64,000 nt of DNA. Source: Gammaproteobacteria bacterium. GTDB taxonomy: Bacteria > Pseudomonadota > Gammaproteobacteria > Eutrophobiales > Eutrophobiaceae. How positions within the stretch are numbered: position 1 is the first letter of the stretch; every line of letters begins with the position of its first letter. Under the pieces are notes generated by a model. It had not been told where the DNA came from, searched no databases, and saw only the letters and a list, made by a program, of their open reading frames with translations. A program made the translations under genes and the position numbers. Below, one piece after another: positions 1-64,000 of the stretch. The DNA is taken from NCBI GenBank assembly GCA_965116495.1, contig OZ220696.1:2656001-2720000 (forward strand), read 5' to 3'.

Positions 1-1359
1 CTTGTCCGGAACCAGGTCGGCCAGGTGGCGATCTATGAAACCGGTGTCGAAATTCGCCGTGTGGAACTTTTCATGGGCGATGATCGAGGTGAGAAAGTCG
101 ATATTTGTGGTCACACCGGCCACCCGGGTACTGCTTAATGCTTCCAGCATACGGCGCAGACACTCCTTGCGGTCACTGCCATGGACTATGAGTTTCGCGA
201 TCAGCGGATCATAATGCACGGAGATAGTGTCGCCTTCCCGCACGCCGGTATCCACCCGTACCTGTGGCGTTTCGGTGGGGAAGCGCAGGTAGCTTAGGCT
301 GCCGGTTGCGGGCAGGAAGCCGTGCTCCGGGTCTTCCGCGTAGATACGAGCCTCCAGCGCATGGCCGTCGATGGCAAGCTGGTCCTGGTTTGCCGGCAGG
401 CGTTCGCCCGCGGCGACCCGCAGTTGCCATTCGACCAGGTCCCGGCCGGTGATGAATTCGGTCACCGGATGTTCGACCTGAAGACGGGTGTTCATTTCCA
501 TGAAATAAAACGTGCCGTCCGAATCGACGATGAACTCGACCGTACCGGCCCCGGTGTAATCGATGGCCCTGGCTGCGCTGATTGCGGCATCGCCCATTGC
601 GCTGCGCGTTGCATCCGTCATGCCGGGCGCCGGGGCTTCTTCCAGTACCTTTTGATGGCGCCGCTGGATCGAGCAGTCCCGTTCAAACAGGTGTACCGCA
701 TTGCCTTGGTTGTCGCAGAAGATCTGTATCTCGATGTGCCGGGGCTGTTCCAGGTATTTTTCCAGTAGCATCTTCTCGTCATTGAACGCGCCCAGCGCTT
801 CCCGCTTTGCCGAACGCAGCGCTTCGCTGAATTCTGCCGCGCTGTTCACTACCCGCATGCCCCTGCCGCCGCCACCCGCCGATGCCTTGAGCATGACCGG
901 AAAACCGATTTTTTCCGCCTCGTCCAGGAGGAACGCTTCCTCCTGGTTGTCGCCGTGGTAGCCGGGGACAAGGGGGATGCCGGCCTGCTGCATGATGGTT
1001 TTGGCCGCGCCTTTGGATCCCATGGACTCGATTGCCCGGGGCGATGGACCGATGAAGGTGATACCGGCGCCCCCGCAGGCTGCGGCAAAACCGGCATTCT
1101 CCGAGAGGAAACCGTAGCCTGGATGGATCGCCTCCGCGCCGGTGCGTTCAGCCGCGCCAATCAGTTTTTCCACTGCCAGGTAACTGTCCCGGGCCGGCGC
1201 AGGCCCGATGGAGACGGCTTCATCGGCCATGCTTACATGGCGAGCATCAATGTCTGCCTTGGAATAAACCGCAACCGTCCCGACACCCAGCCGTTTTGCG
1301 GTATGGACAATGCGACATGCGATCTCACCGCGGTTGGCGATTAATATTTTATTAAACAA
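1..1359 (-). CDS. liuD: 3-methylcrotonyl-CoA carboxylase biotin carboxylase subunit (runs off the window start)
   Basis: Manual translation from TTG at 1359 gives (M)FNKILIANRGEIACRIVHTAKRLG...AIHPGYGFLSEN...IKASAGGGGRGMR, the biotin carboxylase motifs. It lies directly downstream of liuC. Confidence 0.93.
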   Translation of the reverse strand, partial: MFNKILIANRGEIACRIVHTAKRLGVGTVAVYSKADIDARHVSMADEAVSIGPAPARDSYLAVEKLIGAAERTGAEAIHPGYGFLSENAGFAAACGGAGITFIGPSPRAIESMGSKGAAKTIMQQAGIPLVPGYHGDNQEEAFLLDEAEKIGFPVMLKASAGGGGRGMRVVNSAAEFSEALRSAKREALGAFNDEKMLLEKYLEQPRHIEIQIFCDNQGNAVHLFERDCSIQRRHQKVLEEAPAPGMTDATRSAMGDAAISAARAIDYTGAGTVEFIVDSDGTFYFMEMNTRLQVEHPVTEFITGRDLVEWQLRVAAGERLPANQDQLAIDGHALEARIYAEDPEHGFLPATGSLSYLRFPTETPQVRVDTGVREGDTISVHYDPLIAKLIVHGSDRKECLRRMLEALSSTRVAGVTTNIDFLTSIIAHEKFHTANFDTGFIDRHLADLVPDK

Positions 1360-1362
1360 TGG

Positions 1363-2151
1363 TCATTTCAACCAGGTCGGTTTACGCTTTTCCAGGAACG
1401 CGGATAAGCCCTCCTTGCCCTCCTCGGATGCGCGTATATCGGCAATGCTCTCGCTGGTCTGTTGCAGGAGTTCCCGGGTTACCGGCTTGCCCGCTACGTC
1501 AAACACCAGTTGTTTTGCCGCTTTCACCGCTTTGGAACTGTTGGCCAGTATGAGATCGATGGTCTTTTCCACGGCCTCATCCAGTGCGGATTCATCCATG
1601 ACCTCGGATATCAAGCCGATCTCTTTTGCCCGTCCGGCGCTGAAACGTTCCGCAGTCTGGAAATAGCGGCGCGCCTGTTTTTCGCCGATTGCGCGTATCA
1701 CGTAGGGGCTGATTGTAGCGGGTATCAAGCCGAGTTTTACCTCGCTGAACGCAAACACGGCGTTGTCGGCGGCCAGGGCTATATCACAACATGCTACCAG
1801 GCCGCAGCCACCGCCCATGGCCGCACCCTGCACTCTGGCAATGGTGGGAACGGGGAGGAAATTGAGCCGGAACAGCAACTCTGCCAGAGCGTTCGCATCC
1901 CGGACATTTTCAGTGCGGGTGTACCCGGCCATGCGTTTCATCCAGTCCAGATCGGCGCCGGCGGAGAAATTCCTGCCGGTGGAGCGCAATACCATCAGCT
2001 TGCAGTCCCGGTCCGTGCGGATTTCGTCCAGGACACTGCTCAATTCAGAAATAAAATCCTCGTTAAAGGCATTGTGTTTATCGGGACGGTTCAGGGTAAC
2101 CGTGGTTACGCCCCGTTTATCGGTACTACAGGTGATATATGTGTAAGTCAT
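1363..2151 (-). CDS. liuC: methylglutaconyl-CoA hydratase (enoyl-CoA hydratase family)
   Basis: LNRPDKHNAF, FSAGADL, AMGGGCGL, FSEVKLGLIPATISPY. Start placed at ATG 2151 (MTYTY) because the longer ORF reads through a palindromic repeat. Confidence 0.9.
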   Translation of the reverse strand: MTYTYITCSTDKRGVTTVTLNRPDKHNAFNEDFISELSSVLDEIRTDRDCKLMVLRSTGRNFSAGADLDWMKRMAGYTRTENVRDANALAELLFRLNFLPVPTIARVQGAAMGGGCGLVACCDIALAADNAVFAFSEVKLGLIPATISPYVIRAIGEKQARRYFQTAERFSAGRAKEIGLISEVMDESALDEAVEKTIDLILANSSKAVKAAKQLVFDVAGKPVTRELLQQTSESIADIRASEEGKEGLSAFLEKRKPTWLK

Positions 2152-2221
2152 GTCATTCAGCGTATCGGTGTCTATACATTCCCAATTCCCGATATTTGGG
2201 GTCACCCCAAAATATCCCAGT

Positions 2222-3829
2222 TCACATGCGGAACAAACCGAAACGGGTGTCCTCCAGAGGTGCGTTCAGGGCGGCGGAAATGCCCAGTCCCAGGACCCGG
2301 CGGGTATCCCGCGGCGCGATAATCCCGTCGTCCCACAAACGGGCGCTGGCGTAATAAGGATGCCCCTGGGTTTCGTATTGTTCACGTATCGGTGCTTTAA
2401 ACGCTTCCTGTTCCGCCTCGGGCCAGTCCTCGCCTTTTGCCGCCAGATTGTCAAGCCTCACCTGCGCCAGTACATTGGCCGCCTGTTCGCCACCCATCAC
2501 GGAAATGCGGGCGTTGGGCCACATCCACAAAAAGCGGGGGTCGTACGCGCGACCGCACATGCCGTAGTTGCCGGCGCCGAAACTGCCGCCGATGATCACG
2601 GTGAACTTCGGCGTCCTGGTCGTTGCCACCGCGGTGACCATCTTAGCGCCGTCCTTGGCAATACCGCCGGCCTCGTATTTCTGTCCCACCATGAACCCGG
2701 TAATGTTTTGCAGAAAAATGAGAGGAATAGTTCTCTGGCTACACAGTTCGATGAAATGTGTGCCTTTCAGGGCCGATTCGGAAAATAAAATACCGTTATT
2801 GGCGACAATACCGACGGGGTAACCGTAAATATGGGCAAAACCACAAACCAGGGTGGAACCGTACAGGGGTTTGAATTCGGCAAATTCGCTGCCGTCAATG
2901 ATACGAGCAATGACCTCGCGTACGTCAAACGGCTTGCGTGTATCCGGGGGAATCACCCCGTCTATTTCGTCGATTGCATATGCAGGTTCAACCGTTTCCC
3001 TGATATCCAGGCCGATATGCTTACGGGTATTAAAGTGGTCAACTGATCGTCTTGCCAGGTCCAGGGCATGCTGATCGTTCAAAGCATAATGATCCGTTAC
3101 GCCCGACTCGCGTGAATGCACGTCGGCGCCACCCAGTTCTTCCGCACTGACCACCTCGCCCGTCGCCGCCTTGACCAGCGGCGGGCCGCCCAGAAATATC
3201 GTCCCCTGGTGCCTGACGATGATGCTCTCATCGGACATGGCCGGCACATAGGCGCCGCCCGCGGTACAGGAACCCATGACCACGGCAAGCTGGGGGATGC
3301 CCCTGGCCGACATGTTGGCCTGGTTGTAGAAACTGCGGCCGAAATGGTCCCGGTCCGGGAAGACTTCATCCTGTTTCGGCAGAAACGCGCCGCCTGAATC
3401 CACCAGGTAGATACAGGGGAGGTGATTCATCAAGGCGATTTCCTGGGCGCGCAGGTGTTTTTTTACCGTCATCGGGTAATAAGTGCCGCCTTTGACGGTG
3501 GCGTCATTTGCCACGATCAGGCATTCCCTACCTGCTACGCGGCCGATACCTGTAATAATCCCTGCGGCCGGTACGGCATTGTCATACATGCCCCACGCGG
3601 CCAGTTGGGACAGTTCCAGAAAAGGCGAGCCCGGGTCGCACAGGCGTCTGATACGATCCCGGGGGAGCAGTTTGCCGCGGGACAGGTGCTTCTCCCGGGC
3701 TTTTTCATCTCCACCCAGAGCCACGATACCGACCTTCTCATTCAGGTCATCGACCAGGGACTGCATGGCCGCGGAATTGGCCTTGAACTCGCTGGAATCG
3801 GGTTTCAGAGATGTTTCCAGAACGGTCAT
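2222..3829 (-). CDS. liuB: 3-methylcrotonyl-CoA carboxylase carboxyltransferase subunit
   Basis: [33 protein letters not shown], and the C-terminal FGLFRM. Confidence 0.95.
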
Positions 3830-3835
3830 GAACGG

Positions 3836-5008
3836 TCAGGCTGATTCTTCGAAAAGTTCGCGGCCGATGAGCATGCGCCTGATTTCGCTGGTGCCGGCGC
3901 CGATTTCGTACAGTTTTGCATCGCGCAGCAGTCGGCCGGCAGGGAACTCGTTGATATAGCCGTTACCACCCAGTGCCTGGATAGCTTCCAGGGCCATCCA
4001 GGTTGCTTTTTCCGCCGCGTAAAGAATGGCGCCGGCGGCGTCTTTGCGGGCCGTTTCCCCCCGGTCACAGGCCGCAGCGACCGCGTAGACATACGCGCGG
4101 CATGCATTCATGGTGGTGTACATATCGGCGATCTTCCCCTGCATCAGTTGAAACTCACCAATAGGCCGGTTGAACTGCTTGCGTTCATGAACATAGGGTA
4201 TGACCGCGTCCATACAGGCCTGCATGATGCCCAGCGGGCCGCCGGCGAGTACGGCCCGCTCGTAGTCCAGCCCGCTCATCAGCACCTTGACGCCTTCGTT
4301 GACCTTACCCAGGACATTTTCTTCAGGGACTTCACAGTCCTCAAATACCAGTTCACAGGTGTTGGAACCCCGCATGCCCAGTTTATCCAGCTTCTGTGCC
4401 GTAGAGAAACCGGCGAAACCGTTCTCTATGATAAACGCGGTGATGCCGCGCGCGCGCGCATCGGGGTCTGTCTTTGCATATACAACCAGGGTGTGCGCAT
4501 CGGGTCCGTTGGTAATCCACATCTTGGTACCGTTAAGTATGTATTTCTCACCTTTCCTTTCTGCCCGCAAACGCATACCCACCACGTCGGAACCGGCGCC
4601 TGTCTCGGACATGGCCAGTGCGCCAGTATGGGCACCGCTGATCAACCCGGGCAGATATTTTCGTTTTTGCCCCTCATTGCCGTTACGGCGTATCTGGTTG
4701 ACACAGAGATTGGAATGGGCGCCGTAAGACAGACCCACGGATGCGGAAGCCCGGCTGATCTCCTCCATGGCAACCACGTGTTCCAGGTACCCCATGCCTG
4801 TGCCCCCGTATTCCTCCTCAGCCGTAATGCCCAGTAATCCCATCTCGCCTAATTTGCCCCAGAGTTGCGCAGGAAATTCATTGGTTTTATCAATTTCGGC
4901 CGCCAGTGGAGCGATTTCCATTTGCGCAAAGTCATGTACGGATTCACGTAGCATGACGGCGGTATCGCCAAGGTTAAAGTTCAATCCAGGGTAATCGGTA
5001 GTCATCAT
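3836..5008 (-). CDS. liuA: isovaleryl-CoA dehydrogenase
   Basis: [50 protein letters not shown]. Confidence 0.95.
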
Positions 5009-5021
5009 AAAACCTAAGTTT

Positions 5022-5039
5022 CTTTACGTTAACGTCAAA
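5022..5039. promoter_or_regulatory. LiuR operator palindrome upstream of liuA
   Basis: CTTTACGTTAACGTCAAA matches the known LiuR consensus TTTACGTwwACGTAAA. Confidence 0.8.
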
Positions 5040-5058
5040 TATATCATACAGGAGAGAC

Positions 5059-5439
5059 TCAACTGGTATTTTCCATCAGCTTGTCCAGGCACTTCTTCTC
5101 GACCTCATCCATCTGCTTGAGGGTAGCTTCCACGGCATTCATTTTTTCCAGTAAAGCGCTCCTGTGTTCAGTGATTTTCTGACACAGGCGTATCAGTTGC
5201 TGGGTGTTATCCGATTGCGAAGGATCATACATATCTATGATATCACGGCATTCTTCCAGGGAAAACCCGAGTTGCTTCCCGCGCAGGGTGAGTAGCAGAC
5301 GAGTCTTGTCACGGTCAGAATATATACGCGTCTGGCCCCGCTTGGCTGGCGCCAGTAACCCTTTGCTCTCGTAGAAACGCAGAGCCCTGGGGGTAACATC
5401 AAACTGCTCAGCAAGGTTTTGTATGGAATAGCAGGACAC
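5059..5439 (-). CDS. liuR: MerR-family regulator LiuR
   Basis: YSIQNLAEQFDVTPRALRFYESKGLL MerR HTH, directly upstream of liuA. Confidence 0.88.
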   Translation of the reverse strand: MSCYSIQNLAEQFDVTPRALRFYESKGLLAPAKRGQTRIYSDRDKTRLLLTLRGKQLGFSLEECRDIIDMYDPSQSDNTQQLIRLCQKITEHRSALLEKMNAVEATLKQMDEVEKKCLDKLMENTS

Positions 5440-5456
5440 TGGTGAACCCCAAATTA

Positions 5457-5474
5457 ACTTACGTTAACGTCAAC
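5457..5474. promoter_or_regulatory. LiuR operator palindrome upstream of liuR (autoregulation)
   Basis: ACTTACGTTAACGTCAAC, a second copy of the same core. Confidence 0.78.
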
Positions 5475-5521
5475 TTTAGCTATAAAAGTTGAAAAGATCA
5501 AGGTGAAAAACGCCAATTAAT

Positions 5522-5599
5522 GGGGGCGGAATAGAATTCCGTCCCCTTGCGCGTTGCATACCGGGGGCAACACACCGGGACAGAATTGATTCTGTCCCC
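5522..5599. repeat. pair of REP-like palindromes (GGGACAGAAT-n-ATTCTGTCCC family)
   Basis: GGGGGCGGAATAGAATTCCGTCCCC (5522-5546) and GGGACAGAATTGATTCTGTCCC (5577-5598). Same family recurs at 31906 and 42482. Confidence 0.75.
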
Positions 5600-5613
5600 T
5601 TTTCCCAGGGTGG

Positions 5614-6174
5614 CTAACTTTTTTCGGTAGCGACACCCAGGATAATGGCTGTAGAGCAATGATAAATCGTGCTGTTCTCCGTGCCGACGCACCAGTTGAT
5701 GTCGTTATTGGAGAATGCGCGATATGGGGGTTTGTCTCCCACGTTATTGTTACACAGGCAACGGCTGCAAGATGTCTTGCCGCAGCAGTCGTTGTAGGAA
5801 ATGATGTAATTCAGGTTGTCCGCCGGATTTTTGCAGGTGCCTATCCAGGTCATGGGGGACATCTTTGTTCCCGGGGGGCAGGAATTGTGTGTGCCGCCGC
5901 AACAACTGCAAAGGAAACCGTCGATGGCACAGTAGCGCCAGTAATCGCAGGAAGCCGGGTCACCCGGGTCTGCGTCAGGGTTACCACTGGTTTGCGGCGC
6001 AACCCCGTGATACCCACTGCCGTCAGCGCCGCCCGCGGCCCGGGCTACCGGCAACAGGGGGAGAGCCGCGCCGCCGGCCAGAGTCAGACCTATGCGCTTC
6101 AACAGGTGCCGGCGCGAGGTGTTGCCGGCAACCCGGCGGGCGAATCTTTCAGTAATTTTATCGAACCAATACAT
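5614..6174 (-). CDS. mauA: TTQ amine dehydrogenase light (small) subunit, aromatic amine dehydrogenase-like
   Basis: Tat signal SRRHLLK. Cys-rich CDYWRYCAIDGFLCSCCGG, with TTQ-forming Trp in SPMTWIGTC and NDINWC. Confidence 0.93.
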   Translation of the reverse strand: MYWFDKITERFARRVAGNTSRRHLLKRIGLTLAGGAALPLLPVARAAGGADGSGYHGVAPQTSGNPDADPGDPASCDYWRYCAIDGFLCSCCGGTHNSCPPGTKMSPMTWIGTCKNPADNLNYIISYNDCCGKTSCSRCLCNNNVGDKPPYRAFSNNDINWCVGTENSTIYHCSTAIILGVATEKS

Positions 6175-6237
6175 TTAGCCTGCCCTTAGCGTTATTTTGA
6201 TCCTGGTCTCAGCGGCCTGATATTTTCGTGTATGTAC

Positions 6238-6255
6238 GGGGTCAGGTCGCACATT
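6238..6255. repeat. single arm of the GGGGTCAGGTCGCACA REP-like repeat
   Basis: GGGGTCAGGTCGCACATT shares its first 16 nt with the arm at 7460. Confidence 0.65.
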
Positions 6256-6256
6256 A

Positions 6257-7405
6257 TCATCTTGACGCATGGAGAATAAAAGGCGTTTCAAAAGCCCTGC
6301 CGCCGATAAGGCGCAGCCATTCACCGCTATCAGCGGAATAAACGTCCAGATCCATATTACCGTTAGTCACAACCAGGTAAGGTTGCTCCCCCTGGGTTAC
6401 TTCTATGGAGACGCCCCATTCTTTCAAGCTGATGCGCTCAACACGCTTGTTGGCATCCACGTCATAAATCCAGATCTCGCTGCCGCCGCCTTTATGGGAT
6501 CCGTCTTCCCCGTCAGGGTGCATGAGCACGAACAAGCGTCCGCTCGCTTCATGGGCTGTAGTAATCTGCCAGCCGCCCGGACGCCAGTTATCCTGACGGT
6601 CCTCATCCTGCAGTAACGACCAGCCTGCCTGTATGGCAGGATCTGCTGCGTTCATGTCAACAGGATGCACCATGCCCTTGAAGGACGGAAAATAATATAC
6701 CCCGGCTATGACTGCCGGTTTGGCAAAAATCGGGTCGATGTCGGCGTCGAAGAACGCGTCGGTGCGTTCCTGCCTGGTCATCCTGCCGTTTTCATCCAGG
6801 TGGGTGACCAGCATTGTGTTATCACCGCACAGGCTGCCGAAGCTGCGCTGTCCTGACGGGTAGATCATACTGCAACCGGCCAGGAAGATTTCAGCCAGGA
6901 ACGCGCGTTGTTCGATATCGATAACACTGACGGAGGTACCCGGAGTGAAATTGTACAGCAGCAGGAAATTTTCATTATCCAGGAACTGCAGCGTGTTCTT
7001 GTGGGTGACAATCATGCTGCGCTTGGCGTCGGGCAGGACTATCTCGCCTATAGGGGCGAGATTGACCTTGTCATAGATGCTGATCAAATCCGTCTTCTCA
7101 CCGCGCAGACGCCGGGAATATATTGATTCCGCCACGTACATTTCCGGTCTGGTCGTTGCGGCGATAAAGGACGGAAAGTGGGATGAGGGGATGGAGCCTT
7201 TGTAATTACGGTTTTCGGCCGCCACGTCGACCAGGACTACCTTGGCGTCAAGCAGCGAGAAAAAATTGGTGTCATGGGCATACACCCAGGTGTCGGGGTA
7301 GCTTGACGGCAGTGTTTCCACGTTGGGAATTGATTCTGCCGGTAATTCAGCCAGAGATACCGTCGAGATAAAAACCAGCATCAGGCCGAAAATGGCGCGT
7401 TTCAT
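6257..7405 (-). CDS. mauB: TTQ amine dehydrogenase heavy (large) subunit, beta-propeller
   Basis: Sec signal MKRAIFGLMLVFISTVSLA, YNFTPGTSVSVID, WRPGGWQ, GSHKGGGSEIW. Adjacent to mauA. Confidence 0.9.
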   Translation of the reverse strand: MKRAIFGLMLVFISTVSLAELPAESIPNVETLPSSYPDTWVYAHDTNFFSLLDAKVVLVDVAAENRNYKGSIPSSHFPSFIAATTRPEMYVAESIYSRRLRGEKTDLISIYDKVNLAPIGEIVLPDAKRSMIVTHKNTLQFLDNENFLLLYNFTPGTSVSVIDIEQRAFLAEIFLAGCSMIYPSGQRSFGSLCGDNTMLVTHLDENGRMTRQERTDAFFDADIDPIFAKPAVIAGVYYFPSFKGMVHPVDMNAADPAIQAGWSLLQDEDRQDNWRPGGWQITTAHEASGRLFVLMHPDGEDGSHKGGGSEIWIYDVDANKRVERISLKEWGVSIEVTQGEQPYLVVTNGNMDLDVYSADSGEWLRLIGGRAFETPFILHASR

Positions 7406-7458
7406 ATTTGTCTCCCCGAATTTGCTAAATTGAATACCCGGCAGTAGGTATGTAGGTA

Positions 7459-7546
7459 TGGGGTCAGGTCGCACAATGCACACCAGTGATTCGTCTCATT
7501 CCCGGCCTGATACTCACTCACGTGTGCATTGTGCGACCTGACCCCA
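7459..7546. repeat. REP-like inverted repeat with perfect 25-bp arms
   Basis: TGGGGTCAGGTCGCACAATGCACAC (7459-7483) and its reverse complement (7522-7546). Confidence 0.85.
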
Positions 7547-7636
7547 CACCCGCATACATACTCGCCGGGTGCTTTGTTAGTATACCATTAAAAGTTATAG
7601 GACAAGCTGCCCCCTACCCAGCGCGGCCGACCGTAA

Positions 7637-8017
7637 ACTGAACTCAAATTCTGGATTGATGACCTGAATACCCCGGAAACTACCTCATTCTTCCCGGAAC
7701 TCTGGGCATTGGGGAACCATGACCCCTATATTGCCGAGTTGATCGATGACCTGTACGCAAAGGCCAGGTTGCCGTTGAACGAACTGATCCCGCAAATCAA
7801 CCCGACCCTGACCAGGAAAGAGGCGGAGCGGATGGCATTGTACATGTGCGCGGCGATGGAAGGCCTGACCGTCTTCGTGGGAAATGACAAGTCCTGGTCC
7901 AACCAGATCGAGGAGATAAAACGGATCACCATCAGGAACTTCATGACGATGATCAAGAACACGGCCGGCAAGCGTAAGCAAAGTAAGCGGGATGACGCGA
8001 CTGAACAGCCTTTATGA
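7637..8017 (+). pseudogene. C-terminal fragment of a TetR-family regulator, HTH missing
   Basis: Frame opens after TAA at 7634 and reads KFWIDDLNTPETTSFFPELWALGNHDP...AAMEGLTVF, a helical TetR-C-like segment with no HTH. Confidence 0.55.
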
Positions 8018-8084
8018 CTTGCCTTCTCAACCATCTGTGACACACTACGCACCTTCAATAGTGGCAACATAAGGGATTCAGGAC

Positions 8085-9455
8085 ATGACCGACTCAACCA
8101 AATACCTGTTACAGGAAGCCGACATACCCACAGCCTGGTACAACATCGCCGCGGATTTACCCGAACCGCCGCCGCCGGTATTGCATCCCGGGACCGGTCA
8201 ACCCATCACGCCGGATGATCTCGCCCCGCTGTTTCCGATGGCCGTGGTTGAGCAGGAAGTCAGCAGCGAACGTTATATCGATATACCGGACCCGGTGAGG
8301 GATATTCTCAAGCAATGGCGGCCATCACCACTGTACCGGGCGCGCCGGCTGGAACAGGCCCTGGATACGCCTGCGCGGATTTATTACAAGTACGAGGGTG
8401 TGAGTCCGGCCGGGTCCCATAAGCCCAATACCGCGGTGGCCCAGGCATTTTACTCGAAACAGGAGGGAGTAAAGCGCATCACCACGGAAACGGGCGCCGG
8501 CCAGTGGGGGTCGGCGCTGGCATTGGCCGGTGCATTTTTTGACCTGGAGATTGAGGTGTATATGGTGAAGGTGAGCTTTAACCAGAAACCCTACCGGCGC
8601 GCCTTCATGGAAAGTTTCGGCGCCACCTGTATTGCCAGTCCCAGTGATACTACGCAAGCGGGCCGGGCCGTACTTGCGGAAAATCCCGACAGTACCGGCA
8701 GTCTCGGCATCGCCATCAGTGAGGCGGTGGAACGCGCGGTACAGCGGGACGATACCCGCTATGCCCTCGGCAGCGTGCTGAACCACGTCCTGCTGCACCA
8801 GACGGTCATCGGCCAGGAGACCATGAAACAACTGGATATGGCCGGCGACTATCCCGATATCATCGTCGGCTGTACCGGCGGAGGCAGTAATTTCGCCGGC
8901 ATCGCGTTTCCCTTCCTGGGAGAAAAACTGCGCGGCGGGCAGGACGTACATATCGTCGCGGTCGAACCGGCCAACTGCCCGACCCTGACCAAGGGTAAGT
9001 ACGCGTATGATTTCGGCGACACCGGACATCTCACCCCGCTGGTCAAGATGCATACGCTGGGCTCGAAATTTGTCCCACCTGGATTTCACGCAGGCGGCCT
9101 GCGTTATCACGGTATGGGACCGCTGGTAAGTCAGGTAGCCGAGCTTGGCCTGGTACACCCGCGTTCCTATCCGCAGTCTGCCTGTTTTGATGCGGGGGTG
9201 CAGTTTGCCAAGGCGGAGGGGATTCTCCCTGCGCCGGAAGCGAATCACGCAGTTGTCGCCGCTATCGAGGAAGCAGAAAAATGCAGGGAAGAGGGCGTCA
9301 GCAAGGCGATTTTATTCAACCTGTGCGGCCACGGGCATTTCGACATGCAGGCGTACATGGACTATTTTGCGGGCAAACTGTACGACCAGGAATATTCCGA
9401 GGAAGAACTCGCGATGGCCCTGGCCGGCCTGCCCTCGGTGGCAGCCGCCGCCTGA
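8085..9455 (+). CDS. trpB2: tryptophan synthase beta-like protein TrpB2
   Basis: IPTAWYNI, KYEGVSPAGSHKPNTA (PLP Lys), TETGAGQWG, GGGSN, FNLCGHGHFD. No trpA adjacent. Confidence 0.92.
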   Translation: MTDSTKYLLQEADIPTAWYNIAADLPEPPPPVLHPGTGQPITPDDLAPLFPMAVVEQEVSSERYIDIPDPVRDILKQWRPSPLYRARRLEQALDTPARIYYKYEGVSPAGSHKPNTAVAQAFYSKQEGVKRITTETGAGQWGSALALAGAFFDLEIEVYMVKVSFNQKPYRRAFMESFGATCIASPSDTTQAGRAVLAENPDSTGSLGIAISEAVERAVQRDDTRYALGSVLNHVLLHQTVIGQETMKQLDMAGDYPDIIVGCTGGGSNFAGIAFPFLGEKLRGGQDVHIVAVEPANCPTLTKGKYAYDFGDTGHLTPLVKMHTLGSKFVPPGFHAGGLRYHGMGPLVSQVAELGLVHPRSYPQSACFDAGVQFAKAEGILPAPEANHAVVAAIEEAEKCREEGVSKAILFNLCGHGHFDMQAYMDYFAGKLYDQEYSEEELAMALAGLPSVAAAA

Positions 9456-9456
9456 A

Positions 9457-10293
9457 GTGAATACAACCTCTTCTGCCGAACGACAATCCGGACACGATAT
9501 CGTCATTGTCGGCGGCGGGGTTGCCGGCATCCACCTGGCAACAAAACTGGGACGGGCTTTTCGTTCTGACCCGGATGTTTCGGTCAGGCTCGTCGATGCT
9601 GCGCTGACCCACGTCTGGAAACCTTCACTGCATGAATTTGCGGCAGGTTCCCGCGGCATCGGAGATGACGAGGTCAGTTTCCTGTCGCACTCGGTGAGGA
9701 ATAACTACGAATTCCGTCTCGGGCACCTCGCCGGGGTGGACACTGAAAAGCAAGCTGTCACACTCAACGCCGTCACTGATAACGCCGGAAAACCCATCGC
9801 TCCGAGACGCACTTTGGCTTACGACACACTCGTTCTGGCCATCGGCAGCGTCTGCTCCGATATGGGTGTGCCGGGCGTCGCTGAAAACTGTCTGTTCCTG
9901 GACAATCGAAGGCAGGCGCAAAGTCTGCACCGCGAACTACTGAACCTCTGTTTGCGCTATGACAGCGGTGCGTTGCCGGACGGCGTTAATTCAATCGATA
10001 TCGCCATAGTAGGAGGCGGCGCCACAGGCGTGGAGCTGGCGGCCGAATTGCGCGAGGCAACGCATAGCGGGCTCGACACTCTGGTACCCTCCGGGCGTGT
10101 CCACATCAGCGTTATCGAAGCAAGCGACCGGCTGGTGCCGGGTTTGCCGGAACGTCTGTCGAACGCGGTGCGGCGCGAGCTTGAGAAGCTCGATATCAAC
10201 GTGTTATTGAACAGCAGCGTAACCGGTGTAACTCAACAAAGTATCATGCTGAATGATGACCGGAACATCGATGCGCATTTTAGGCAAGAGTAA
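9457..10293 (+). pseudogene. ndh: type II NADH dehydrogenase-like flavoprotein, C-terminally truncated
   Basis: IVIVGGGVAG, HVWKPSLHE, YDTLVLAIGS, IAIVGGGATGVELAAEL. Ends after about 278 aa, before the expected VWAAG motif. Confidence 0.75.
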
Positions 10294-10408
10294 AACGACT
10301 TGTTACGGCATCTACCTGGGTGACCGGACGGCTCTCTGGGATGATATCCGGGTCATGCCGGTCATTGATCTTCTCAAGGAGCTTTGGGGTGGGGAGATTC
10401 TTCAGTAA
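10280..10408 (+). pseudogene. C-terminal remnant resembling DUF4143 AAA+ ATPase tails
   Basis: Manual translation LGKSKTTCYGIYLGDRTALWDDIRVMPVIDLLKELWGGEILQ*, with no start codon. It begins where ndh similarity stops. Confidence 0.45.
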
Positions 10409-10449
10409 CTGAGTATGCCCTAGGTAACCAGTGAATCGCAGGTTAGCGG

Positions 10450-10740
10450 TCACCTCTCCTTCCAATAAATAGGTTTTCTTCGATTATGAGCAATGGCAAT
10501 AATCAGGATATGATCGTTTTCGATTGTGTATATTATTGAATAAGGAAAACGTGAGACCAGACTCCGATGAAAATTCCCCTGGATAGTTTGCCCGATTTCA
10601 GGGTGTGCTCGGATCCGGTCAATCGAACGCTGAATATCGTCGAGATAATCCATTCCGAGACCAGGGAATTGTTCTTCATAGAACAGCGCTGCTTCGGTCA
10701 TCTCTACTTCCGCAGGGAGTAGATACCGGTAGTTGATCAC
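10450..10740 (-). CDS. RelE/ParE-family toxin
   Basis: AEVEMTEAALFYE...RFPYSIIY...IIAIAHNRRKPIYW. Confidence 0.85.
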   Translation of the reverse strand: MINYRYLLPAEVEMTEAALFYEEQFPGLGMDYLDDIQRSIDRIRAHPEIGQTIQGNFHRSLVSRFPYSIIYTIENDHILIIAIAHNRRKPIYWKER

Positions 10741-10967
10741 TTGAGGCGTTGACGCGCTCGCTGCATTGCTTCGTGCCCCGGAACTACCTTGACTTTGCCC
10801 TGTTGGTAAGCTTTATAACGACGCTCCACTTCCTCAATCCATAATTTTTCTGAGGCTTCGTCATCCACATCATCCAAATCTTCAATCAAAGAACGAACTA
10901 GGTAAGCTTTTTCCTTTGTACTCAAGAAGTGAATTTCCTTTTCTATTCTTTCAATTTCAGTAGTCAT
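10737..10967 (-). CDS. addiction-module antitoxin (TIGR02574-like)
   Basis: LSTKEKAYLVRSLIEDLD...WIEEVERRY...VPGHEAM. Overlaps the toxin start by 4 nt. Confidence 0.82.
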   Translation of the reverse strand: MTTEIERIEKEIHFLSTKEKAYLVRSLIEDLDDVDDEASEKLWIEEVERRYKAYQQGKVKVVPGHEAMQRARQRLK

Positions 10968-11109
10968 GCTCCGATTATACCAACTTCTGTAGCAAAATAT
11001 TTCTGGAACTGTACATTACTAGCCTGCCTTATAACTATAAACGATCCTGGGATACTGCTTACGAGAGCATAACCTGTGGGAAATATGGGACAGTGCGAGA
11101 ATACGATTG

Positions 11110-12681
11110 ATGAATGACCACGACATAATGAAAGAGACACTTTTTGAACTCTCTGAAGATGCTCTCTACGTGGCAAACGGTGGGCATACTTTTACGCGTG
11201 AAGGTGTCATTGGGATTTGTGCGTCCCACCTCAGTGAAAAAAAGAGCAATCACTCGGATGACTATGAGTGCGCAGATAAGGATTTGATCTCCGAGATTCG
11301 GAAAAGTGAGATAGCAGTTTATGACAGGAAAAAGAGTCGCCTTGTAGAAGATGCTAATCAGGAGGAAGAGATCAGTCACGATTATGACGGACGCTTTGCC
11401 TGGGAATTACTCCAGAATGCAGATGACGTGATGGGTTCCACAGGGCGCCAACCTGCGGAATTGATCGGTACCAAGGGGTTGGGATTTAAATCTGTTCTGG
11501 AAATTACTGAAGAACCGGAAATCCAGTCGGATCCATTTAACTTCAGATTTTCTCCCTACGAGACACGGAGACTTTTGAAACGTGAGGGTATTCACCATGA
11601 CCCACCACGACTGACATTTCGCATTCCGCACTCCTGTGAACCGACAGGTAAGGTGTGCGAGTTACTTGATGTGGGCTACAGCACTGTCGTTCGGCTCCCG
11701 TTCCGGGATGAAGTAGCTCGGGAAAAAGCAAAAAAGGTACTGAAAAATCTTGACCCCTGCTTTCTTCTGCTCAGCCAGCAAATTGAAACTGTTCGCATAA
11801 TTCAAGATGGAGTAGAGCAGGTTTTCAGGATTCGGCGGGGTACTCAGGGGCTTTCTGAAGGGCGGGTTGTACTTGAGACTCCCAGCGGTCAAAAGGAATG
11901 GCAACGCTGGGTAACAACTCAAGACATTGATGAAACCAAACGTTTAACAGTTGCTGTTGCTATTCCTCTGAACGAGCACGGAGAAGCTGTTCTCCATACC
12001 AATGAATTACCTCTTCACGTCTTTTTCCCAACGGAAGAACAATCAGGCGTAAAAGCTCTGATTCACGCATCGTTTGACTTGCAACAAAATCGGAAGCATC
12101 TTCGCCAAGGAAATCATGACGAAGTAATACTGGTTCATTTCGGTGACTTATTAAAAAGAGTGATCCTTGATATACCCGCGCAAACAGTACTAAAAGTTTT
12201 CGGCACAATCGACCAGCCTGAGGAAGATGACGGGAAGCCAATAGAAAAAATCAAAAAGGCAATGTGGGAAAAAATGCGGACAACGCCTTTTGTACCTGTC
12301 TTGGGCGGTGAACGAGCATGTCCGCCAGACAGTACATGCTGGAAAGACAAACTCGGTCAAGTGCTGCGGGGGGACGAAAAGGAAATACAACAAGCAGCTC
12401 TGGTTACACCTGCTCTCTCCGATTTTTCCGACGTCTTGAAAAAGCTAGGGGCCTCAGAAATTAAGGATAGTCAATTCGTTCATCTCCTTCATTATTGTCA
12501 CAACGAAGCACTTGATGACTGTATTTCTTCATTTCATGTTTTGCTGGAAGGTGGTTTGACCAAGGTTCAGGAAGACAATGATGAAGAGACCCTGAACCTG
12601 CTCCGCCAAGTTCCTTGTTGGTGGACGGAAGATGGAGAAGCACGGCAACTTGACGCTATGAGTCCCGACGAATTGTGTTAA
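11110..12681 (+). CDS. sacsin/NOV-like GHKL ATPase domain protein (possibly the 5' part of a split gene)
   Basis: YDGRFAWELLQNADD, IGTKGLGFKSVLEI, TVVRLPF, LHVFFPT, LIHASFDLQQNRK. Confidence 0.75.
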   Translation: MNDHDIMKETLFELSEDALYVANGGHTFTREGVIGICASHLSEKKSNHSDDYECADKDLISEIRKSEIAVYDRKKSRLVEDANQEEEISHDYDGRFAWELLQNADDVMGSTGRQPAELIGTKGLGFKSVLEITEEPEIQSDPFNFRFSPYETRRLLKREGIHHDPPRLTFRIPHSCEPTGKVCELLDVGYSTVVRLPFRDEVAREKAKKVLKNLDPCFLLLSQQIETVRIIQDGVEQVFRIRRGTQGLSEGRVVLETPSGQKEWQRWVTTQDIDETKRLTVAVAIPLNEHGEAVLHTNELPLHVFFPTEEQSGVKALIHASFDLQQNRKHLRQGNHDEVILVHFGDLLKRVILDIPAQTVLKVFGTIDQPEEDDGKPIEKIKKAMWEKMRTTPFVPVLGGERACPPDSTCWKDKLGQVLRGDEKEIQQAALVTPALSDFSDVLKKLGASEIKDSQFVHLLHYCHNEALDDCISSFHVLLEGGLTKVQEDNDEETLNLLRQVPCWWTEDGEARQLDAMSPDELC

Positions 12682-13760
12682 ATAAAGTGATGAATATCCA
12701 ATTGCCTAAAGAGGTGTTAATCAAGGCTGTCACAGGCTTGACATTAAAACTCTCCAAGAGCGGGCAGGCGTTAGGTAACTGTCCCGTCCTCTCATGGAAG
12801 GATGAAGAAACAGGACAAATATTGGTTGATACCGAAAATAAATGGCGTGCTCTTGCCCACGCATTAGCACATCGTCTGGACAGACAATACGCAAAGTATG
12901 TAAACGTTCTCGAAGTTTACTTATCAGATGACAGCGACGAAAGTGTTTATGCTCGCGCCCGCGACGCTGGTATTCCCGAAGAGGCGCTGCAAGAAGTGGA
13001 AAACAGTTTTTCATCGCTGCCCGAGACTGAGCCACCAGTAGAGAAAGGAGAGGTAGGAGGCGAAGCTACGGACGATATGGGCAATGGAAGCCCGGCATAT
13101 TCATCCAGACACGATGATGCTACAAGTCAGACCACGGTAAGCGGCAATAGCGGAACTGCAGAAACCGGGATCATTTCAGACTCCAGAGATAAGCCAAAAA
13201 AAGCACGTCAGCACTCAGCAAACGACGAAGGCAGAAAAAGTGACCCGCGTCCTGAAACCGGATTAGACGCTGAGAAATGGCTTGAAAACCGATTGCTCGA
13301 AATTTGGCCACAAAAAGTAAAGAAAGTACACGAAGGCAGGGATTTCACCATTTCATTTGATAGGAAAACGATACATATCGAGGCAAAACACGTCGAGACC
13401 CGGCCGGGAAGTATCCACTGGTCCCAGAGACAATATGATAGATGTAAAAAAGAGAAACCGAATTACTTTATTGCGCTACTGAGTCCAGGAGAGAACGATA
13501 ATAATCAATATGCCATACACTGGATTTGGAACCCATTAGAACGCCTGAAGAAATTGAATAGAAAAGTGACTTGGAGTGGAAAAAGCAAGCCGATGTCACT
13601 CCTGGAGGACAGTTGGGAAATAGAATCTACGAATCCTAAGACACTGGATGCGAAGAATTTCGATATTGAGATAGCGCTAGCCGCTGATGTGTTTGACTCT
13701 GACAATCAGGATGATGCCAACCTGGAGAAACTAAAGGGCAAGCTTAATACGGATGGATGA
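12675..13760 (+). CDS. DUF3883/NOV-C-like PD-(D/E)XK nuclease domain protein
   Basis: Low-complexity linker followed by TGLDAEKW...GRDFTI...IHIEAKH...IHWSQRQY...YFIALL. Confidence 0.65.
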   Translation: MLNKVMNIQLPKEVLIKAVTGLTLKLSKSGQALGNCPVLSWKDEETGQILVDTENKWRALAHALAHRLDRQYAKYVNVLEVYLSDDSDESVYARARDAGIPEEALQEVENSFSSLPETEPPVEKGEVGGEATDDMGNGSPAYSSRHDDATSQTTVSGNSGTAETGIISDSRDKPKKARQHSANDEGRKSDPRPETGLDAEKWLENRLLEIWPQKVKKVHEGRDFTISFDRKTIHIEAKHVETRPGSIHWSQRQYDRCKKEKPNYFIALLSPGENDNNQYAIHWIWNPLERLKKLNRKVTWSGKSKPMSLLEDSWEIESTNPKTLDAKNFDIEIALAADVFDSDNQDDANLEKLKGKLNTDG

Positions 13761-13812
13761 AAATCAAGGGTGGGCATTCGGGTTCCGTATCCCCTTGCTG
13801 CTCGTCAATACC

Positions 13813-14118
13813 TTACTGCAATTTTGTCCCTTGTAGTTCTGAAAGGAAATCTTTTTTGGCTGGCGCCGTATTCTCTCCGACTTGTGACTGGTTATATTGC
13901 TCTTGTTGACGTAACCAGCTTGCTGCACTCCCACCAAAAGTTTTGGAGAGTCGGTGGGCCATTTCTGAAGAAATATCGTTATGGCCGTTCAACAGCCGGG
14001 ACAGGGAATTACAGCTTACACCTAGAATTCGGGCAGCTTCCTCCACAGATATACCCCGCGGGTCAATACAAAGCTCCTTGATTACTTCGCCCGGATGAGG
14101 CGGATTTTTCATCGGCAT
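13813..14118 (-). CDS. higA: HigA-family antitoxin (Xre HTH)
   Basis: [13 protein letters not shown]...AARILGVS...SRLLNG...ISSEMAHRL...SWLRQQ. Confidence 0.85.
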
Positions 14119-14130
14119 AGCACCACCATT

Positions 14131-14220
14131 CTAATGATAATCAATCAAATCCACGTCCGTAACATTCTCATCAAAGCGAAATACAACCCGCCAGTTATTG
14201 GAGTCATTATACGAACTCAT
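14131..14220 (-). pseudogene. higB: HigB toxin C-terminal remnant
   Basis: Manual translation ...SNNWRVVFRFDENVTDVDLIDYH*, the typical HigB C-terminus, only 29 codons long. Confidence 0.7.
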
Positions 14221-14347
14221 TGCGTTATTAGTTACCTGCGTATCCAATTCTTGGTTAGGAATTCCAGTATCTGTTAGGCTAAGACTATCTGGCTGATACT
14301 TTAAACAGATTGCAACCGAAATATTATTTTATTTCCAGTCGTCGCTG

Positions 14348-14935
14348 ATGGCCGACAATTTACAAAAATCTTCGGTAGAGCAAAGCTTCGCAGAGAACGA
14401 AAGTGCGCTGAAACGCTTTCTTGAGCGTTACTTCTACAGTACACATGATATTGAAGATATATTGCAAGACGCCTTTCTACAAACGTGGATCATCGAAAAA
14501 AAGCAAAAAATTCAAGCGCCTAAATCCTATCTGTTCAAAGTAGCCAGAAATATTGCCTTGAAGGAGTTGAAAAAAAAGTCCAGGCAAATTACTACCTATA
14601 TAGAGGAATTTAACCCCGAGGAACTCGTATGTAATGAAACTTTCATAGAAAATGAGGTTGATTTAAATGAAAGACTGATCCTTTTTGAGAAAGCACTCGC
14701 GACATTACCACCTCGTTGCAGAAATGTCTTTGTGCTACGGAAGGTATTTGGCCTCTCTCAAAAAGAAATTGCACGGCGCATGGATATCTCTGTAAGCACG
14801 GTAGAAAAGCATATTATCAACGGCATACAACGCTGTAACGCTTATATGAATACGCACGGCACTGACGATCTGTTTGGGTCGGCAAAGCGTAACAACCCTG
14901 AAAGTACGATGGACAGTGTGAAAGAAGCGAAATGA
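14348..14935 (+). CDS. FecI-like ECF sigma factor
   Basis: DIEDILQDAF, PKSYLFKVARN, LPPRCRNVFVLRK..GLSQKEIA..STVEKHI. Confidence 0.9.
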   Translation: MADNLQKSSVEQSFAENESALKRFLERYFYSTHDIEDILQDAFLQTWIIEKKQKIQAPKSYLFKVARNIALKELKKKSRQITTYIEEFNPEELVCNETFIENEVDLNERLILFEKALATLPPRCRNVFVLRKVFGLSQKEIARRMDISVSTVEKHIINGIQRCNAYMNTHGTDDLFGSAKRNNPESTMDSVKEAK

Positions 14936-15990
14936 AAAATCTCGTTGAATTTCCGGACCACAAAACCATTGAAGCGGAGGCTGCCGCCTGGATTGCTCGA
15001 CTGGACCGTGGCGGGTTGTCTGAGGAAGAATGCGTTGCGGTACGCGATTGGATTGGTCGCAGCCCGGAGCACTATGCGACAATAAGCCGGTTTGCCGGTA
15101 TCTGGGACGATTTGGACGGCCTTGCTGAAATCCTGGACGAGATGAAACCGCATCCATCAATCCGGGAGGTCCACCGTGGACCACAACCCATAATTCGGTT
15201 TACAACGGCAAGAGTGGGGGTGGTTGCCTCGGTCATCATTGCAATCGTTATCGGCGTTCTTTTCAGCAACGGCGAGAATTTTCGGACGGTTACCACTCCT
15301 GCGTCATCATGGCACGCCGCTTACCTGACAGCTATAGGTGAGCGGCAAACTGTTACTCTTCGGGACGGTTCCCGGGTACTGTTGAATACGGATACAGTCA
15401 TCAATATCGATTTCGATGACCGACAGCGGAAGGTACGTCTGGTTAAAGGCGAAGCCCTGTTCGAAATCATCCATAACCAAACTCGTCCGTTCCTGGTCTA
15501 CGCGGGCATGAATGTTATTCGCGCGGTCGGCACGGCATTTGTCGTCAAACTGATAAAGGACGAAATCGAAGTGACCATACAGGAGGGACGGGTCGAACTC
15601 AAGTCAATTAAGGATGATACGCAAAACCGCGTGGGAAATGAATTGACCATCGCCTCTGCCGTGATCGATGCCGGTCAAACTGTGAAAGTCAATAAGGAAA
15701 TCCAGACCTTACAGGAAATTGAAACAGAAGAAATAGACCGGAAGCTGGCCTGGCGAAATGGATTAATCATTTTCAGTGGCGAACCGCTGGATCAGGTTAT
15801 TGAAGAAATAAGCCGCTATACTCCCGTCAAATTTGTCATTGCTGAACCTGACCTTAACATGCTTCGTATAGGCGGCCGCTTCAAAATCGGCGAAACCGAT
15901 GCCATGCTCGAAGTTCTGGATACAGGTTTTGGTGTCAACGTCAATCGGGTAAGCAATGACTTGATTTATCTAACTGCTGACTCCCAGTAG
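14932..15990 (+). CDS. FecR-family anti-sigma / transmembrane sensor
   Basis: EAAAWIARLD, one TM segment, TAIGERQTVTLRDGS, AVGTAF, AWRNG. Confidence 0.92.
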   Translation: MKNLVEFPDHKTIEAEAAAWIARLDRGGLSEEECVAVRDWIGRSPEHYATISRFAGIWDDLDGLAEILDEMKPHPSIREVHRGPQPIIRFTTARVGVVASVIIAIVIGVLFSNGENFRTVTTPASSWHAAYLTAIGERQTVTLRDGSRVLLNTDTVINIDFDDRQRKVRLVKGEALFEIIHNQTRPFLVYAGMNVIRAVGTAFVVKLIKDEIEVTIQEGRVELKSIKDDTQNRVGNELTIASAVIDAGQTVKVNKEIQTLQEIETEEIDRKLAWRNGLIIFSGEPLDQVIEEISRYTPVKFVIAEPDLNMLRIGGRFKIGETDAMLEVLDTGFGVNVNRVSNDLIYLTADSQ

Positions 15991-16204
15991 TCAAACTATC
16001 GTAATTCGTCATGGACTGTACCGACCCTTATTATCGTAATATTCCTTTCAAAAGTTAGTGTTTCAATCTCACTCTTAGAAATCACAAAAAAATTAAAATT
16101 CCTATGGAGGAATTTCTGCTTTCATGTCTCTTAACATGTGGAGACGGCGAAAAAAGAATGATTGTTTTCATAAACCGGTCTCCCGAAAGAAGAGAAGGAC
16201 GTTA

Positions 16205-18724
16205 ATGGAAAGCAGAGCGTTGCGACGATTACTCGCAACGGTCTTCATTTCGGTTATTGTTATATGTGCCGCATCTACGCTGACAGCCGGTGAGCAGACA
16301 TTTTTGTTTAATGTGCCCAGGTCATCCGCTGATGTTGCGATTAACATCATTGCAGAACAGGCAGATGCGCAGGTCCTTTTCCCATTCGATAAAGTCAAGT
16401 CAATTGAAGCGAACGGCCTCCACGGCGAGTATACGCTGGTTGAGGCGCTGAGATTGGCCTTGGAAGGCACCGGATTGTCCGCCGACTTCACCGATAGTGG
16501 AGCCATCATGGTGACGTTCACTCCGGACCAGTCGAAACTGAACGAGGAGGGTACCGCACCCATGAAAAAAGAACGAAAATCGACTCTGTTGTCAAAAGCA
16601 GCATTATTCTTATTCGGTACCCTGACTTCTGAGGGAGCCATTTCACAGGATACTGTGACAGACCCGGAAGCTCTCGTGTTGGAAGAAGTGATAGTCACCG
16701 CCCAATTGCGTGAGCAGAATCTCCAGGACGTCCCGGTATCGGTAACGGCGTTCAGTGGCGAGGACTTGGAGGATTTCCGTCTGTTTTCTTTACAGGATAT
16801 AGCGCGTTTTACCCCGGGATTTACCGGTTCCAGCTTCAACAACTCAAACCCGATTTTTGCGGTGCGCGGCGCTAATAATACGTTCTCTCAGGCCGGGGCA
16901 AGCAAACCGGTGGGGGTATTTATTGATGAGGTATTCATCCCCAGGAACAGTGCCGCCAACTTTGATTTGTTCGACCTGGAGCAGGTTGCCGTCCTGCGTG
17001 GGCCACAGGGCACCTTATTTGGTAGAAACGTCACCGGCGGCGCCCTGCAAATCACGACGTCCAAACCCTCTCTGGAGAAACCGGAGTTAAAGCTGAAATT
17101 GGGTGGCGGAAACTTGGATTACATCGAAGCTGCCGGGTTGGGTAGTGTGCCTTTGTCTGATAATGCTGCTGGGAAAGTCTCTTTCAGCTACAAAAACAGG
17201 GAGGGTTACATCACGGACCGGTTTAACGGCCATGATTATAATGATATCGAGACCCTCAGCATTCGTGGTCAGTTGCTTTTTGAGGTATCGGATGAACTTG
17301 AAGTAATCGCCTCCGTTGATTACACCAAGGATGATACGAACAGCCGTGGTTACACCCTGGTTTCAAATTCGGCCGGGACGGATTTTTCCGATAACGACGG
17401 CGATATTGAGACCGCGGAACTGGATCTGCCACAGGATTTTGACCGGGAAATCTGGGGGGTGTCGTTACGCGCATATTGGGATTTGGCGCCGGGCACGGTG
17501 TCATCTATTACGGCATACAGGGAATCCGATGCAACGGAGTTCTACAGCCTGGGCGCAGGCGCTGTTGCCTTGCCGACTGTATCGACCCAATTTATTAAAA
17601 ATGAAATTGATGAACCGAAAATGTTCAGCCAGGAGTTGCGTTTTGTCAGCACCAAGGGGGACATATTCGATTATATTCTTGGCTTTTACTATTACACCGA
17701 GGATACGGATCGCGTCGTTGACGACCTGCTGCTTGGAATCAGCGGGTTTGTGACTTTTGTTGACCGCAGCTTTGATGTCAACGTCGACACGGAAAGTTAT
17801 GCTTTTTATGCTGATGCGACAATTCACCTTTTCGATACGGTCGATATAAGTTTCGGTGGTCGCTATACCAATGAAGATAAGGAAGTCACTGTCAACTTTA
17901 CAGACAAGCGCAGGGCTACAAATAATTTTCTGGTAGCGCCACAGGCTGATTTCGATGAGTTTACGACTCGAGTCGCCATTAACTGGGGTGCTACGGAAAA
18001 TATCAACCTGTTTGCCAGCCGTACTGAAGGGTTTACCGCCGGTGGCTTCAACACGGAGACGAATTCGGCAACGGCAATCAACCTTGGTTTCAACCCCGAA
18101 ACGATTACCGCTTACGAGGTAGGCGCAAAGACTCGCTGGCTTGACGACAGCCTGACTTTCAACATCACCGGTTTTATCCAGGATTTTGAAGATAAGCAGG
18201 AAGGTTTTTTCAATGTCGCCGAGCGGTTTTTCAGCATCTTTAATGCCTCGGAAGCGAGTATGGATGGCGTTGAAATTGAAGCTGTCTGGTATCCGACGGA
18301 TGGATTGGCGTTGAATTTCAGTTATTCCTGGCTTGAGACGGAGTATGAACGGTTTGTGATACCCGGGGGCGCCGATTTTACCGGGAACCGGTTACAGACC
18401 GCACCGGAAAATACGGTTTCTGCCGGGTTTAATTTTCGACATCCCATTAAAGATATGGGGAATTTATTGCTTAACGCCAGCTATGCATGGCAGGATGATT
18501 ACTTTACCGGCGCCAGTAACAGCCCGAATTTCCTGATTGACAGTTACGGCCTGGTTAATGCAAGTGTCGGCTTTGAAACCAGTGATGGGCGCTGGCGTAT
18601 CAAGCTCTGGGGCAACAATCTCTCGGATAAGGAATACGTATTGATTCGCGGGACCAGTGGCGCAATTGGCGAATACTATGGGGCGCCGATTACCTATGGC
18701 ACCACGCTGACATTCAATTACTGA
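16205..18724 (+). CDS. TonB-dependent receptor/transducer with N-terminal signalling (STN) domain
   Basis: Signal peptide, STN-like GLHGEYTLVEALRLALEGTGL, LEEVIVTAQLRE, VLRGPQGTLFGRNVTGG, and a C-terminal aromatic strand. Start at ATG 16205 chosen for its RBS. Confidence 0.9.
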   Translation: MESRALRRLLATVFISVIVICAASTLTAGEQTFLFNVPRSSADVAINIIAEQADAQVLFPFDKVKSIEANGLHGEYTLVEALRLALEGTGLSADFTDSGAIMVTFTPDQSKLNEEGTAPMKKERKSTLLSKAALFLFGTLTSEGAISQDTVTDPEALVLEEVIVTAQLREQNLQDVPVSVTAFSGEDLEDFRLFSLQDIARFTPGFTGSSFNNSNPIFAVRGANNTFSQAGASKPVGVFIDEVFIPRNSAANFDLFDLEQVAVLRGPQGTLFGRNVTGGALQITTSKPSLEKPELKLKLGGGNLDYIEAAGLGSVPLSDNAAGKVSFSYKNREGYITDRFNGHDYNDIETLSIRGQLLFEVSDELEVIASVDYTKDDTNSRGYTLVSNSAGTDFSDNDGDIETAELDLPQDFDREIWGVSLRAYWDLAPGTVSSITAYRESDATEFYSLGAGAVALPTVSTQFIKNEIDEPKMFSQELRFVSTKGDIFDYILGFYYYTEDTDRVVDDLLLGISGFVTFVDRSFDVNVDTESYAFYADATIHLFDTVDISFGGRYTNEDKEVTVNFTDKRRATNNFLVAPQADFDEFTTRVAINWGATENINLFASRTEGFTAGGFNTETNSATAINLGFNPETITAYEVGAKTRWLDDSLTFNITGFIQDFEDKQEGFFNVAERFFSIFNASEASMDGVEIEAVWYPTDGLALNFSYSWLETEYERFVIPGGADFTGNRLQTAPENTVSAGFNFRHPIKDMGNLLLNASYAWQDDYFTGASNSPNFLIDSYGLVNASVGFETSDGRWRIKLWGNNLSDKEYVLIRGTSGAIGEYYGAPITYGTTLTFNY

Positions 18725-18835
18725 GGTAGTGACAACGTACGCAACTGCTGTACTTTTATATCGGTAGAGGCAATTATTCCGGGATATTCTCTGTTCCGAT
18801 TCTATTTTTGTCTGTCATACCGGTAAACTTATGCC

Positions 18836-20410
18836 ATGTCTTTCCGTAAAAGCAGGTTTTCGCGCAGACAACTGCTTGAATATGCCTCGATGCTCGCTGT
18901 GGGTTCTTTCTTCTGCCCTGCGAGACAGACATATGCAAACCGAGCCATAAATTTTACCGATTATCCATTTAAACTCGGAGTCGCATCCGGTGACCCTGTC
19001 TCAGAGGGGATTGTGTTGTGGACCCGCCTGGCGCCTGAGCCGTATGATTTAATCGCACTGCCACAACAATCGATCCCGGTTGCCTGGCAGGTAGCAGAAG
19101 ATGAGAAAATGCGCAAGGTGGTGCAGTCGGGAACCAGCTTTGCCCATGCGGAGCACGCTCACTCCGTGCACGTGGAAGTTCACGGCCTCAAACCTGACAG
19201 GGAATATTTCTATTGTTTCATTGCAGGAAAAGAAAAGAGCCCGGTAGGCAGGACGCGTACCTTACCGCTGATGGGGAAGCGCCTGCAGGATTTTCGTTTT
19301 GCATTTGCCTCCTGCCAGGATTTTACCAACGGCTATTTTGCGGCTTATCACGATATGGTCCGCCAGGACCCCCAACTCATTGTCCACACCGGCGATTATA
19401 TCTATGAAAGTATTTATAAAGATGGGGTGCGTCGTATTCCCGTGCCCGTTGCCATAACGCTGGACGATTACCGACTCCTGCACGCCTGTTATAAACTGGA
19501 CCCCCATTTACAAGAAGCACATGCCGCGGCGCCCTGGTTGCTGATCTGGGATGATCATGAAGTGGAAAACGACTGGGGCGGCAATTACTCTGAAAGTATT
19601 TCCGACCCGGAAAGATTCCTGAAACGGAAAACAGCAGCGATTAAGGCCTATTGCGAACATCTGCCGCTTCGCCTGTCAACCAGGAGACAGCGTAGCGGGG
19701 TGCGCATTCACCAACGTACGGTCATCGGAGACCTGATTGAATTTAATCTGTTGGATTGTCGCCAATACCGCGACCAACCACCGTGCCAGGATGAGACCGG
19801 CCAGGCGCCCATTCAGTTCAGGCACTGCGCTGAAGCGCTGTCCCATGATCGTTCCATGCTGGGCCTGAAACAGGAAGATTGGCTAAGACAAGGATTCGGA
19901 CACTCAGGCGCAAAATGGAATACATTGGTGCAATCAACTTATATGGCGCCGTTCGATTATGTACAAGGCGCAGATACCGGCTACAAAACCGATGGCTGGG
20001 ACGGCTATGCCGCCTCACGCCAGCGAATTCTTGACATGATAGTAAATAAGCACGTCGAAAACCCGGTTAGCATAGGCGGTGAGATTCATGCATTTTATGC
20101 CGGTGTAGTGAATGCCGATGCCTTTGACTTCGATTCTCCGCCGGCACTCAGTGAGGTGCTCTGTACGTCGATCTCATCTGGTGGTGGTGGCGATCAGCGC
20201 TATACCAAAACGCTGGACCTGTTCTCCGAAAACCCTTTTGCCCGCTTTTTTGAGAACAGGGTTCGAGGTTACACGCTGTGTAATGTAAATCATCGGCGCT
20301 GGCATACGGCATTGCGGGCAATAGAGGATGTACAGGACCCGACTTCACCAGGCTCAGCCCTCAAGGAACTGGTGATAGAGGCGGGGAAGGTTGAGGTGTC
20401 ACCTGTATGA
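18836..20410 (+). CDS. phoD: PhoD-family alkaline phosphatase/phosphodiesterase, Tat-exported
   Basis: SRRQLL Tat motif, FKLGVASGDP, HTGDYIYE, WDDHEVEND, DGWDGY. Confidence 0.9.
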   Translation: MSFRKSRFSRRQLLEYASMLAVGSFFCPARQTYANRAINFTDYPFKLGVASGDPVSEGIVLWTRLAPEPYDLIALPQQSIPVAWQVAEDEKMRKVVQSGTSFAHAEHAHSVHVEVHGLKPDREYFYCFIAGKEKSPVGRTRTLPLMGKRLQDFRFAFASCQDFTNGYFAAYHDMVRQDPQLIVHTGDYIYESIYKDGVRRIPVPVAITLDDYRLLHACYKLDPHLQEAHAAAPWLLIWDDHEVENDWGGNYSESISDPERFLKRKTAAIKAYCEHLPLRLSTRRQRSGVRIHQRTVIGDLIEFNLLDCRQYRDQPPCQDETGQAPIQFRHCAEALSHDRSMLGLKQEDWLRQGFGHSGAKWNTLVQSTYMAPFDYVQGADTGYKTDGWDGYAASRQRILDMIVNKHVENPVSIGGEIHAFYAGVVNADAFDFDSPPALSEVLCTSISSGGGGDQRYTKTLDLFSENPFARFFENRVRGYTLCNVNHRRWHTALRAIEDVQDPTSPGSALKELVIEAGKVEVSPV

Positions 20411-20733
20411 TTCATTTGCCCTGCCAATACAAAATAAACATCCCTGTTTAAAGTCTCTCCCAGGGGGCAGGCGTTGCACCACTACCAGTCAAGACCGCCA
20501 CTATGCCAGGTGAGATTATTTATGCGTGTCAACTATGAAACAGAACCACTCTCCCCCGAGCGAGGAGAACAAACACAGGATCACCAGGCGGCAATAACCA
20601 ATAAAACGTCTGCCGGAGGGACCAACCCCATCTACCCAGGTGATATCCCTGGTAGTGGCGATAGTGCAATAGAACAGGTTGTCAATAAGCCAAAGTTTGA
20701 CATCTGATGTGTAGTTAACTAGCATCATGCATC

Positions 20734-20970
20734 ATGCGTACTACCATCAACATTGCAACGCCGATTCTCGAGGAACTGAGGAAGATCCAGAGTAAGGAGG
20801 GTGGTTCCCTCGGGCAGATTGTTTCCAGGCTGCTGGCTGGCGCACTTAAGGCGCAGCAGCCTCAAGTGAGTGAACCCAGACCCGATTGGGTCAGTAAGCC
20901 AATGCGCGCGCGAGTAGACCTTGCTGACAAGGATTCCGTCTACGCGCTCCTTGACGAAGATTCTCCTTGA
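20734..20970 (+). CDS. VapB-like antitoxin
   Basis: MRTTINI ribbon-helix-helix start, overlapping the PIN gene. Confidence 0.8.
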   Translation: MRTTINIATPILEELRKIQSKEGGSLGQIVSRLLAGALKAQQPQVSEPRPDWVSKPMRARVDLADKDSVYALLDEDSP

Positions 20971-21404
20971 GCTACACCATCGACGCCAATATCCTGCTCT
21001 ACGCCTCAGATCGGACATCGCCGTTCCATGTGGCAGCAGCAGACTTCCTGCGCAACCGTTCGGATGACCCGGAGATCTTATGTCTGACATGGCCGACCAT
21101 TATGGGCTATATCAGACTGGCGACCCATCCGAGAATATTCGATGACCCCATGAGTCCGCGAGAGGCAATCGACAATATTGCCCGCTTGATGCAGATGCCG
21201 CGCTGTCGCGTTGTGGTGGAGAATGAGGATTTTCTGACCAGCTTTCGCGAAATCGTTGCCGGGGTTACAACCCGTGGGAATCTCGTGCCTGACGCGCACC
21301 TTGCCGCTATGATGCGCGTCCACGATATTCGTACTATTTATACACACGACCGGGATTTTCTAAAGTTCGCTTTCCTGAAGGTCATCGACCCGGTCGCTCG
21401 ATAA
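20967..21404 (+). CDS. vapC: VapC PIN-domain ribonuclease toxin
   Basis: [26 protein letters not shown]. Confidence 0.88.
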
Positions 21405-21411
21405 CTGCCAG

Positions 21412-23103
21412 ATGGATACACGAATCAGCTTTGTCAGCGGCACCGGCAACAAACCGCTGATTTACCGGACAATCGGCAATGCCTTGCAGATGACCGCGGA
21501 GACGTTCCCGGAGCAGGAAGCCCTGGTCGTCTGCCACCAGGACATCCGCTGGACCTACCAGGAACTGAACCGGCGGGTGGATGATTTTGCTGCCGGCTTG
21601 ATCGCACTGGGTTTTGAACCCGGAGACCGGATCGGTATCTGGGCGCCCAACTGTGCCGAATGGGTGCTCACCCAGTTTGCCACGGCCAGGGCGGGCCTTA
21701 TCCTGGTCAACATCAATCCTGCTTATCGCACCCATGAACTCGAATACGCCTTGAACAAGGTAGCCTGCAAGGGGCTGGTGACTGCCTCCCGGTTCAAGAG
21801 CAGTGATTATCTTGCCATGTTGACGGAACTGGCGCCGGAATTGATTTCAGCCTCACCGGGGCAGTTATCCTCCCGCAGGTTGCCCCACCTGAAGACAGTC
21901 ATACGGTTGGGCGACGAGGTATCTCCCGGCTGTCACAACTTCGATACTCTATCGGCGCTGGCCGGCAGCACCGAAAAACAGCGAGTGACTGCGCTTGCTT
22001 CGCTGCTGCAACCCGATGACGCCATTAATATCCAGTTCACCAGCGGCACGACCGGCTCACCAAAAGGGGCGACCCTGACCCATTTCAATATCCTCAACAA
22101 CGGTTATTTCGTGGGTGAAGCAATGAGAGTCACGGAACAGGACAGGGTCTGTATCCCGGTGCCGTTTTATCATTGCTTCGGCATGGTGCTGGGCAACCTG
22201 AACTGTATCACCCATGGCGCTGCCATGGTCATACCCAATGACGGTTTCGACCCCGCCCTGACCCTGGCGACGGTGGATGCAGAGAAATGTACGGCCTTGT
22301 ACGGCGTTCCCACCATGTTTATCGCCGAACTGGACCTGCCGGACTTTTCCGGTTATGACCTGACCAGCCTGCGTACCGGTATCATGGCCGGGTCTTCCTG
22401 TCCAATCGAAGTGATGAAACGGGTTGTTGCCGAGATGAACATGAGCGAGATAACCATCGCTTACGGCATGACGGAGACCAGTCCGGTCAGTTTCCAGAGC
22501 AGCACTGATGATCCGCTGGAGCGCCGGGTATCCACCGTAGGCCGCGTGCATCCCCATGTACAGGTCAAGATCATCGATCAGGCGGGGCGCACGGTACCCG
22601 TTGGTGAAAAGGGAGAACTGTGCACCCGGGGTTACAACGTCATGCCAGGTTACTGGGACGACCCGGACAGGACCGGGGAAGCCATTGACACAGCCGGCTG
22701 GATGCATACCGGCGACTTGGCCGTTCTCGACATGGAAGGTTATTGCAATATTGTCGGGCGCGTGAAAGACATGGTGATTCGCGGAGGGGAGAATATCTAC
22801 CCGCGCGAGGTCGAGGAATTCCTGTATAGCCATGAAAAGATCCAGGACGTAACCGTATTCGGTGTGCCGGATCATAAATACGGAGAGCAACTGTGTGCCT
22901 GGATTAAACTGAAGCAGGGACAGGAGGCCGACGCGGCAGAGATCAAGGCGTTCTGCAAAAACAGGATTGCCCACAACAAGGTGCCGCACTACGTCCGGTT
23001 TGTCGACGAGTTCCCCATGACAGTCACCGGCAAGGTGCAGAAGTTCATCATGCGTGACCGGATGAGCGAGGAGTTGGAGCTGACGGTACAGGAAACCGCG
23101 TGA
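21412..23103 (+). CDS. AMP-binding acyl-CoA synthetase
   Basis: [44 protein letters not shown]. Confidence 0.92.
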
Positions 23104-23115
23104 GCGGCTTACAGA

Positions 23116-24561
23116 CTATTCCGCCAGTCTCGCCGTCAGTAATTGGTTGACCTGTTTCGGGTTGGCCTTGCCTCTGGATTTTTTCATTACCTGCCCCACG
23201 AAATAGCCGATCATTTTCCCCCGTTTATCCGCTGCGGCATTGCGGTACTGTTGCACTTGCGCGTCGTTTCCGGCAATGACCTCATCCACCAGCCTGCCTA
23301 TTTCAGCGCTGTCGGTAAGCTGTTTCAGCCCCTGTTTTTCTATGATGTCGTCGACAGCGCCCTCACCCTCCCATAAGGCCTCGAATACCTGCCTGGCGAT
23401 TTTGTTTGAGATGGTGCCATCGACAATGCGCGTTACGAGTCCTGCCAGCATTTTTGCGCTCACGTTAGCGTCATTGATGCCGATATTATTCCGGTTCAGG
23501 GCAGCGCCCAATTCACCCATGATCCAGTTTGCAACCAGTTTGGCTTCACCCTGGGCGGCGCTCAGGGCAGCCTCAAAATAATCAGCCGTCTCCCTGTTCG
23601 CGACCAGGTAGCCGCTGTCATATTCCGACAGGCCAAATTCTTCCATGAAACGCTGCTGTTTCTGTTCCGGCAACTCCGGCAGTTGTTGCCTGACGGCTTC
23701 GATGTAGTCATCATCAATCACTACGGGAGGCAGGTCAGGGTCCGGGAAGTAGCGGTAATCGTTCGCCTCTTCCTTGCCTCGCATCGAGCGGGTTTCATTT
23801 TTATCGGGGTCGAACAAACGGGTCTCCTGCACTACCTCATTACCTGATTCGACCAGATCGATTTGCCTGCTTATCTCGTGGTTTATCGCCTGTTCGACAA
23901 AGCGGAAGGAGTTGATATTCTTTACCTCTGCCCGGGTTCCCAACCTGGTTTCACCTGCGGGCCTGATCGATACGTTGGCATCGCAGCGGAATGAACCCTC
24001 CTGCATGTTCCCGTCGGAGATCTCCAGGTAACGAACCAGGGAGTGGATTTTTTTCATGAATGCAACCGCTTCCCCGGCGGAACGCAAATCCGGTTCCGAA
24101 ACTATCTCAACCAGCGGCGCACCGGCGCGATTCAGATCAATAGCGGTAAAACCGGAGAAACCTTCATGGATGGATTTGCCGGCATCTTCCTCCAGGTGCG
24201 CCCGGGTAATACCTATCTCCCTGGTTATGCCGTCATGCCGGATATGTAATTTACCCGCGCTGACGATTGGCAATTCATACTGGCTGATCTGGTAGCCTTT
24301 GGGGAGATCGGGGTAAAAATAATTTTTCCTGGCAAATACGGACCGTTTTGCAATGGTTGCATCAATTGCAAGGCCGAATTTGACCGCCATGCGTATCACT
24401 TCTTCATTGCTGACCGGCAATACGCCGGGAAGTCCCAGGTCAACGGCACATGCCAGGGTATTGGCGGTTGCGCCGAACCGGTTGGCCGCGCCCGAGAATA
24501 TTTTACTCTGCGTAGCCAACTGCACGTGTATTTCAAGGCCAATAACGGATTCCCATTGCAT
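23116..24561 (-). CDS. gatB: Asp/Glu-tRNA amidotransferase subunit B
   Basis: [38 protein letters not shown]. Confidence 0.97.
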
Positions 24562-26018
24562 TATTGCTGCAGACCCTCCGGTACCTGTTTATGCCAGTCA
24601 GTCATCAACTGGTACTGGTGTGCAACATTCAACAGCCTGGCTTCATGGAAATAATTGCCGATGAGCTGCATGCCGATCGGCAGGCCGTTACTGAACCCAG
24701 CAGGGATTGATATGGCCGGCAACCCGGCGAGATTGACGGATACGGTATAAATATCGGACAGGTACATTGAGATCGGATCGTCGATTCGGGAACCCAGGGG
24801 AAATGCCGGCGACGGTGTCGTAGGGGTCACGATTACGTCAACCTGGTCCAGGGCGGCGCGGAACTCATCCCGCAACAGGCGCCTCAAGCGCTGTGCCTTG
24901 AGATAATACGCATCGTAGTATCCTGCAGACAATACATAAGTCCCAGTCATGATCCTGCGCTTGACCTCACTGCCGAACCCCTCACCGCGGGAGCGGCAAA
25001 ACAGGTCATTGATATCCCCGGGGGTTTCACAGCGATGGCCGAAGCGCACGCCGTCGTAACGGGACAGGTTTGAAGAGCATTCAGCCGAGGCTATCACGTA
25101 GTAAACCGGTATGGACAACCCGGTATGGGGTAATTCCATGTCGATAATCGACGCGCCCGCCTGTTCAAATAAATTCAATGCGGCGCTGAGCGCGTCGGTA
25201 ACGGGCTGTTCCAGTTCGGAGGAGAAGTATTCCTTTGGCAGACCGATTTTCAGCCCCTTGATTTCGTTGTTTAGCGCCTCCAGGTAATTATCGACCCTGA
25301 CATTGGCGCTGGTTGCGTCTTTCGGGTCGAACCCGGCCAGGGCAGCCAGCAACATAGCCGCGTCCTGTGCGGTCTGCGTGATGGGGCCACCCTGGTCCAG
25401 GCTGGAGGCATAGGCGATCATGCCGTAACGGGATACCCGTCCATAAGTCGGTTTCAGCCCTGTTACGCCGCATAATGCCGCAGGTTGCCTGATCGACCCT
25501 CCCGTATCCGTTGCAGTCGCCGCCGGCACCAGTCTGGCGCTGACTGCGCAGGCCGACCCGCCTGAAGAACCGCCCGGCACCCGGTCAGTATCCCACGGAT
25601 TTTTGACGGGACCGTAAAAACTGGTTTCGTTGGAAGACCCCATGGCAAACTCATCCATGTTGGTCTTTCCCATCATGATACTGCCGGCTGAATTGAGCCT
25701 GTCAGTTACGGTGGCGTTGTAGGGGGCAATAAAGTTGTCCAGTATTTTTGATGCACAACTGGTTTTGAATCCCGCAGTACAAAAAATATCCTTGTTGGCT
25801 ATGGGCAGGCCGGTCAGGGGGCCGGCCTCGCCCGCGGCGATCAGCCTGTCTGCCTCGCCAGCCTGCTCAAGCGCATAATCGGGGAACAATGAAATGAAAC
25901 AGTTCAGGTCGCCGTTGAATTGTTCAGCCCGGTCCAGACAGGATTTGACAAGCTCCGTGCTGCTTATCTCCTGCCCGTGCAGCAAGCGGGATAATTCCGC
26001 GAGCGTATAACCAAACAT
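24561..26018 (-). CDS. gatA: Asp/Glu-tRNA amidotransferase subunit A
   Basis: [31 protein letters not shown] amidase signature. Confidence 0.97.
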
Positions 26019-26036
26019 GAAAAAGACTATCTCTCG

Positions 26037-26324
26037 CTATTCAACGAATTTGGGCACTACGTAATAACCGTCCTCTGTCAGGGGGGCGATGTTCTGAAAG
26101 TCGTCCCGCTGGTTTTCCTCACTGACCATGTCAGGACGTAGCCGTGTATCGATTTCCAGCGGATGTGCCAGTGGTTCAATAACAGATGTGTCTACGACCT
26201 GCATTTGTTCCACCAGGGCAAGGATATCGGCCAGGTCTTTTGCATAGCCGGCTATCGCCTGATCTTCTATGGTCAACCTTGCCAGCCAGGCAATATTTCG
26301 TATCTCTGTTTTGTCAAGCGGCAT
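26037..26324 (-). CDS. gatC: Asp/Glu-tRNA amidotransferase subunit C
   Basis: IAWLARL...EPLAHPL...LRPD...YYVVPK, and its position before gatA. Confidence 0.93.
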   Translation of the reverse strand: MPLDKTEIRNIAWLARLTIEDQAIAGYAKDLADILALVEQMQVVDTSVIEPLAHPLEIDTRLRPDMVSEENQRDDFQNIAPLTEDGYYVVPKFVE

Positions 26325-26428
26325 AAAAGTCCGAATTTTGTTGAACTAACCGCAATCTACCATATTTCCCGGCTTGCCCAAAATACACGTCACTGTTAAA
26401 GTTATGTTTTTTATATGGGCCGGCAAAA

Positions 26429-27478
26429 ATGTTAAACAGGTTAAGAGGGTTTTTCTCCAGCGATTTGTCCATAGATCTGGGTACCGCCAATACCCTGATT
26501 TATGTGCGCGGCAAAGGTATCGTTTTAGACCAGCCTTCTGTGGTCGCGGTAGGGAAGACCGAGCATGGCGCAGTCAACCTGAAAGCTATCCGGGCCGTCG
26601 GTAGCGCGGCCAAGAACATGCTTGGGCGGACTCCTGAGCATATCAAGGCAATCAGGCCATTGAAGGACGGTGTGATCGCTGATTTCACCCTGACCGAAAA
26701 AATGCTGCAGTATTTTATTCATTCCGTCCATGGCGACACTTTTTTCAAACCCAGTCCCAGGGTATTAATCTGTGTGCCTTGCGGTTCGACCCAGGTGGAG
26801 AAAAGGGCAATTCGCGAATCCGCCCTGGGCGCGGGCGCCAGAAAGGTGTACCTGATAGAAGAGCCCATGGCTGCGGCCATGGGTGCAGGAATGCCGGTCG
26901 GTGATGCAAGCGGCTCAATGATTCTGGATATTGGCGGCGGCACAACCGAGGTTGCCGTGATTTCCCTGAACGGTATCGTTTATTCGGCTTCGGTAAGGAT
27001 CGGCGGTGATAAATTCGATGAAGCCATCATAAATTACATACGGCGGAATTACGGTACCCTGATCGGCGAAGCTACCGCCGAAAACATCAAGAAGAAGATA
27101 GGTTGCGCTTTTCCGCCGGATGAGGTCAGTGAAATGGAAATCAGGGGACGCAACCTGGCTGAAGGTATCCCCCGCAGCTTTACGATAAGCAGCAATGAAA
27201 TACTGGAAGCACTGCAGGAGACGTTGTCAGGTATCATCGAAGCGGTTAAGGACGCCCTGGAAAAAACCCCACCCGAACTGGGTTCCGACGTGGTCGAACG
27301 CGGCATTGTACTGACCGGCGGCGGCGCATTGTTACGGGATCTCGACCAACTGTTGATGAAGGAAATCGGATTGTCTGTTATTGTTGCCGAAGATCCCTTG
27401 ACCTGCGTTGTGCGCGGCGGCGGTCGTTTCCTTGAACTGCTTGACGAATTTGGTGACGAGATCCTGGTTTTTGAATAA
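26429..27478 (+). CDS. mreB: rod shape-determining protein MreB
   Basis: [35 protein letters not shown]. Confidence 0.97.
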
Positions 27479-27501
27479 CCTTCAACGAGGAGCAGCGGTC
27501 T

Positions 27502-28356
27502 ATTAACACATTATTTGTAAAAAGCCTCTCATCACATGTCAAGATTATAATCTTTGTAATGGCTTCGATAGTCTTGATGGTGGTCGACCACAAGAATGAA
27601 CACGTGGAAATTGTGCGGGCCACCATATCAAGTGTTGTTTATCCGCTCCAGTACGCTGCGAGTTTGACCGCTGATCTGCCACGACAAATTTCATTATTGC
27701 TGGTATCCAGAAAAACGTTACAGGAAGAGAACGAAAAACTGCGCCTGGAACAACTGCGCCTGTATTCCAAGCTGCAACGGGTTGCAACACTGGAAGAGGA
27801 AAACCGGCGCCTGAGAACATTGCTGGAGTCATCAGTCGAGTTTTATGAACGGGTGCTGGTGGCGGAACTGGTCGGTGTTGAGCTGGAACCTTTCCGCCAG
27901 CAGATAATCATCAATAAGGGGTTGACTCACGGCGTGTTCAACGGCCAGCCAGTGGTGGATTCGGGCGGTATCATGGGTCAGACAATCCACGTATCTCCGT
28001 TTTCAAGTACCGTACTTTTAATCACCGACCCGACCCATTCGATACCCGTATTGATAAATCGTAACGGACTACGCTCCGTCGCGGTCGGTCTCGGTCAGGA
28101 TAACGTCCTGTCACTGGAACACATTCCGGTTAATGCCGACATCAAGGAGGGAGACCTGCTCGTCTCATCCGGTCTTGGCCGGATATTCCCCAGGGGCTAT
28201 CCGGTAGGAATCGTGTCAAGCATCTCCCGTATACCGGGTGAATTTTTTTCAACCGTGATGGTAACACCCAGTGCAAAGTTCGGTGAGAGCCGGGAGGCAT
28301 TATTACTCTGGCCGGACCAGTCAACTAATGCAACTTCTGACGTCGCAATGAATTAA
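27502..28356 (+). CDS. mreC: rod shape-determining protein MreC, probable ATT start
   Basis: TM segment, coiled coil ENRRLRTLL, IIINKG, SSGLGRIFPRGYPVG. An in-frame ATT at 27502 follows GAGGAG; the first ATG is at 27559. Confidence 0.9.
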   Translation: MNTLFVKSLSSHVKIIIFVMASIVLMVVDHKNEHVEIVRATISSVVYPLQYAASLTADLPRQISLLLVSRKTLQEENEKLRLEQLRLYSKLQRVATLEEENRRLRTLLESSVEFYERVLVAELVGVELEPFRQQIIINKGLTHGVFNGQPVVDSGGIMGQTIHVSPFSSTVLLITDPTHSIPVLINRNGLRSVAVGLGQDNVLSLEHIPVNADIKEGDLLVSSGLGRIFPRGYPVGIVSSISRIPGEFFSTVMVTPSAKFGESREALLLWPDQSTNATSDVAMN

Positions 28357-28844
28357 TGCCTTTAGTCAAACACAACGGTGGATGGATAATCGCCGCCAGT
28401 TTCATTGTGGCGTTGCTGCTGACAACCATTCCGCTCCCGGGATGGTTGTCTGACTGGCGGCCGGCATGGGTTGTCATGATGTTGATTTACTGGTGCCTTG
28501 TGTTGCCCGAGCGGGTGGGTATCGGGATTGCCTGGCTGCTCGGGCTTATGCTGGATGTGCACACCGGGGCACTATTGGGTCAAAATGCCCTGGGACTGGC
28601 CGTAATTGCCTACGTGACGATACGACTGCACAAGCAGATCCGGATATACCCACCGCTGCAACAGTCCGTTCTCATCTGTTTTTACCTGTTATTATTCCAG
28701 TTTCTTGCCCTGTGGATACGCGGGATCGTCGGGGTCCCGCCACAGCATTGGACGTTCTGGGCGCCGGTCGTGAGCACTATGTTATTGTGGCCGATATTTT
28801 TTATTATTATGCGTGGTATACGCCGCAAATATAATGTATTTTGA
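28356..28844 (+). CDS. mreD: rod shape-determining protein MreD
   Basis: Hydrophobic; WRPAW, YWCLVLPERVG, GALLGQNAL. Confidence 0.93.
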   Translation: MPLVKHNGGWIIAASFIVALLLTTIPLPGWLSDWRPAWVVMMLIYWCLVLPERVGIGIAWLLGLMLDVHTGALLGQNALGLAVIAYVTIRLHKQIRIYPPLQQSVLICFYLLLFQFLALWIRGIVGVPPQHWTFWAPVVSTMLLWPIFFIIMRGIRRKYNVF

Positions 28845-28917
28845 ATGGTAACCCGGAAAAAGACGCGCACCAAACCTTCTTCCCGGTGTGCGGAAATTCC
28901 TGAACTCACGCAGTTTG

Positions 28918-30783
28918 ATGGCGGCACAAACCAAGAACAAAGGCCCGGACTGGACAATATATCTGGTTCATAGGCGGATCTATCTCACGGCCGCGCTTGT
29001 CCTGATCGTTACCGCGTTTATCCTGTTACAAATTATCAATTTACAAGTCGTCCAACACGACCATTTCACTACCCTGTCCAAGAGTAATCACATAAAGATC
29101 CTACCGGTCGTGCCTTCCCGGGGATTGATATTCAGCAGCGATGGTGTCCTGCTGGCCGATAATCGCCCCTCGTTCACCTTGGAGATTGTGCCTGAACGTG
29201 TTGCAGATGTAGATGCTCTAATCGAACATTTAAGCAGGCTCATTACAATCACTCCCGATGATATTCAGCGATTCAGGGAATTAAAAAAACGGACCCGCAG
29301 GTTTGAAGGTATTCCCCTCAGGTTACACCTGGACGACGAGGAAGTCGCGCTGACTTCAGTGAATCGGCACCTGCTTCCGGGAGTTGACGTCGTCGCCAGT
29401 CTGGGCCGTTACTATCCCCTGGCCAACAGTCTGTCACACACGATCGGTTACGTGGGAATGATAGATGAAGATGAGTTTGAAAAGCTTAATAAGTCGAATT
29501 ACAGAGGCACAAGCTATATCGGTAAATCAGGGATTGAGAAAGCTTACGAGGACCTGCTGCACGGTCACGTCGGTTACCAGCAGGTTGAGGTAAATGCCCA
29601 GGGAAGAAAAATCCGCGAAATTTACAAGGAGCCTCCCGAACCGAGTAAGGATCTGTACCTGACCATCGATGCTTCCCTGCAGATCCTTGCCGCGCAGGCT
29701 CTCACCGGCAGGCGCGGCGCCATTGCCGCCCTAGACACCAATTCCGGCGCGGTCCTGGTTTCCGCCAGCTCTCCCGGTTACGACCCCAACCTGTTTGTTG
29801 ACGGTATCGACAGGAAGATCTATGCCGACTTGCTGCAATCGAAAGATACGCCTTTATTGAACCGTACGTTGCAGGGCAAATACCCGCCCGGTTCGACGAT
29901 TAAACCAATGCTGGCCCTGGGAGGACTGAAGCTGGGCCTGCGCGAGCCCGAAAGCGAGACCTGGTGTCCGGGCTGGTATTCGCTGAGAGGGAGCACCCGC
30001 CGTTACCGGGACTGGAAAAAGCAGGGGCACGGTCATTTGGACATGGTCAATGCCATCTCCCAGTCCTGCGACGTGTATTTTTACGTCCTTGCCCGTGATA
30101 TGGGTATTGACTGGATCCACCAGACGCTGACGGACTTCGGTTTTGGCAAACCGACAGGCATTGATATCGGAGGCGAAGCAACAGGCCTGGTCCCCTCTAC
30201 ACAATGGAAACGCGAAGCATTGGGACAACCCTGGTATCCCGGTGAAACCCTGATTGCCGGGATAGGCCAGGGCGCCACCCTGGTAACGCCTATCCAGCTG
30301 GCTCTGGCAACGTCGGTCATCGCAAACCGGGGCAAGCTGGTGCGTCCCTACCTGTTGTCGGAAGCAAGGGATTCCTCAACAGGGCAGCAAGTGATCAGGA
30401 CACCAGCCCCTGAAGGCAGGCAGGTGGTATACGCCGGCATTGAGGAATGGGACGTGATTGTTCATTCGATGCAGGAGGTCGTACACGGTGAAAGAGGTAC
30501 TGCGCGAGGTTCCGGCGCAGGTACGGAATATCAATTTGCCGGAAAGACCGGTACGGCACAGGTGATAGCCATCGGACAGGACGAAGAATACGATGAAGAT
30601 GAGATACCGGAAGAATTCCAGGATCATGCTTTGTTTATTGCATTCGCCCCCGTTGAATCACCCGAGATTGCACTGGCCGTGATCGTTGAGAATGGCGGCG
30701 GCGGTTCAAAGACTGCAGCACCGATTGCCAGGGAATTGCTGGATCATTATTTCCGCAGGCGAAACAGGTTTGGAGCAGGATGA
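28918..30783 (+). CDS. mrdA: penicillin-binding protein 2
   Basis: PSRGLI, YPPGSTIK (SxxK), SCD, GKTGTAQ. Confidence 0.95.
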   Translation: MAAQTKNKGPDWTIYLVHRRIYLTAALVLIVTAFILLQIINLQVVQHDHFTTLSKSNHIKILPVVPSRGLIFSSDGVLLADNRPSFTLEIVPERVADVDALIEHLSRLITITPDDIQRFRELKKRTRRFEGIPLRLHLDDEEVALTSVNRHLLPGVDVVASLGRYYPLANSLSHTIGYVGMIDEDEFEKLNKSNYRGTSYIGKSGIEKAYEDLLHGHVGYQQVEVNAQGRKIREIYKEPPEPSKDLYLTIDASLQILAAQALTGRRGAIAALDTNSGAVLVSASSPGYDPNLFVDGIDRKIYADLLQSKDTPLLNRTLQGKYPPGSTIKPMLALGGLKLGLREPESETWCPGWYSLRGSTRRYRDWKKQGHGHLDMVNAISQSCDVYFYVLARDMGIDWIHQTLTDFGFGKPTGIDIGGEATGLVPSTQWKREALGQPWYPGETLIAGIGQGATLVTPIQLALATSVIANRGKLVRPYLLSEARDSSTGQQVIRTPAPEGRQVVYAGIEEWDVIVHSMQEVVHGERGTARGSGAGTEYQFAGKTGTAQVIAIGQDEEYDEDEIPEEFQDHALFIAFAPVESPEIALAVIVENGGGGSKTAAPIARELLDHYFRRRNRFGAG

Positions 30784-31871
30784 AAGAGGTCAGCTTCTCA
30801 CAGAGATTGCACATTGACGCACCCCTGTTGTTCGGGATCCTGGTGGTAAGCCTGATCGGATACGCGGTGTTGTACAGCGCCAGCGGGCAGGACGCGAATT
30901 TGATCTTTCGCCGTTCAATTCACCTGGCGGCAGCCCTGGTGGTGATGTTTGCCATTGCCCAGGTACCCCCCACCCGTTTATCCCACGTCTCTGTCTGGTT
31001 CTACCTCATCAGTCTCGGCCTGTTAATCCTGGTTTTATTTTTTGGCGAGACAGGGAAAGGCGCGCAGAGATGGTTAGGCTTTGGCCCGTTTCGCTTTCAA
31101 CCATCGGAACTGATGAAGCTGGCCCTGCCCATGGTGATTGCCCGTTATCTCACTGAACAACAACCGCCGCCCACTATCTCGAAGGTAATTGTGACATTGC
31201 TCTTTATCATCGTGCCCGTGTTTCTGGTAGCGAAGCAGCCGGATCTCGGCACGGCAATGCTGATCGCGGTCAGTGGCTTTGCTATCCTGTTCATTGCCGG
31301 GATCAGTTGGAAATTACTTGCGGGTTTTTCTGTGGTTGCATTGTCGTCTGCGCCGGTGATATGGAACCTGATGCACGATTATCAGAAAAAACGGGTACTG
31401 ACGTTTCTGGACCCGGAACAGGACCCGCTGGGTGCGGGGTATCACATTATACAGTCCAAAATAGCCATCGGCTCCGGCGGGTTGTACGGAAAAGGCTGGT
31501 TAAACGGAACCCAGTCACACCTGGAATTTTTACCTGAACGATCCACGGATTTCATTTTCGCGGTTTTTTGTGAAGAGTTCGGGCTGATAGGGGTATTGGT
31601 CCTGGTCACCATATACCTGTTCATCATTGCCAGGTGCCTGTATATTTCCATGCAATCACAAGACCTGTATGGAAAGTTGCTCGGTGTGGGTATCGTAACC
31701 AGTTTTTTTGTCTACATAGCCGTCAATATGGGGATGGTGTCAGGGCAATTGCCGGTCGTGGGTATACCCTTGCCGCTGATTAGCCATGGTGGTACATCCG
31801 TAATGACGATCATGGCGGGCTTCGGTATCCTCATGGCAATCCAGACCCATAGAAGACTACTGTCAAATTAA
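30780..31871 (+). CDS. rodA: peptidoglycan glycosyltransferase RodA
   Basis: GAQRW, QPSELMK, QPDLGT, FLPERSTDFIF (SEDS family). Confidence 0.95.
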   Translation: MKEVSFSQRLHIDAPLLFGILVVSLIGYAVLYSASGQDANLIFRRSIHLAAALVVMFAIAQVPPTRLSHVSVWFYLISLGLLILVLFFGETGKGAQRWLGFGPFRFQPSELMKLALPMVIARYLTEQQPPPTISKVIVTLLFIIVPVFLVAKQPDLGTAMLIAVSGFAILFIAGISWKLLAGFSVVALSSAPVIWNLMHDYQKKRVLTFLDPEQDPLGAGYHIIQSKIAIGSGGLYGKGWLNGTQSHLEFLPERSTDFIFAVFCEEFGLIGVLVLVTIYLFIIARCLYISMQSQDLYGKLLGVGIVTSFFVYIAVNMGMVSGQLPVVGIPLPLISHGGTSVMTIMAGFGILMAIQTHRRLLSN

Positions 31872-31872
31872 T

Positions 31873-32934
31873 ATGAAATTCAAAACAGTTATTGCCGGCG
31901 CGACAGGGGACGGAATTCAATTCTGTCCCCATTGTCGAATTAATGTGAAATTCAGTATCGCTGTTATCGGTTGTGTTTTTCTGTTTTTCAGCCACGCCAG
32001 GGCGGACCTGCTGCAGCGCGCTGAGGTTACCTCCTTTATCCGGGATATGGTTGCAGAATATAATTACGATGCGGATGAATTGAATGACGTTCTCGGCAGG
32101 GTGCAGCTTTCAGAAAAAGTGATTGCCGCCATTTCAAGACCCGCGGAAGCCCTGCCATGGTACCGCTACAGGCTGATATTTATGAAGTCCGGCCGTATAA
32201 AAGGTGGAGTTGAATTCTGGCGCCGGAATAAAACGCAACTTCAACGCGCCACCGAAGAATACGGCATCCCGGCAGAAATCATGGTCGCCATCATAGGAGT
32301 TGAAACAAAATATGGCCGCATCAAGGGTAGTTTCAAGGTCATCAATTCGCTGTCGACCCTGGCGTTTGATTACCCGAAACGCAGCAAGTTCTTCAGCCGG
32401 GAATTGAAGCATTATCTGCTGCTTACCCGGGAGCAATCCCTTGACCCGCATTTATTGAAAGGTTCTTATGCCGGGGCAATGGGTATCCCGCAATTCATAC
32501 CCAGCAGTTATCGCGCGTATGCCGTAGATTTCGATAAGGACGGCCTGACTGATATCTGGAAGAACCCGACTGATGCAATCGGCAGTGTCGGGAATTATCT
32601 TAAACGACACGGTTGGATAGAAGGTGCAGAGATCGTCATTCCCGCCGATATCCCGGACGGGGACGTTTCGGCGTTGCTGACAAAGGGACTTGAACTGAAA
32701 CTGACCATGGCGGACGTGGCAGCAAGCGGAGTCACTACAGGTACAGAGATTGATGCGACGGAAAAAGTCAAATTACTCCAGCTTGAAAACAGGGATGGTC
32801 ATGAATACTGGGTGGCGCTAAATAATTTTTATGTCATTACCAGGTATAACCACAGCGCGTTGTATGCAATGGCGGTTTACCAATTGGCAACTGCAATCAA
32901 GGCCCGGTACCAGTCCGACGGCAGAGATTCCTGA
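31873..32934 (+). CDS. mltB: lytic murein transglycosylase B (alternative start GTG 31945)
   Basis: IIGVETKYG, GSYAGAMGIPQFIPSS, VDFDKDG, ITRYNHS. Confidence 0.92.
   Translation: MKFKTVIAGATGDGIQFCPHCRINVKFSIAVIGCVFLFFSHARADLLQRAEVTSFIRDMVAEYNYDADELNDVLGRVQLSEKVIAAISRPAEALPWYRYRLIFMKSGRIKGGVEFWRRNKTQLQRATEEYGIPAEIMVAIIGVETKYGRIKGSFKVINSLSTLAFDYPKRSKFFSRELKHYLLLTREQSLDPHLLKGSYAGAMGIPQFIPSSYRAYAVDFDKDGLTDIWKNPTDAIGSVGNYLKRHGWIEGAEIVIPADIPDGDVSALLTKGLELKLTMADVAASGVTTGTEIDATEKVKLLQLENRDGHEYWVALNNFYVITRYNHSALYAMAVYQLATAIKARYQSDGRDS
31906..31930. repeat. REP-like palindrome at the 5' end of mltB
   Basis: GGGGACGGAATTCAATTCTGTCCCC. Confidence 0.75.
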
Positions 32935-32961
32935 ACGTTTTTTCATTTACACCAATGGATT

Positions 32962-33795
32962 TTGCCTTCCGTGATCTGTGAGCCCTGTGCGATAATCCGT
33001 AAACGGATTTTGCCGGTATTGCTGCTTTCGGCAATATCAGCCTGTTCTACCGCCCCACAGAAATACACCACCCCAAGTCGCTCGCAGGCGGAACTGGCGA
33101 AAATACCTGATGCCGTACCAAAAGTTGAACCAAGAAGCAAACATGGCAACATGAGAACCTACGAGGTATTTGGAAAAAGGTACTACGTCCTGGATAGCGG
33201 CGACGGATTTACACAAAAAGGCATTGCTTCCTGGTATGGGCCAAAATTTCATGGGAAAAAGACCTCTAACGGCGAAATTTACGATATGTATACCATGACC
33301 GCGGCGCACAAAACATTGCCGTTGCCCTCGTACCTGGAAGTGAAAAACCTGGAAAACGGGAGAAAAATCATTGTCCGGGTTAATGATCGTGGACCATTTC
33401 ACGACAACCGGGTCGTTGATTTGTCTTACACGGCGGCCATTAAGCTGGGGATGATTGCGGAGGGAACGGCCCTGGTAGAGATTCGCGCGATTAATCCCAG
33501 AACCCACAAGGGAGGAGGCAGTCCGGTCCAGACCCGGCCCGAAAAACCGGGGAAAAGCAGAGTATTGGATTTTTACATCCAGGTAGGCGTCTTTTCTGAA
33601 TTTAACAACGCGGAAAGACTGAAATATAAACTTCAGGAGTTAGACACGCCAATCACTGTAGAGCCAGCCATGTTGGACAGTGGTGTCGCTTTTCGCGTTA
33701 AAATAGGTCCGTTAAATAATATTGAGGTCGCGGATGAAATTGTCACCCGTTTAGGTCTGTTTGATATCTACGATCACCGAATCCTTCTGGAGTAA
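32962..33795 (+). CDS. rlpA: septal ring lytic transglycosylase RlpA
   Basis: Lipobox ISAC, GIASWYG, TAAHKTLPLP, VNDRGPF, SPOR domain. Confidence 0.93.
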   Translation: MPSVICEPCAIIRKRILPVLLLSAISACSTAPQKYTTPSRSQAELAKIPDAVPKVEPRSKHGNMRTYEVFGKRYYVLDSGDGFTQKGIASWYGPKFHGKKTSNGEIYDMYTMTAAHKTLPLPSYLEVKNLENGRKIIVRVNDRGPFHDNRVVDLSYTAAIKLGMIAEGTALVEIRAINPRTHKGGGSPVQTRPEKPGKSRVLDFYIQVGVFSEFNNAERLKYKLQELDTPITVEPAMLDSGVAFRVKIGPLNNIEVADEIVTRLGLFDIYDHRILLE

Positions 33796-33800
33796 ACGAC

Positions 33801-34991
33801 GTGTATCAATTTCCACCTGTAAAATACAACCTTGTGAAACACCCGATGTTTAAACTGCTGGTTCTTCTTGCCGGAACCAGTCTGAATAGTGTTGCCCCGG
33901 CCGTCACGGTTATGCCGCTGCCACCTGAAATTAGTGCCGCTTCATACCTGATCATGGATGCCGATAGCGGATTTCATCTGGTGGAGAAAAATATAGACCA
34001 GAGAGTGGAACCGGCCAGCCTGACCAAGATGATGACCGCTTACGTGGCTGCCAGCCAGATAGCCGGGGGCCATATCGCCATGAGCGATGAGGTGACCGTC
34101 AGCAAGAAGGCCTGGCGCATGGGCGGCTCGCGCATGTTCATTGAGGTGGGGAAACAGGTCAGTATCGAAGACCTGTTGAAAGGCGTGATAATCCAGTCAG
34201 GCAACGATGCGAGTGTGGCTCTGGCCGAACATATCTCTGGCACTGAAGAGGCGTTTGCCGGGCTCATGAATCACTATGCTTCTGAACTCGGAATGAGCGG
34301 CACGCATTTTATGAACAGTTCGGGATGGCCCGATGGGGAACACTTTACGACGGCCAGGGACCTGGCGATCCTGGCGCGCGCCATGATCCTGGATTACCCG
34401 GATATTTACGCGTTGCATTCCATCCGGGAATTTACCTACAACAACATAAAGCAGTCCAATCGAAACCGCCTGTTGTGGAAAGATTCAAGCGTGGATGGGA
34501 TTAAAACGGGACATACCGAAAGCGCGGGGTATTGCCTTGTGGCTTCATCGGTACGGGACGGGATACGCTTGATCTCAGTAATTATGGGGGCAGGTGGAAC
34601 CCAGGCCAGGACCGATGCCACGCGGGCATTATTGAATTATTCATACAGAGTTTTTGAGACGAGAAAACTGTATGCTGCCAGTGAGACGGTAACCACCGTC
34701 AAGGTATGGAAAGGGGACCGTGACAGTCTCGATCTCGTTGTGGAGGATGATATCGTATTGACCTTGCCGAAAGCACAATACGAACAGGTTCAGACAGTGA
34801 TGACAGTTGAAGAAAAACCGATTGCGCCCATTACATCGGGCCAGAAACTGGGAGAGATAAAATTGTTGCTGGATGACGAGGTCATCGCAAGCAGGTTGCT
34901 GGTCGCGTCCGAAGCCGTACCGGCAGGGAGTTTTTTTGTCCGACTCAGGGACCATATCAAACTTCACTTGAAGTCCCCGTCTCGCCAATAA
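33801..34991 (+). CDS. dacA: D-alanyl-D-alanine carboxypeptidase
   Basis: PASLTK, SGNDA, KTG motifs. Confidence 0.93.
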   Translation: MYQFPPVKYNLVKHPMFKLLVLLAGTSLNSVAPAVTVMPLPPEISAASYLIMDADSGFHLVEKNIDQRVEPASLTKMMTAYVAASQIAGGHIAMSDEVTVSKKAWRMGGSRMFIEVGKQVSIEDLLKGVIIQSGNDASVALAEHISGTEEAFAGLMNHYASELGMSGTHFMNSSGWPDGEHFTTARDLAILARAMILDYPDIYALHSIREFTYNNIKQSNRNRLLWKDSSVDGIKTGHTESAGYCLVASSVRDGIRLISVIMGAGGTQARTDATRALLNYSYRVFETRKLYAASETVTTVKVWKGDRDSLDLVVEDDIVLTLPKAQYEQVQTVMTVEEKPIAPITSGQKLGEIKLLLDDEVIASRLLVASEAVPAGSFFVRLRDHIKLHLKSPSRQ

Positions 34992-35021
34992 CAAAACCGC
35001 TGCTGAACCGGGAACAGCCAA

Positions 35022-35867
35022 ATGTCGACGGTCTACCTGAACGGCAACTTTATTCCCCTGGAAAAAGCGCAGGTATCGGTGCTTGACCGGGGCTTCACTT
35101 TTGCCGACGGTGTCTATGAGATCATCCCGGTATTTTCCGGACGGCCATTCAGGTTAACCGAACACCTGAACAGGCTGCAGAACAGCCTGGACGGCATTTC
35201 CCTGGAACTGGATTATAATGGAGAAAAATGGCAGTCATTGATCGATGAGTTGCTCGACCTGGACCGGGTGACGGAAGATTCTTCCATCTACATCCAGGTT
35301 ACCCGGGGGGTGGGTGAGAGGAACCATTTCTACCAGGCCGGTTTTACGCCTACCGTCTTCATGTTTTGCAAACCATTGCAACAGGTGGATGTAAGCCGGG
35401 GCGTCAGCGCGATATTACATGAGGACATCAGGTGGCAATACTGTCATATAAAAGCGGTGGCATTATTGCCGAACGTACTTTTGAAACAACTCGCCAGGGA
35501 TAAAGATGGTTCTCATGAAGCGATTTTATACCGGGACGGGCATATCACCGAAGGCGCCGCGAGCAATGTTTTTATCGTGAGCGATAATACGGTCAGGACA
35601 CCGCCAAAAAGTAACCGGCTGCTGCCTGGAATTACCCGCGACCTGGCCGTGGAATTAATCCGTGATTCCGGTTATCAATGCCTGGAAGCGCCCGTTACCA
35701 AATCAGGACTGCTGCTGGCCGATGAAATATGGATAACCAGTTCCACACTGGGCATTGCCCCGGTGACCACGCTGGACGGCAAACCGGTGAGCGGCGGCAG
35801 ACCGGGTCCGGTCTGGCACGAGGTTGATGCGATTTACCAGGCGTTCAAGAGATCGGCCGGGAGATAA
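35022..35867 (+). CDS. dat: D-amino-acid aminotransferase (class IV PLP)
   Basis: DRGFTFADGVYE, YIQVTRG, HIK, TEGAASN, LPGITR. Confidence 0.85.
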   Translation: MSTVYLNGNFIPLEKAQVSVLDRGFTFADGVYEIIPVFSGRPFRLTEHLNRLQNSLDGISLELDYNGEKWQSLIDELLDLDRVTEDSSIYIQVTRGVGERNHFYQAGFTPTVFMFCKPLQQVDVSRGVSAILHEDIRWQYCHIKAVALLPNVLLKQLARDKDGSHEAILYRDGHITEGAASNVFIVSDNTVRTPPKSNRLLPGITRDLAVELIRDSGYQCLEAPVTKSGLLLADEIWITSSTLGIAPVTTLDGKPVSGGRPGPVWHEVDAIYQAFKRSAGR

Positions 35868-35925
35868 CTAACGCCTGTTTAGCCATACAATTCAGCGGAA
35901 ACTCCGGAAATTCCGATCAAGCCGG

Positions 35926-37296
35926 TCAGCCTAGTATACGTCCCGGGTTCAGTATGCTCCCGGGGTCCACGGCTTGCTTCAACAGTTTCATCAAGGCTAT
36001 CTCTTCAGCGCTCCTCGATAGATGCAAATAACTGCGCTTTTGTATTCCGATACCGTGTTCGGCGGAGACTGAGCCGTTACAGGCGCCGACGTATTTGTAT
36101 ACCACGTCATAGACCTTTTTCTTATCTTCCGTTCTGTCCACCGTGAAAATCAGGTGGAGGTTACCGTCGCCGATATGCCCGAACACCAGCAGCAAGGTGT
36201 CCGGCAGGAGCTTCTTGATTTCCATTTCAAGCTGTGCCAGGAAATCGGACATTTTATTGATGGGCACGCTTACGTCAAAATTGGCATTGTCCCGTATCAC
36301 GGCCATAGCATCGCCCACACCGTCCCGTATGGCCCAGACAGCCTGTCTCTCGCGTTCGGACTTGCAGACCACGGCATCCAGTATGCGTCCCGCCTCCAAC
36401 TCGTCCGCCAGGGCATTTTCCAGGCCGTTTTGACCGGATTTATCACTGATTTCGGTTAACACATAAATGGGATATGCCTCATCAAAAGGGCTGCTGATAC
36501 TCGGCACATGTTCAATGATGTAGTCATAATAACTGTCCCACATGACCTCAAATGAACTGAGGGACCCGCTGAATTCCCGGCTCATGAAATGCAGGAACGA
36601 TATCACATTGTCAAATGACGGCAACGCGACCAGCGCGGTACTGCGGCTTTCCGGCATGACAAACAACCGCAACACAGCACGCGTGATAATCCCCAGGGTC
36701 CCTTCGCTGCCTATGAACAGGTGTTTCAGGTCGTAACCGGCGTTATTTTTCAACATCTTGTTCAATGAAGAAATGACCGTGCCGTCGGGCAGCACGACTT
36801 CCAGACCCAGTACCAGGTTGCGGGTCATACCGAACCGGATCACCTCATTGCCGCCGGCATTGGTCGAAATATTACCGCCGATATTGCAGGACCCGCGGGC
36901 ACCCAGGTCGAGCGGAAACAGGAAGCCTGCCTGTTCCGCGGCATCCTGTATGGCCTGCAGCGGCGTACCGGCGAGCACGGTCATGGTCATTGATTCCCGA
37001 TCAAGTTCCTCGATGCCGGTCAGACGCTCAAGGGACAATGCAATTTCCTCTTCCCGCGGAGTGGCACCGCCGCATAATCCGGTGAGCCCGCCTTGCACGA
37101 CTATTTTCTGGTTGTTGGATGAGCAGATGCGCAGGATGTCGGAAACCTGTTCGGTCGACGCAGGCCGGGCGACGGCGACAGGCGCATGGGCTGTTTCCCC
37201 GGAGCTGTCGGCGTGGTATTTTTCGGAAATCCCGGTACCGGTCAGGATAACGTCCGGGCCAAGTTCCTCGATTAACTGTTTGATTGTGTTGTTCAT
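35926..37296 (-). CDS. FAD-linked oxidase (D-2-hydroxyacid dehydrogenase/GlcD-like)
   Basis: QGGLTGLCGG, GGNISTNAGG, GSEGTLG, GHIGDGNLH, SAEHGIG. Confidence 0.88.
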   Translation of the reverse strand: MNNTIKQLIEELGPDVILTGTGISEKYHADSSGETAHAPVAVARPASTEQVSDILRICSSNNQKIVVQGGLTGLCGGATPREEEIALSLERLTGIEELDRESMTMTVLAGTPLQAIQDAAEQAGFLFPLDLGARGSCNIGGNISTNAGGNEVIRFGMTRNLVLGLEVVLPDGTVISSLNKMLKNNAGYDLKHLFIGSEGTLGIITRAVLRLFVMPESRSTALVALPSFDNVISFLHFMSREFSGSLSSFEVMWDSYYDYIIEHVPSISSPFDEAYPIYVLTEISDKSGQNGLENALADELEAGRILDAVVCKSERERQAVWAIRDGVGDAMAVIRDNANFDVSVPINKMSDFLAQLEMEIKKLLPDTLLLVFGHIGDGNLHLIFTVDRTEDKKKVYDVVYKYVGACNGSVSAEHGIGIQKRSYLHLSRSAEEIALMKLLKQAVDPGSILNPGRILG

Positions 37297-37311
37297 GACG
37301 GCATAAATTCC

Positions 37312-37381
37312 GGGGTCAGAGTAAAAACTCTTCAGATTCAGGTTAAAGTATAATATTGCAACGAATTTTTACTCTGACCCC
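37312..37381. repeat. REP-like inverted repeat with 16-bp arms
   Basis: GGGGTCAGAGTAAAAA ... TTTTTACTCTGACCCC. Confidence 0.75.
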
Positions 37382-37464
37382 ATATATCTACTGGTTTATT
37401 GTATGCCAGCTTGACATATTCAGGTTAAAATCTGAAGAACATAAATATAAAAGGTATAACCAGG

Positions 37465-38565
37465 ATGACTTCCAAGGCACCTTTTCGGGCAGATCAGGTG
37501 GGCAGTTTATTGCGGCCGGCCCGGCTGAAATCCGCCCGCGCTGATTTTGAAAACGGCAAGACGGACGCAGACACATTGCGGTCGATTGAAAATCAGTGCA
37601 TCCGCGAAGCGGTCACACGCCAGGAAGCAGCCGGCCTGCAAGCCGTTACCGACGGAGAGTTCAGGCGCGCATGGTGGCACTTTGATTATCTGGGTGGGCT
37701 GGACGGCGTTGAACTGGTCGAGAGCGGGCAAGGCATACAGTTTCACGGGGTACAGACAAAATCGCGCACCATTGCCGTCACCGGCAGGGTGGGCTTCGAT
37801 CAACATTTCATGCTGGACCATTTCCGCTTTCTTCACTGTGTTGCCGGCGTAACGCCGAAAATGACCATCCCCTCACCTTCCGTCCTGCATTTTCGCGGGG
37901 GCAGGAAGTCCATCAGCAAACAGGTCTACCCTGGCCTGGACGAGTTCTTTGCAGATACGGCGGAAGCTTACCGCAGGGCTGTACAGGGGTTTTACGATGC
38001 CGGTTGCCGCTACCTGCAATTCGATGACACGGTCTGGGCCTACCTTTGCTCTGCAAAGGAACGCCAGGCTGCGCGTGATCGCGGCGACGATCCTGAACCC
38101 TTGCCGCGGGTTTATGCCGACATGATCAATCACGCCCTGAAAGACAAACCGGCGGATATGGTGGTGACCACCCATGTCTGCCGCGGCAACTTCCGTTCAA
38201 GCTGGATCTCGGAAGGCGGTTATGAGCCGGTTGCGGAGGTCCTGCTGGGAGATACCGCCTATGATGGCTATTTCCTGGAATACGACACGGACCGGGCGGG
38301 TGGATTCGAACCGTTGCGCTTCCTGCCGCGGGGCGATAAACGGGTTGTGCTGGGACTGGTTACCTCCAAGTCCGGAGAACTGGAAGGCAGGGACGCCATC
38401 AAACGGCGCATTGACGAAGCGGCCCGGTTCGCCGGCGTTGACCAGTTCTGCCTGAGTCCGCAATGCGGGTTCGCCTCCACCGAGGAAGGCAACATATTGA
38501 GCGAGGATCAGCAGTGGAAAAAACTGGAGATGATTGTAGAGCTTGCCCGGGAACTATGGGGTTGA
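37465..38565 (+). CDS. cobalamin-independent methionine synthase II (MetE C-terminal domain-only) family protein
   Basis: RADQVGSLLRP, TDGEFRR, HVCRGN, LEYD, SPQCGFAS (Zn ligands). Confidence 0.88.
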   Translation: MTSKAPFRADQVGSLLRPARLKSARADFENGKTDADTLRSIENQCIREAVTRQEAAGLQAVTDGEFRRAWWHFDYLGGLDGVELVESGQGIQFHGVQTKSRTIAVTGRVGFDQHFMLDHFRFLHCVAGVTPKMTIPSPSVLHFRGGRKSISKQVYPGLDEFFADTAEAYRRAVQGFYDAGCRYLQFDDTVWAYLCSAKERQAARDRGDDPEPLPRVYADMINHALKDKPADMVVTTHVCRGNFRSSWISEGGYEPVAEVLLGDTAYDGYFLEYDTDRAGGFEPLRFLPRGDKRVVLGLVTSKSGELEGRDAIKRRIDEAARFAGVDQFCLSPQCGFASTEEGNILSEDQQWKKLEMIVELARELWG

Positions 38566-38584
38566 GGACTTCCCTGCGCCTCCG

Positions 38585-38704
38585 TTCGTCATTCCGGGCT
38601 TGACCCCCGTTTTCACGGGGGCAGGCTCCGGAATCCAGTAGTCAACAAAACTCCTTATAACGAATGTTTGCTTACTGGATTCCTGCATCTGCAGGAATGA
38701 CGAA
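38585..38704. repeat. GTCATTCC...GGAATCCA-type palindromic repeat pair (REP/BIME-like)
   Basis: TTCGTCATTCCGGGCTTGACC...CGGAATCCAGTA, and the inverted unit TACTGGATTCCTGCATCTGCAGGAATGACGAA. Confidence 0.7.
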
Positions 38705-38735
38705 TCGAGAGTGCAGGATGAGGAACTGGGGCTAG

Positions 38736-40352
38736 CAGTCTGTCGGACTTGGGCGCTGCGATTATCTTTGCGGACCACTTTTCAGGTCTTTTTGTCGCGG
38801 CAAGGCGCACGTGCATGTTGCCTGAACCTATACATGTACATTATGGGGATGTACAGACCTCACCAGGCGCCTGTCCTGACCGGGTAAACACCCACTGCCC
38901 CCTGCATCAGGCCAGCTGCATGTTATGCAGGCGTTTACAGTTGTAGGCCAGGGCCAGTAACTGCCACTCACCGGTCACCTTCTCATGGCCGCGCAGGAGA
39001 AACTGCCGGAACCCCAGGGCCTGCTTCATGATACCGAACACCGGCTCCACGGTCTGCTGCCGCAACCGGTAGCTGGCCCGGTTGTCCGCCTGTGATAACT
39101 TCTCTTGCATCGCCACCAGCCAGGGCGCTTTCGCCGGCTTGGGCTTGGCCGCCTGCGCCGGGTCCGGCAACGGGCGGAAGTCATGCCGCCGGCGCCGGTC
39201 CTCCGTCCCCACCGCCACCAGCACGTCTATCTCCCGACCGGTCAGCGCAGCCACTTCTGTCTCCGTCGCATAGCCGTTGTCCGCCAACACCTGGGCAGGG
39301 GTCCCCAACGCCGCCGGCACCGAGTCAATGTCAGCGACCAATTCGTTGCGGTCGCTGGCGCATTGGCTGACCCGCGTCCCCAGCACCAACTGGCTGCCGT
39401 CCGCATCCACCACCGCCTGCGCATTGTACGCCTGCCGGTACTCACTGCGTTTGTTCTTGCGCATCAGGGAACTGTCCGCATCCGTCAGGTTCACCTGGGT
39501 GTCCTCCGCCGGGGTGTCTTCCGGCGGCTTGATAGGGTGCCCCTTGGCCCGGCCCCGACGCTTCTCACGCGCCGCCACCTTGCGCTCGTACTCGGCCTGG
39601 TCCGCCTGCGCTTGCGCCTTGGCCTGGCGCTCCAGACGTGCGCAGGCCGCATCCAGTTGCGTCGCCAGCGCCTCCCGCCGCGCCAACGCCTTCGGCAACT
39701 GCTGCGGGTCCGCCGCGTCCTGGCTGTCCGCACGCTCCGCTTCGGCCAGCAAATCCTTGACCTCACCCCGCAACTGCTCGCGTAATTCCACCGCCCGGTC
39801 ATAGCGGATACTGCGCCGCTTGCTCGCAGCCGCCTTCACCTTCGTCCCGTCCACACTCACCCGGCCCACCGTCAACAACTTCAATTCCTTCGCCAGCAAT
39901 AACACCTCCACAAAACCCGCCTGTACCGCCTCAAGGTTCTCCCGCCGGAACTTGCAAATCGTGTCATGGTCCGGGTGCGTGTTCGCCGTCACGTAACGCA
40001 CCCCGATATCCCGGTACGTCGCTCGCTCAATCCGGCGCGAGGAAAAAATACCGTTCGCATAACAATAAATCAGCAACGCCAGCATGATACGCGGGTGATA
40101 CTGTGCCGACCCCGTGCCCCGGGTGTTCACCACAAACTGACTCAAAGGCACCCGTTCCACCGCTGCCACGACAAAATGCGCCAGGTCATCCTCGGGTAGC
40201 CACTCGCGTAAATCCGGTGGTAACAGGTAGGGTTGGTTACGGTCACTTTGCACAAAGTTTTCCATCGAAGCAGCCTCTATCGAACAGCGTGTGGTATCAT
40301 CAAATCGTGTCGTCTATTATACCTCTATCCCAGCCCTAAGTCCGACAGACTG
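38736..40352 (-). mobile_element. IS1182-family insertion sequence
   Basis: Terminal inverted repeats CAGTCTGTCGGACTT / AAGTCCGACAGACTG, flanked by CTAG at 38732-38735 and 40353-40356. Confidence 0.9.
38907..40265 (-). CDS. IS1182-family DDE transposase
   Basis: LLPPDLREWLP, SSRRIERA, PDHDTI, VDGTKV, TDADS, ADNGY, RQQTVEPVFG. Confidence 0.92.
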   Translation of the reverse strand: MENFVQSDRNQPYLLPPDLREWLPEDDLAHFVVAAVERVPLSQFVVNTRGTGSAQYHPRIMLALLIYCYANGIFSSRRIERATYRDIGVRYVTANTHPDHDTICKFRRENLEAVQAGFVEVLLLAKELKLLTVGRVSVDGTKVKAAASKRRSIRYDRAVELREQLRGEVKDLLAEAERADSQDAADPQQLPKALARREALATQLDAACARLERQAKAQAQADQAEYERKVAAREKRRGRAKGHPIKPPEDTPAEDTQVNLTDADSSLMRKNKRSEYRQAYNAQAVVDADGSQLVLGTRVSQCASDRNELVADIDSVPAALGTPAQVLADNGYATETEVAALTGREIDVLVAVGTEDRRRRHDFRPLPDPAQAAKPKPAKAPWLVAMQEKLSQADNRASYRLRQQTVEPVFGIMKQALGFRQFLLRGHEKVTGEWQLLALAYNCKRLHNMQLA

Positions 40353-40356
40353 CTAG

Positions 40357-40812
40357 CCCGCATTTCTCACCAGGTCGCTGTCTGCCACCGGATGTTTGTT
40401 TGCAGTCAATGAGTTACTACGCATTCTTCACTATCTCGCCATTTACAGGCTGCGCTTGATGCGCCCTCGCTTGTCTTTTTCCCGCCAGCGGGCACGTGTT
40501 CATTGCGTCCATCCCTGGACGCAACCCTTCGGGCGGCTATCGCCGTGCAAATCGGCTGTCCTGCCGATTTGTCCCTCAACCAGACAAATCTGCCTGGAGC
40601 AGATTTGGACGCTCGCAGAGCGCCCGCAGGGGGCGCCCCAAGGATGGGGCGCATCAACTACGGCTATGCTTTCGGTCGCAGGCACCCGCTGGCGGGACAA
40701 ATCTGCCAGGAGCAGATTTGGACGTCCGCAGGACGCCCGCAGGGTGTGCGCCACGGAAGGCGCACATCTAAAATCCGGCGCGATCATCGCATCACCTGGT
40801 GAGAAATGCGGG
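40357..40812. mobile_element. MITE (456 bp, non-autonomous)
   Basis: Perfect 19-bp TIRs CCCGCATTTCTCACCAGGT, flanking CTAG on both sides, internal hairpin repeats and no credible ORF. Confidence 0.8.
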
Positions 40813-41829
40813 CTAGAACGACGCAGGCACCGGCGGCAGTTCACCGCTGGCGTAACGTGTCTCCAGTCCCGGTGTCAGGTTCTCCCAGACCAGCAGCATG
40901 GAACGTTTCGGAGAAAAGCCGCGATGGCGTATGTCCGCCGGCATGCAGGACACGTCCCCGGCTTTCATGGTAACCACGCACATCGGGGCAGCTGTATCCT
41001 TGTCAGCTACTTTCCAGGTAATCTCATCGGACATCTGGATAAACCATTCCACCCTGTCGTTGCCGTGGTCCACCGGCAGGATATGTTCTTCCGACGTCGG
41101 GCAGTAAGCGCTGGCTCTCACAATGGAAACGATAGACGGATTCCAGGTAACCGGCGAGCGGGACAGGTATTTGAACAGGTTGAAGGCCGCGAGTTGTCCT
41201 TCGAAACCAGCTTCGGCATGGACTTCCGGCTCGGACTGGTCCACATCAGCGAACTGCCGGTTGACCGGCCGCCCGTTTTCATCGGAACGGACCGGGGTGT
41301 CGCCGGGCAGGCTGACGAAACGGTCCGCCAGTTCCCGCTGAAAATTGACAGCTTCATCGTTGTTGCCGTTTTTAGGCCCGCGCCCGCTGCCGGTTTCAAG
41401 CGGCGCGGCAAAGGGGTTGAAACCGGCATTGGTCCAATCCAGCATCAAGCCTTTAAAACAGGCAAGTAACACGCCCGGTTCAAACCGTTCGGTAAAGTCG
41501 GTGCCGGAATCCTTGTAGGCCTGGTTATAGGCACCCATGAAGACGTCGACGCTGTCGTAGTTATTTACGGTGCCGAACACCTCATCAAAGTTGACCCAAC
41601 CGTAAAAAAATCCCCATGCCACGTCGCGTATCATCGAGCGCATAAAATTCTCCACGTCCATCACGTGGGTCACGGTCGGACACTGGATACGGGCAAAATA
41701 CTCATCCCGTTCAAACTTGAACGAGCCGATTTCAAAGCGCTTGTAGCCGTTGACCGGGTGCGGCGCGCTTTCACGATGCGCTCCGGTAAGAATCGGCAGG
41801 TCGGTAATTTGTTCTGCTATGGCTGCCAT
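40813..41829 (-). CDS. hydroquinone 1,2-dioxygenase large subunit (HqdB/HapD/PnpC2 type, cupin)
   Basis: FERDEYFARI, RDVAWGFFYGWVNFD, CPTSEEHILPVDHGNDRVEWF, MPADIRHRG, MLLVWEN. Confidence 0.88.
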   Translation of the reverse strand: MAAIAEQITDLPILTGAHRESAPHPVNGYKRFEIGSFKFERDEYFARIQCPTVTHVMDVENFMRSMIRDVAWGFFYGWVNFDEVFGTVNNYDSVDVFMGAYNQAYKDSGTDFTERFEPGVLLACFKGLMLDWTNAGFNPFAAPLETGSGRGPKNGNNDEAVNFQRELADRFVSLPGDTPVRSDENGRPVNRQFADVDQSEPEVHAEAGFEGQLAAFNLFKYLSRSPVTWNPSIVSIVRASAYCPTSEEHILPVDHGNDRVEWFIQMSDEITWKVADKDTAAPMCVVTMKAGDVSCMPADIRHRGFSPKRSMLLVWENLTPGLETRYASGELPPVPASF

Positions 41830-41847
41830 AATTATTTCCCCCTCAGA

Positions 41848-42348
41848 TCAGTGCTGGCAGATTTCCGCCCATTTTTCGACGGACTCATCACCCAGTAAGG
41901 TTTGCAGTAAAATCACGCTCAATTCACCGGCGCGAAACCGGTAGGCTGCGCCGGCCGGCAACAGGACCAGGTGGCCCCGCGTCGCCTTGATATGCCCCAT
42001 GACCTGGCCCTCCGGTTGGCCGGCCAGTTTAACGGATCCCTCCTTCTCTTCGGGTGGAACCAGCCCGCCGTCCGCGGGCTTTATAAAACGGGCTTCCATG
42101 CTGCCCTGCATGAGCAACGCGGTCTCATCGTGACTGCAGATATACCAGGGGCTGTCTCCTTCCGCGCGTATCACTTCAACGGTGTTCTCCAGGTTTTTAG
42201 CGATGACAATTCGCTCCCAGGGATCTGCATTGCCGGCCACCTCGAACATATTGGAAAACAGGTAATCCCGCGCATCTTCATTACCGGTAATTTCAACGCC
42301 GCCTTTGCTGTAGCTATCGATGCTTCCGAATACGGTAGTTACGGACAT
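41848..42348 (-). CDS. hydroquinone 1,2-dioxygenase small subunit (HqdA/HapC/PnpC1 type)
   Basis: TVFGSIDSYSKGGVEI, YLFSNMFEVA, HDE, LLPAGAAYRF, SVEKWAEIC. Confidence 0.88.
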   Translation of the reverse strand: MSVTTVFGSIDSYSKGGVEITGNEDARDYLFSNMFEVAGNADPWERIVIAKNLENTVEVIRAEGDSPWYICSHDETALLMQGSMEARFIKPADGGLVPPEEKEGSVKLAGQPEGQVMGHIKATRGHLVLLPAGAAYRFRAGELSVILLQTLLGDESVEKWAEICQH

Positions 42349-42375
42349 GGTCTTTCCCCCGGAGACAGTAGGTTA

Positions 42376-42437
42376 ATAAGGAAATTTGGGACACCCATAC
42401 ATTGCGCGCTATTTATGGGTGTCCCAAATTTCCTTAT
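42376..42437. repeat. perfect 24-bp inverted repeat (REP-like or operator)
   Basis: ATAAGGAAATTTGGGACACCCATA ... TATGGGTGTCCCAAATTTCCTTAT. Confidence 0.8.
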
Positions 42438-42481
42438 CATATCGCATCGTGATAGTTTCTGAAAAGGAGCAAAGCAGAAGT

Positions 42482-42504
42482 GGGACAGAATTGAATTCTG
42501 TCCC
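42482..42504. repeat. REP-like palindrome
   Basis: GGGACAGAATTGAATTCTGTCCC. Confidence 0.75.
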
Positions 42505-42672
42505 CGCTTGACCCTGCCCGACGCAGATAAAGTATCTCAAAGGCGCCACAGTATAGCATCCCGCCGGTTTTATTTTTGTGGAGGGATGTTATATTAGGGA
42601 GAGTTCTGAGGATTTAACCAGAAGTTCCTTGCCACACACGTCCTCAATCTACTGACTACAAGATAGACACAC

Positions 42673-43347
42673 ATGGGCATTAATCCAAAAGTGCGCCAGA
42701 CAGATCAGCAGACATCCCTTCCCGTCGTTAAAAAAATGCGCAAGGACGCCATACTGAAACGCAAGGAACTGATTAAAATCGCCACTGAAATGTTCCTGGA
42801 ATTGGGCTATGAAAAAGCCAGCATGAATAATCTCGTCAAGCGTTCCGGATCATCAAAAAGCACCATATACAAACATTTCCGCAGCAGGCAGGCGCTTTTC
42901 ATTGCCGTGATAGATGAGAAATTACGCGATCATCTGGCCCCCATTGAAAACCTGGATCTTACAACCCTGAGCATTGAAGAAGGCCTGAAACTGATCGGGA
43001 GGACAGGGATAAAGGTAATCACATCGAAAGATCACATAAACCTGTGCCGAATCATATATCCCGAAGCTGAACGGATACCTTATGTAGGCAAGACCTACTA
43101 CGAACATGGGCCAAAACGCGGTATGGAGGGCGTGGTAAAATATCTATCTGCCATGGTGGAAAGTGGCAGGATCAGGTGCGCGGATCCTTCTTCGGCAGCA
43201 GAACACTTCTGGGGTATGATACTGCACAAGCCCATGCTGGAAATGTATTGTGGTATCAGAGGTCCTTTAACGACCCGGGAGCAAAAAAACTATATAGACA
43301 GAGTTGTCGACTCTTTCATCTCTGCTTTCATTGTAGAGATTGAATAA
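42673..43347 (+). CDS. TetR/AcrR-family regulator
   Basis: ATEMFLELGYEKASMNNLVKRSGSSKSTIYKHF HTH; YYEHGP in the C-terminal domain. Confidence 0.9.
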   Translation: MGINPKVRQTDQQTSLPVVKKMRKDAILKRKELIKIATEMFLELGYEKASMNNLVKRSGSSKSTIYKHFRSRQALFIAVIDEKLRDHLAPIENLDLTTLSIEEGLKLIGRTGIKVITSKDHINLCRIIYPEAERIPYVGKTYYEHGPKRGMEGVVKYLSAMVESGRIRCADPSSAAEHFWGMILHKPMLEMYCGIRGPLTTREQKNYIDRVVDSFISAFIVEIE

Positions 43348-43351
43348 CCGG

Positions 43352-43647
43352 CTATTGTGCTTTAAACCAGGTGTCAAGGTAGTCAAAAAACTGTTCCTCC
43401 TCATCGGTATGGCAGCGGAAGCCAATATACCCGTCGGGACGTATCAACAATAACTGGCCGCTATCGATTTTGCCATAGCATTCGGCAAATTCCCCTTTGG
43501 CATCCGTAACCAACCCTCTTTCCGGGTCAATTGTATCCGGTCGTCCACGCCATGCCCATGGGCCATGATGATATCGTGCATGGCATGGGTACCGGCGATC
43601 ACCTGTGCGCCGACGATCAATACAGGTTTATGTTGATCCGGAATCAT
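43352..43647 (-). pseudogene. relic of a PcpB-like FAD-dependent (halo)phenol 4-monooxygenase with two large deletions
   Basis: Three collinear fragments: MIPDQHKPVLIVGA | QVIAGTHAMHDIIMAHGHGVDDRIQLTRKEGW | (frameshift) VTDAKGEFAECYG...LLLIRPDGYIGFR...DYLDTWFKAQ*. Confidence 0.72.
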
Positions 43648-43825
43648 GCTAATCCCTGCGTCATCGATTTGTTCATGTCGATCTCAGAATTAATTCTTGA
43701 ATATTGTAGCTGAAGCCACTAAACTGTACAGGATGGTTCGGTTTAGCATGATGACCACTCGAAGAATTTAGTTTATATTTCATAAGCAATAACATAACAA
43801 ATTTATATCCCGGAGGAAAAAGAAC

Positions 43826-44794
43826 ATGTCCGATAAACTGCCAGGTACAAGCCTGACCGGCCACCATCACATAACGATAGGCGTCGGCAACGCACAGGAA
43901 GACTTCGATTTTCACACCAAGGTACTGGGACTGAAATGCGTCAAGCGCACCTTGTTCTACGACGGGGCAACCCCGGTTTACCACCTGTATTACGGGAATG
44001 ACATCGGTGATGAAAGTACGCTGCTCACCACGTTCCCGGTGGCCCACATAGGGGTAAAGGCAAAGGAAGGCAGCGGTCAGGTCAGTTACGTCAGCTTGTC
44101 CGTGCCTGAAGATTCATTGCCTTACTGGAACAACCGTCTCCGGGAACATGGTTTCGAAGTGACGGAAACCGAACGTTTCGGAGAAAAACACCTCGATTTC
44201 CGTTCCCCGCACAACATCCGCCTGTCCATGGTCGGTGTCGATGACGATACGCGGGCGCCGTATTCCGATGGGCCGGTTCCTGCCGAGAACATGATCCGCG
44301 GCACCCACGCAGCCGGCGTCTCCACCCGCGACATGGAATTCATGGAAGAGTTTCTGCAGGTGGCGTGGGGCTCCCACAAGGAAGCAGACGACAGCAACCT
44401 GGTTCGCTTCACCATGGGCGAGGGCGGCACCGGCACCTATACGGACTTCGAAATCGAACCGGACCGTAAACCGGGGTCCTGGACTGTGGGCGAAGGCGCA
44501 ATCCATCACATGGCCTATAACGTGCCTACCCGGAAAGATCAGGATGCCATCAAGTTTTTCACCGAGGGACTCGGCTATACGGATTTTTCCGACGTGAAGG
44601 ATCGCGGCTATTTTGATTCCATATACATCCGTACCCCCTCCGGCGCCCTGTTTGAAGCCTGTTGTTCACACAAACCTGCTTTCACTTGCGATGAACCGTC
44701 AGAAACACTTGGGACAAAGCTGATGATGTCGCCGCAAATCGAAGCACATAAAGATGAGGTGCTGAAAGTTATCGGTGAAATCAAGGATGATTGA
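43826..44794 (+). CDS. PcpA/LinE-like (halo)hydroquinone 1,2-dioxygenase (VOC family)
   Basis: HHHIT, VKRTLFYDGATPVYHLY, TTFP, GAIHHMAY, KDRGYFDSIYIRTPSGALFE (2-His-1-Glu). Confidence 0.85.
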   Translation: MSDKLPGTSLTGHHHITIGVGNAQEDFDFHTKVLGLKCVKRTLFYDGATPVYHLYYGNDIGDESTLLTTFPVAHIGVKAKEGSGQVSYVSLSVPEDSLPYWNNRLREHGFEVTETERFGEKHLDFRSPHNIRLSMVGVDDDTRAPYSDGPVPAENMIRGTHAAGVSTRDMEFMEEFLQVAWGSHKEADDSNLVRFTMGEGGTGTYTDFEIEPDRKPGSWTVGEGAIHHMAYNVPTRKDQDAIKFFTEGLGYTDFSDVKDRGYFDSIYIRTPSGALFEACCSHKPAFTCDEPSETLGTKLMMSPQIEAHKDEVLKVIGEIKDD

Positions 44795-44888
44795 GATAAA
44801 ATAATCCATACCAGCAAAATCCGCAGTTGAGACGCCAGCCCGGCTGATACCCGTTGCGTTTTGCCGGCAGATCACAGAGACTGTTTCA

Positions 44889-45953
44889 ATGATGAATTTT
44901 CACTATGCAGCGCTTCCCTGGAACATCATATTCGCGGCCGGCGCCCGGAAACGCCTGCCCGGGGAACTGGCGCAACTCGGCTACTCCCGCGCACTGGTGC
45001 TGGCAACACCGAACCAGTCGGATATCGGGCAGGAGATCGTCAAACTGCTGGGCGACAAGGCGGTGGGACTGTTCGACCGGGCCATGATGCACGTGCCAGT
45101 TGAGACACTCGAACAGGCAATGGCGGAGGTAAAACGGCTTGACGCCGACTGCTCCGTTTCCGTGGGCGGCGGCTCAACCACCGGCCTGAGCAAGGCACTG
45201 GCTTTCCACCTCGACCTGCCCAATATCGTGCTGCCCACCAGTTACGCCGGTTCGGAGATGACCAATGTCTGGGCAGTGACACAGGACAACCGCAAGGTTA
45301 CCCGGCGGGATAACGTTGTTGTGCCGACGCTGACTATCTATGATCCGGAGCTGACCCTGACGCTGCCGCCGGCATTCGCGGCCGCCAGCGGCATGAACGC
45401 CATGGCGCAGGCCGTTGCCAATGCAGCTGCGGAAGACGCCAATCCCATAAGTTCGGTTCTTGCCCTGGAGGGAATCCGCACCCTGGCGCGCAGTCTGCCT
45501 GCCATCATTTCCGAACCCGAAAACATGGACGCGCGTACCAAAGCCCTGTACGGCGCCAGCCTGGCTGCCGCCGCGCTGGGAACAGGCACAACAGGCCTGC
45601 ATCATCGTCTGTGCCACACTTTCGGCGGCACGTTTAACACCCCCCATGCCGAGACCCATACAGTCCTGCTGCCGCACAGTGTCGCCTACAACGCCGGCGC
45701 CAGGCCCGACACTACGCGCAGGGTCACCGAAGCCCTGGGAGTCAGTGATGCCGCAACCGGACTGTTTGAACTGGCCGGAAAGCTTGGCGCCCCCACTGCA
45801 CTAAAAGACATCGGGGTAAAGGAGACGGACCTGGATGAAGCCGCCGCAGTAGCCGTGGAAAATCCGATAAAAAATCCCGAGCCGGTTACCAGGGAAAGAA
45901 TTCGCGCCTTGCTTGAAAACGCCTGGCACGGCCATCCCCCCCCGCCTGTGTAA
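44889..45953 (+). CDS. maleylacetate reductase
   Basis: [50 protein letters not shown]. Confidence 0.9.
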
Positions 45954-45958
45954 CCGTT

Positions 45959-47326
45959 ATGAGACCCGTTCCGCAGATCACCGTGCAAGAGGCCGCCGCC
46001 AGGGTCCATTCCGGCGACGTGCTTATCGTGGGCGGCTTCGGTATGACGGGTAACCCGACCAGGGTGATGCACGCCATTGCCGAAACTGACCTGACCGATC
46101 TCACTTATATCGGCAATAACGTCGGAGAACCCGGGCTCGCCGGCGGGCGTTGCCTGCGCAAGGGACAGTTCAAGAAAGTCATAGGCTCGTTCTTTACCAG
46201 CAACCCGGAAGCCGTTGCGGCGGCACAGTCCGGGGAAGTCGAATTCGAACTCTTGCCCCAGGGCACCCTGGCTGAGGCAATCCGCGCCGGCGGGGCCGGT
46301 ATCGGCGGTTTCTTTACACCCACCTCAGCCGGAACGCCGCTGGCGGAAGGGCGCGAGACAAAGCTTATCGACGGAACGGAAATGGTATTTATTCCCGCGC
46401 TGCATGCCGATGTCGCGATCATCAGGGCCTGGCGCGCGGATACGGCCGGCAACCTGCAGTACCGTATGACCGAAAACAATTTTAACCAGGCGGCAGCTAC
46501 TGCCGCCGACCTGGTCATTGCAGAGGTGGAGGAAATCGTATCGGCCGGCGCGCTCGATCCTGATTTCATCCATACCCCGGGCTGTTTTGTCGATTACCTG
46601 GTCCAGGCCGCGCTTGACCCGGAGCACCTGGGTACCTCGGCATCCGTGGCGGCGAGCCTGAAAAAGGTGGATGATACCCGCATGATGATGGCCGGGATAG
46701 CACTGGCGGAATTGAAGCGGGGCGATATCGTCAACCTGGGGGTCGGCATACCCACCCTGGTAGCGGACCTGATCAAGCCGGAAGACGGCATCATCCTGCA
46801 CTCTGAAAACGGGATGTTGGGCGTGGGCCCCGAACCGGAATCCGGCGGCGCCATGGAGTACCCGGTCAATGCCGGCAAAGTACCGGTCACCGCGCTGTCG
46901 GGCGCCAGCTATTTCGACAGCGCCACCTCTTTCGCCATGATCCGGGGAGGCCACGTGGACGTGGCCATCATGGGCGGACTACAGGTGGACGAGCAGGGCA
47001 GCCTGGCCAACTGGGCGGTACCGGGCAAACCCCTGCTCGGCGTCGGCGGCGCCATGGACCTGGCGTCCGGCGCCAGGAAGCTGATCGTCACGATGACCCA
47101 CTGCGACAGGAACGGCAACTCCAAGGTGGTTCCCCGTTGCAACCTGCCCCTGACCGCGCGCAAGGCCGTCGATTTACTGATCACGGACCTGGCGGTATTT
47201 GACTTCGACGCATCGGGCATGCGCCTGGTGCGGCTGCTGCCGGGTATTACTGAAGATGAAGTAAGGGCCGGGACGGCGGCGGATTATACGGTGGCCCTGG
47301 CCGGCCGGGGTAACGGAGGATCATGA
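45959..47326 (+). CDS. 3-oxoacid (probably 3-oxoadipate) CoA-transferase, fused A+B subunits
   Basis: GGFG and [15 protein letters not shown] (A) followed by [14 protein letters not shown] (catalytic Glu) and GVGGAMDL (B) in one ORF. Confidence 0.88.
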
Positions 47327-47874
47327 TCTTCGACCCTGCCGTCAATGTCATCGCCGCGCTGATACTCAGCTACGTGTTCGTCCTGGCGGGACTGCACAAA
47401 TGCACGGCGCCGGCGGAGTTTGCAGCCACCCTGGCGAATTACAAAATTCTCCCGGAAAACCTGACCCGCCAGGGCATCTACCTGATCCCCGTTGCGGAAA
47501 TCATGACCGGGGTCGCTCTGCTGATTCCGGCCACGGCACAGCTCGCGGCATTGTCGGCAGGTGCGTTACTGTGCATCTACATTGCCGCCATCGGTATCAA
47601 CCTGCTGCGCGGCCGGCGCAATATCGACTGTGGTTGTGGCGGGCCGGCCCAGAAACAAAGCATCAGCGAATGGATGATCGTGCGCAACGCCCTGCTGGTG
47701 CTGCTGGCCTGTATAGCCGGCAGCCAGGCCGAGCCGCGCACACTGCTCTGGTTCGATTGGTTGATAATCATCCTGGCGGCCGTCATGGGTTGCCTGTTCT
47801 ACAATATCATTAACCAGTTACTGGTAAATAAAGACCTGCTGAAATCGCTGGCCCATGAGGAATACCATGCTTGA
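47323..47874 (+). CDS. mauE: amine dehydrogenase maturation membrane protein MauE
   Basis: TM helices, [26 protein letters not shown]. Confidence 0.9.
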
Positions 47875-48478
47875 AGCCTTAATTGTTTCCAACCTGCTGC
47901 TCTGGATCATCGTGGTGATACTGGGGGTGATGGTGTTTGCCCTGGTCAGGCAGATAGGCGTACTCTATGAACGGGTGGCGCCGGCAGGCGCCCTGATGGT
48001 GAATCAAACCCTGCGTCCCGGTGACGCGGCCCCCGAGATGGATTTGCTCACCATCGAAGATAAAAAAATCCGTATAGGCGGTGTCCGGGAACCCGCGCGC
48101 AGCCTGCTGCTGTTTTTTCTCGCTCCCGATTGTCCGGTATGCAAGACCCTGCTGCCGGTGCTGTTTTCGGCACGGAAAGAAGAAAGCGGATGGCTGGACA
48201 TCGTGCTGGCCAGCGACGGTCCTGCCGGAGAACACAGGAAGTTCATCGAGCAGCAGAAACTGTCACCCTTTGATTACGTGCTGTCGGAAATACTCGGCCG
48301 CAGTTACGGGGTAGGTAAACTGCCGTACTCGGTCCTGATCGATGAGCAGGGCAAAGTCGTTACCATGGGCATCATCAATTCCAGGGAACACCTGGAGAGC
48401 CTGTTCGAAGCCAAGGAGCGGGGCGTTGCCTCCATCCAGGAATACGTGAAAAAGTATCACTCCGCAGAACCCGGCTAG
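47867..48478 (+). CDS. mauD: amine dehydrogenase accessory thioredoxin-like protein MauD
   Basis: ALVRQIGVLYERVAPAGAL, CPVC, SREHLESLFEAKERGVASIQ. Confidence 0.92.
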   Translation: MLEALIVSNLLLWIIVVILGVMVFALVRQIGVLYERVAPAGALMVNQTLRPGDAAPEMDLLTIEDKKIRIGGVREPARSLLLFFLAPDCPVCKTLLPVLFSARKEESGWLDIVLASDGPAGEHRKFIEQQKLSPFDYVLSEILGRSYGVGKLPYSVLIDEQGKVVTMGIINSREHLESLFEAKERGVASIQEYVKKYHSAEPG

Positions 48479-48498
48479 TTGGTATCAGAGTAAAACCC

Positions 48499-49641
48499 AT
48501 GACTCAGGACGCTGCTGCAGCAAGAATTCATCGCGGACTGAAAGGAGTTTATTTCGACCGATCGCCGGCAACGTTCATCGATGGTCAGGCTGGTGAACTC
48601 CGCTATTACGGTTATTCGATCGATGACCTGGCCGCAAATTCCAGTTTTGAAGAAACTGCCTACCTGTTGTTGCACGGTGAGTTACCAAACAGCGCACAGT
48701 TCCGCGCATTCGATGAGCAGCTCAAGACGGAGCGGGTACTGCCGGAGCCTCTCTATGACATCATCAGCGCCATTGCTGATGCTCACCCGATGGACGTCCT
48801 GCGAACGGCAGTTTCTGCATTGGCTGCTTATGACCCGGAAGTCCAAGATTGTTCTGCAGAGGCAGTTCTGCGAAAAGGCGTTCGACTCACTTCGCAAGTG
48901 CCAATGATCGTGGCTACCCATCATAGAGTCAGAATTGGCAAACCCCCGATTGCACCGGATATGAACTTAAGCCATGCAGCCAATTTTTTGTATATGTTAC
49001 AGGGAGAGGCGCCTGGTGAAGGCGCTGCAAGATTGATGGATCTTGATTTTATCCTGCACGCCGAACATGGATCGAATGCGTCCTCGTTCACAGCGAGAGT
49101 TGTCACCGGAACAGATGCTAACCTGCATGCGGCGATCACAGCAGCCATAGCGGCACTCTCGGGACCTGCACATGGTGGTGCTGCCGAAAATGTTATACAG
49201 ATGGCCCGTGCAATTGGAGATCCCAGGAATGCGAAGCAGTACGTCAAAGCCAAAAGGAGTAACAGGGAAGCCATCATGGGTTTTGGTCATCGGGTTTACC
49301 GCGCAGAAGATCCGCGGGCGAAACATTTGCGTCATGGCGTCGAACGGCTGTCGAGAGAAAAGGGTGAACCGCGCTGGAATCAGATTCTTCAGGCCCTGGT
49401 CGAGGCCATGCAACCTTATGCGCGCCATGGCGTCAACGTCAATGTCGATTTTTACTCCGGTGTGATGTATCACTTGCACGGCATCCCACAGGATATCTTT
49501 GTACCGATCTTCGCAGTAGGACGTGTCCCGGGCTGGACATTACAGGTATTGCAACAGCTTGAAAACAATATTCTGATCAGACCGCTGTTAAATTATAACG
49601 GTCCAGGACTGCGTCCTTACATCCCCATGGAAGATCGTTAG
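48499..49641 (+). CDS. citrate / 2-methylcitrate synthase family protein
   Basis: [41 protein letters not shown]. Confidence 0.9.
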
Positions 49642-49651
49642 CGGGAAAACC

Positions 49652-50623
49652 GTGTCATTTGTTCAACGTTTCATAGAAAGAACACGGGCAGTCTCTGCAC
49701 GACTTGTGTTACCCGAGGGAGACAATGTCCGGATGCTCGCGGCTGCAAGTAGAATCGCGATTGAAGGAATGGGGGAGGTATTCCTTATCGGTAAGCCTGA
49801 GAGTATCGAGGTGTTGGCAGCAGACAATAATATATCGCTGGAAGCCTGCACAATCGTCGATCCGCGCACAAGTGGCCGTAGGCAATACTATGCTGAATTG
49901 TATACCAGTCAGCGTGGTAAAGTGAATTCCGGGATGGCGCTCCGGGCCATGCACAAGCCGCTTTACTTCGGAGCGATGATGGTAAAGGCAGGCGACGCCG
50001 ATGTGCTGCTTGCGGGTATCGACAACCCGACGCGGAGGGTTATCGAAGCTACGCAATTGTGCATTGGTCTCGCTGATGGTATTCAGACACCATCTAGTTT
50101 TTTTATCATGCTCCCGAAGGACAGCAAACCGCTCGTTTTTGCGGACTGTGCCGTCAATGCTGATCCCACGGCAGAAGAACTCGCTGATATTGCCATCACG
50201 TCGGCCAGAAATGCGGAGCGACTACTTGATGATGAACCTCGCGTAGCGCTGCTTTCGTTTTCGACAAAGGGCAGCGCCAGTCATTCGCACGTCGATAAGG
50301 TCGTGCGTGCAGTATCGCTTGTTCGGGAGCGGGCGCCTGGACTCGCGGTCGATGGAGAACTACAGGCGGATAGCGCGCTCATTCCTGCGATCGCGGAAAT
50401 CAAGTCGGTCTCGTCGGGTGCTGTAGCCGGCCATGCTAATGTGTTGATATTCCCGGACCTGGATGCCGGTAACATCGCCTACAAGCTTGTCCAGCACCTG
50501 GGTCATGCCGATGCCATCGGACCTGTACTGCAGGGGTTTGCCAAACCTGTAGCTGACTTGTCCCGGGGAGCAAGTGTAGAGGATGTAGTTGCCACCGCGG
50601 CAATCATGGTTTCGATAACATAG
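49652..50623 (+). CDS. pta: phosphate acetyltransferase
   Basis: [46 protein letters not shown]. Confidence 0.9.
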
Positions 50624-50689
50624 CCCGGTTATCCCCCCGGGAAGCTTGTTACTGCGAGGTTTCCATTATTGCAGACACGGGCGGCCAGC

Positions 50690-51715
50690 CTATTTCCCTG
50701 CAACATATTTTTCCAGCTTTTCCAGGTAATGTGCCTTGGCATGTTCAGAAATCCAGGCGGAATTAAACGCGTTACGTGTCAACCGGACAATTTCATCCTT
50801 TGTATAGCTGCCATGTTTGTGCATTTCTATAAAAATATTATTCAGGTAGCGGCTTGCAAATTCCGCCGGGTCATCCGTGTTGATGGAAACGAGCAGTCCC
50901 AGTTCGAGCATTTCGCGGATACTCTCCAACCGCCGGGGAGCAGGATCTGAAGGCCGCCAGGTAGGGCACATCGTGAGGGGGATCTGCAACTCTCGAACCA
51001 TTGCAGTTAATTCCGGGCTGTCGATAACATGCAGGCCATGATCGATACGTTCTACCTGCAATAGTTCCAGGCATTGGCGGATATGTTCGATGGAATTCGG
51101 CTGGTTGCAATCACAATGTGAGGTCAGACGATAGCCTTCTTCCCGTGCTCGCCTGAATACCTCCACGAACTTCAAAGCGAAATTATTCACTTCATAATTA
51201 TCCAGCCCCACCCCGATGATCTCATCTTTAAAAGGTTTAGCCATATCGAGTATTTCCATGGAGGATTCGGCACTATGATCCCTCTGGAAACTCATTATCC
51301 AGTTTGATTCGATCCCAAAATCACGTCTTCCGTCCCTCCTTGCCTGATTAAGTGCGTTGAAGTATTCGGAAAATACAAGTCCCCGACTGATATGTACCTG
51401 TGTTTCGAACATGATTTCCAGATAGACGATGTTCTCTTCAGCAGATTTCTTAAAAAATGCGTAAGCGAGTTCATAGAAATCCTGCCCTGTTTGTAATACA
51501 CGGAGACAGTTCTCATGGTATTTCAAAAAATTATCCAGCGCCGGTTCGCCATAATCCTGTGCCGCCCACACTTCATCTTCATCCCGGTAGGGGATATCCA
51601 CACCGTTGCGTTCTGCGAAGCGCAATAACATCAGTGGTTCTACACATCCCTCAATGTGGACGTGCAGTTCCGCCTTGGGCATTCCGGTAATGAAGTCTTT
51701 TAAACCGTATGACAT
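50690..51715 (-). CDS. adenosine/adenine deaminase-family amidohydrolase, atypical active site
   Basis: PKAELHVHIEG, ERIDHG, NTDDP. The HAGE motif is replaced by HCDCNQ. Confidence 0.82.
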   Translation of the reverse strand: MSYGLKDFITGMPKAELHVHIEGCVEPLMLLRFAERNGVDIPYRDEDEVWAAQDYGEPALDNFLKYHENCLRVLQTGQDFYELAYAFFKKSAEENIVYLEIMFETQVHISRGLVFSEYFNALNQARRDGRRDFGIESNWIMSFQRDHSAESSMEILDMAKPFKDEIIGVGLDNYEVNNFALKFVEVFRRAREEGYRLTSHCDCNQPNSIEHIRQCLELLQVERIDHGLHVIDSPELTAMVRELQIPLTMCPTWRPSDPAPRRLESIREMLELGLLVSINTDDPAEFASRYLNNIFIEMHKHGSYTKDEIVRLTRNAFNSAWISEHAKAHYLEKLEKYVAGK

Positions 51716-51798
51716 TATTCACTTATGGGTTAACACGGCCAGCCCTGTGGCCGCAGGCAACAATTTGCTGTTGTATTGGACACTGAGTCCTGAGCCGC

Positions 51799-53142
51799 TC
51801 AAGTATAACTATCAAGCACCTCGCGGATGATTCCGCACATATCGCCTATTTCCGATTTTTCGATAATGAAAGGTGGCGCAATCAACGCCGCATCTCCCGT
51901 GGTCTTGACATGTACGCCGGCATCAAACAGGCGCTTCTGGAAGTCGTGGCCTCGCATGCCCGGTCTCTCTTCAACCAACAGCTCAATAGCAGCCAGCATC
52001 CCGTAACCGCGGATATCCGTGATCAGCGGATGCTCCTGCAGGGCAAAAACTGAATCAAGAAAGTAACCGGAGAGGTCTTTGGCCCGCTGAAACAAGTTTT
52101 CCTTCTCGTAAATATCCAGTGTTGCCAGGCTTGCAGCGCAGGCGGCAGGATGACCTGAATAGGTGTATCCATGGAAGAATTCAATCATGTCTTCTTCGGC
52201 GGCGCCTACGACGGTATCATATATCCGGTCGTGGACGGCAACGCCCGACATGGGCTGGGCAGCATTCGTCATGGCTTTGGCCATCGTTATGATGTCGGGC
52301 GTCACGCCGAATTCCTGCGCAGCAAATGCCGAACCGGTGCGTCCGAACCCGGTGATCACCTCATCAAAAACCAGCACTATGTCATATTGATCGCAAATTT
52401 CACGCAGCCGCTCCAGGTAACCTTCGGGAGGCACCAGCACACCCGTGGAACCGGCGATTGGCTCGATGAAACAGGCGGCTATCCGACTCTCGCCATACGT
52501 CTTAATAATCCGTAACAGATCGTCGGCAAGGTCTTCACCGCCGTCACCGGGTTGACCTTTAATAAATTTCTGGTCGGCTGTTGCCGTACTGCGCATATAG
52601 GCCACACCCGGCAGGACACTGGTGAAAGCCTCCCTGTTTTTGACGATACCGGCGAGTGACGTACCCCCGATATTCACTCCGTGATAAGCCCGTTCACGGG
52701 AAACAAATATGTTCTTTTGCGATTGCCGTCTCGCAAAGTTATAAGCCATGACAATTTTCATGGCCGTATCAACGGCCTCCGAGCCCGAATTTCCATAGAA
52801 GATGTGATTCAACGGTTCCGGCGTTATAGCCGCTAAACGCCTCGCGAGTTCGAACGATTTGGGGTGTCCGCGCAAAAAGGGTGAAGTATAATCAAGTTCC
52901 TGAAGCTGCTCATGCACCGCAGTGGCGATCTCGTGACGGCAATGACCACAGGGAACGGAAAACAGGCCGGATGAACCGTCAATAAGGCGTTCACCCCGGT
53001 TATTCCATACATGGATCCCTTTCCCTCTTACGATCAGCCGGGGCTCCCGCTTGAAAGATTTATTGTCGGTAAACGGCATCCAGTGGTTTTCCAGGTCAGC
53101 ACGGGAACAGTGCCGGTTGGTGATTTCACTTTTATCTGTCAT
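51799..53142 (-). CDS. class III omega-amino acid:pyruvate aminotransferase (candidate taurine transaminase)
   Basis: HWMPFT, NSGSEAVDTA, YHG, FDEVITGFGR, MAK, HGYTYSGHP. Confidence 0.85.
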   Translation of the reverse strand: MTDKSEITNRHCSRADLENHWMPFTDNKSFKREPRLIVRGKGIHVWNNRGERLIDGSSGLFSVPCGHCRHEIATAVHEQLQELDYTSPFLRGHPKSFELARRLAAITPEPLNHIFYGNSGSEAVDTAMKIVMAYNFARRQSQKNIFVSRERAYHGVNIGGTSLAGIVKNREAFTSVLPGVAYMRSTATADQKFIKGQPGDGGEDLADDLLRIIKTYGESRIAACFIEPIAGSTGVLVPPEGYLERLREICDQYDIVLVFDEVITGFGRTGSAFAAQEFGVTPDIITMAKAMTNAAQPMSGVAVHDRIYDTVVGAAEEDMIEFFHGYTYSGHPAACAASLATLDIYEKENLFQRAKDLSGYFLDSVFALQEHPLITDIRGYGMLAAIELLVEERPGMRGHDFQKRLFDAGVHVKTTGDAALIAPPFIIEKSEIGDMCGIIREVLDSYT

Positions 53143-53267
53143 GACATCAACCACTTCTGCTAATCTAATGGTCATTCTGTTCACCTGTATAATGTGATTA
53201 TGCCAACTTTATCTTGCCGGTCATCGGAGATATTACGGGGCGGCCCTGTCCTCAGGTAGTGCCAGAA

Positions 53268-54755
53268 ATGAGTAAGCGATCACACCAGCTAATGTGGACA
53301 CAACTGATACAACTGGAAGGGTCTGCCCAGGAAAGTTTGCAGATGCAAGTGAGAAAAGGGCTTACCAGGGCAATCCTTGAAGGCAGGATAAGCATGGATT
53401 TGCCGCTCCCTTCAGGTCGTGAACTGGCACAGCAACTGAAAGTCTCCCGCAATACGATCGTGCTGGCCTATCAACGCCTTGTAGATGAAGGCTACCTTAT
53501 CAGCCGGGAGAGACAAGGCTATTTTGTCAATCCGGCGATACTCAGGTCCGCACCACTGTTTCAAGATGAGCAGGATATAACTGATACAGCCACACCGAAT
53601 TGGCAGACCCGGCTTAATATCGACCTCTCTGTACAACGTAACATTCAAAAACCGGTTGATTGGCAAAAATATAAATATCCTTTTATCTACGGTCAGTCAG
53701 ACCCTGCCTTATTTCCCATAGCAGATTGGCGGGAATGTGTACGCCAGTCGCAGAGTGTGGCCCTGATTGCAGCAGGGAGTCTGGACTATATTGACCAGGA
53801 TGATGAAGTGCTGGTAGAGGAGTTGTGTATCCGGGTTTTACCCAGGCGGGGCATATGGATCAAATCGGAAAACCTGTTAGTCACGATCGGCGCCCAGAAC
53901 GCCTTGTCAGTCATCTCTCAATTGCTTTTCAACAAAGATACCGTGATAGGTATTGAAAATCCCGGCTACCCCGATGCCCGGAATTTATTTTTATTACGCA
54001 CCGAACAACTGGTGTTACTCGATGTTGACGAAAACGGTCTGGTCATCAATGACAAAATCGACAGGTGCGATTATGTCTATGTGACCCCCAGCCACCAATC
54101 ACCTACAACCGCCACCATGCCTTTAAACAGGCGCAAAGCTTTACTGGAAAAAGCGAATACGCACGACCTGATAATAATAGAAGATGATTATGAATCGGAG
54201 GCAAATTATATCCACCAGGCAAATCCGGCTTTAAAAAGCCTTGATAAGGACAACCGGGTCATCTATTGCGGCAGTTTGTCGAAATCGCTGGCGCCGGGTC
54301 TGCGCCTCGGGTTTCTTGTCGCAGACCCTGAGTTGATACAACAAGCACGTATGCTGCGGCGGCTTTTGTTACGTCATCCCCCTGCGCTGGTACAACGTAC
54401 AGTTGCCTTGTTTCTACAGCTTGGACATTATGACTCCCATGTCAGTCGTATTAACCAGGTGTTAAAGAGACGTTGGGAACACATGTGCGCGGCGTTGGAA
54501 CAATACCTGCCTGATGCAACGGACATTCCAGAATTCGGCGGTACGGCATTCTGGGTAAGGGGCCCCGCTGCATGTGACGCTCGTCTGCTCGCGCAGTCAT
54601 GTGCCGTACAAAGCATCTTGATTGAACCGGGAGATGTTCATTTCGGCCAGGACCACCCCCCGATGAATTATTTTCGTCTCGGTTTCTCTTCAATAACAGA
54701 GGGCAGGATAAATGACGGTATCTCCCTGATCAGTAAGAAAATAGACCGTATGTGA
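53268..54755 (+). CDS. tauR: MocR/GabR-family regulator, TauR-like
   Basis: GntR wHTH (LPSGRELA..VSRNT) plus aminotransferase-like domain (TPSHQSPT, EDDY, SKSLAPGLRLG), directly upstream of xsc. Confidence 0.82.
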   Translation: MSKRSHQLMWTQLIQLEGSAQESLQMQVRKGLTRAILEGRISMDLPLPSGRELAQQLKVSRNTIVLAYQRLVDEGYLISRERQGYFVNPAILRSAPLFQDEQDITDTATPNWQTRLNIDLSVQRNIQKPVDWQKYKYPFIYGQSDPALFPIADWRECVRQSQSVALIAAGSLDYIDQDDEVLVEELCIRVLPRRGIWIKSENLLVTIGAQNALSVISQLLFNKDTVIGIENPGYPDARNLFLLRTEQLVLLDVDENGLVINDKIDRCDYVYVTPSHQSPTTATMPLNRRKALLEKANTHDLIIIEDDYESEANYIHQANPALKSLDKDNRVIYCGSLSKSLAPGLRLGFLVADPELIQQARMLRRLLLRHPPALVQRTVALFLQLGHYDSHVSRINQVLKRRWEHMCAALEQYLPDATDIPEFGGTAFWVRGPAACDARLLAQSCAVQSILIEPGDVHFGQDHPPMNYFRLGFSSITEGRINDGISLISKKIDRM

Positions 54756-54782
54756 CAGACAGGATACTGATAATTTCGTCTT

Positions 54783-54815
54783 CTGGAACTTGGGATACAA
54801 CATAACTGGCTCTAT
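54783..54815 (+). promoter_or_regulatory. candidate TauR direct-repeat site upstream of xsc
   Basis: CTGGAACTTG and CTGGCTCTAT with a 23-bp period, resembling the CTGGACYTAA direct repeats reported for TauR. The match is degenerate. Confidence 0.4.
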
Positions 54816-54899
54816 TTTCCGCATGCTTACATATGTACAGTGAGCCTTTCTGCAATGAGCGTCCACGCCACAAACCATGATTACAGGTAAAATCAGACA

Positions 54900-56654
54900 A
54901 TGACACGAATGAGCCCAAGCGAAGCCCTTGTGGAAACAATGGTCGCCAACGGTGTAACCAGGATCTTCGGCATTATGGGTTCCGCTTTTATGGATGCCAT
55001 GGATATCTTCGAGCCTGCCGGGATATACATGGTGTCGGTGGTACATGAACAGGGGGCGGCACACATGGCGGATGGATATTCGCGGGTGAGCGGCCGCCAT
55101 GGCGTGTGTATCGGCCAGAACGGACCGGGAATCAGCAATTGTGTTACGGCCATCGCTGCCGCGTATTGGGCTCACTCTCCGGTGGTCATCATCACGCCGG
55201 AAGCAGGCACCATGGGCACGGGACTCGGCGGGTTCCAGGAAGCCAACCAGTTGCCCATGTTCCAGGAGTTCACGAAATACCAGGGGCACGTCAATAACCC
55301 GAAACGCATGGCTGAAATCGCGGGTCGCTGCTTCGAGCGGGCTCTCTCGGAAATGGGCCCCGCCCAGTTAAATATTCCACGGGATCATTTCTATGGTGAA
55401 CTAGACGTGGAAATCCCGCAGCCGCGCGCCCTGGACAGGGGACCCGGTGGCGCTACGAGTTTGAATGAAGCGGCAGAGCTTTTAGTCAACGCGACATTCC
55501 CCGTCATAATCTCCGGCGGTGGTGTCGTGATGGGTGATGGTGTGGATGAATGTAAAGCGCTGGCCGAACGTCTCGGCGCCCCGGTAGTCAACAGTTATCT
55601 GCACAACGATTCCTTCCCTGCAAGCCACCCGCTCTGGTGCGGACCCTTAGGATACCAGGGGTCCAAAGCCGGTATGAAACTCATCAGTAAGGCTGACGTC
55701 GTATTAGCGCTTGGCACCCGGCTGGGACCCTTTGGGACATTGCCCCAGTACGGAATGGAATACTGGCCGGAGGACGCGCAAATCATCCAGGTGGATGCGG
55801 ATCACAAAATGCTGGGGCTGGTAAAGAAGATTTCTGTCGGTATCTGTGGCGATGCCAAAGCCGCCGCCGCCGCATTACTGTCCCGCATTGACGATAAATC
55901 CCTGGCTTGTGACGCCAGTAAGGCGCAGCGCGCAAAAGTTATCGAGCAGGAAAAAGAAACCTGGGAAAAAGAACTGGATGAATGGCGCCATGAGAAAGAC
56001 GATTTCAGCCTGAAAGTGATAGCAGAGGCAGAGGACAAATTGCTGTCCCCGCGCCAGGTCCTGCGGGAACTGGAAAAGGCCATGCCGGCCGATGTCATGG
56101 TATCCACCGACATCGGCAATATCTGTTCGGTGTCGAACAGCTATCTGCGCTTTGAACGACCGCGCAGCATGTTTGCCGCCATGAGTTTCGGCAACTGCGG
56201 TTACGCCTTCCCTACCATCATCGGCGCCAAACTGGCCGCCATGGACCGTCCGGCGGTCTCCTATGTAGGTGACGGCGCCTGGGGCATGAGCATGGGTGAG
56301 ACCATGACCTGTGTGCGCGAGGGCATCCCGGTCACTTCGGTGGTGTTCAACAATATGCAATGGGGCGCGGAGAAGAAGAATCAGGTGGATTTCTACGGGC
56401 GCCGTTTTGTTGCCGGCGACCTGAAGAACCAGAGCTTTGCCGGTATTGCGCGGGCCATGGGCGCTGAAGGTATTGTCGTTGATAAACTCGAAGACGTCGG
56501 CCCTGCCCTCACCAGGGCCATAGATGCCCAGATGAATGACGGCAGGACGACGATACTCGAGATTATGTGTACCCGGGAGTTAGGTGATCCGTTCCGTCGG
56601 GACGCCTTATCCAAACCGGTGCGCCATCTGGATAAGTATCAAAACTACACCTGA
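54900..56654 (+). CDS. xsc: sulfoacetaldehyde acetyltransferase
   Basis: FGIMGSAFMD, HEQGA, QNGPG, LGYQGSKA, GDGAWGMS, WGAEKKNQVDFY, LGDPFRRDAL. Confidence 0.95.
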   Translation: MTRMSPSEALVETMVANGVTRIFGIMGSAFMDAMDIFEPAGIYMVSVVHEQGAAHMADGYSRVSGRHGVCIGQNGPGISNCVTAIAAAYWAHSPVVIITPEAGTMGTGLGGFQEANQLPMFQEFTKYQGHVNNPKRMAEIAGRCFERALSEMGPAQLNIPRDHFYGELDVEIPQPRALDRGPGGATSLNEAAELLVNATFPVIISGGGVVMGDGVDECKALAERLGAPVVNSYLHNDSFPASHPLWCGPLGYQGSKAGMKLISKADVVLALGTRLGPFGTLPQYGMEYWPEDAQIIQVDADHKMLGLVKKISVGICGDAKAAAAALLSRIDDKSLACDASKAQRAKVIEQEKETWEKELDEWRHEKDDFSLKVIAEAEDKLLSPRQVLRELEKAMPADVMVSTDIGNICSVSNSYLRFERPRSMFAAMSFGNCGYAFPTIIGAKLAAMDRPAVSYVGDGAWGMSMGETMTCVREGIPVTSVVFNNMQWGAEKKNQVDFYGRRFVAGDLKNQSFAGIARAMGAEGIVVDKLEDVGPALTRAIDAQMNDGRTTILEIMCTRELGDPFRRDALSKPVRHLDKYQNYT

Positions 56655-56669
56655 GCACAGGGGCTGTTA

Positions 56670-57704
56670 TTACGGGGCGCCCAGGCCCAATTTAACCAGT
56701 GCCTTTTTATAAGCAACAGCGCATGCATCAGCGTGGGTGTGCCGTTCGTTCCTTAAATTAAGCAGGTAGTCTTTGGAGTACAAGTTTTCTATCAGGGCTT
56801 TATCTTCACGGTTTACCTGAAGCATATACTCCAACTGTGCCCTGGGATCTTCACATTCCGATATGACTATCTGATAGACGGTAGATCGATAAGCGGAATT
56901 GGGTGATACGACATCGTGAATGGCATACCTTACCCTGCCGTCTTCCTCCTGATCAACCAGCATAGAGCAAAAGGGTAATGTCAATTCTGATACCAGAGTA
57001 AAGTCTCTTGTCAATCCGTCCACTGCGGAACGGCTTATTTTCACCCGTCTCAGCAAGTGCGGTACTGTCTGATCCACAACGAATTCCGGTATACTTGGAT
57101 CTTCAGGATTGCCAAACGTGTCTGCATGTACGAAAGGGAGATGCGCCGGGTCATTAAAATTCTCCACATGGCGTGGCGCTGATGCTTCCCACACTTCGGA
57201 ATTGACTGTAATCGTCGTATCCGGGTTATCCATCACATTTTCATTCTCAAGAATGGGCCATTCCGGCAGGGGTAATAACGGGTCGGGGGTCAGACAAACC
57301 CAGAGCAAACCGTATCGTACCAGGTTCCGGTAGGTGTGCAGGTTAAAACTGGCGGCGATGGGTGCGCTCTGGTTCTCCCGCGCCGGGATCTTGATACATG
57401 TCCCGTCAGCAGCGAATTCCAACCCATGGTAGGGGCAGATAATCCTGTCTTCTTTCACATGACCCATGCTGAGCGGCGCGCCTCGGTGAGGACAGATATC
57501 CCTGGCTACGGTAATACCCTCTCTGGTTCGAAAAATCACCAGAGGCAAATCCAGTAACATAAACCGGTGCGGATTTTCACTTATGTCATCGACAAGAGCC
57601 ACCGGGTGCCACATCGCTGCAAGAACCAGCCAGTCAGTCTTTTTGATAGCGGAAATTTCTGGATAACCGGAAGCTTCACTTGCATAATTTGTTGGTGAAA
57701 ACAT
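56670..57704 (-). CDS. Rieske non-heme iron oxygenase alpha subunit (VanA/NdmA-like O/N-dealkylase group)
   Basis: WHPVA, CPHRG...CPYHG, ENFNDPAHLPFVH, EDK. Confidence 0.85.
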   Translation of the reverse strand: MFSPTNYASEASGYPEISAIKKTDWLVLAAMWHPVALVDDISENPHRFMLLDLPLVIFRTREGITVARDICPHRGAPLSMGHVKEDRIICPYHGLEFAADGTCIKIPARENQSAPIAASFNLHTYRNLVRYGLLWVCLTPDPLLPLPEWPILENENVMDNPDTTITVNSEVWEASAPRHVENFNDPAHLPFVHADTFGNPEDPSIPEFVVDQTVPHLLRRVKISRSAVDGLTRDFTLVSELTLPFCSMLVDQEEDGRVRYAIHDVVSPNSAYRSTVYQIVISECEDPRAQLEYMLQVNREDKALIENLYSKDYLLNLRNERHTHADACAVAYKKALVKLGLGAP

Positions 57705-57735
57705 CGGTGATATATCCTGACGATATAAACTTTTA

Positions 57736-59082
57736 CTACCTTATTTCTTCAATCATTTGTGCAAAGGGTCTCAGACCGGAGTAAAAAATAAAAAAGGCAA
57801 CCGGAACGAAAATCCCTGCGAACAGTGACAGGGAATATCGTATCAATAACGGATCCTTAAACACATAGTCTGTAAAAAACGCCACCACAAACGGACCGAG
57901 GCCTGCTCCGACAAGTATCAATACAAACAGGTAAATCGCTAATATCTGGCCGCGAAATTCATTGGGTGTGACCTGGGTAATGCACGCCATACCGACGCCT
58001 ACATGAATGCCCACGAAAAATAATGTCGGCGCCAACAGACACAGGACCACAACAGCATTCTGTACCAACGGCGCCAGGATAAAAAACAATAAGCCGACAG
58101 CGCCATAGACAGATACCCGCAAATAGGCATCAGCACGCTTTTTTCCGATCAGCCAGTCTGCCCAGACACCACCGAAAAAGGTCCCGGTGCCGCCACAAAC
58201 CAATACCAGCAGGCCGAAAATCAAACCTACTTCGCCTGGCGTCCAGGCAAAATTACGAATAAACAAAGTAGGCGTCCATGCCAGCAAGCCATAGCCCAAC
58301 ATGGCTGTGGTGGAGTAACCCAGGGTGATGGTTGTGTACACGCGTAAATGTGACGCAATGAACCGGAAGGTTTCACTCAGCGGCAACGTTTCCTGTTCGT
58401 TCCCTGGTTGCAATAATTTATCATGCCGGACGGGTTCCCTGACGGTCAACAATACCAGCAAGCCAACCAGCACACCGGGTAGTCCGACAACAATAAATGT
58501 GGTTTGCCATGGCTGCAGCACACCCACCAGGGGTAACTCCAGTGCCGCGCTGTTTGCCACCATTTGTACGACAAGCCCACCCAGGATAAACGACATTCCT
58601 CCACCTACGTATGGCCCCATGGCCAGGAGACTGATAGGTTTACTGCGTTTATCCCTGGGGAAATAGTCGGAGATCATCGAATAACCACAGGGCGATAAAG
58701 TCGCCTCGCCTACGCCGACACCGACGCGGGCCAGGAAGAACACCCAGAAGGTTTTCGCCAATCCGCAGCAAGCGGTCATAATGCTCCATGCCGCGATGCC
58801 TACGGCAATTAAAGTCCGACGATTTTTATAGTCCGCCAGACGTCCTATGAGAATTCCCACAAGCGCATAAAATATAGCGAAGGCGAAACCGTGCAACACA
58901 CTGATCTGCGTGTCGGTCAAGCCTAAATCCGCTTTAATGGGTTCTATCAGTAAACTGATGATTTGCCTGTCTATAAACGAGACAATATTGGCGATCATCA
59001 ATACCGTTGCGACGTACCAGGAGTAGACAGGATTGGGATAAGCATCATTAAGACCATCATGAACTGGTGAATGATCGGTCAT
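57736..59082 (-). CDS. MFS transporter (spinster-like)
   Basis: SFIDRQII, GRLADYKNRR, ARVGVGVGEATLSP. Confidence 0.9.
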   Translation of the reverse strand: MTDHSPVHDGLNDAYPNPVYSWYVATVLMIANIVSFIDRQIISLLIEPIKADLGLTDTQISVLHGFAFAIFYALVGILIGRLADYKNRRTLIAVGIAAWSIMTACCGLAKTFWVFFLARVGVGVGEATLSPCGYSMISDYFPRDKRSKPISLLAMGPYVGGGMSFILGGLVVQMVANSAALELPLVGVLQPWQTTFIVVGLPGVLVGLLVLLTVREPVRHDKLLQPGNEQETLPLSETFRFIASHLRVYTTITLGYSTTAMLGYGLLAWTPTLFIRNFAWTPGEVGLIFGLLVLVCGGTGTFFGGVWADWLIGKKRADAYLRVSVYGAVGLLFFILAPLVQNAVVVLCLLAPTLFFVGIHVGVGMACITQVTPNEFRGQILAIYLFVLILVGAGLGPFVVAFFTDYVFKDPLLIRYSLSLFAGIFVPVAFFIFYSGLRPFAQMIEEIR

Positions 59083-59088
59083 ACCCAA

Positions 59089-61371
59089 TCAAAAACGATA
59101 AGAGACAGTGCCTCCAATTTGTCGAGGTGGACCACCCGGTATGGATAAATGTTCAGCGATGAAAGTGAATCCATCAGCGAGCCATTCTTCATCGGTGAGG
59201 TTCTTGACCCAGAGTCTCGCGTCCCACTTATCGTCAGGACTGGTATAACCAATGCTGGCATTCAGTATCCAAAAAGCATCCTGTGACTCGTAATCTGTAT
59301 CTGTATCAGTGAAATTTTGATTATCCCGCCAGTGCGGATTGAAAGTTAGATCCAACCGGCCGCCTTGCGTCACCGGCACCGTATAAGTGAAAAACGCATT
59401 CATGGTTAAAGCCGGCGTTTTAGCGGTCCTGTTACCGGTTACATCGCCTCCCCCAAAACCGAGATCAAAACTGGTGCTGACGAATTCGGCCTCTGTCCAG
59501 GCAAAACTTGTATAAATATTAAATTGCTCAACCGGCTGCCAATCAAGTTCAACTTCAGCGCCGTAGCCTTCCACATCACCAAAGTTTGCCAATAACGATA
59601 TACTGCCTAACTCACCACGCGCACCCGGAATCTCAACAAAACCGATTTTGTCCGTATAATCGTAATAATAACCTGATGCGTTCAGGCGCAAGGTCCCATC
59701 CAGGAAATCACCTTTGAAGCCGGCTTCATAATTGCTCAAAAATTCCGGCTCGGTGACCTCAAATTCATCGTCGGCCAGCGCGCCACCATTAAAATCACCC
59801 CCTCTGAAGCTGCGCGACCAGGTAAACCAAAGGTTGACTTCTTCCGTCAGTGCGTATTGCAATGAAATTCTTGCGCTGGGTTCGAACCAGTCTTCTTCCT
59901 GATTATCCTCATCAGCCAGTATGACGTGCGGCAAGCCGAACCACAGATCTTTACCGATAAACGTGTTGGTTAAAGTGGGATTAGGCGGTGCGAGACTACC
60001 GGCAAGAATAGCGCCCACCCGTTCATCCCAGGTTAACCTGACGCCGGCAGTCGCGGTAAAACGATCGGTAAAATCATAGGAAACTTCGCCGAATATCGCC
60101 TTGTTTTCAGACTCTATGATATTTAAGCGTCCGGCACTGGTACCACCAAATGCCAGAATATAGTTGGATCGAAAGTAGGTAAGTTCATCATCATAATAGA
60201 AACCACCTATTACCCAACTCCATGGACCATCACCATTGGAAGACAACCTAGCCTCCACACTCCATTGTTCGTGTTCATCATCAAAATTAGCGCGTAATAC
60301 CCCGGATGGAGCGCCGTCCGTTTCATTTAAATCCTGCCGTTCGTTAGTCTGAAACGCCGCAATTACTGTTGCAGTAACCGCATCGAACTCATAATCAATG
60401 AACAAAGCTGTTTGAAACAACTCCATTTTGGAAAACCCGTCTTCCCCTTGCTCAGTCGTATATAAATCAGAATCTGCCACGTTACCTAACAGGTTTACAC
60501 AGGTGGTGCCGGGCCGGCCCCGCAGGGGATCAGTACAGGAGAACCCGAAATCAAACGGATGTGCGCCCAGGCCAAATGCCTTGTGTGGGGTGTCCTCACC
60601 ATCCATTTCACTATAGGTAACGGACAATCTTGTTGTTAAACGGTCATTCGGTTCCCAAACCAGTTGACCCCGGACAGCGCCCCAGTCATAACCACCGGTA
60701 TCATCGTCTCCGGTTGCTGCCGGATTCACATTTTCAAAATAACCATCAAGGGTACGGAAAGTACCACTGATACGGGCAGCCACCGTGTCAGACAGGGATA
60801 TACCGACTGCCCCTTCAAAGGCGTATTGATCATATTCAGCTGCGGTCACGCTGGCATAACCATTGGTTTCCCCACCCACCTCCGGCTTGACAGACACATA
60901 ATTAACCAATCCGCCTGTGGTATTTCTACCCCATAATGTTCCTTGTGGCCCTTTCAACACTTCAACGCGGTCCAGATCGAAAACCAGGCCGGATGTGCCG
61001 AAGTTTGAGCCGAAAACAACACCATCCTGATAAATCGCCGTCGCATTTCCTGCAGATGACTGGAAATCATCAACACCTACTCCTCGCAGGCTGTACTCTA
61101 CCTTCCCAAAACCGGTACCGGCTGTAGTCAAACCAGGAATTGAATCCAACAGCTCTCTACCTTGGGCAATTGCGCGTTTTCTTATAGTAGTTCCGGTTAT
61201 AGCCGACACAGCGATGGGTACATCTTGCAGACTTTGTTCCCGCTTTTGCGCCGTTACGACTATCTCTTCAAGTACACCCTGGGCCGTAACCGGATTAGAA
61301 AAAATGAATAACAAAGCACAATATAGCGTGACACTTGCCAACTGTTTAAAACTGGTGAAAATGCGCTGCAT
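59089..61371 (-). CDS. TonB-dependent receptor
   Basis: Signal peptide, LEEIVVTAQKRE, VEVLKGPQGTLWGRNTTGG, C-terminal YRF. Confidence 0.92.
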   Translation of the reverse strand: MQRIFTSFKQLASVTLYCALLFIFSNPVTAQGVLEEIVVTAQKREQSLQDVPIAVSAITGTTIRKRAIAQGRELLDSIPGLTTAGTGFGKVEYSLRGVGVDDFQSSAGNATAIYQDGVVFGSNFGTSGLVFDLDRVEVLKGPQGTLWGRNTTGGLVNYVSVKPEVGGETNGYASVTAAEYDQYAFEGAVGISLSDTVAARISGTFRTLDGYFENVNPAATGDDDTGGYDWGAVRGQLVWEPNDRLTTRLSVTYSEMDGEDTPHKAFGLGAHPFDFGFSCTDPLRGRPGTTCVNLLGNVADSDLYTTEQGEDGFSKMELFQTALFIDYEFDAVTATVIAAFQTNERQDLNETDGAPSGVLRANFDDEHEQWSVEARLSSNGDGPWSWVIGGFYYDDELTYFRSNYILAFGGTSAGRLNIIESENKAIFGEVSYDFTDRFTATAGVRLTWDERVGAILAGSLAPPNPTLTNTFIGKDLWFGLPHVILADEDNQEEDWFEPSARISLQYALTEEVNLWFTWSRSFRGGDFNGGALADDEFEVTEPEFLSNYEAGFKGDFLDGTLRLNASGYYYDYTDKIGFVEIPGARGELGSISLLANFGDVEGYGAEVELDWQPVEQFNIYTSFAWTEAEFVSTSFDLGFGGGDVTGNRTAKTPALTMNAFFTYTVPVTQGGRLDLTFNPHWRDNQNFTDTDTDYESQDAFWILNASIGYTSPDDKWDARLWVKNLTDEEWLADGFTFIAEHLSIPGGPPRQIGGTVSYRF

Positions 61372-61552
61372 TTTTATCCCCCCAAGTGACCTATTATTAT
61401 CGCTAGTCTCGTCATGCAACTATTATAGAACAGGCTTTACTGACAGAAGGAAATGTAATCCACACTACCACGTCCAAGTAGAGCCAATCAACATTTAACC
61501 GTAGTACCAAGAATAAATTCAATGTTCACCATACACTAAACAATAGAAACTA

Positions 61553-62797
61553 TCAGGCCCAGGATTTAACATCAAAATATACCAATCCATCAGCCCTTAC
61601 CTCCCATCCGACTATAGAGTTGAGATGATAAGGCGCACCCAGACCTCTCTCGTCCCTTAATGCTTCATGGGTAGGCTGGATGTAACCGGTCTGATCAACA
61701 GCACGACTCATAATCACCGCAGGTTTACCCTGCCAGTTCCAGAGGTAACGGAACCGTGTATGGGATTTTGCCAACACAGGTTCCTGAAGTTCCGCAACAG
61801 ACCAGTTCTGTCCGCCATCAGTGCTGACTTCCACTTTTACTATCTTGCCTGCTCCACTCCAGGCAAGACCGCGTACCTCCAGCCACCCGGGTTCTATTTT
61901 CTCCGGATAGGCTGGTGAGGTAATCACCGAATTGGCCTCCATTTCAAAACTGAACTGGCGAATACGGCCATCAGGTAACGGTTCGGAATATTTTGAAGTC
62001 TCTTCCCTGGTCATAAACGGTTGCTCCCCAAGCTCAAGTCGCCGCAACCATTTAATGCTTGTATTGCCTTCCCAGCCGGGCAGCAACAGTCTTACCGGGT
62101 AACCTTGAGCGGGTCGTAATGGTTCACCGTTCTGGGCGTAAGCAACCAGTGCATCATCCCATGCTTTCTCGACGGGAATACTTCGGGTCATGACTGCGGC
62201 ATCATTGCCTTCGGCCAAAAACCAGCTTGCCCTTGGACTGATTCCTGCTTCACGAAACAGCGTGCTGAGCTTTACCCCGGTCCACTCACTCTGGCTGGTG
62301 AGGCCGCGTAAAGTCTGCGGCGTGTTTTTCCTGTCGGCCCAGAAATATTCACCGGTGTTGCCGGAACACTCGATGAAGCACGACCGGGTTATGGCCGGGA
62401 AACGCTTCAACTCGTCAAGTGAAAATTTCAAGGGTCTCTCGACCATGCCATGGATAATCAGCTTGTATTTATCCGGGTCAATCAGCGGTATCCCTCCGTG
62501 ATGACGCTCGAAGTGCAAATCGGCAGGAGTGATTGTTCCGTGTAAATCCTGCAGGGGTGTCGTGGACAAAATATTGGATATTACCTTGCGCTCCGGTTTT
62601 TCGAATGGCGAGCGTTCACCCAAGGCAGCGGGTGGCGCACCCTGCTGTTTAGTCGGATCAATTGTTATATCAGCGACCGTCTTATGTAGTACAGCAACAC
62701 CTGCCGCGCCGGTTGCCGTTGCGGAAAGAAAACGCCTGCGTGAAATCATTGCATCAGACCGGTCAGTCGGTGATTCGGGGTTTTTACTGTTGCTCAT
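61553..62797 (-). CDS. SoxC-like sulfite-oxidase-family molybdoenzyme, Tat-exported
   Basis: SRRRFL, HFERHHGG, FIECSGN (Mo-Cys), GYPVRLLLPGWEG..SIKW. Confidence 0.88.
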   Translation of the reverse strand: MSNSKNPESPTDRSDAMISRRRFLSATATGAAGVAVLHKTVADITIDPTKQQGAPPAALGERSPFEKPERKVISNILSTTPLQDLHGTITPADLHFERHHGGIPLIDPDKYKLIIHGMVERPLKFSLDELKRFPAITRSCFIECSGNTGEYFWADRKNTPQTLRGLTSQSEWTGVKLSTLFREAGISPRASWFLAEGNDAAVMTRSIPVEKAWDDALVAYAQNGEPLRPAQGYPVRLLLPGWEGNTSIKWLRRLELGEQPFMTREETSKYSEPLPDGRIRQFSFEMEANSVITSPAYPEKIEPGWLEVRGLAWSGAGKIVKVEVSTDGGQNWSVAELQEPVLAKSHTRFRYLWNWQGKPAVIMSRAVDQTGYIQPTHEALRDERGLGAPYHLNSIVGWEVRADGLVYFDVKSWA

Positions 62798-63432
62798 TTT
62801 ATCTTGCACCTTCCGTCTGCGACAAAACGGTTACGTGCAGGCATATCTATGCTTGCGAGATTTTCTGCGGTTAGTACCGTTTCCTCCGGTATAAGTTTGT
62901 TCAGGTACAACAGGTAAGCCGTGATACTGTAGACTTCATCGGAACTCAGGCTGCCGGGTGAGGCAAAAGGCATCGAACGATTAATGTAATCAAACAAGGT
63001 GGTGGCGTAAGGCCAGTAATTGCCGATGGTCTTCGCTGCAAACTTTTCATCAGGAAACGGATAGGATTGCGCATCGCCGTGGCCCGCCAATGCATCAAAC
63101 GGTTTCCCCTGTCCATTTTCACCATGACAACTCTGGCACAATGAACCGTAAAGTTTCCTGCCGCCGGATACCGTACCCTTGCCGTCAGGCAGTCCTGATC
63201 CATCCGCAGTTACATCCTTGTCCCAGGCATTGATCTCTTCTGTAGTTGCCATTGTTCCTATTCCGAATAAAGCCGGCCAATCCGGATAATAATCGGGCCC
63301 TGTACCGATAGTGGCCTCATCGCAACTGCTGTTGTCACTTTCAAGAGCAGTTAAACCGTCCCCGGCACTGAACAAAATAATGAAAATTACGGCAGGCAGA
63401 TAAGGATAATTTTCGTTATTCAGTTTCATCAT
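62794..63432 (-). CDS. SoxD-like monoheme cytochrome c
   Basis: GSGLPDGKG, CQSCHG, KTIGNYWPYATTLFDYINRSMPF. Confidence 0.85.
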   Translation of the reverse strand: MMKLNNENYPYLPAVIFIILFSAGDGLTALESDNSSCDEATIGTGPDYYPDWPALFGIGTMATTEEINAWDKDVTADGSGLPDGKGTVSGGRKLYGSLCQSCHGENGQGKPFDALAGHGDAQSYPFPDEKFAAKTIGNYWPYATTLFDYINRSMPFASPGSLSSDEVYSITAYLLYLNKLIPEETVLTAENLASIDMPARNRFVADGRCKIK

Positions 63433-63674
63433 CCTGGATATGTTGCTGTGTACAATAGGATTCCGGGGCCGAAAGCTGTATATGTCATATTTTATATCAT
63501 CAAGTCATCCTGAATACTCGCCTGGTATGATCATTTGCGGCGGTGTGGTACCAATAAACTGCATACAAAATATGAAATATATCTAAAATAACACTGTATG
63601 CCGGTTATTTACGTTAAATATTTCCCGTTTATAAAGACGCCGGGAATCTCATCTGTAACCTAAGGAGACTGGGC

Positions 63675-64000
63675 GTGTTCTTACCAAGCGATCATTCAAA
63701 AACTGCATCAACACTCCCGCGTAACTGCAGCCTGAGTAAAAACGACTGGGAAATCCTGGCCGGCCTCTGGCATCCGGTAGCATTCTCCGGGGATATCGGC
63801 CATAAACCCGTTGCGGCAAAGCTGCTGGACGTGCCCCTGGTCATCTACCGCACCAGTTCGGGCATCACCGTCGCCAAAGACCTTTGCGTACACCGCGGTA
63901 CGCCTCTGAGCCTGGGCTGGCTCAAAGACGATATGATAGTGTGTCCCATGCATGCCCTGCATTACGATGCGGAAGGCAGGTGCCGCCTTATCCCTTCAGT
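63675..64000 (+). CDS. second Rieske oxygenase alpha subunit (partial, runs off the window end)
   Basis: Manual translation after AAGGAG RBS: (M)FLPSD...NDWEILAGLWHPVA...LLDVPLVIYRT...DLCVHRG...CPMHALHY. It is a paralog of the 56670-57704 gene. Confidence 0.85.
   Translation, partial: MFLPSDHSKTASTLPRNCSLSKNDWEILAGLWHPVAFSGDIGHKPVAAKLLDVPLVIYRTSSGITVAKDLCVHRGTPLSLGWLKDDMIVCPMHALHYDAEGRCRLIPS

What the first reader, a model, noticed from the sequence alone, without database searches (positions are those of the whole stretch)
40813..47326. Two unrelated hydroquinone dioxygenases plus maleylacetate reductase: a likely halohydroquinone pathway
Seen: a two-subunit cupin HqdAB/HapCD-type enzyme and a VOC PcpA/LinE-type enzyme flank a TetR gene, followed by maleylacetate reductase and a CoA-transferase. 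No 4-hydroxymuconic semialdehyde dehydrogenase is in the window. Knowledge: PcpA/LinE cleavage of 2-halo- or 2,6-dihalohydroquinone gives an acyl halide that hydrolyses directly to (halo)maleylacetate, so no aldehyde dehydrogenase is needed, and maleylacetate reductase removes the remaining halide. Inference: the natural substrates are halogenated, e.g. marine bromophenol-derived, hydroquinones.
Basis: partly seen in the sequence, partly recalled or inferred. Interest (0 to 1): 0.75.

Follow-up and report, generated by a model that had tools for sequence, protein, structure and literature searches.

The report
Two-route hydroquinone cluster, likely bromophenol-fed
An uncultured bacterium keeps two unrelated hydroquinone ring-opening enzymes beside a shared downstream pair; one likely opens brominated rings directly and the other likely opens halogen-free hydroquinone with a partner gene found elsewhere in the genome, which would make this a natural counterpart of the pentachlorophenol-pesticide pathway.

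Summary
All genes are present at the stated coordinates, intact and under purifying selection. The argument from a missing dehydrogenase fails: a full HapE/PnpE orthologue (65-67% identical) lies 340 kb away. It is found in the same 20 of 23 genus genomes as hqdB and abuts hqdB in one congener and in metagenome clusters. Four congeners carry an intact pentachlorophenol-hydroxylase (PcpB)-like gene (48%) beside pcpA, reduced here to a 300-bp pseudogene. Ten carry a PcpF-like gene. One places the arm directly after an NpRdhA-type debrominase. Outside the genus, 10 of 22 close-clade loci have a dehalogenation-type neighbour, against 0 of 22 distant ones. Against: no substrate was tested; MnpC-type relatives cleave aminohydroquinone; 15 of 19 pcpA genomes lack pcpB; and the reductase has Gln/Arg at two residues essential in PcpE. 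Best reading: two routes converging on maleylacetate, the PcpA route likely for bromohydroquinones. The scan had no look-alike note on other DNA; one note covers a dehalogenase cassette in this genome.

The parts
38907..40265 (-). IS1182-family transposase, lineage-specific insertion downstream of hqdB (six identical copies in the genome); not part of the pathway
   Evidence: NF033551 over cut-off; six 100% hits; inverted arms 38719-38753 / 40335-40369; not seen at this site in the 17 congeners fetched
40353..40816 (.). Non-coding repeat element with 23-nt perfect inverted ends, multi-copy in the genome
   Evidence: I3, D1; many genome hits; raised depth
40813..41829 (-). HqdB/PnpD/HapD-type large subunit of the two-subunit (cupin) hydroquinone 1,2-dioxygenase; H255, E261, H302 align to PnpD H256, E262, H303
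   Evidence: (59% to both references); role of these residues as Fe ligands is recalled
41848..42348 (-). HqdA/PnpC/HapC-type small subunit
   Evidence: 47-50%
42673..43347 (+). TetR-family regulator, divergent from hqdA; likely controls the cluster (inferred)
   Evidence: PF00440 + PF14246; kept at this site in 12 congeners, median dN/dS 0.15
43344..43647 (-). Pseudogene remnant of a PcpB-like FAD phenol monooxygenase: three pieces (about aa 1-17, 341-376, 481-532), two internal deletions of about 980 and 315 bp, stop after 67 codons
   Evidence: intact orthologue in G001, G006, G015, G019, 48% to S. chlorophenolicum PcpB; a contig spanning 42819-45092 matches with 0 differences (may be the source sample)
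43826..44794 (+). PcpA/LinE-type single-chain VOC hydroquinone 1,2-dioxygenase; H15, H228, E277, Y267 (PcpA H11, H227, E276, Y266) plus H161 and R260 kept
   Evidence: residues H11/H227/E276/Y266 from PMC3204407; H159/R259 roles recalled
44889..45953 (+). Maleylacetate reductase of a Gln174/Arg240 variant subfamily (PcpE His172/Lys238); only copy in the genome
45959..47326 (+). Fused PcaIJ-type 3-oxoacid CoA-transferase, likely activating 3-oxoadipate
   Evidence: follows the reductase in congeners and in 13 of 35 close-clade loci
47323..48478 (+). mauE and mauD, overlapping the CoA-transferase stop; likely co-transcribed, link to the pathway unexplained

Best explanation
The cluster holds two unrelated hydroquinone dioxygenases and one shared reductase/CoA-transferase pair, and likely works as two routes to maleylacetate: the PcpA-type enzyme would open ortho-brominated hydroquinones to an acyl bromide that hydrolyses to (bromo)maleylacetate, while HqdAB would open halogen-free hydroquinone to 4-hydroxymuconic semialdehyde, which the HapE encoded 340 kb away would oxidise. 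The single Gln/Arg-type reductase, the fused CoA-transferase and a distant 3-oxoadipyl-CoA thiolase would then finish the path to succinyl-CoA and acetyl-CoA. The PcpA arm descends from a pcpB-pcpA-reductase-pcpF-like halophenol unit whose pcpB is a pseudogene here, so in this genome the brominated hydroquinone must come from another enzyme or from outside. NpRdhA-type debrominases elsewhere in the genome could move substrate from the first route to the second. Shown: gene identities, intact frames, active-site residues, distant hapE and pcaF, gene neighbourhoods, the pseudogene. Inferred: every substrate, the division of labour, bromine rather than chlorine, regulation by TetR.
For: hapE orthologue 67%/65% to PnpE/HqdC against 45% for the next aldehyde dehydrogenase. 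hqdB and hapE each in 20 of 23 genus genomes, missing from the same three. Natural splits: G013 has hqdA-hqdB-hapE contiguous plus reductase and CoA-transferase but no pcpA; G006 has tetR-pcpB-pcpA-reductase but no hqdB or hapE. Intact PcpB-like gene beside pcpA in 4 of 23, 48% to PcpB, above the roughly 35% that PMC3318906 calls uninformative. PcpF-like GST upstream of hqdA in 10 of 17 congeners fetched. In G006 an NpRdhA-type gene ends 65 bp before tetR. Three full NpRdhA-type genes in G000; the first is over the TIGR02486 cut-off and keeps S422, Y426, K488, R552. Outside the genus, among loci of 6 kb or more, 10 of 22 with a relative at 68% identity or above have rdhA (3), pcpB-like (4) or linD-like (3) nearby, against 0 of 22 below 68%. 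An esterase, which ester products would need, was hit in 1 of 35 close loci against 8 of 58 distant ones. The tree places the clade as sister to LinE, a LinEb-like protein and the enzyme of a 2,6-dichlorophenol-enriched Cupriavidus. Median dN/dS 0.05-0.15.
Against: No enzyme of this clade has been assayed, and identity to PcpA and LinE is only 42-44%. MnpC, 39% identical, is assigned to aminohydroquinone and also cleaves plain hydroquinone (PMC5604080). The sister grouping has 94/93 support, below the starred level, with a long-branch warning; diagnostic columns split 9 to 7 between the halo and non-halo groups. 15 of 19 pcpA genomes have no intact pcpB, and G004, G009 and G010 also lack the other candidate monooxygenase. 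NpRdhA-type genes occur in 18 of 60 family genomes sampled, while a full-length pcpA was found in only 1 of 14 non-genus family genomes searched, so their mere presence is weak evidence. The 10/22 versus 0/22 contrast uses queries from this genus, non-independent loci and a 68% cut chosen after seeing the table. The reductase lacks His172 and Lys238, whose alanine mutants are dead in PcpE. No cobN was found for cobalamin supply.
Confidence: 0.55

Rival explanations
1. The PcpA-type enzyme serves non-halogen ortho-substituted hydroquinones (methyl, methoxy, amino, hydroxy) from lignin-like or host phenolics; the cluster is a broad hydroquinone funnel and halogen links are incidental.
For: [quoted passage not shown]
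Against: No esterase or amidase was recognised in the cluster of G000 or the congeners fetched; three different kinds of dehalogenation gene recur beside this clade; the neighbour monooxygenase is 48% identical to PcpB.
Confidence: 0.25
2. The genes mainly detoxify quinones and hydroquinones met in the habitat (with PcpF-like and other glutathione enzymes); the two dioxygenases overlap in substrate and carbon use is secondary.
For: PcpF-like GST beside hqdA in 10 congeners; HqdAB from Sphingomonas is inactivated by its substrate, so a second enzyme could be a backup; upstream monooxygenase lost repeatedly (remnants in G000 and G022).
Against: The full route to central metabolism is kept: reductase, CoA-transferase and a 3-oxoadipyl-CoA thiolase over the NF006001 cut-off; each arm is lost separately in different genomes.
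Confidence: 0.12
3. One reading: both dioxygenases act on halohydroquinones in one self-contained, dehydrogenase-free pathway.
For: No hapE in the window; one paper states that the P. fluorescens two-subunit enzyme cleaves 2-fluorohydroquinone next to the halogen (PMC3222310 passage), though another states C1-C6 cleavage of chlorohydroquinone for this class (PMC5604080 passage).
Against: hapE is in the genome, tracks hqdB across the genus and abuts it in G013, L128, L143 and L159.
Confidence: 0.05

Closest known systems
Pentachlorophenol pathway of Sphingobium chlorophenolicum (PcpB, PcpA, PcpE, PcpF; PMC3318906 passages, PDB 4huz)
   Same: PcpA fold and active-site residues; reductase downstream; PcpB-like (48%) and PcpF-like genes in the same cluster in congeners.
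   Different: Only 42% identity to PcpA; TetR rather than LysR; no PcpD or PcpC orthologue in the cluster; pcpB is a pseudogene here; joined to hqdAB; reductase has Gln/Arg for His172/Lys238.
LinE/LinD/LinR of Sphingobium indicum UT26 (lindane lower pathway)
   Same: 44% identical dioxygenase; linD-like and linR-like genes sit beside close relatives outside the genus (L084, L115, L156).
   Different: No linD, esterase or LysR in this cluster.
HapCDEF / PnpCDEF / HqdABCD hydroquinone pathway (PDB 5m21, 4zxa; plasmid clusters)
   Same: 59% and 47-50% identical subunits; hapE orthologue, reductase, CoA-transferase, thiolase and hydroxyquinol dioxygenase all in the genome.
   Different: hapE, pcaF and the hydroxyquinol dioxygenase are dispersed; no nitrophenol or acetophenone monooxygenase was identified; a second, unrelated dioxygenase is attached.
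OdcABC of Pigmentiphaga sp. H8 (3,5-dibromo-4-hydroxybenzoate to 2,6-dibromohydroquinone to 2-bromomaleylacetate; recalled, only the title seen in reference lists)
   Same: As recalled: a dioxygenase plus maleylacetate reductase acting on 2,6-dibromohydroquinone without an aldehyde dehydrogenase.
MnpC cluster of Cupriavidus (aminohydroquinone; PMC5604080 passages)
   Same: Same dioxygenase family (39%) with a reductase.
   Different: That cluster has a nitroreductase and an amidase; neither is here.

Membership tests
PcpA/LinE type I hydroquinone 1,2-dioxygenase | Single-chain VOC fold matching PcpA | tested here: met
   4huz top hit by sequence and fold, TM 0.89, rmsd 1.9
PcpA/LinE type I hydroquinone 1,2-dioxygenase | His11, His227, Glu276, Tyr266 (plus His159, Arg259, recalled) | tested here: met
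   H15, H228, E277, Y267, H161, R260; PMC3204407 passage
PcpA/LinE type I hydroquinone 1,2-dioxygenase | One clade with the halohydroquinone enzymes rather than MnpC-type | tested here: inconclusive
   Sister to LinE/LinEb-like/RK1 at 94/93 with long-branch warning; PcpA itself was not in the tree, a broken LinEb-like gene stood in; columns 9 vs 7
PcpA/LinE type I hydroquinone 1,2-dioxygenase | Preference for halohydroquinones with halide release | not testable with these tools
   needs enzyme assay
HapCD/PnpCD/HqdAB type II hydroquinone dioxygenase | Adjacent small and large subunit genes with His-Glu-His site | tested here: met
HapCD/PnpCD/HqdAB type II hydroquinone dioxygenase | Partner 4-hydroxymuconic semialdehyde dehydrogenase available | tested here: met
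   C1:2355876-2357336, 65-67%; matching distribution
Maleylacetate reductase (PcpE/LinF type) | Best solved relatives are maleylacetate reductases; His236, His237, His241, His251 kept | tested here: met
Maleylacetate reductase (PcpE/LinF type) | His172 and Lys238 (LHHKLCHTLGG motif), essential in PcpE | tested here: not met
   Gln174 and Arg240; Gln in 120 of 120 and Arg in 119 of 120 top homologues; filed as a variant subfamily
Complete pcp-type halophenol pathway | Intact PcpB-type para-hydroxylase | tested here: not met
   pseudogene in G000; intact in 4 of 23 genus genomes
Complete pcp-type halophenol pathway | Self-contained, no semialdehyde dehydrogenase in the genome | tested here: not met
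OdcABC pathway | OdcA-type decarboxylating monooxygenase and OdcB orthology | not tested
   no Odc sequence or paper text was available

The most novel reading that the evidence does not exclude
A mostly marine clade of PcpA-type dioxygenases, travelling with PcpB-like, PcpF-like, LinD-like and B12-debrominase genes and a Gln/Arg-type maleylacetate reductase, is a long-standing natural pathway for brominated phenols and hydroquinones, the kind of pathway from which the pentachlorophenol and lindane enzymes were recruited. In this genus it is joined to the cupin hydroquinone route so that brominated and debrominated rings are sorted to different enzymes.
Probability: 0.4. Interest if true: 0.7.

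Novelty: new variant of a known kind. Interest (0 to 1): 0.45.

Why it matters
PMC3318906 states that the original substrate of PcpB is hard to discern and that pcpA and pcpE likely came from a pathway for naturally occurring compounds. These genomes give a concrete, testable candidate, with a cultured carrier (Pseudohaliea rubra DSM 19751: linD-like, lysR, pcpA-like, reductase, CoA-transferase, pcaF). If true, it adds an aerobic sink for natural organobromine in uncultured marine Gammaproteobacteria, and a reductase subfamily that works without two residues reported essential. If false, it is an ordinary hydroquinone funnel with two known enzyme types.

Tried and rejected
Rejected: absence of hapE as evidence. 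Rejected: the IS1182 as the cause of hapE loss, since 14 congeners with both dioxygenases linked lack hapE at this site without that IS. Pfam PF13486 found no reductive dehalogenase in the genome, with no positive control; this was a false negative, as ORF reading and searches found three. Search for the enzyme that feeds the cluster: no TcpA/HadA orthologue (the two PF03241 genes are closest to 4oo2/HpaB or distant from all); the flavin monooxygenase beside pcaF had ancestral FMOs as best solved hits, and no HapA assignment could be made; a RebC-like FAD monooxygenase divergent from hapE in 12 of the 19 hapE loci viewed is a candidate only (its plasmid relatives sit with maleylacetate reductase and an intradiol dioxygenase). 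No full-length tryptophan-halogenase-family gene (only short N-terminal hits). No RNA holder listed. Promoter/terminator scan uninformative. Diagnostic-column comparison inconclusive. Paper searches for a description of this cluster or of such a pathway in sponge symbionts found none (library limited to open papers). Not held: Chen 2018, Chen 2022, Hayes 2013, Moonen 2008, Miyauchi 1999, Payne 2015 and one further AEM paper. Earlier-finding look-ups by sequence and words returned nothing. One search added nothing.
Full report
Observation. All six genes are at the stated coordinates. HqdB and HqdA match the solved two-subunit hydroquinone dioxygenases 5m21 and 4zxa and are 59% and 47-50% identical to annotated plasmid copies. 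The VOC protein has PcpA (4huz) as its best hit by sequence and by predicted fold (pLDDT 83, TM 0.89). It keeps the four residues that PMC3204407 names as iron-site residues (passages; mapped). The reductase and the fused CoA-transferase are as described. The dioxygenases are unrelated. Pairwise dN/dS against 12-17 congeners has medians of 0.05-0.15.

The missing dehydrogenase is not missing. tblastn of two annotated HapE-type proteins against the complete genome gives a full-length hit at C1:2355876-2357336, 67% and 65% identical; the next aldehyde dehydrogenase is at 45%. A 3-oxoadipyl-CoA thiolase lies at C1:2386304-2387509 (over the NF006001 cut-off, under TIGR02430). In the genus, hqdB is in 20 of 23 genomes and hapE in 20 of 23, both missing from G006, G011 and G017. 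G011 and G017 lack most of these genes, so G006 is the informative case. pcpA is in 19 of 23. In 14 of the 17 congeners whose loci I fetched, both dioxygenases are linked as here. G013 has hqdA-hqdB-hapE contiguous, with reductase and CoA-transferase and no pcpA; G006 has the pcpA arm and no hqdB or hapE. In G010, hapE sits beside the dat-dacC-rlpA genes that flank this cluster, which suggests this was its earlier home. Metagenome loci L128 (duplicate L129), L143 and L159 carry hqdA-hqdB-hapE, a reductase and a pcpA relative together. So the two-dioxygenase layout recurs, and HapE is the partner of HqdAB.

What supports halogens, for the PcpA arm. Between tetR and pcpA the window holds a 300-bp remnant of an FAD monooxygenase with two deletions and an early stop. 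The gene is intact at this position in G001, G006, G015 and G019 and is 48% identical to S. chlorophenolicum PcpB; G022 has a second remnant. A GST with a CPWA motif (assignment to the PcpF class recalled) precedes hqdA in 10 of 17 congeners, with remnants in two more; here it is gone, with a 51% paralogue elsewhere. The genome has three full NpRdhA-type reductive dehalogenase genes. The first keeps S422, Y426, K488 and R552 (PMC7565698 passages) and sits beside an HpaB/SgcC-type monooxygenase and a hydroxyquinol dioxygenase; that monooxygenase has the same 20-of-23 pattern as hqdB. In G006 the tetR-pcpB-pcpA-reductase arm follows this rdhA directly. Outside the genus I scored 13 genome loci and 78 of 80 metagenome loci (L104 and L105 left out as same-genus by identity, L108 and L129 then dropped as duplicates). 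Among loci of 6 kb or more, 10 of 22 with a relative at 68% or above have rdhA, pcpB-like or linD-like neighbours, against 0 of 22 below. The loci are not independent, the queries came from this genus, and the cut was chosen. A Roseobacter enzyme converts 2,6-dibromophenol to 2-bromophenol (PMC13101508 abstract and passages), so marine debrominases of aerobic bacteria are known. Named close relatives include Halioglobus, Woeseia and Pseudohaliea rubra. From recall, some isolate labels among the 89-94% records belong to sponge-microbiome sets; this was not checked.

What counts against. Nothing here shows a substrate. The clade is 42-44% identical to PcpA and LinE and 39% to an MnpC-type protein; MnpC is assigned to aminohydroquinone and cleaves plain hydroquinone (PMC5604080 passages). 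The tree join to the LinE group is 94/93 with a long-branch warning. The Sphingomonas HqdAB runs chlorohydroquinone at 29% and methylhydroquinone at 139% of hydroquinone (PMC3222310 passages). pcpA persists in 15 genomes without pcpB, and three of them also lack the RebC-like monooxygenase that is divergent from hapE in G000, so no single supplier is identified. RdhA genes are in 18 of 60 family genomes. No cobN was found.

The reductase is a variant. PcpE His172 and Lys238 are essential by alanine mutation and described as strictly conserved (PMC5741723 abstract and passages). Here they are Gln174 and Arg240, as in 16 and 17 of 17 congeners (G013, which lacks pcpA, keeps His), 5 of 7 outside loci, and 120 and 119 of the top 120 homologues. 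It is the only copy in each of the 20 of 23 genomes where it was found, and the genome has three likely maleylacetate-forming routes, so it probably does the job (inference). Its dehalogenating activity is untested.

Mechanism. Inferred: bromohydroquinones go through the PcpA-type enzyme to an acyl bromide, which hydrolyses to (bromo)maleylacetate (acyl-halide chemistry recalled; PcpA product 2-chloromaleylacetate). Hydroquinone goes through HqdAB and HapE. Both meet the reductase, CoA-transferase and thiolase. RdhA could shift substrate from the first route to the second. Confidence 0.55.

Comparison and verdict. Each enzyme belongs to a known family, and a dibromohydroquinone route is recalled from Pigmentiphaga (title only seen). 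I found no paper describing this joined cluster or the Gln/Arg reductase (open library only; no supplements read). Other papers: PMC3318906 and PMC3727088 passages; PMC12016517 passages and PMC11144243 one reference line. Verdict: new variant of a known kind, interest 0.45.

Noticed in passing
window 47323-48478; window about 5635-7285; G000:C1:840952-842498 and 4129211-4130681: mauE-mauD overlap the CoA-transferase stop and follow it in most congeners; they are single-copy, while three TTQ amine-dehydrogenase mauA/mauB pairs lie elsewhere. A link through aromatic amines such as bromotyramine is a guess.
   Followed up: partly
G000:C1:1462059-1475479 (L057): Cluster of hydroxyquinol 1,2-dioxygenase, two DUF1329-like proteins (label recalled), HpaB/SgcC-type monooxygenase, NpRdhA-type dehalogenase and a DsbA/kappa-GST-like protein; rdhA and the monooxygenase are adjacent in most congeners.
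   Followed up: partly
   Followed up: partly
G000:C1:2351541-2360441 (L055): hapE sits among a two-subunit Rieske oxygenase, a TonB receptor, a CarAa-like carbazole dioxygenase homologue (E 1e-144) and a RebC-like FAD monooxygenase; only the last is a steady neighbour in congeners.
   Followed up: partly
window 49652-56654: Phosphate acetyltransferase, adenosine deaminase, omega-aminotransferase, MocR-type regulator and sulfoacetaldehyde acetyltransferase xsc: likely taurine catabolism.
   Followed up: partly
genus loci L035-L053: The cluster is eroding piecemeal: pcpB remnants in G000 and G022, pcpF-like remnants in G008 and G016, a shortened reductase in G018, a split first rdhA in G003, and single internal stops in the HpaB-type gene of G008, G010 and G013.
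   Followed up: partly
window 42376-42437: Near-perfect 62-nt palindrome just upstream of hqdA; part of it has several genome hits, so more likely a repeat than a TetR operator.
   Followed up: no
whole genome G000: 28 Rieske ring-hydroxylating alpha-subunit hits and a selenocysteine tRNA.
   Followed up: no

Follow-up and report, generated by a model that had tools for sequence, protein, structure and literature searches.

The window analysed here, a stretch of 64,000 nucleotides, belongs to a genome (G000) that is a single contig and 99.5% complete. It carries a mauE-mauD pair (mauED) at the tail of a Pcp-like ring-cleavage operon, and the following features were assigned in it:

5614..6174, minus strand: TTQ small subunit, paralog 1, with a Tat signal, 14 Cys, and both TTQ Trp and both Asp retained
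6257..7405, minus strand: large subunit of TTQ amine dehydrogenase paralog 1, in outgroups the native partner of mauED
7643..7981, plus strand: C-terminal TetR remnant; in relatives an intact TetR controls TBDR-mauB-mauA, and in G000 the N-terminus and the TBDR are missing
40813..41829, minus strand: HqdB/PnpD-type large subunit of hydroquinone 1,2-dioxygenase, matching 5m21 at E 6e-130
41848..42348, minus strand: putative hydroquinone 1,2-dioxygenase small subunit, named from its place next to the large-subunit gene, without a family match
42673..43347, plus strand: TetR/AcrR (AefR-like) regulator, the likely repressor of the operon
43364..43635, minus strand: PcpB-like FAD monooxygenase remnant, two fragments covering only residues 335-373 and 478-527 of an intact relative
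43697..43725, plus strand: predicted sigma-70 promoter TTGAAT-17-TAAACT, scoring 8/12, its spacing the same in 12/13 operator-bearing pcpA leaders and also at the TonB-receptor sites
43721..43744, plus strand: predicted TetR operator AAACTGTAC-N6-GTTCGGTTT, overlapping the -10 box, with a second copy at C1:3877775 ahead of a TonB-dependent receptor (TBDR)
43826..44794, plus strand: PcpA/LinE-type hydroquinone 1,2-dioxygenase (pcpA), E 1e-79 to PcpA 4huz and 43.7% to LinE, aligned His15, His228 and Glu277 retained
44889..45953, plus strand: Fe-ADH family protein, maleylacetate-reductase-like by family and context, the only copy found
45959..47326, plus strand: fused 3-oxoacid CoA-transferase (coat; PcaIJ/ScoAB-type), its C-terminal tail different in every relative
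47323..47874, plus strand: mauE, PF07291 101.7 bits against a cut-off of 27, periplasmic CGC (CXC motif) at 103, the sole copy above cut-off in the genome
47867..48478, plus strand: mauD, single copy, CPVC thioredoxin fold, overlapping mauE by 8 nt
48499..56654: taurine block (citrate synthase-pta-deaminase-aminotransferase-MocR-xsc), a neighbour outside the conserved unit

The sequence-only reading of this DNA had noted that mauE overlaps the stop codon of the CoA-transferase gene and that mauD overlaps mauE. Both overlaps were found: an ATGA is common to the end of coat and the start of mauE at 47323, and mauE and mauD share the 8 nt ATGCTTGA. The mauD start is likely 47867 rather than 47855, because a GAGGA lies ahead of 47867 and because the alignment to Paracoccus MauD (43% over 194 aa) runs from residue 1. 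Against TIGR02661, MauD scores 185.9 bits, slightly below the equivalog cut-off of 188.6; its name is supported by its position beside mauE. MauE is 40% identical to Paracoccus MauE over 98 aa. The resemblance to the Paracoccus denitrificans mau operon (mauFBEDACJG) lies in these two proteins, whereas mauF, amicyanin, mauJ and mauG are not found beside the genes and mauED lies apart from mauB and mauA.

The mauB-mauA pair of the window lies at 5614-7483 on the minus strand, opposite to mauED and about 40 kb from it, as had been described. It combines a Tat-exported, Cys-rich small subunit containing 2 Trp and 2 Asp with a beta-propeller large subunit, which identifies a TTQ amine dehydrogenase. 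The large subunit scores 186 bits to AADH and 143 bits to MADH, and the MADH models TIGR02658 and TIGR02659 gave 144 bits against a cut-off of 454 and 183.5 bits against 196.9. The proposal that the enzyme is AADH-like was supported, most MADH being more distant from it than Alcaligenes AADH is. In total G000 encodes three TTQ small/large subunit pairs (mauBA paralogs 1 to 3) for one mauE, one mauD and one monoheme cytochrome c gene, the latter adjoining paralog 3. For each of the three large subunits Alcaligenes AADH is the top-scoring match, although paralog 2 scores equally against one chain labelled MADH. In the alignment of the AADH pocket residues, the D-x-x-F motif is retained and the QGL loop is not, the corresponding residues reading MIV, EIL or STL across the three paralogs. 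Since the pocket motifs differ among the paralogs and from AADH, the substrates are not readable from them. The genomic neighbours are also different: paralog 1 in relatives comes with a TetR and a TonB receptor of its own beside trpB2 (in G000 the receptor and half of the TetR are deleted), paralog 2 adjoins genes for a ring-hydroxylating alpha subunit and an OYE-type flavoenzyme, and paralog 3 adjoins paaK and paaZ in several relatives and is about 15 kb from them in G000. The paa neighbours of paralog 3 lend indirect support to an enzyme acting on phenylethylamine, tyramine or tryptamine. A repeat between mauB and mauA, considered as a specific scar, has 98 exact copies genome-wide and is uninformative.

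The ratio of three mauBA pairs to a single mauE, mauD and cytochrome c gene indicates that one mauED likely serves all three pairs, and the idea of a special tie between mauED and one dehydrogenase found no support. The same imbalance runs through the genus (23 genomes including G000), in which 22 genomes encode 1-4 TTQ small subunits, 22 encode exactly one MauE above cut-off and 22 encode the cytochrome. The exception is G011, which has neither TTQ small subunits nor MauE nor the cytochrome. In Alcaligenes the aau genes are ordered aauBEDA followed by a monoheme cytochrome c gene. As in that cluster, MauE, MauD and a monoheme cytochrome c are present here without a dedicated MauG, and as in Alcaligenes faecalis AADH (PDB 2agl/2h3x) the TTQ Trp and the catalytic Asp are retained in subunits that score best against AADH; the differences are the three paralogs per one detached mauED and one cytochrome, and the replaced QGL loop. 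MauG was considered as a required TTQ-forming partner and rejected, because G000 matches CCP_MauG only through an SCO fusion encoded next to a methanethiol oxidase gene and because, among the genus genomes screened, the TTQ-bearing G006, G013 and G017 gave no CCP_MauG match. With 3-4 AADH-like enzymes per MauE/MauD and cytochrome c, and some genomes without a MauG-family gene, the genus offers a clean system for studying AADH-type TTQ biogenesis.

Roles of MauE and MauD in TTQ maturation, together with a DsbB-like activity of MauE, are described in a 2026 preprint (bioRxiv 10.64898/2026.03.05.709764), according to which homologues of MauE can stand in for DsbB in E. coli and mostly occur without MauA. 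These data, and the CXC motif of MauE, would suit a general disulfide pathway of the DsbB/DsbA kind, serving more proteins than the TTQ subunits, and the location of its genes would be unrelated to amines. We consider this very improbable, as G000 has DsbB and DsbC and as MauE is missing exactly in the sole genus genome that lacks TTQ subunits.

The operon that precedes mauED encodes a candidate halohydroquinone pathway. The VOC-fold product of pcpA scores 271 bits to 4huz and 163 bits to MhqO, which places it with PcpA/LinE, and we take the aligned His15, His228 and Glu277 to be its Fe(II) His/His/Glu ligands. A GST gene, presumably for a glutathionyl-hydroquinone reductase, is intact near the operon in relatives (11/25 loci screened). 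The divergent dioxygenase genes resemble HqdAB/PnpCD (PDB 5m21, 4zxa) in their large subunit and in the small-subunit gene upstream of it, but they are divergent from the pcpA operon, their leader is without an operator, and the cluster has no gene for a 4-hydroxymuconic semialdehyde dehydrogenase. Compared with the Sphingobium chlorophenolicum pentachlorophenol pathway (PcpB, PcpA, PcpE) and LinE, the locus shares a PcpB-like enzyme (in relatives), a PcpA-like dioxygenase, a maleylacetate-reductase-like protein and the GST. It differs in forming one compact cluster with an HqdAB-type dioxygenase and a CoA-transferase, to which mauED is appended, in the predicted TetR repression in place of the LysR-type PcpR, and in that pcpB is intact in just 4/23 genus genomes. 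The intact PcpB-like monooxygenase is 47% identical to S. chlorophenolicum PcpB over 518 aa; in the window no intact pcpB was found, only the two fragments. According to PMC3975901 and PMC3318906, PcpB para-hydroxylates halophenols, PcpA cleaves 2,6-dichlorohydroquinone and PcpE leads to 3-oxoadipate. From these homologies the native feed of the operon is likely phenols or quinols, and a PcpB-like phenol monooxygenase as the entry enzyme in relatives indicates halophenols rather than amines. Nevertheless, pcpB is mostly lost while pcpA remains 89-94% identical, so that another source of hydroquinone must exist. Ready-made sponge quinols are one option for this alternative feed and amine breakdown is another.

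We also considered an HpaB-like gene (C1:1464792-1466369) as a TcpA/HadA halophenol 4-monooxygenase and rejected it, since its product reaches 633/593 bits against SgcC/HpaB-type chains but about 100 against TcpA/HadA and groups with ortho-hydroxylases. This gene adjoins one for a hydroxyquinol dioxygenase, a second possible source of maleylacetate.

The coat-mauE junction is not unique to G000, as it was found in 16/23 genus genomes (one, G012, judged from DNA at a contig edge). An intact mauB-mauE-mauD-mauA cluster is present in G010, G013, G028 and G030, and outgroups keep the order TBDR-mauBEDA-cytochrome c. MauB of the window falls in a clade whose members sit in intact mauBEDA clusters, and this, together with the intact outgroup clusters, indicates that mauED once belonged to the mauBA pair of the window. 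In G003 and G019 the cytochrome gene is still downstream of mauD, which fits a duplication followed by reciprocal loss. Elsewhere in the genus the junction is absent: in G005 and G006 mauED follows a DUF4153 gene and pcpA lies elsewhere, both systems being kept; in G017 mauE/mauED is on its own; and the 278 bp ahead of mauED in G007 are not coat. An rpoB tree accounts for the linked state by two changes: it was gained once, at the root of a clade of 18 rows (SH-aLRT 95), and was lost once, in G005/G006/G011. This was a quick tree of 25 rows (24 labelled) with SH-aLRT support only, built without G016 (no rpoB match), G007 (fragmented), G029 (none) and the G024 ORF. The junction thus appears, from this tree, to be one inherited event that arose once and was later broken.

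Outside the family the linkage was not encountered. Of 78 mauD loci, 22 belonged to the same family and 8 were weak thioredoxin-like matches; the 48 distant loci that were left, many of them shorter than 20 kb, gave 0/48 matches to pcpA, mar, coat, pnpCD, pcpB or GST, while 46/48 hold both mauB and mauA and 44/48 hold the cytochrome. Conversely, one of 18 metagenome pcpA loci, most of them short, carries mauED, and this one is of the in-genus type (94% identical). Three other metagenome pcpA loci with coat lack mauED, and one of these (L293) has a thiolase gene after the CoA-transferase gene instead. The check for co-occurrence across genomes that had been proposed thus shows a linkage shared within the genus, and the expectation of independent recurrence was not supported.

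Translational coupling, which the sequence-only reading had emphasised, does not emerge as a conserved device either. The mauE-mauD overlap is -8 in 22/22 loci measured, whereas coat and mauE overlap (-4 or -8) in only 8/15 linked genomes and are separated by gaps of 9-107 bp in the other seven (with automatically chosen starts), and the coat tails at the junction are unrelated between linked genomes. ATGA-type overlaps are moreover ordinary in G000, accounting for 169 of 1571 adjacent same-strand ORF pairs by crude calls.

Alignment of 19 pcpA leaders revealed the AAACTGTAC-N6-GTTCGGTTT operator in 13 of them, overlapping a TTGA(A/C/T)T-17-TAA(A/C)CT promoter. A matrix built from these pcpA-leader sites scored 41 bits at pcpA and 36 bits at the TBDR gene in G000, the next best site reaching 17. 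Across the genus it matched 21 times, in 14/23 genomes, against 0 times in the control; 13 of the matches are at pcpA, as follows from how the matrix was built, and the other 8 lie ahead of the same TonB receptor. All four pcpA genomes without this TetR are also without the operator motif, and it is from this co-occurrence that we predict that the TetR binds the operator and represses both the operon and the TonB receptor. Two genomes depart from the pattern, G002 having the TetR and no operator site, and G014 the receptor site only. A search for a solved relative informative about the TetR ligand found none; the predicted operator nevertheless defines a two-site regulon (ring cleavage and one TonB receptor) through which the inducer could be approached. 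Upstream of the three mauB genes of G000 the best operator scores were negative, and none of the mauBA loci scanned in G000 and relatives rose above background, with one weak 15.5-bit match in L184. The suggestion that mauBA is co-regulated with the ring-cleavage operon therefore found no support.

No clear terminator was found between pcpA and mauD, and synonymous-site conservation gave no sign of an embedded mauE promoter, the diversity at fourfold sites across the 3' half of coat, at 0.24-0.37 per 30 codons, being like that of the rest of the operon (mean 0.33-0.38), in what is a weak test. On these grounds mauED likely rides the pcpA transcript, while its TTQ clients would be controlled separately. 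Rfam gave 0 matches. The alternative, in which mauED has its own promoter inside coat or in the gap and the adjacency is without regulatory meaning, could draw on a weak promoter-like site at 46914-46941 (9/12), on the gaps of up to 107 bp in seven genomes, on the pyrimidine-rich leader ahead of mauE that linked and unlinked genomes have in common, and on mauE standing alone in G017 or after non-coat DNA in G007. However, 14 promoter-like sites were counted against 7.4 expected in shuffles, so that single matches are uninformative, and with the diversity and terminator results we regard a separate promoter as quite unlikely.

Taken together, we consider it probable, if by no means certain, that mauED is a shared maturation pair for three AADH-like TTQ enzymes that reached the tail of a halophenol/halohydroquinone operon by one ancestral rearrangement and borrows its promoter, and that it is not a marker of a bromotyramine pathway. 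The ancestral mauBEDA cluster would have come apart, a duplication followed by reciprocal loss being the probable route, so that tetR-TBDR-mauBA ended up at one site and mauED, with or without the cytochrome gene, at another. The detached mauED would then have needed any promoter ahead of it, as may be the case in the relatives with a DUF4153 gene upstream or with mauED alone. In the operon itself, halohydroquinones would be supplied by the PcpB-like monooxygenase (intact in four genomes, fragmentary in G000) or by a host. The PcpA-like and HqdAB-like dioxygenases would open the ring, the maleylacetate reductase would form 3-oxoadipate, and the CoA-transferase would then activate it, under a TetR that may repress the operon and one TonB receptor via a common operator. 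For the amine enzymes other sinks are predicted, at least one of them phenylacetate (paaK/paaZ).

Several points weigh against such a promoter capture. Retention of the junction in 16/23 genomes across the depth of the clade, about half of them with a tight overlap made through different coat tails, would fit selection for co-expression. Amine catabolism could be the hydroquinone source needed where pcpA is conserved and pcpB is intact in only 4/23 genomes. If a tightly repressed operon carried the only mauED, all three TTQ enzymes would be starved, which an accident fails to explain unless the operon is leaky or always induced. It may also be recorded that G011 has lost its TTQ genes together with pcpA.

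Of the 20 sequencing runs that contained the sequence, one carries the label sponge metagenome and another the label viral metagenome, the rest being coded. A 1487-bp contig from the sponge run, with 39 differences, bridges coat and mauE and thus comes from a close relative with the same junction, so that an association of the genus with sponges is likely on this sequence evidence. PMC3229238 lists 4,6-dibromohomogentisamide, 2,6-dibromobenzoquinone and bromotyramines in Aplysina sponges, and other sponge symbionts have been proposed to degrade haloaromatics aerobically (PMC7313196 and PMC6081418). A compact PcpB/PcpA/maleylacetate-reductase cluster, with a 47% PcpB homologue, is kept in a likely sponge-associated genus from a habitat rich in bromo-aromatics.

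The model of the sequence-only reading amounts to a selected regulon for haloaromatic amines. Here the TetR would sense a halogenated aromatic and govern uptake through the TBDR, ring cleavage and, via mauED, the maturation of TTQ enzymes that deaminate bromotyramine-like amines into the haloquinol pathway. The AADH-like subunits, the junction in 16/23 genomes, the sponge-metagenome contig, the need for a different feeder after the loss of pcpB, the bromotyramines and dibromo-hydroquinone acetamides of sponges (PMC3229238) and candidate aldehyde-oxidising enzymes elsewhere in the genome all agree with it. We nonetheless hold it to be unlikely, though deserving of some weight: the junction has a single origin and has come apart in G005/G006, which retain both systems (in G007, too, the two are not adjacent), 0/48 distant loci are linked, the operator is absent from every mauBA locus scanned, and paralog 1, which in relatives has its own TetR, has lost its TBDR and regulator in G000. 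Nor was any enzyme bridging an arylacetate such as 4-hydroxyphenylacetate to hydroquinone found in the genome, where the HpaB-like gene groups with ortho-hydroxylases and not with TcpA/HadA, and where the paa genes and homogentisate dioxygenase provide conventional sinks. The interpretation as a haloaromatic amine route thus keeps the AADH-like enzyme, the linkage within the genus and the sponge-metagenome relative, and loses conserved coupling, co-regulation and recurrence; a bromotyramine route may still exist. In its boldest form, which we think rather unlikely, the TetR of a sponge symbiont would sense bromo-aromatics of the host, open the TonB receptor and the Pcp-like operon and gate the maturation of all 3-4 periplasmic TTQ enzymes via mauED, giving an aerobic route from bromotyramines through dibromo-hydroquinones to 3-oxoadipate. 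If true, PcpB and PcpA of pentachlorophenol breakdown would have been recruited from this natural route. Every enzyme here has a known family and the gene overlap is unremarkable, and in the titles and abstracts of the open-access literature we found no description of a pcp-mauED linkage.

Finally, the citrate synthase gene downstream of mauD, which had been suggested as a possible recipient of the products of the pathway, was tried as part of the operon unit and set aside. It occurs in 5/23 genomes, after mauD in four of them. Near 48300 the DNA identity to G016/G022 steps from 70-88% upstream to mostly 90-99% in the taurine block, and GC3 drops from about 0.7 to 0.5 on entering the block, which by these sequence measures is a recently exchanged and patchy neighbour.

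The predicted promoter of the pcpA operon, together with the predicted TetR operator that overlaps it, recurs elsewhere in G000, the genome to which the window belongs, in front of a receptor gene situated downstream of kdtA:

C1 3877775-3880274 (locus L261, 15776-18278): second copy of the predicted pcpA promoter/operator with a TonB-dependent receptor behind it

The same layout, with kdtA upstream and the operator copy leading into a TonB-dependent receptor, was found in 8 genomes of the genus. The operator-linked receptor of G000 is 97% identical to that of G022 and only about 57% identical to the others. The G006 cluster at locus L146 retains pcpB; there, genes for a GcvT-like demethylase and a TonB receptor have been inserted between mar, the maleylacetate-reductase-like gene, and the CoA-transferase gene.

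Aromatic catabolism genes were also located outside the window:

C1 about 1462060-1466370 (locus L252, 7060-11369): HpaB/SgcC-type monooxygenase, DUF1329 gene and hydroxyquinol 1,2-dioxygenase

The window's single reductase is likely to have a second supply of maleylacetate in these genes. A further locus of G000 contains a composite open frame:

C1 about 1953150-1956600 (locus L255, 11152-14604): FAD-monooxygenase N-terminal part and oxidosqualene-cyclase-like C-terminal part

This frame matches TIGR03463 with 730 bits, below the cut-off of 851, and is surrounded by several Rieske genes, a possible sign of bacterial sterol synthesis.

No CCP_MauG match was present in G006, G013, G017, G024, G030, G031 and G043, all of which have TTQ small subunits. 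A monoheme cytochrome c accompanies the TTQ genes in 22 of the 23 genus genomes and is a candidate for either a MauG-independent TTQ maturation factor or the electron acceptor. MauG appears in a fusion:

L065 9109-12367: methanethiol oxidase (NF052453, above cut-off) with an SCO-MauG fusion

All 13 loci that carry TTQ paralog 1 (L151-L163) have TrpB2 next to it (window 8085-9455), a possible tie to indole or tryptamine salvage. In relatives, mauB is preceded by a TetR gene and a TonB receptor gene; at 7405-8085 of the window the receptor is deleted and so is the part encoding the N-terminal half of the regulator. The window's MauB carries Ser instead of the Gly of orthologues in the KRGMIVTH loop.

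Downstream of mauD and elsewhere in the window we noted:

48499-56654: taurine block (citrate synthase-pta-deaminase-aminotransferase-MocR-xsc)
6238-6253 and 7460-7545: REP-like inverted repeat family
38907-40265: IS1182-family transposase

The taurine block is mostly 90-99% identical to those of G016 and G022 with an identity step close to the mauD 3' end, which indicates recent exchange among genus members. The REP-like 16-mer has 98 exact copies across the genome and the transposase 6 identical ones.
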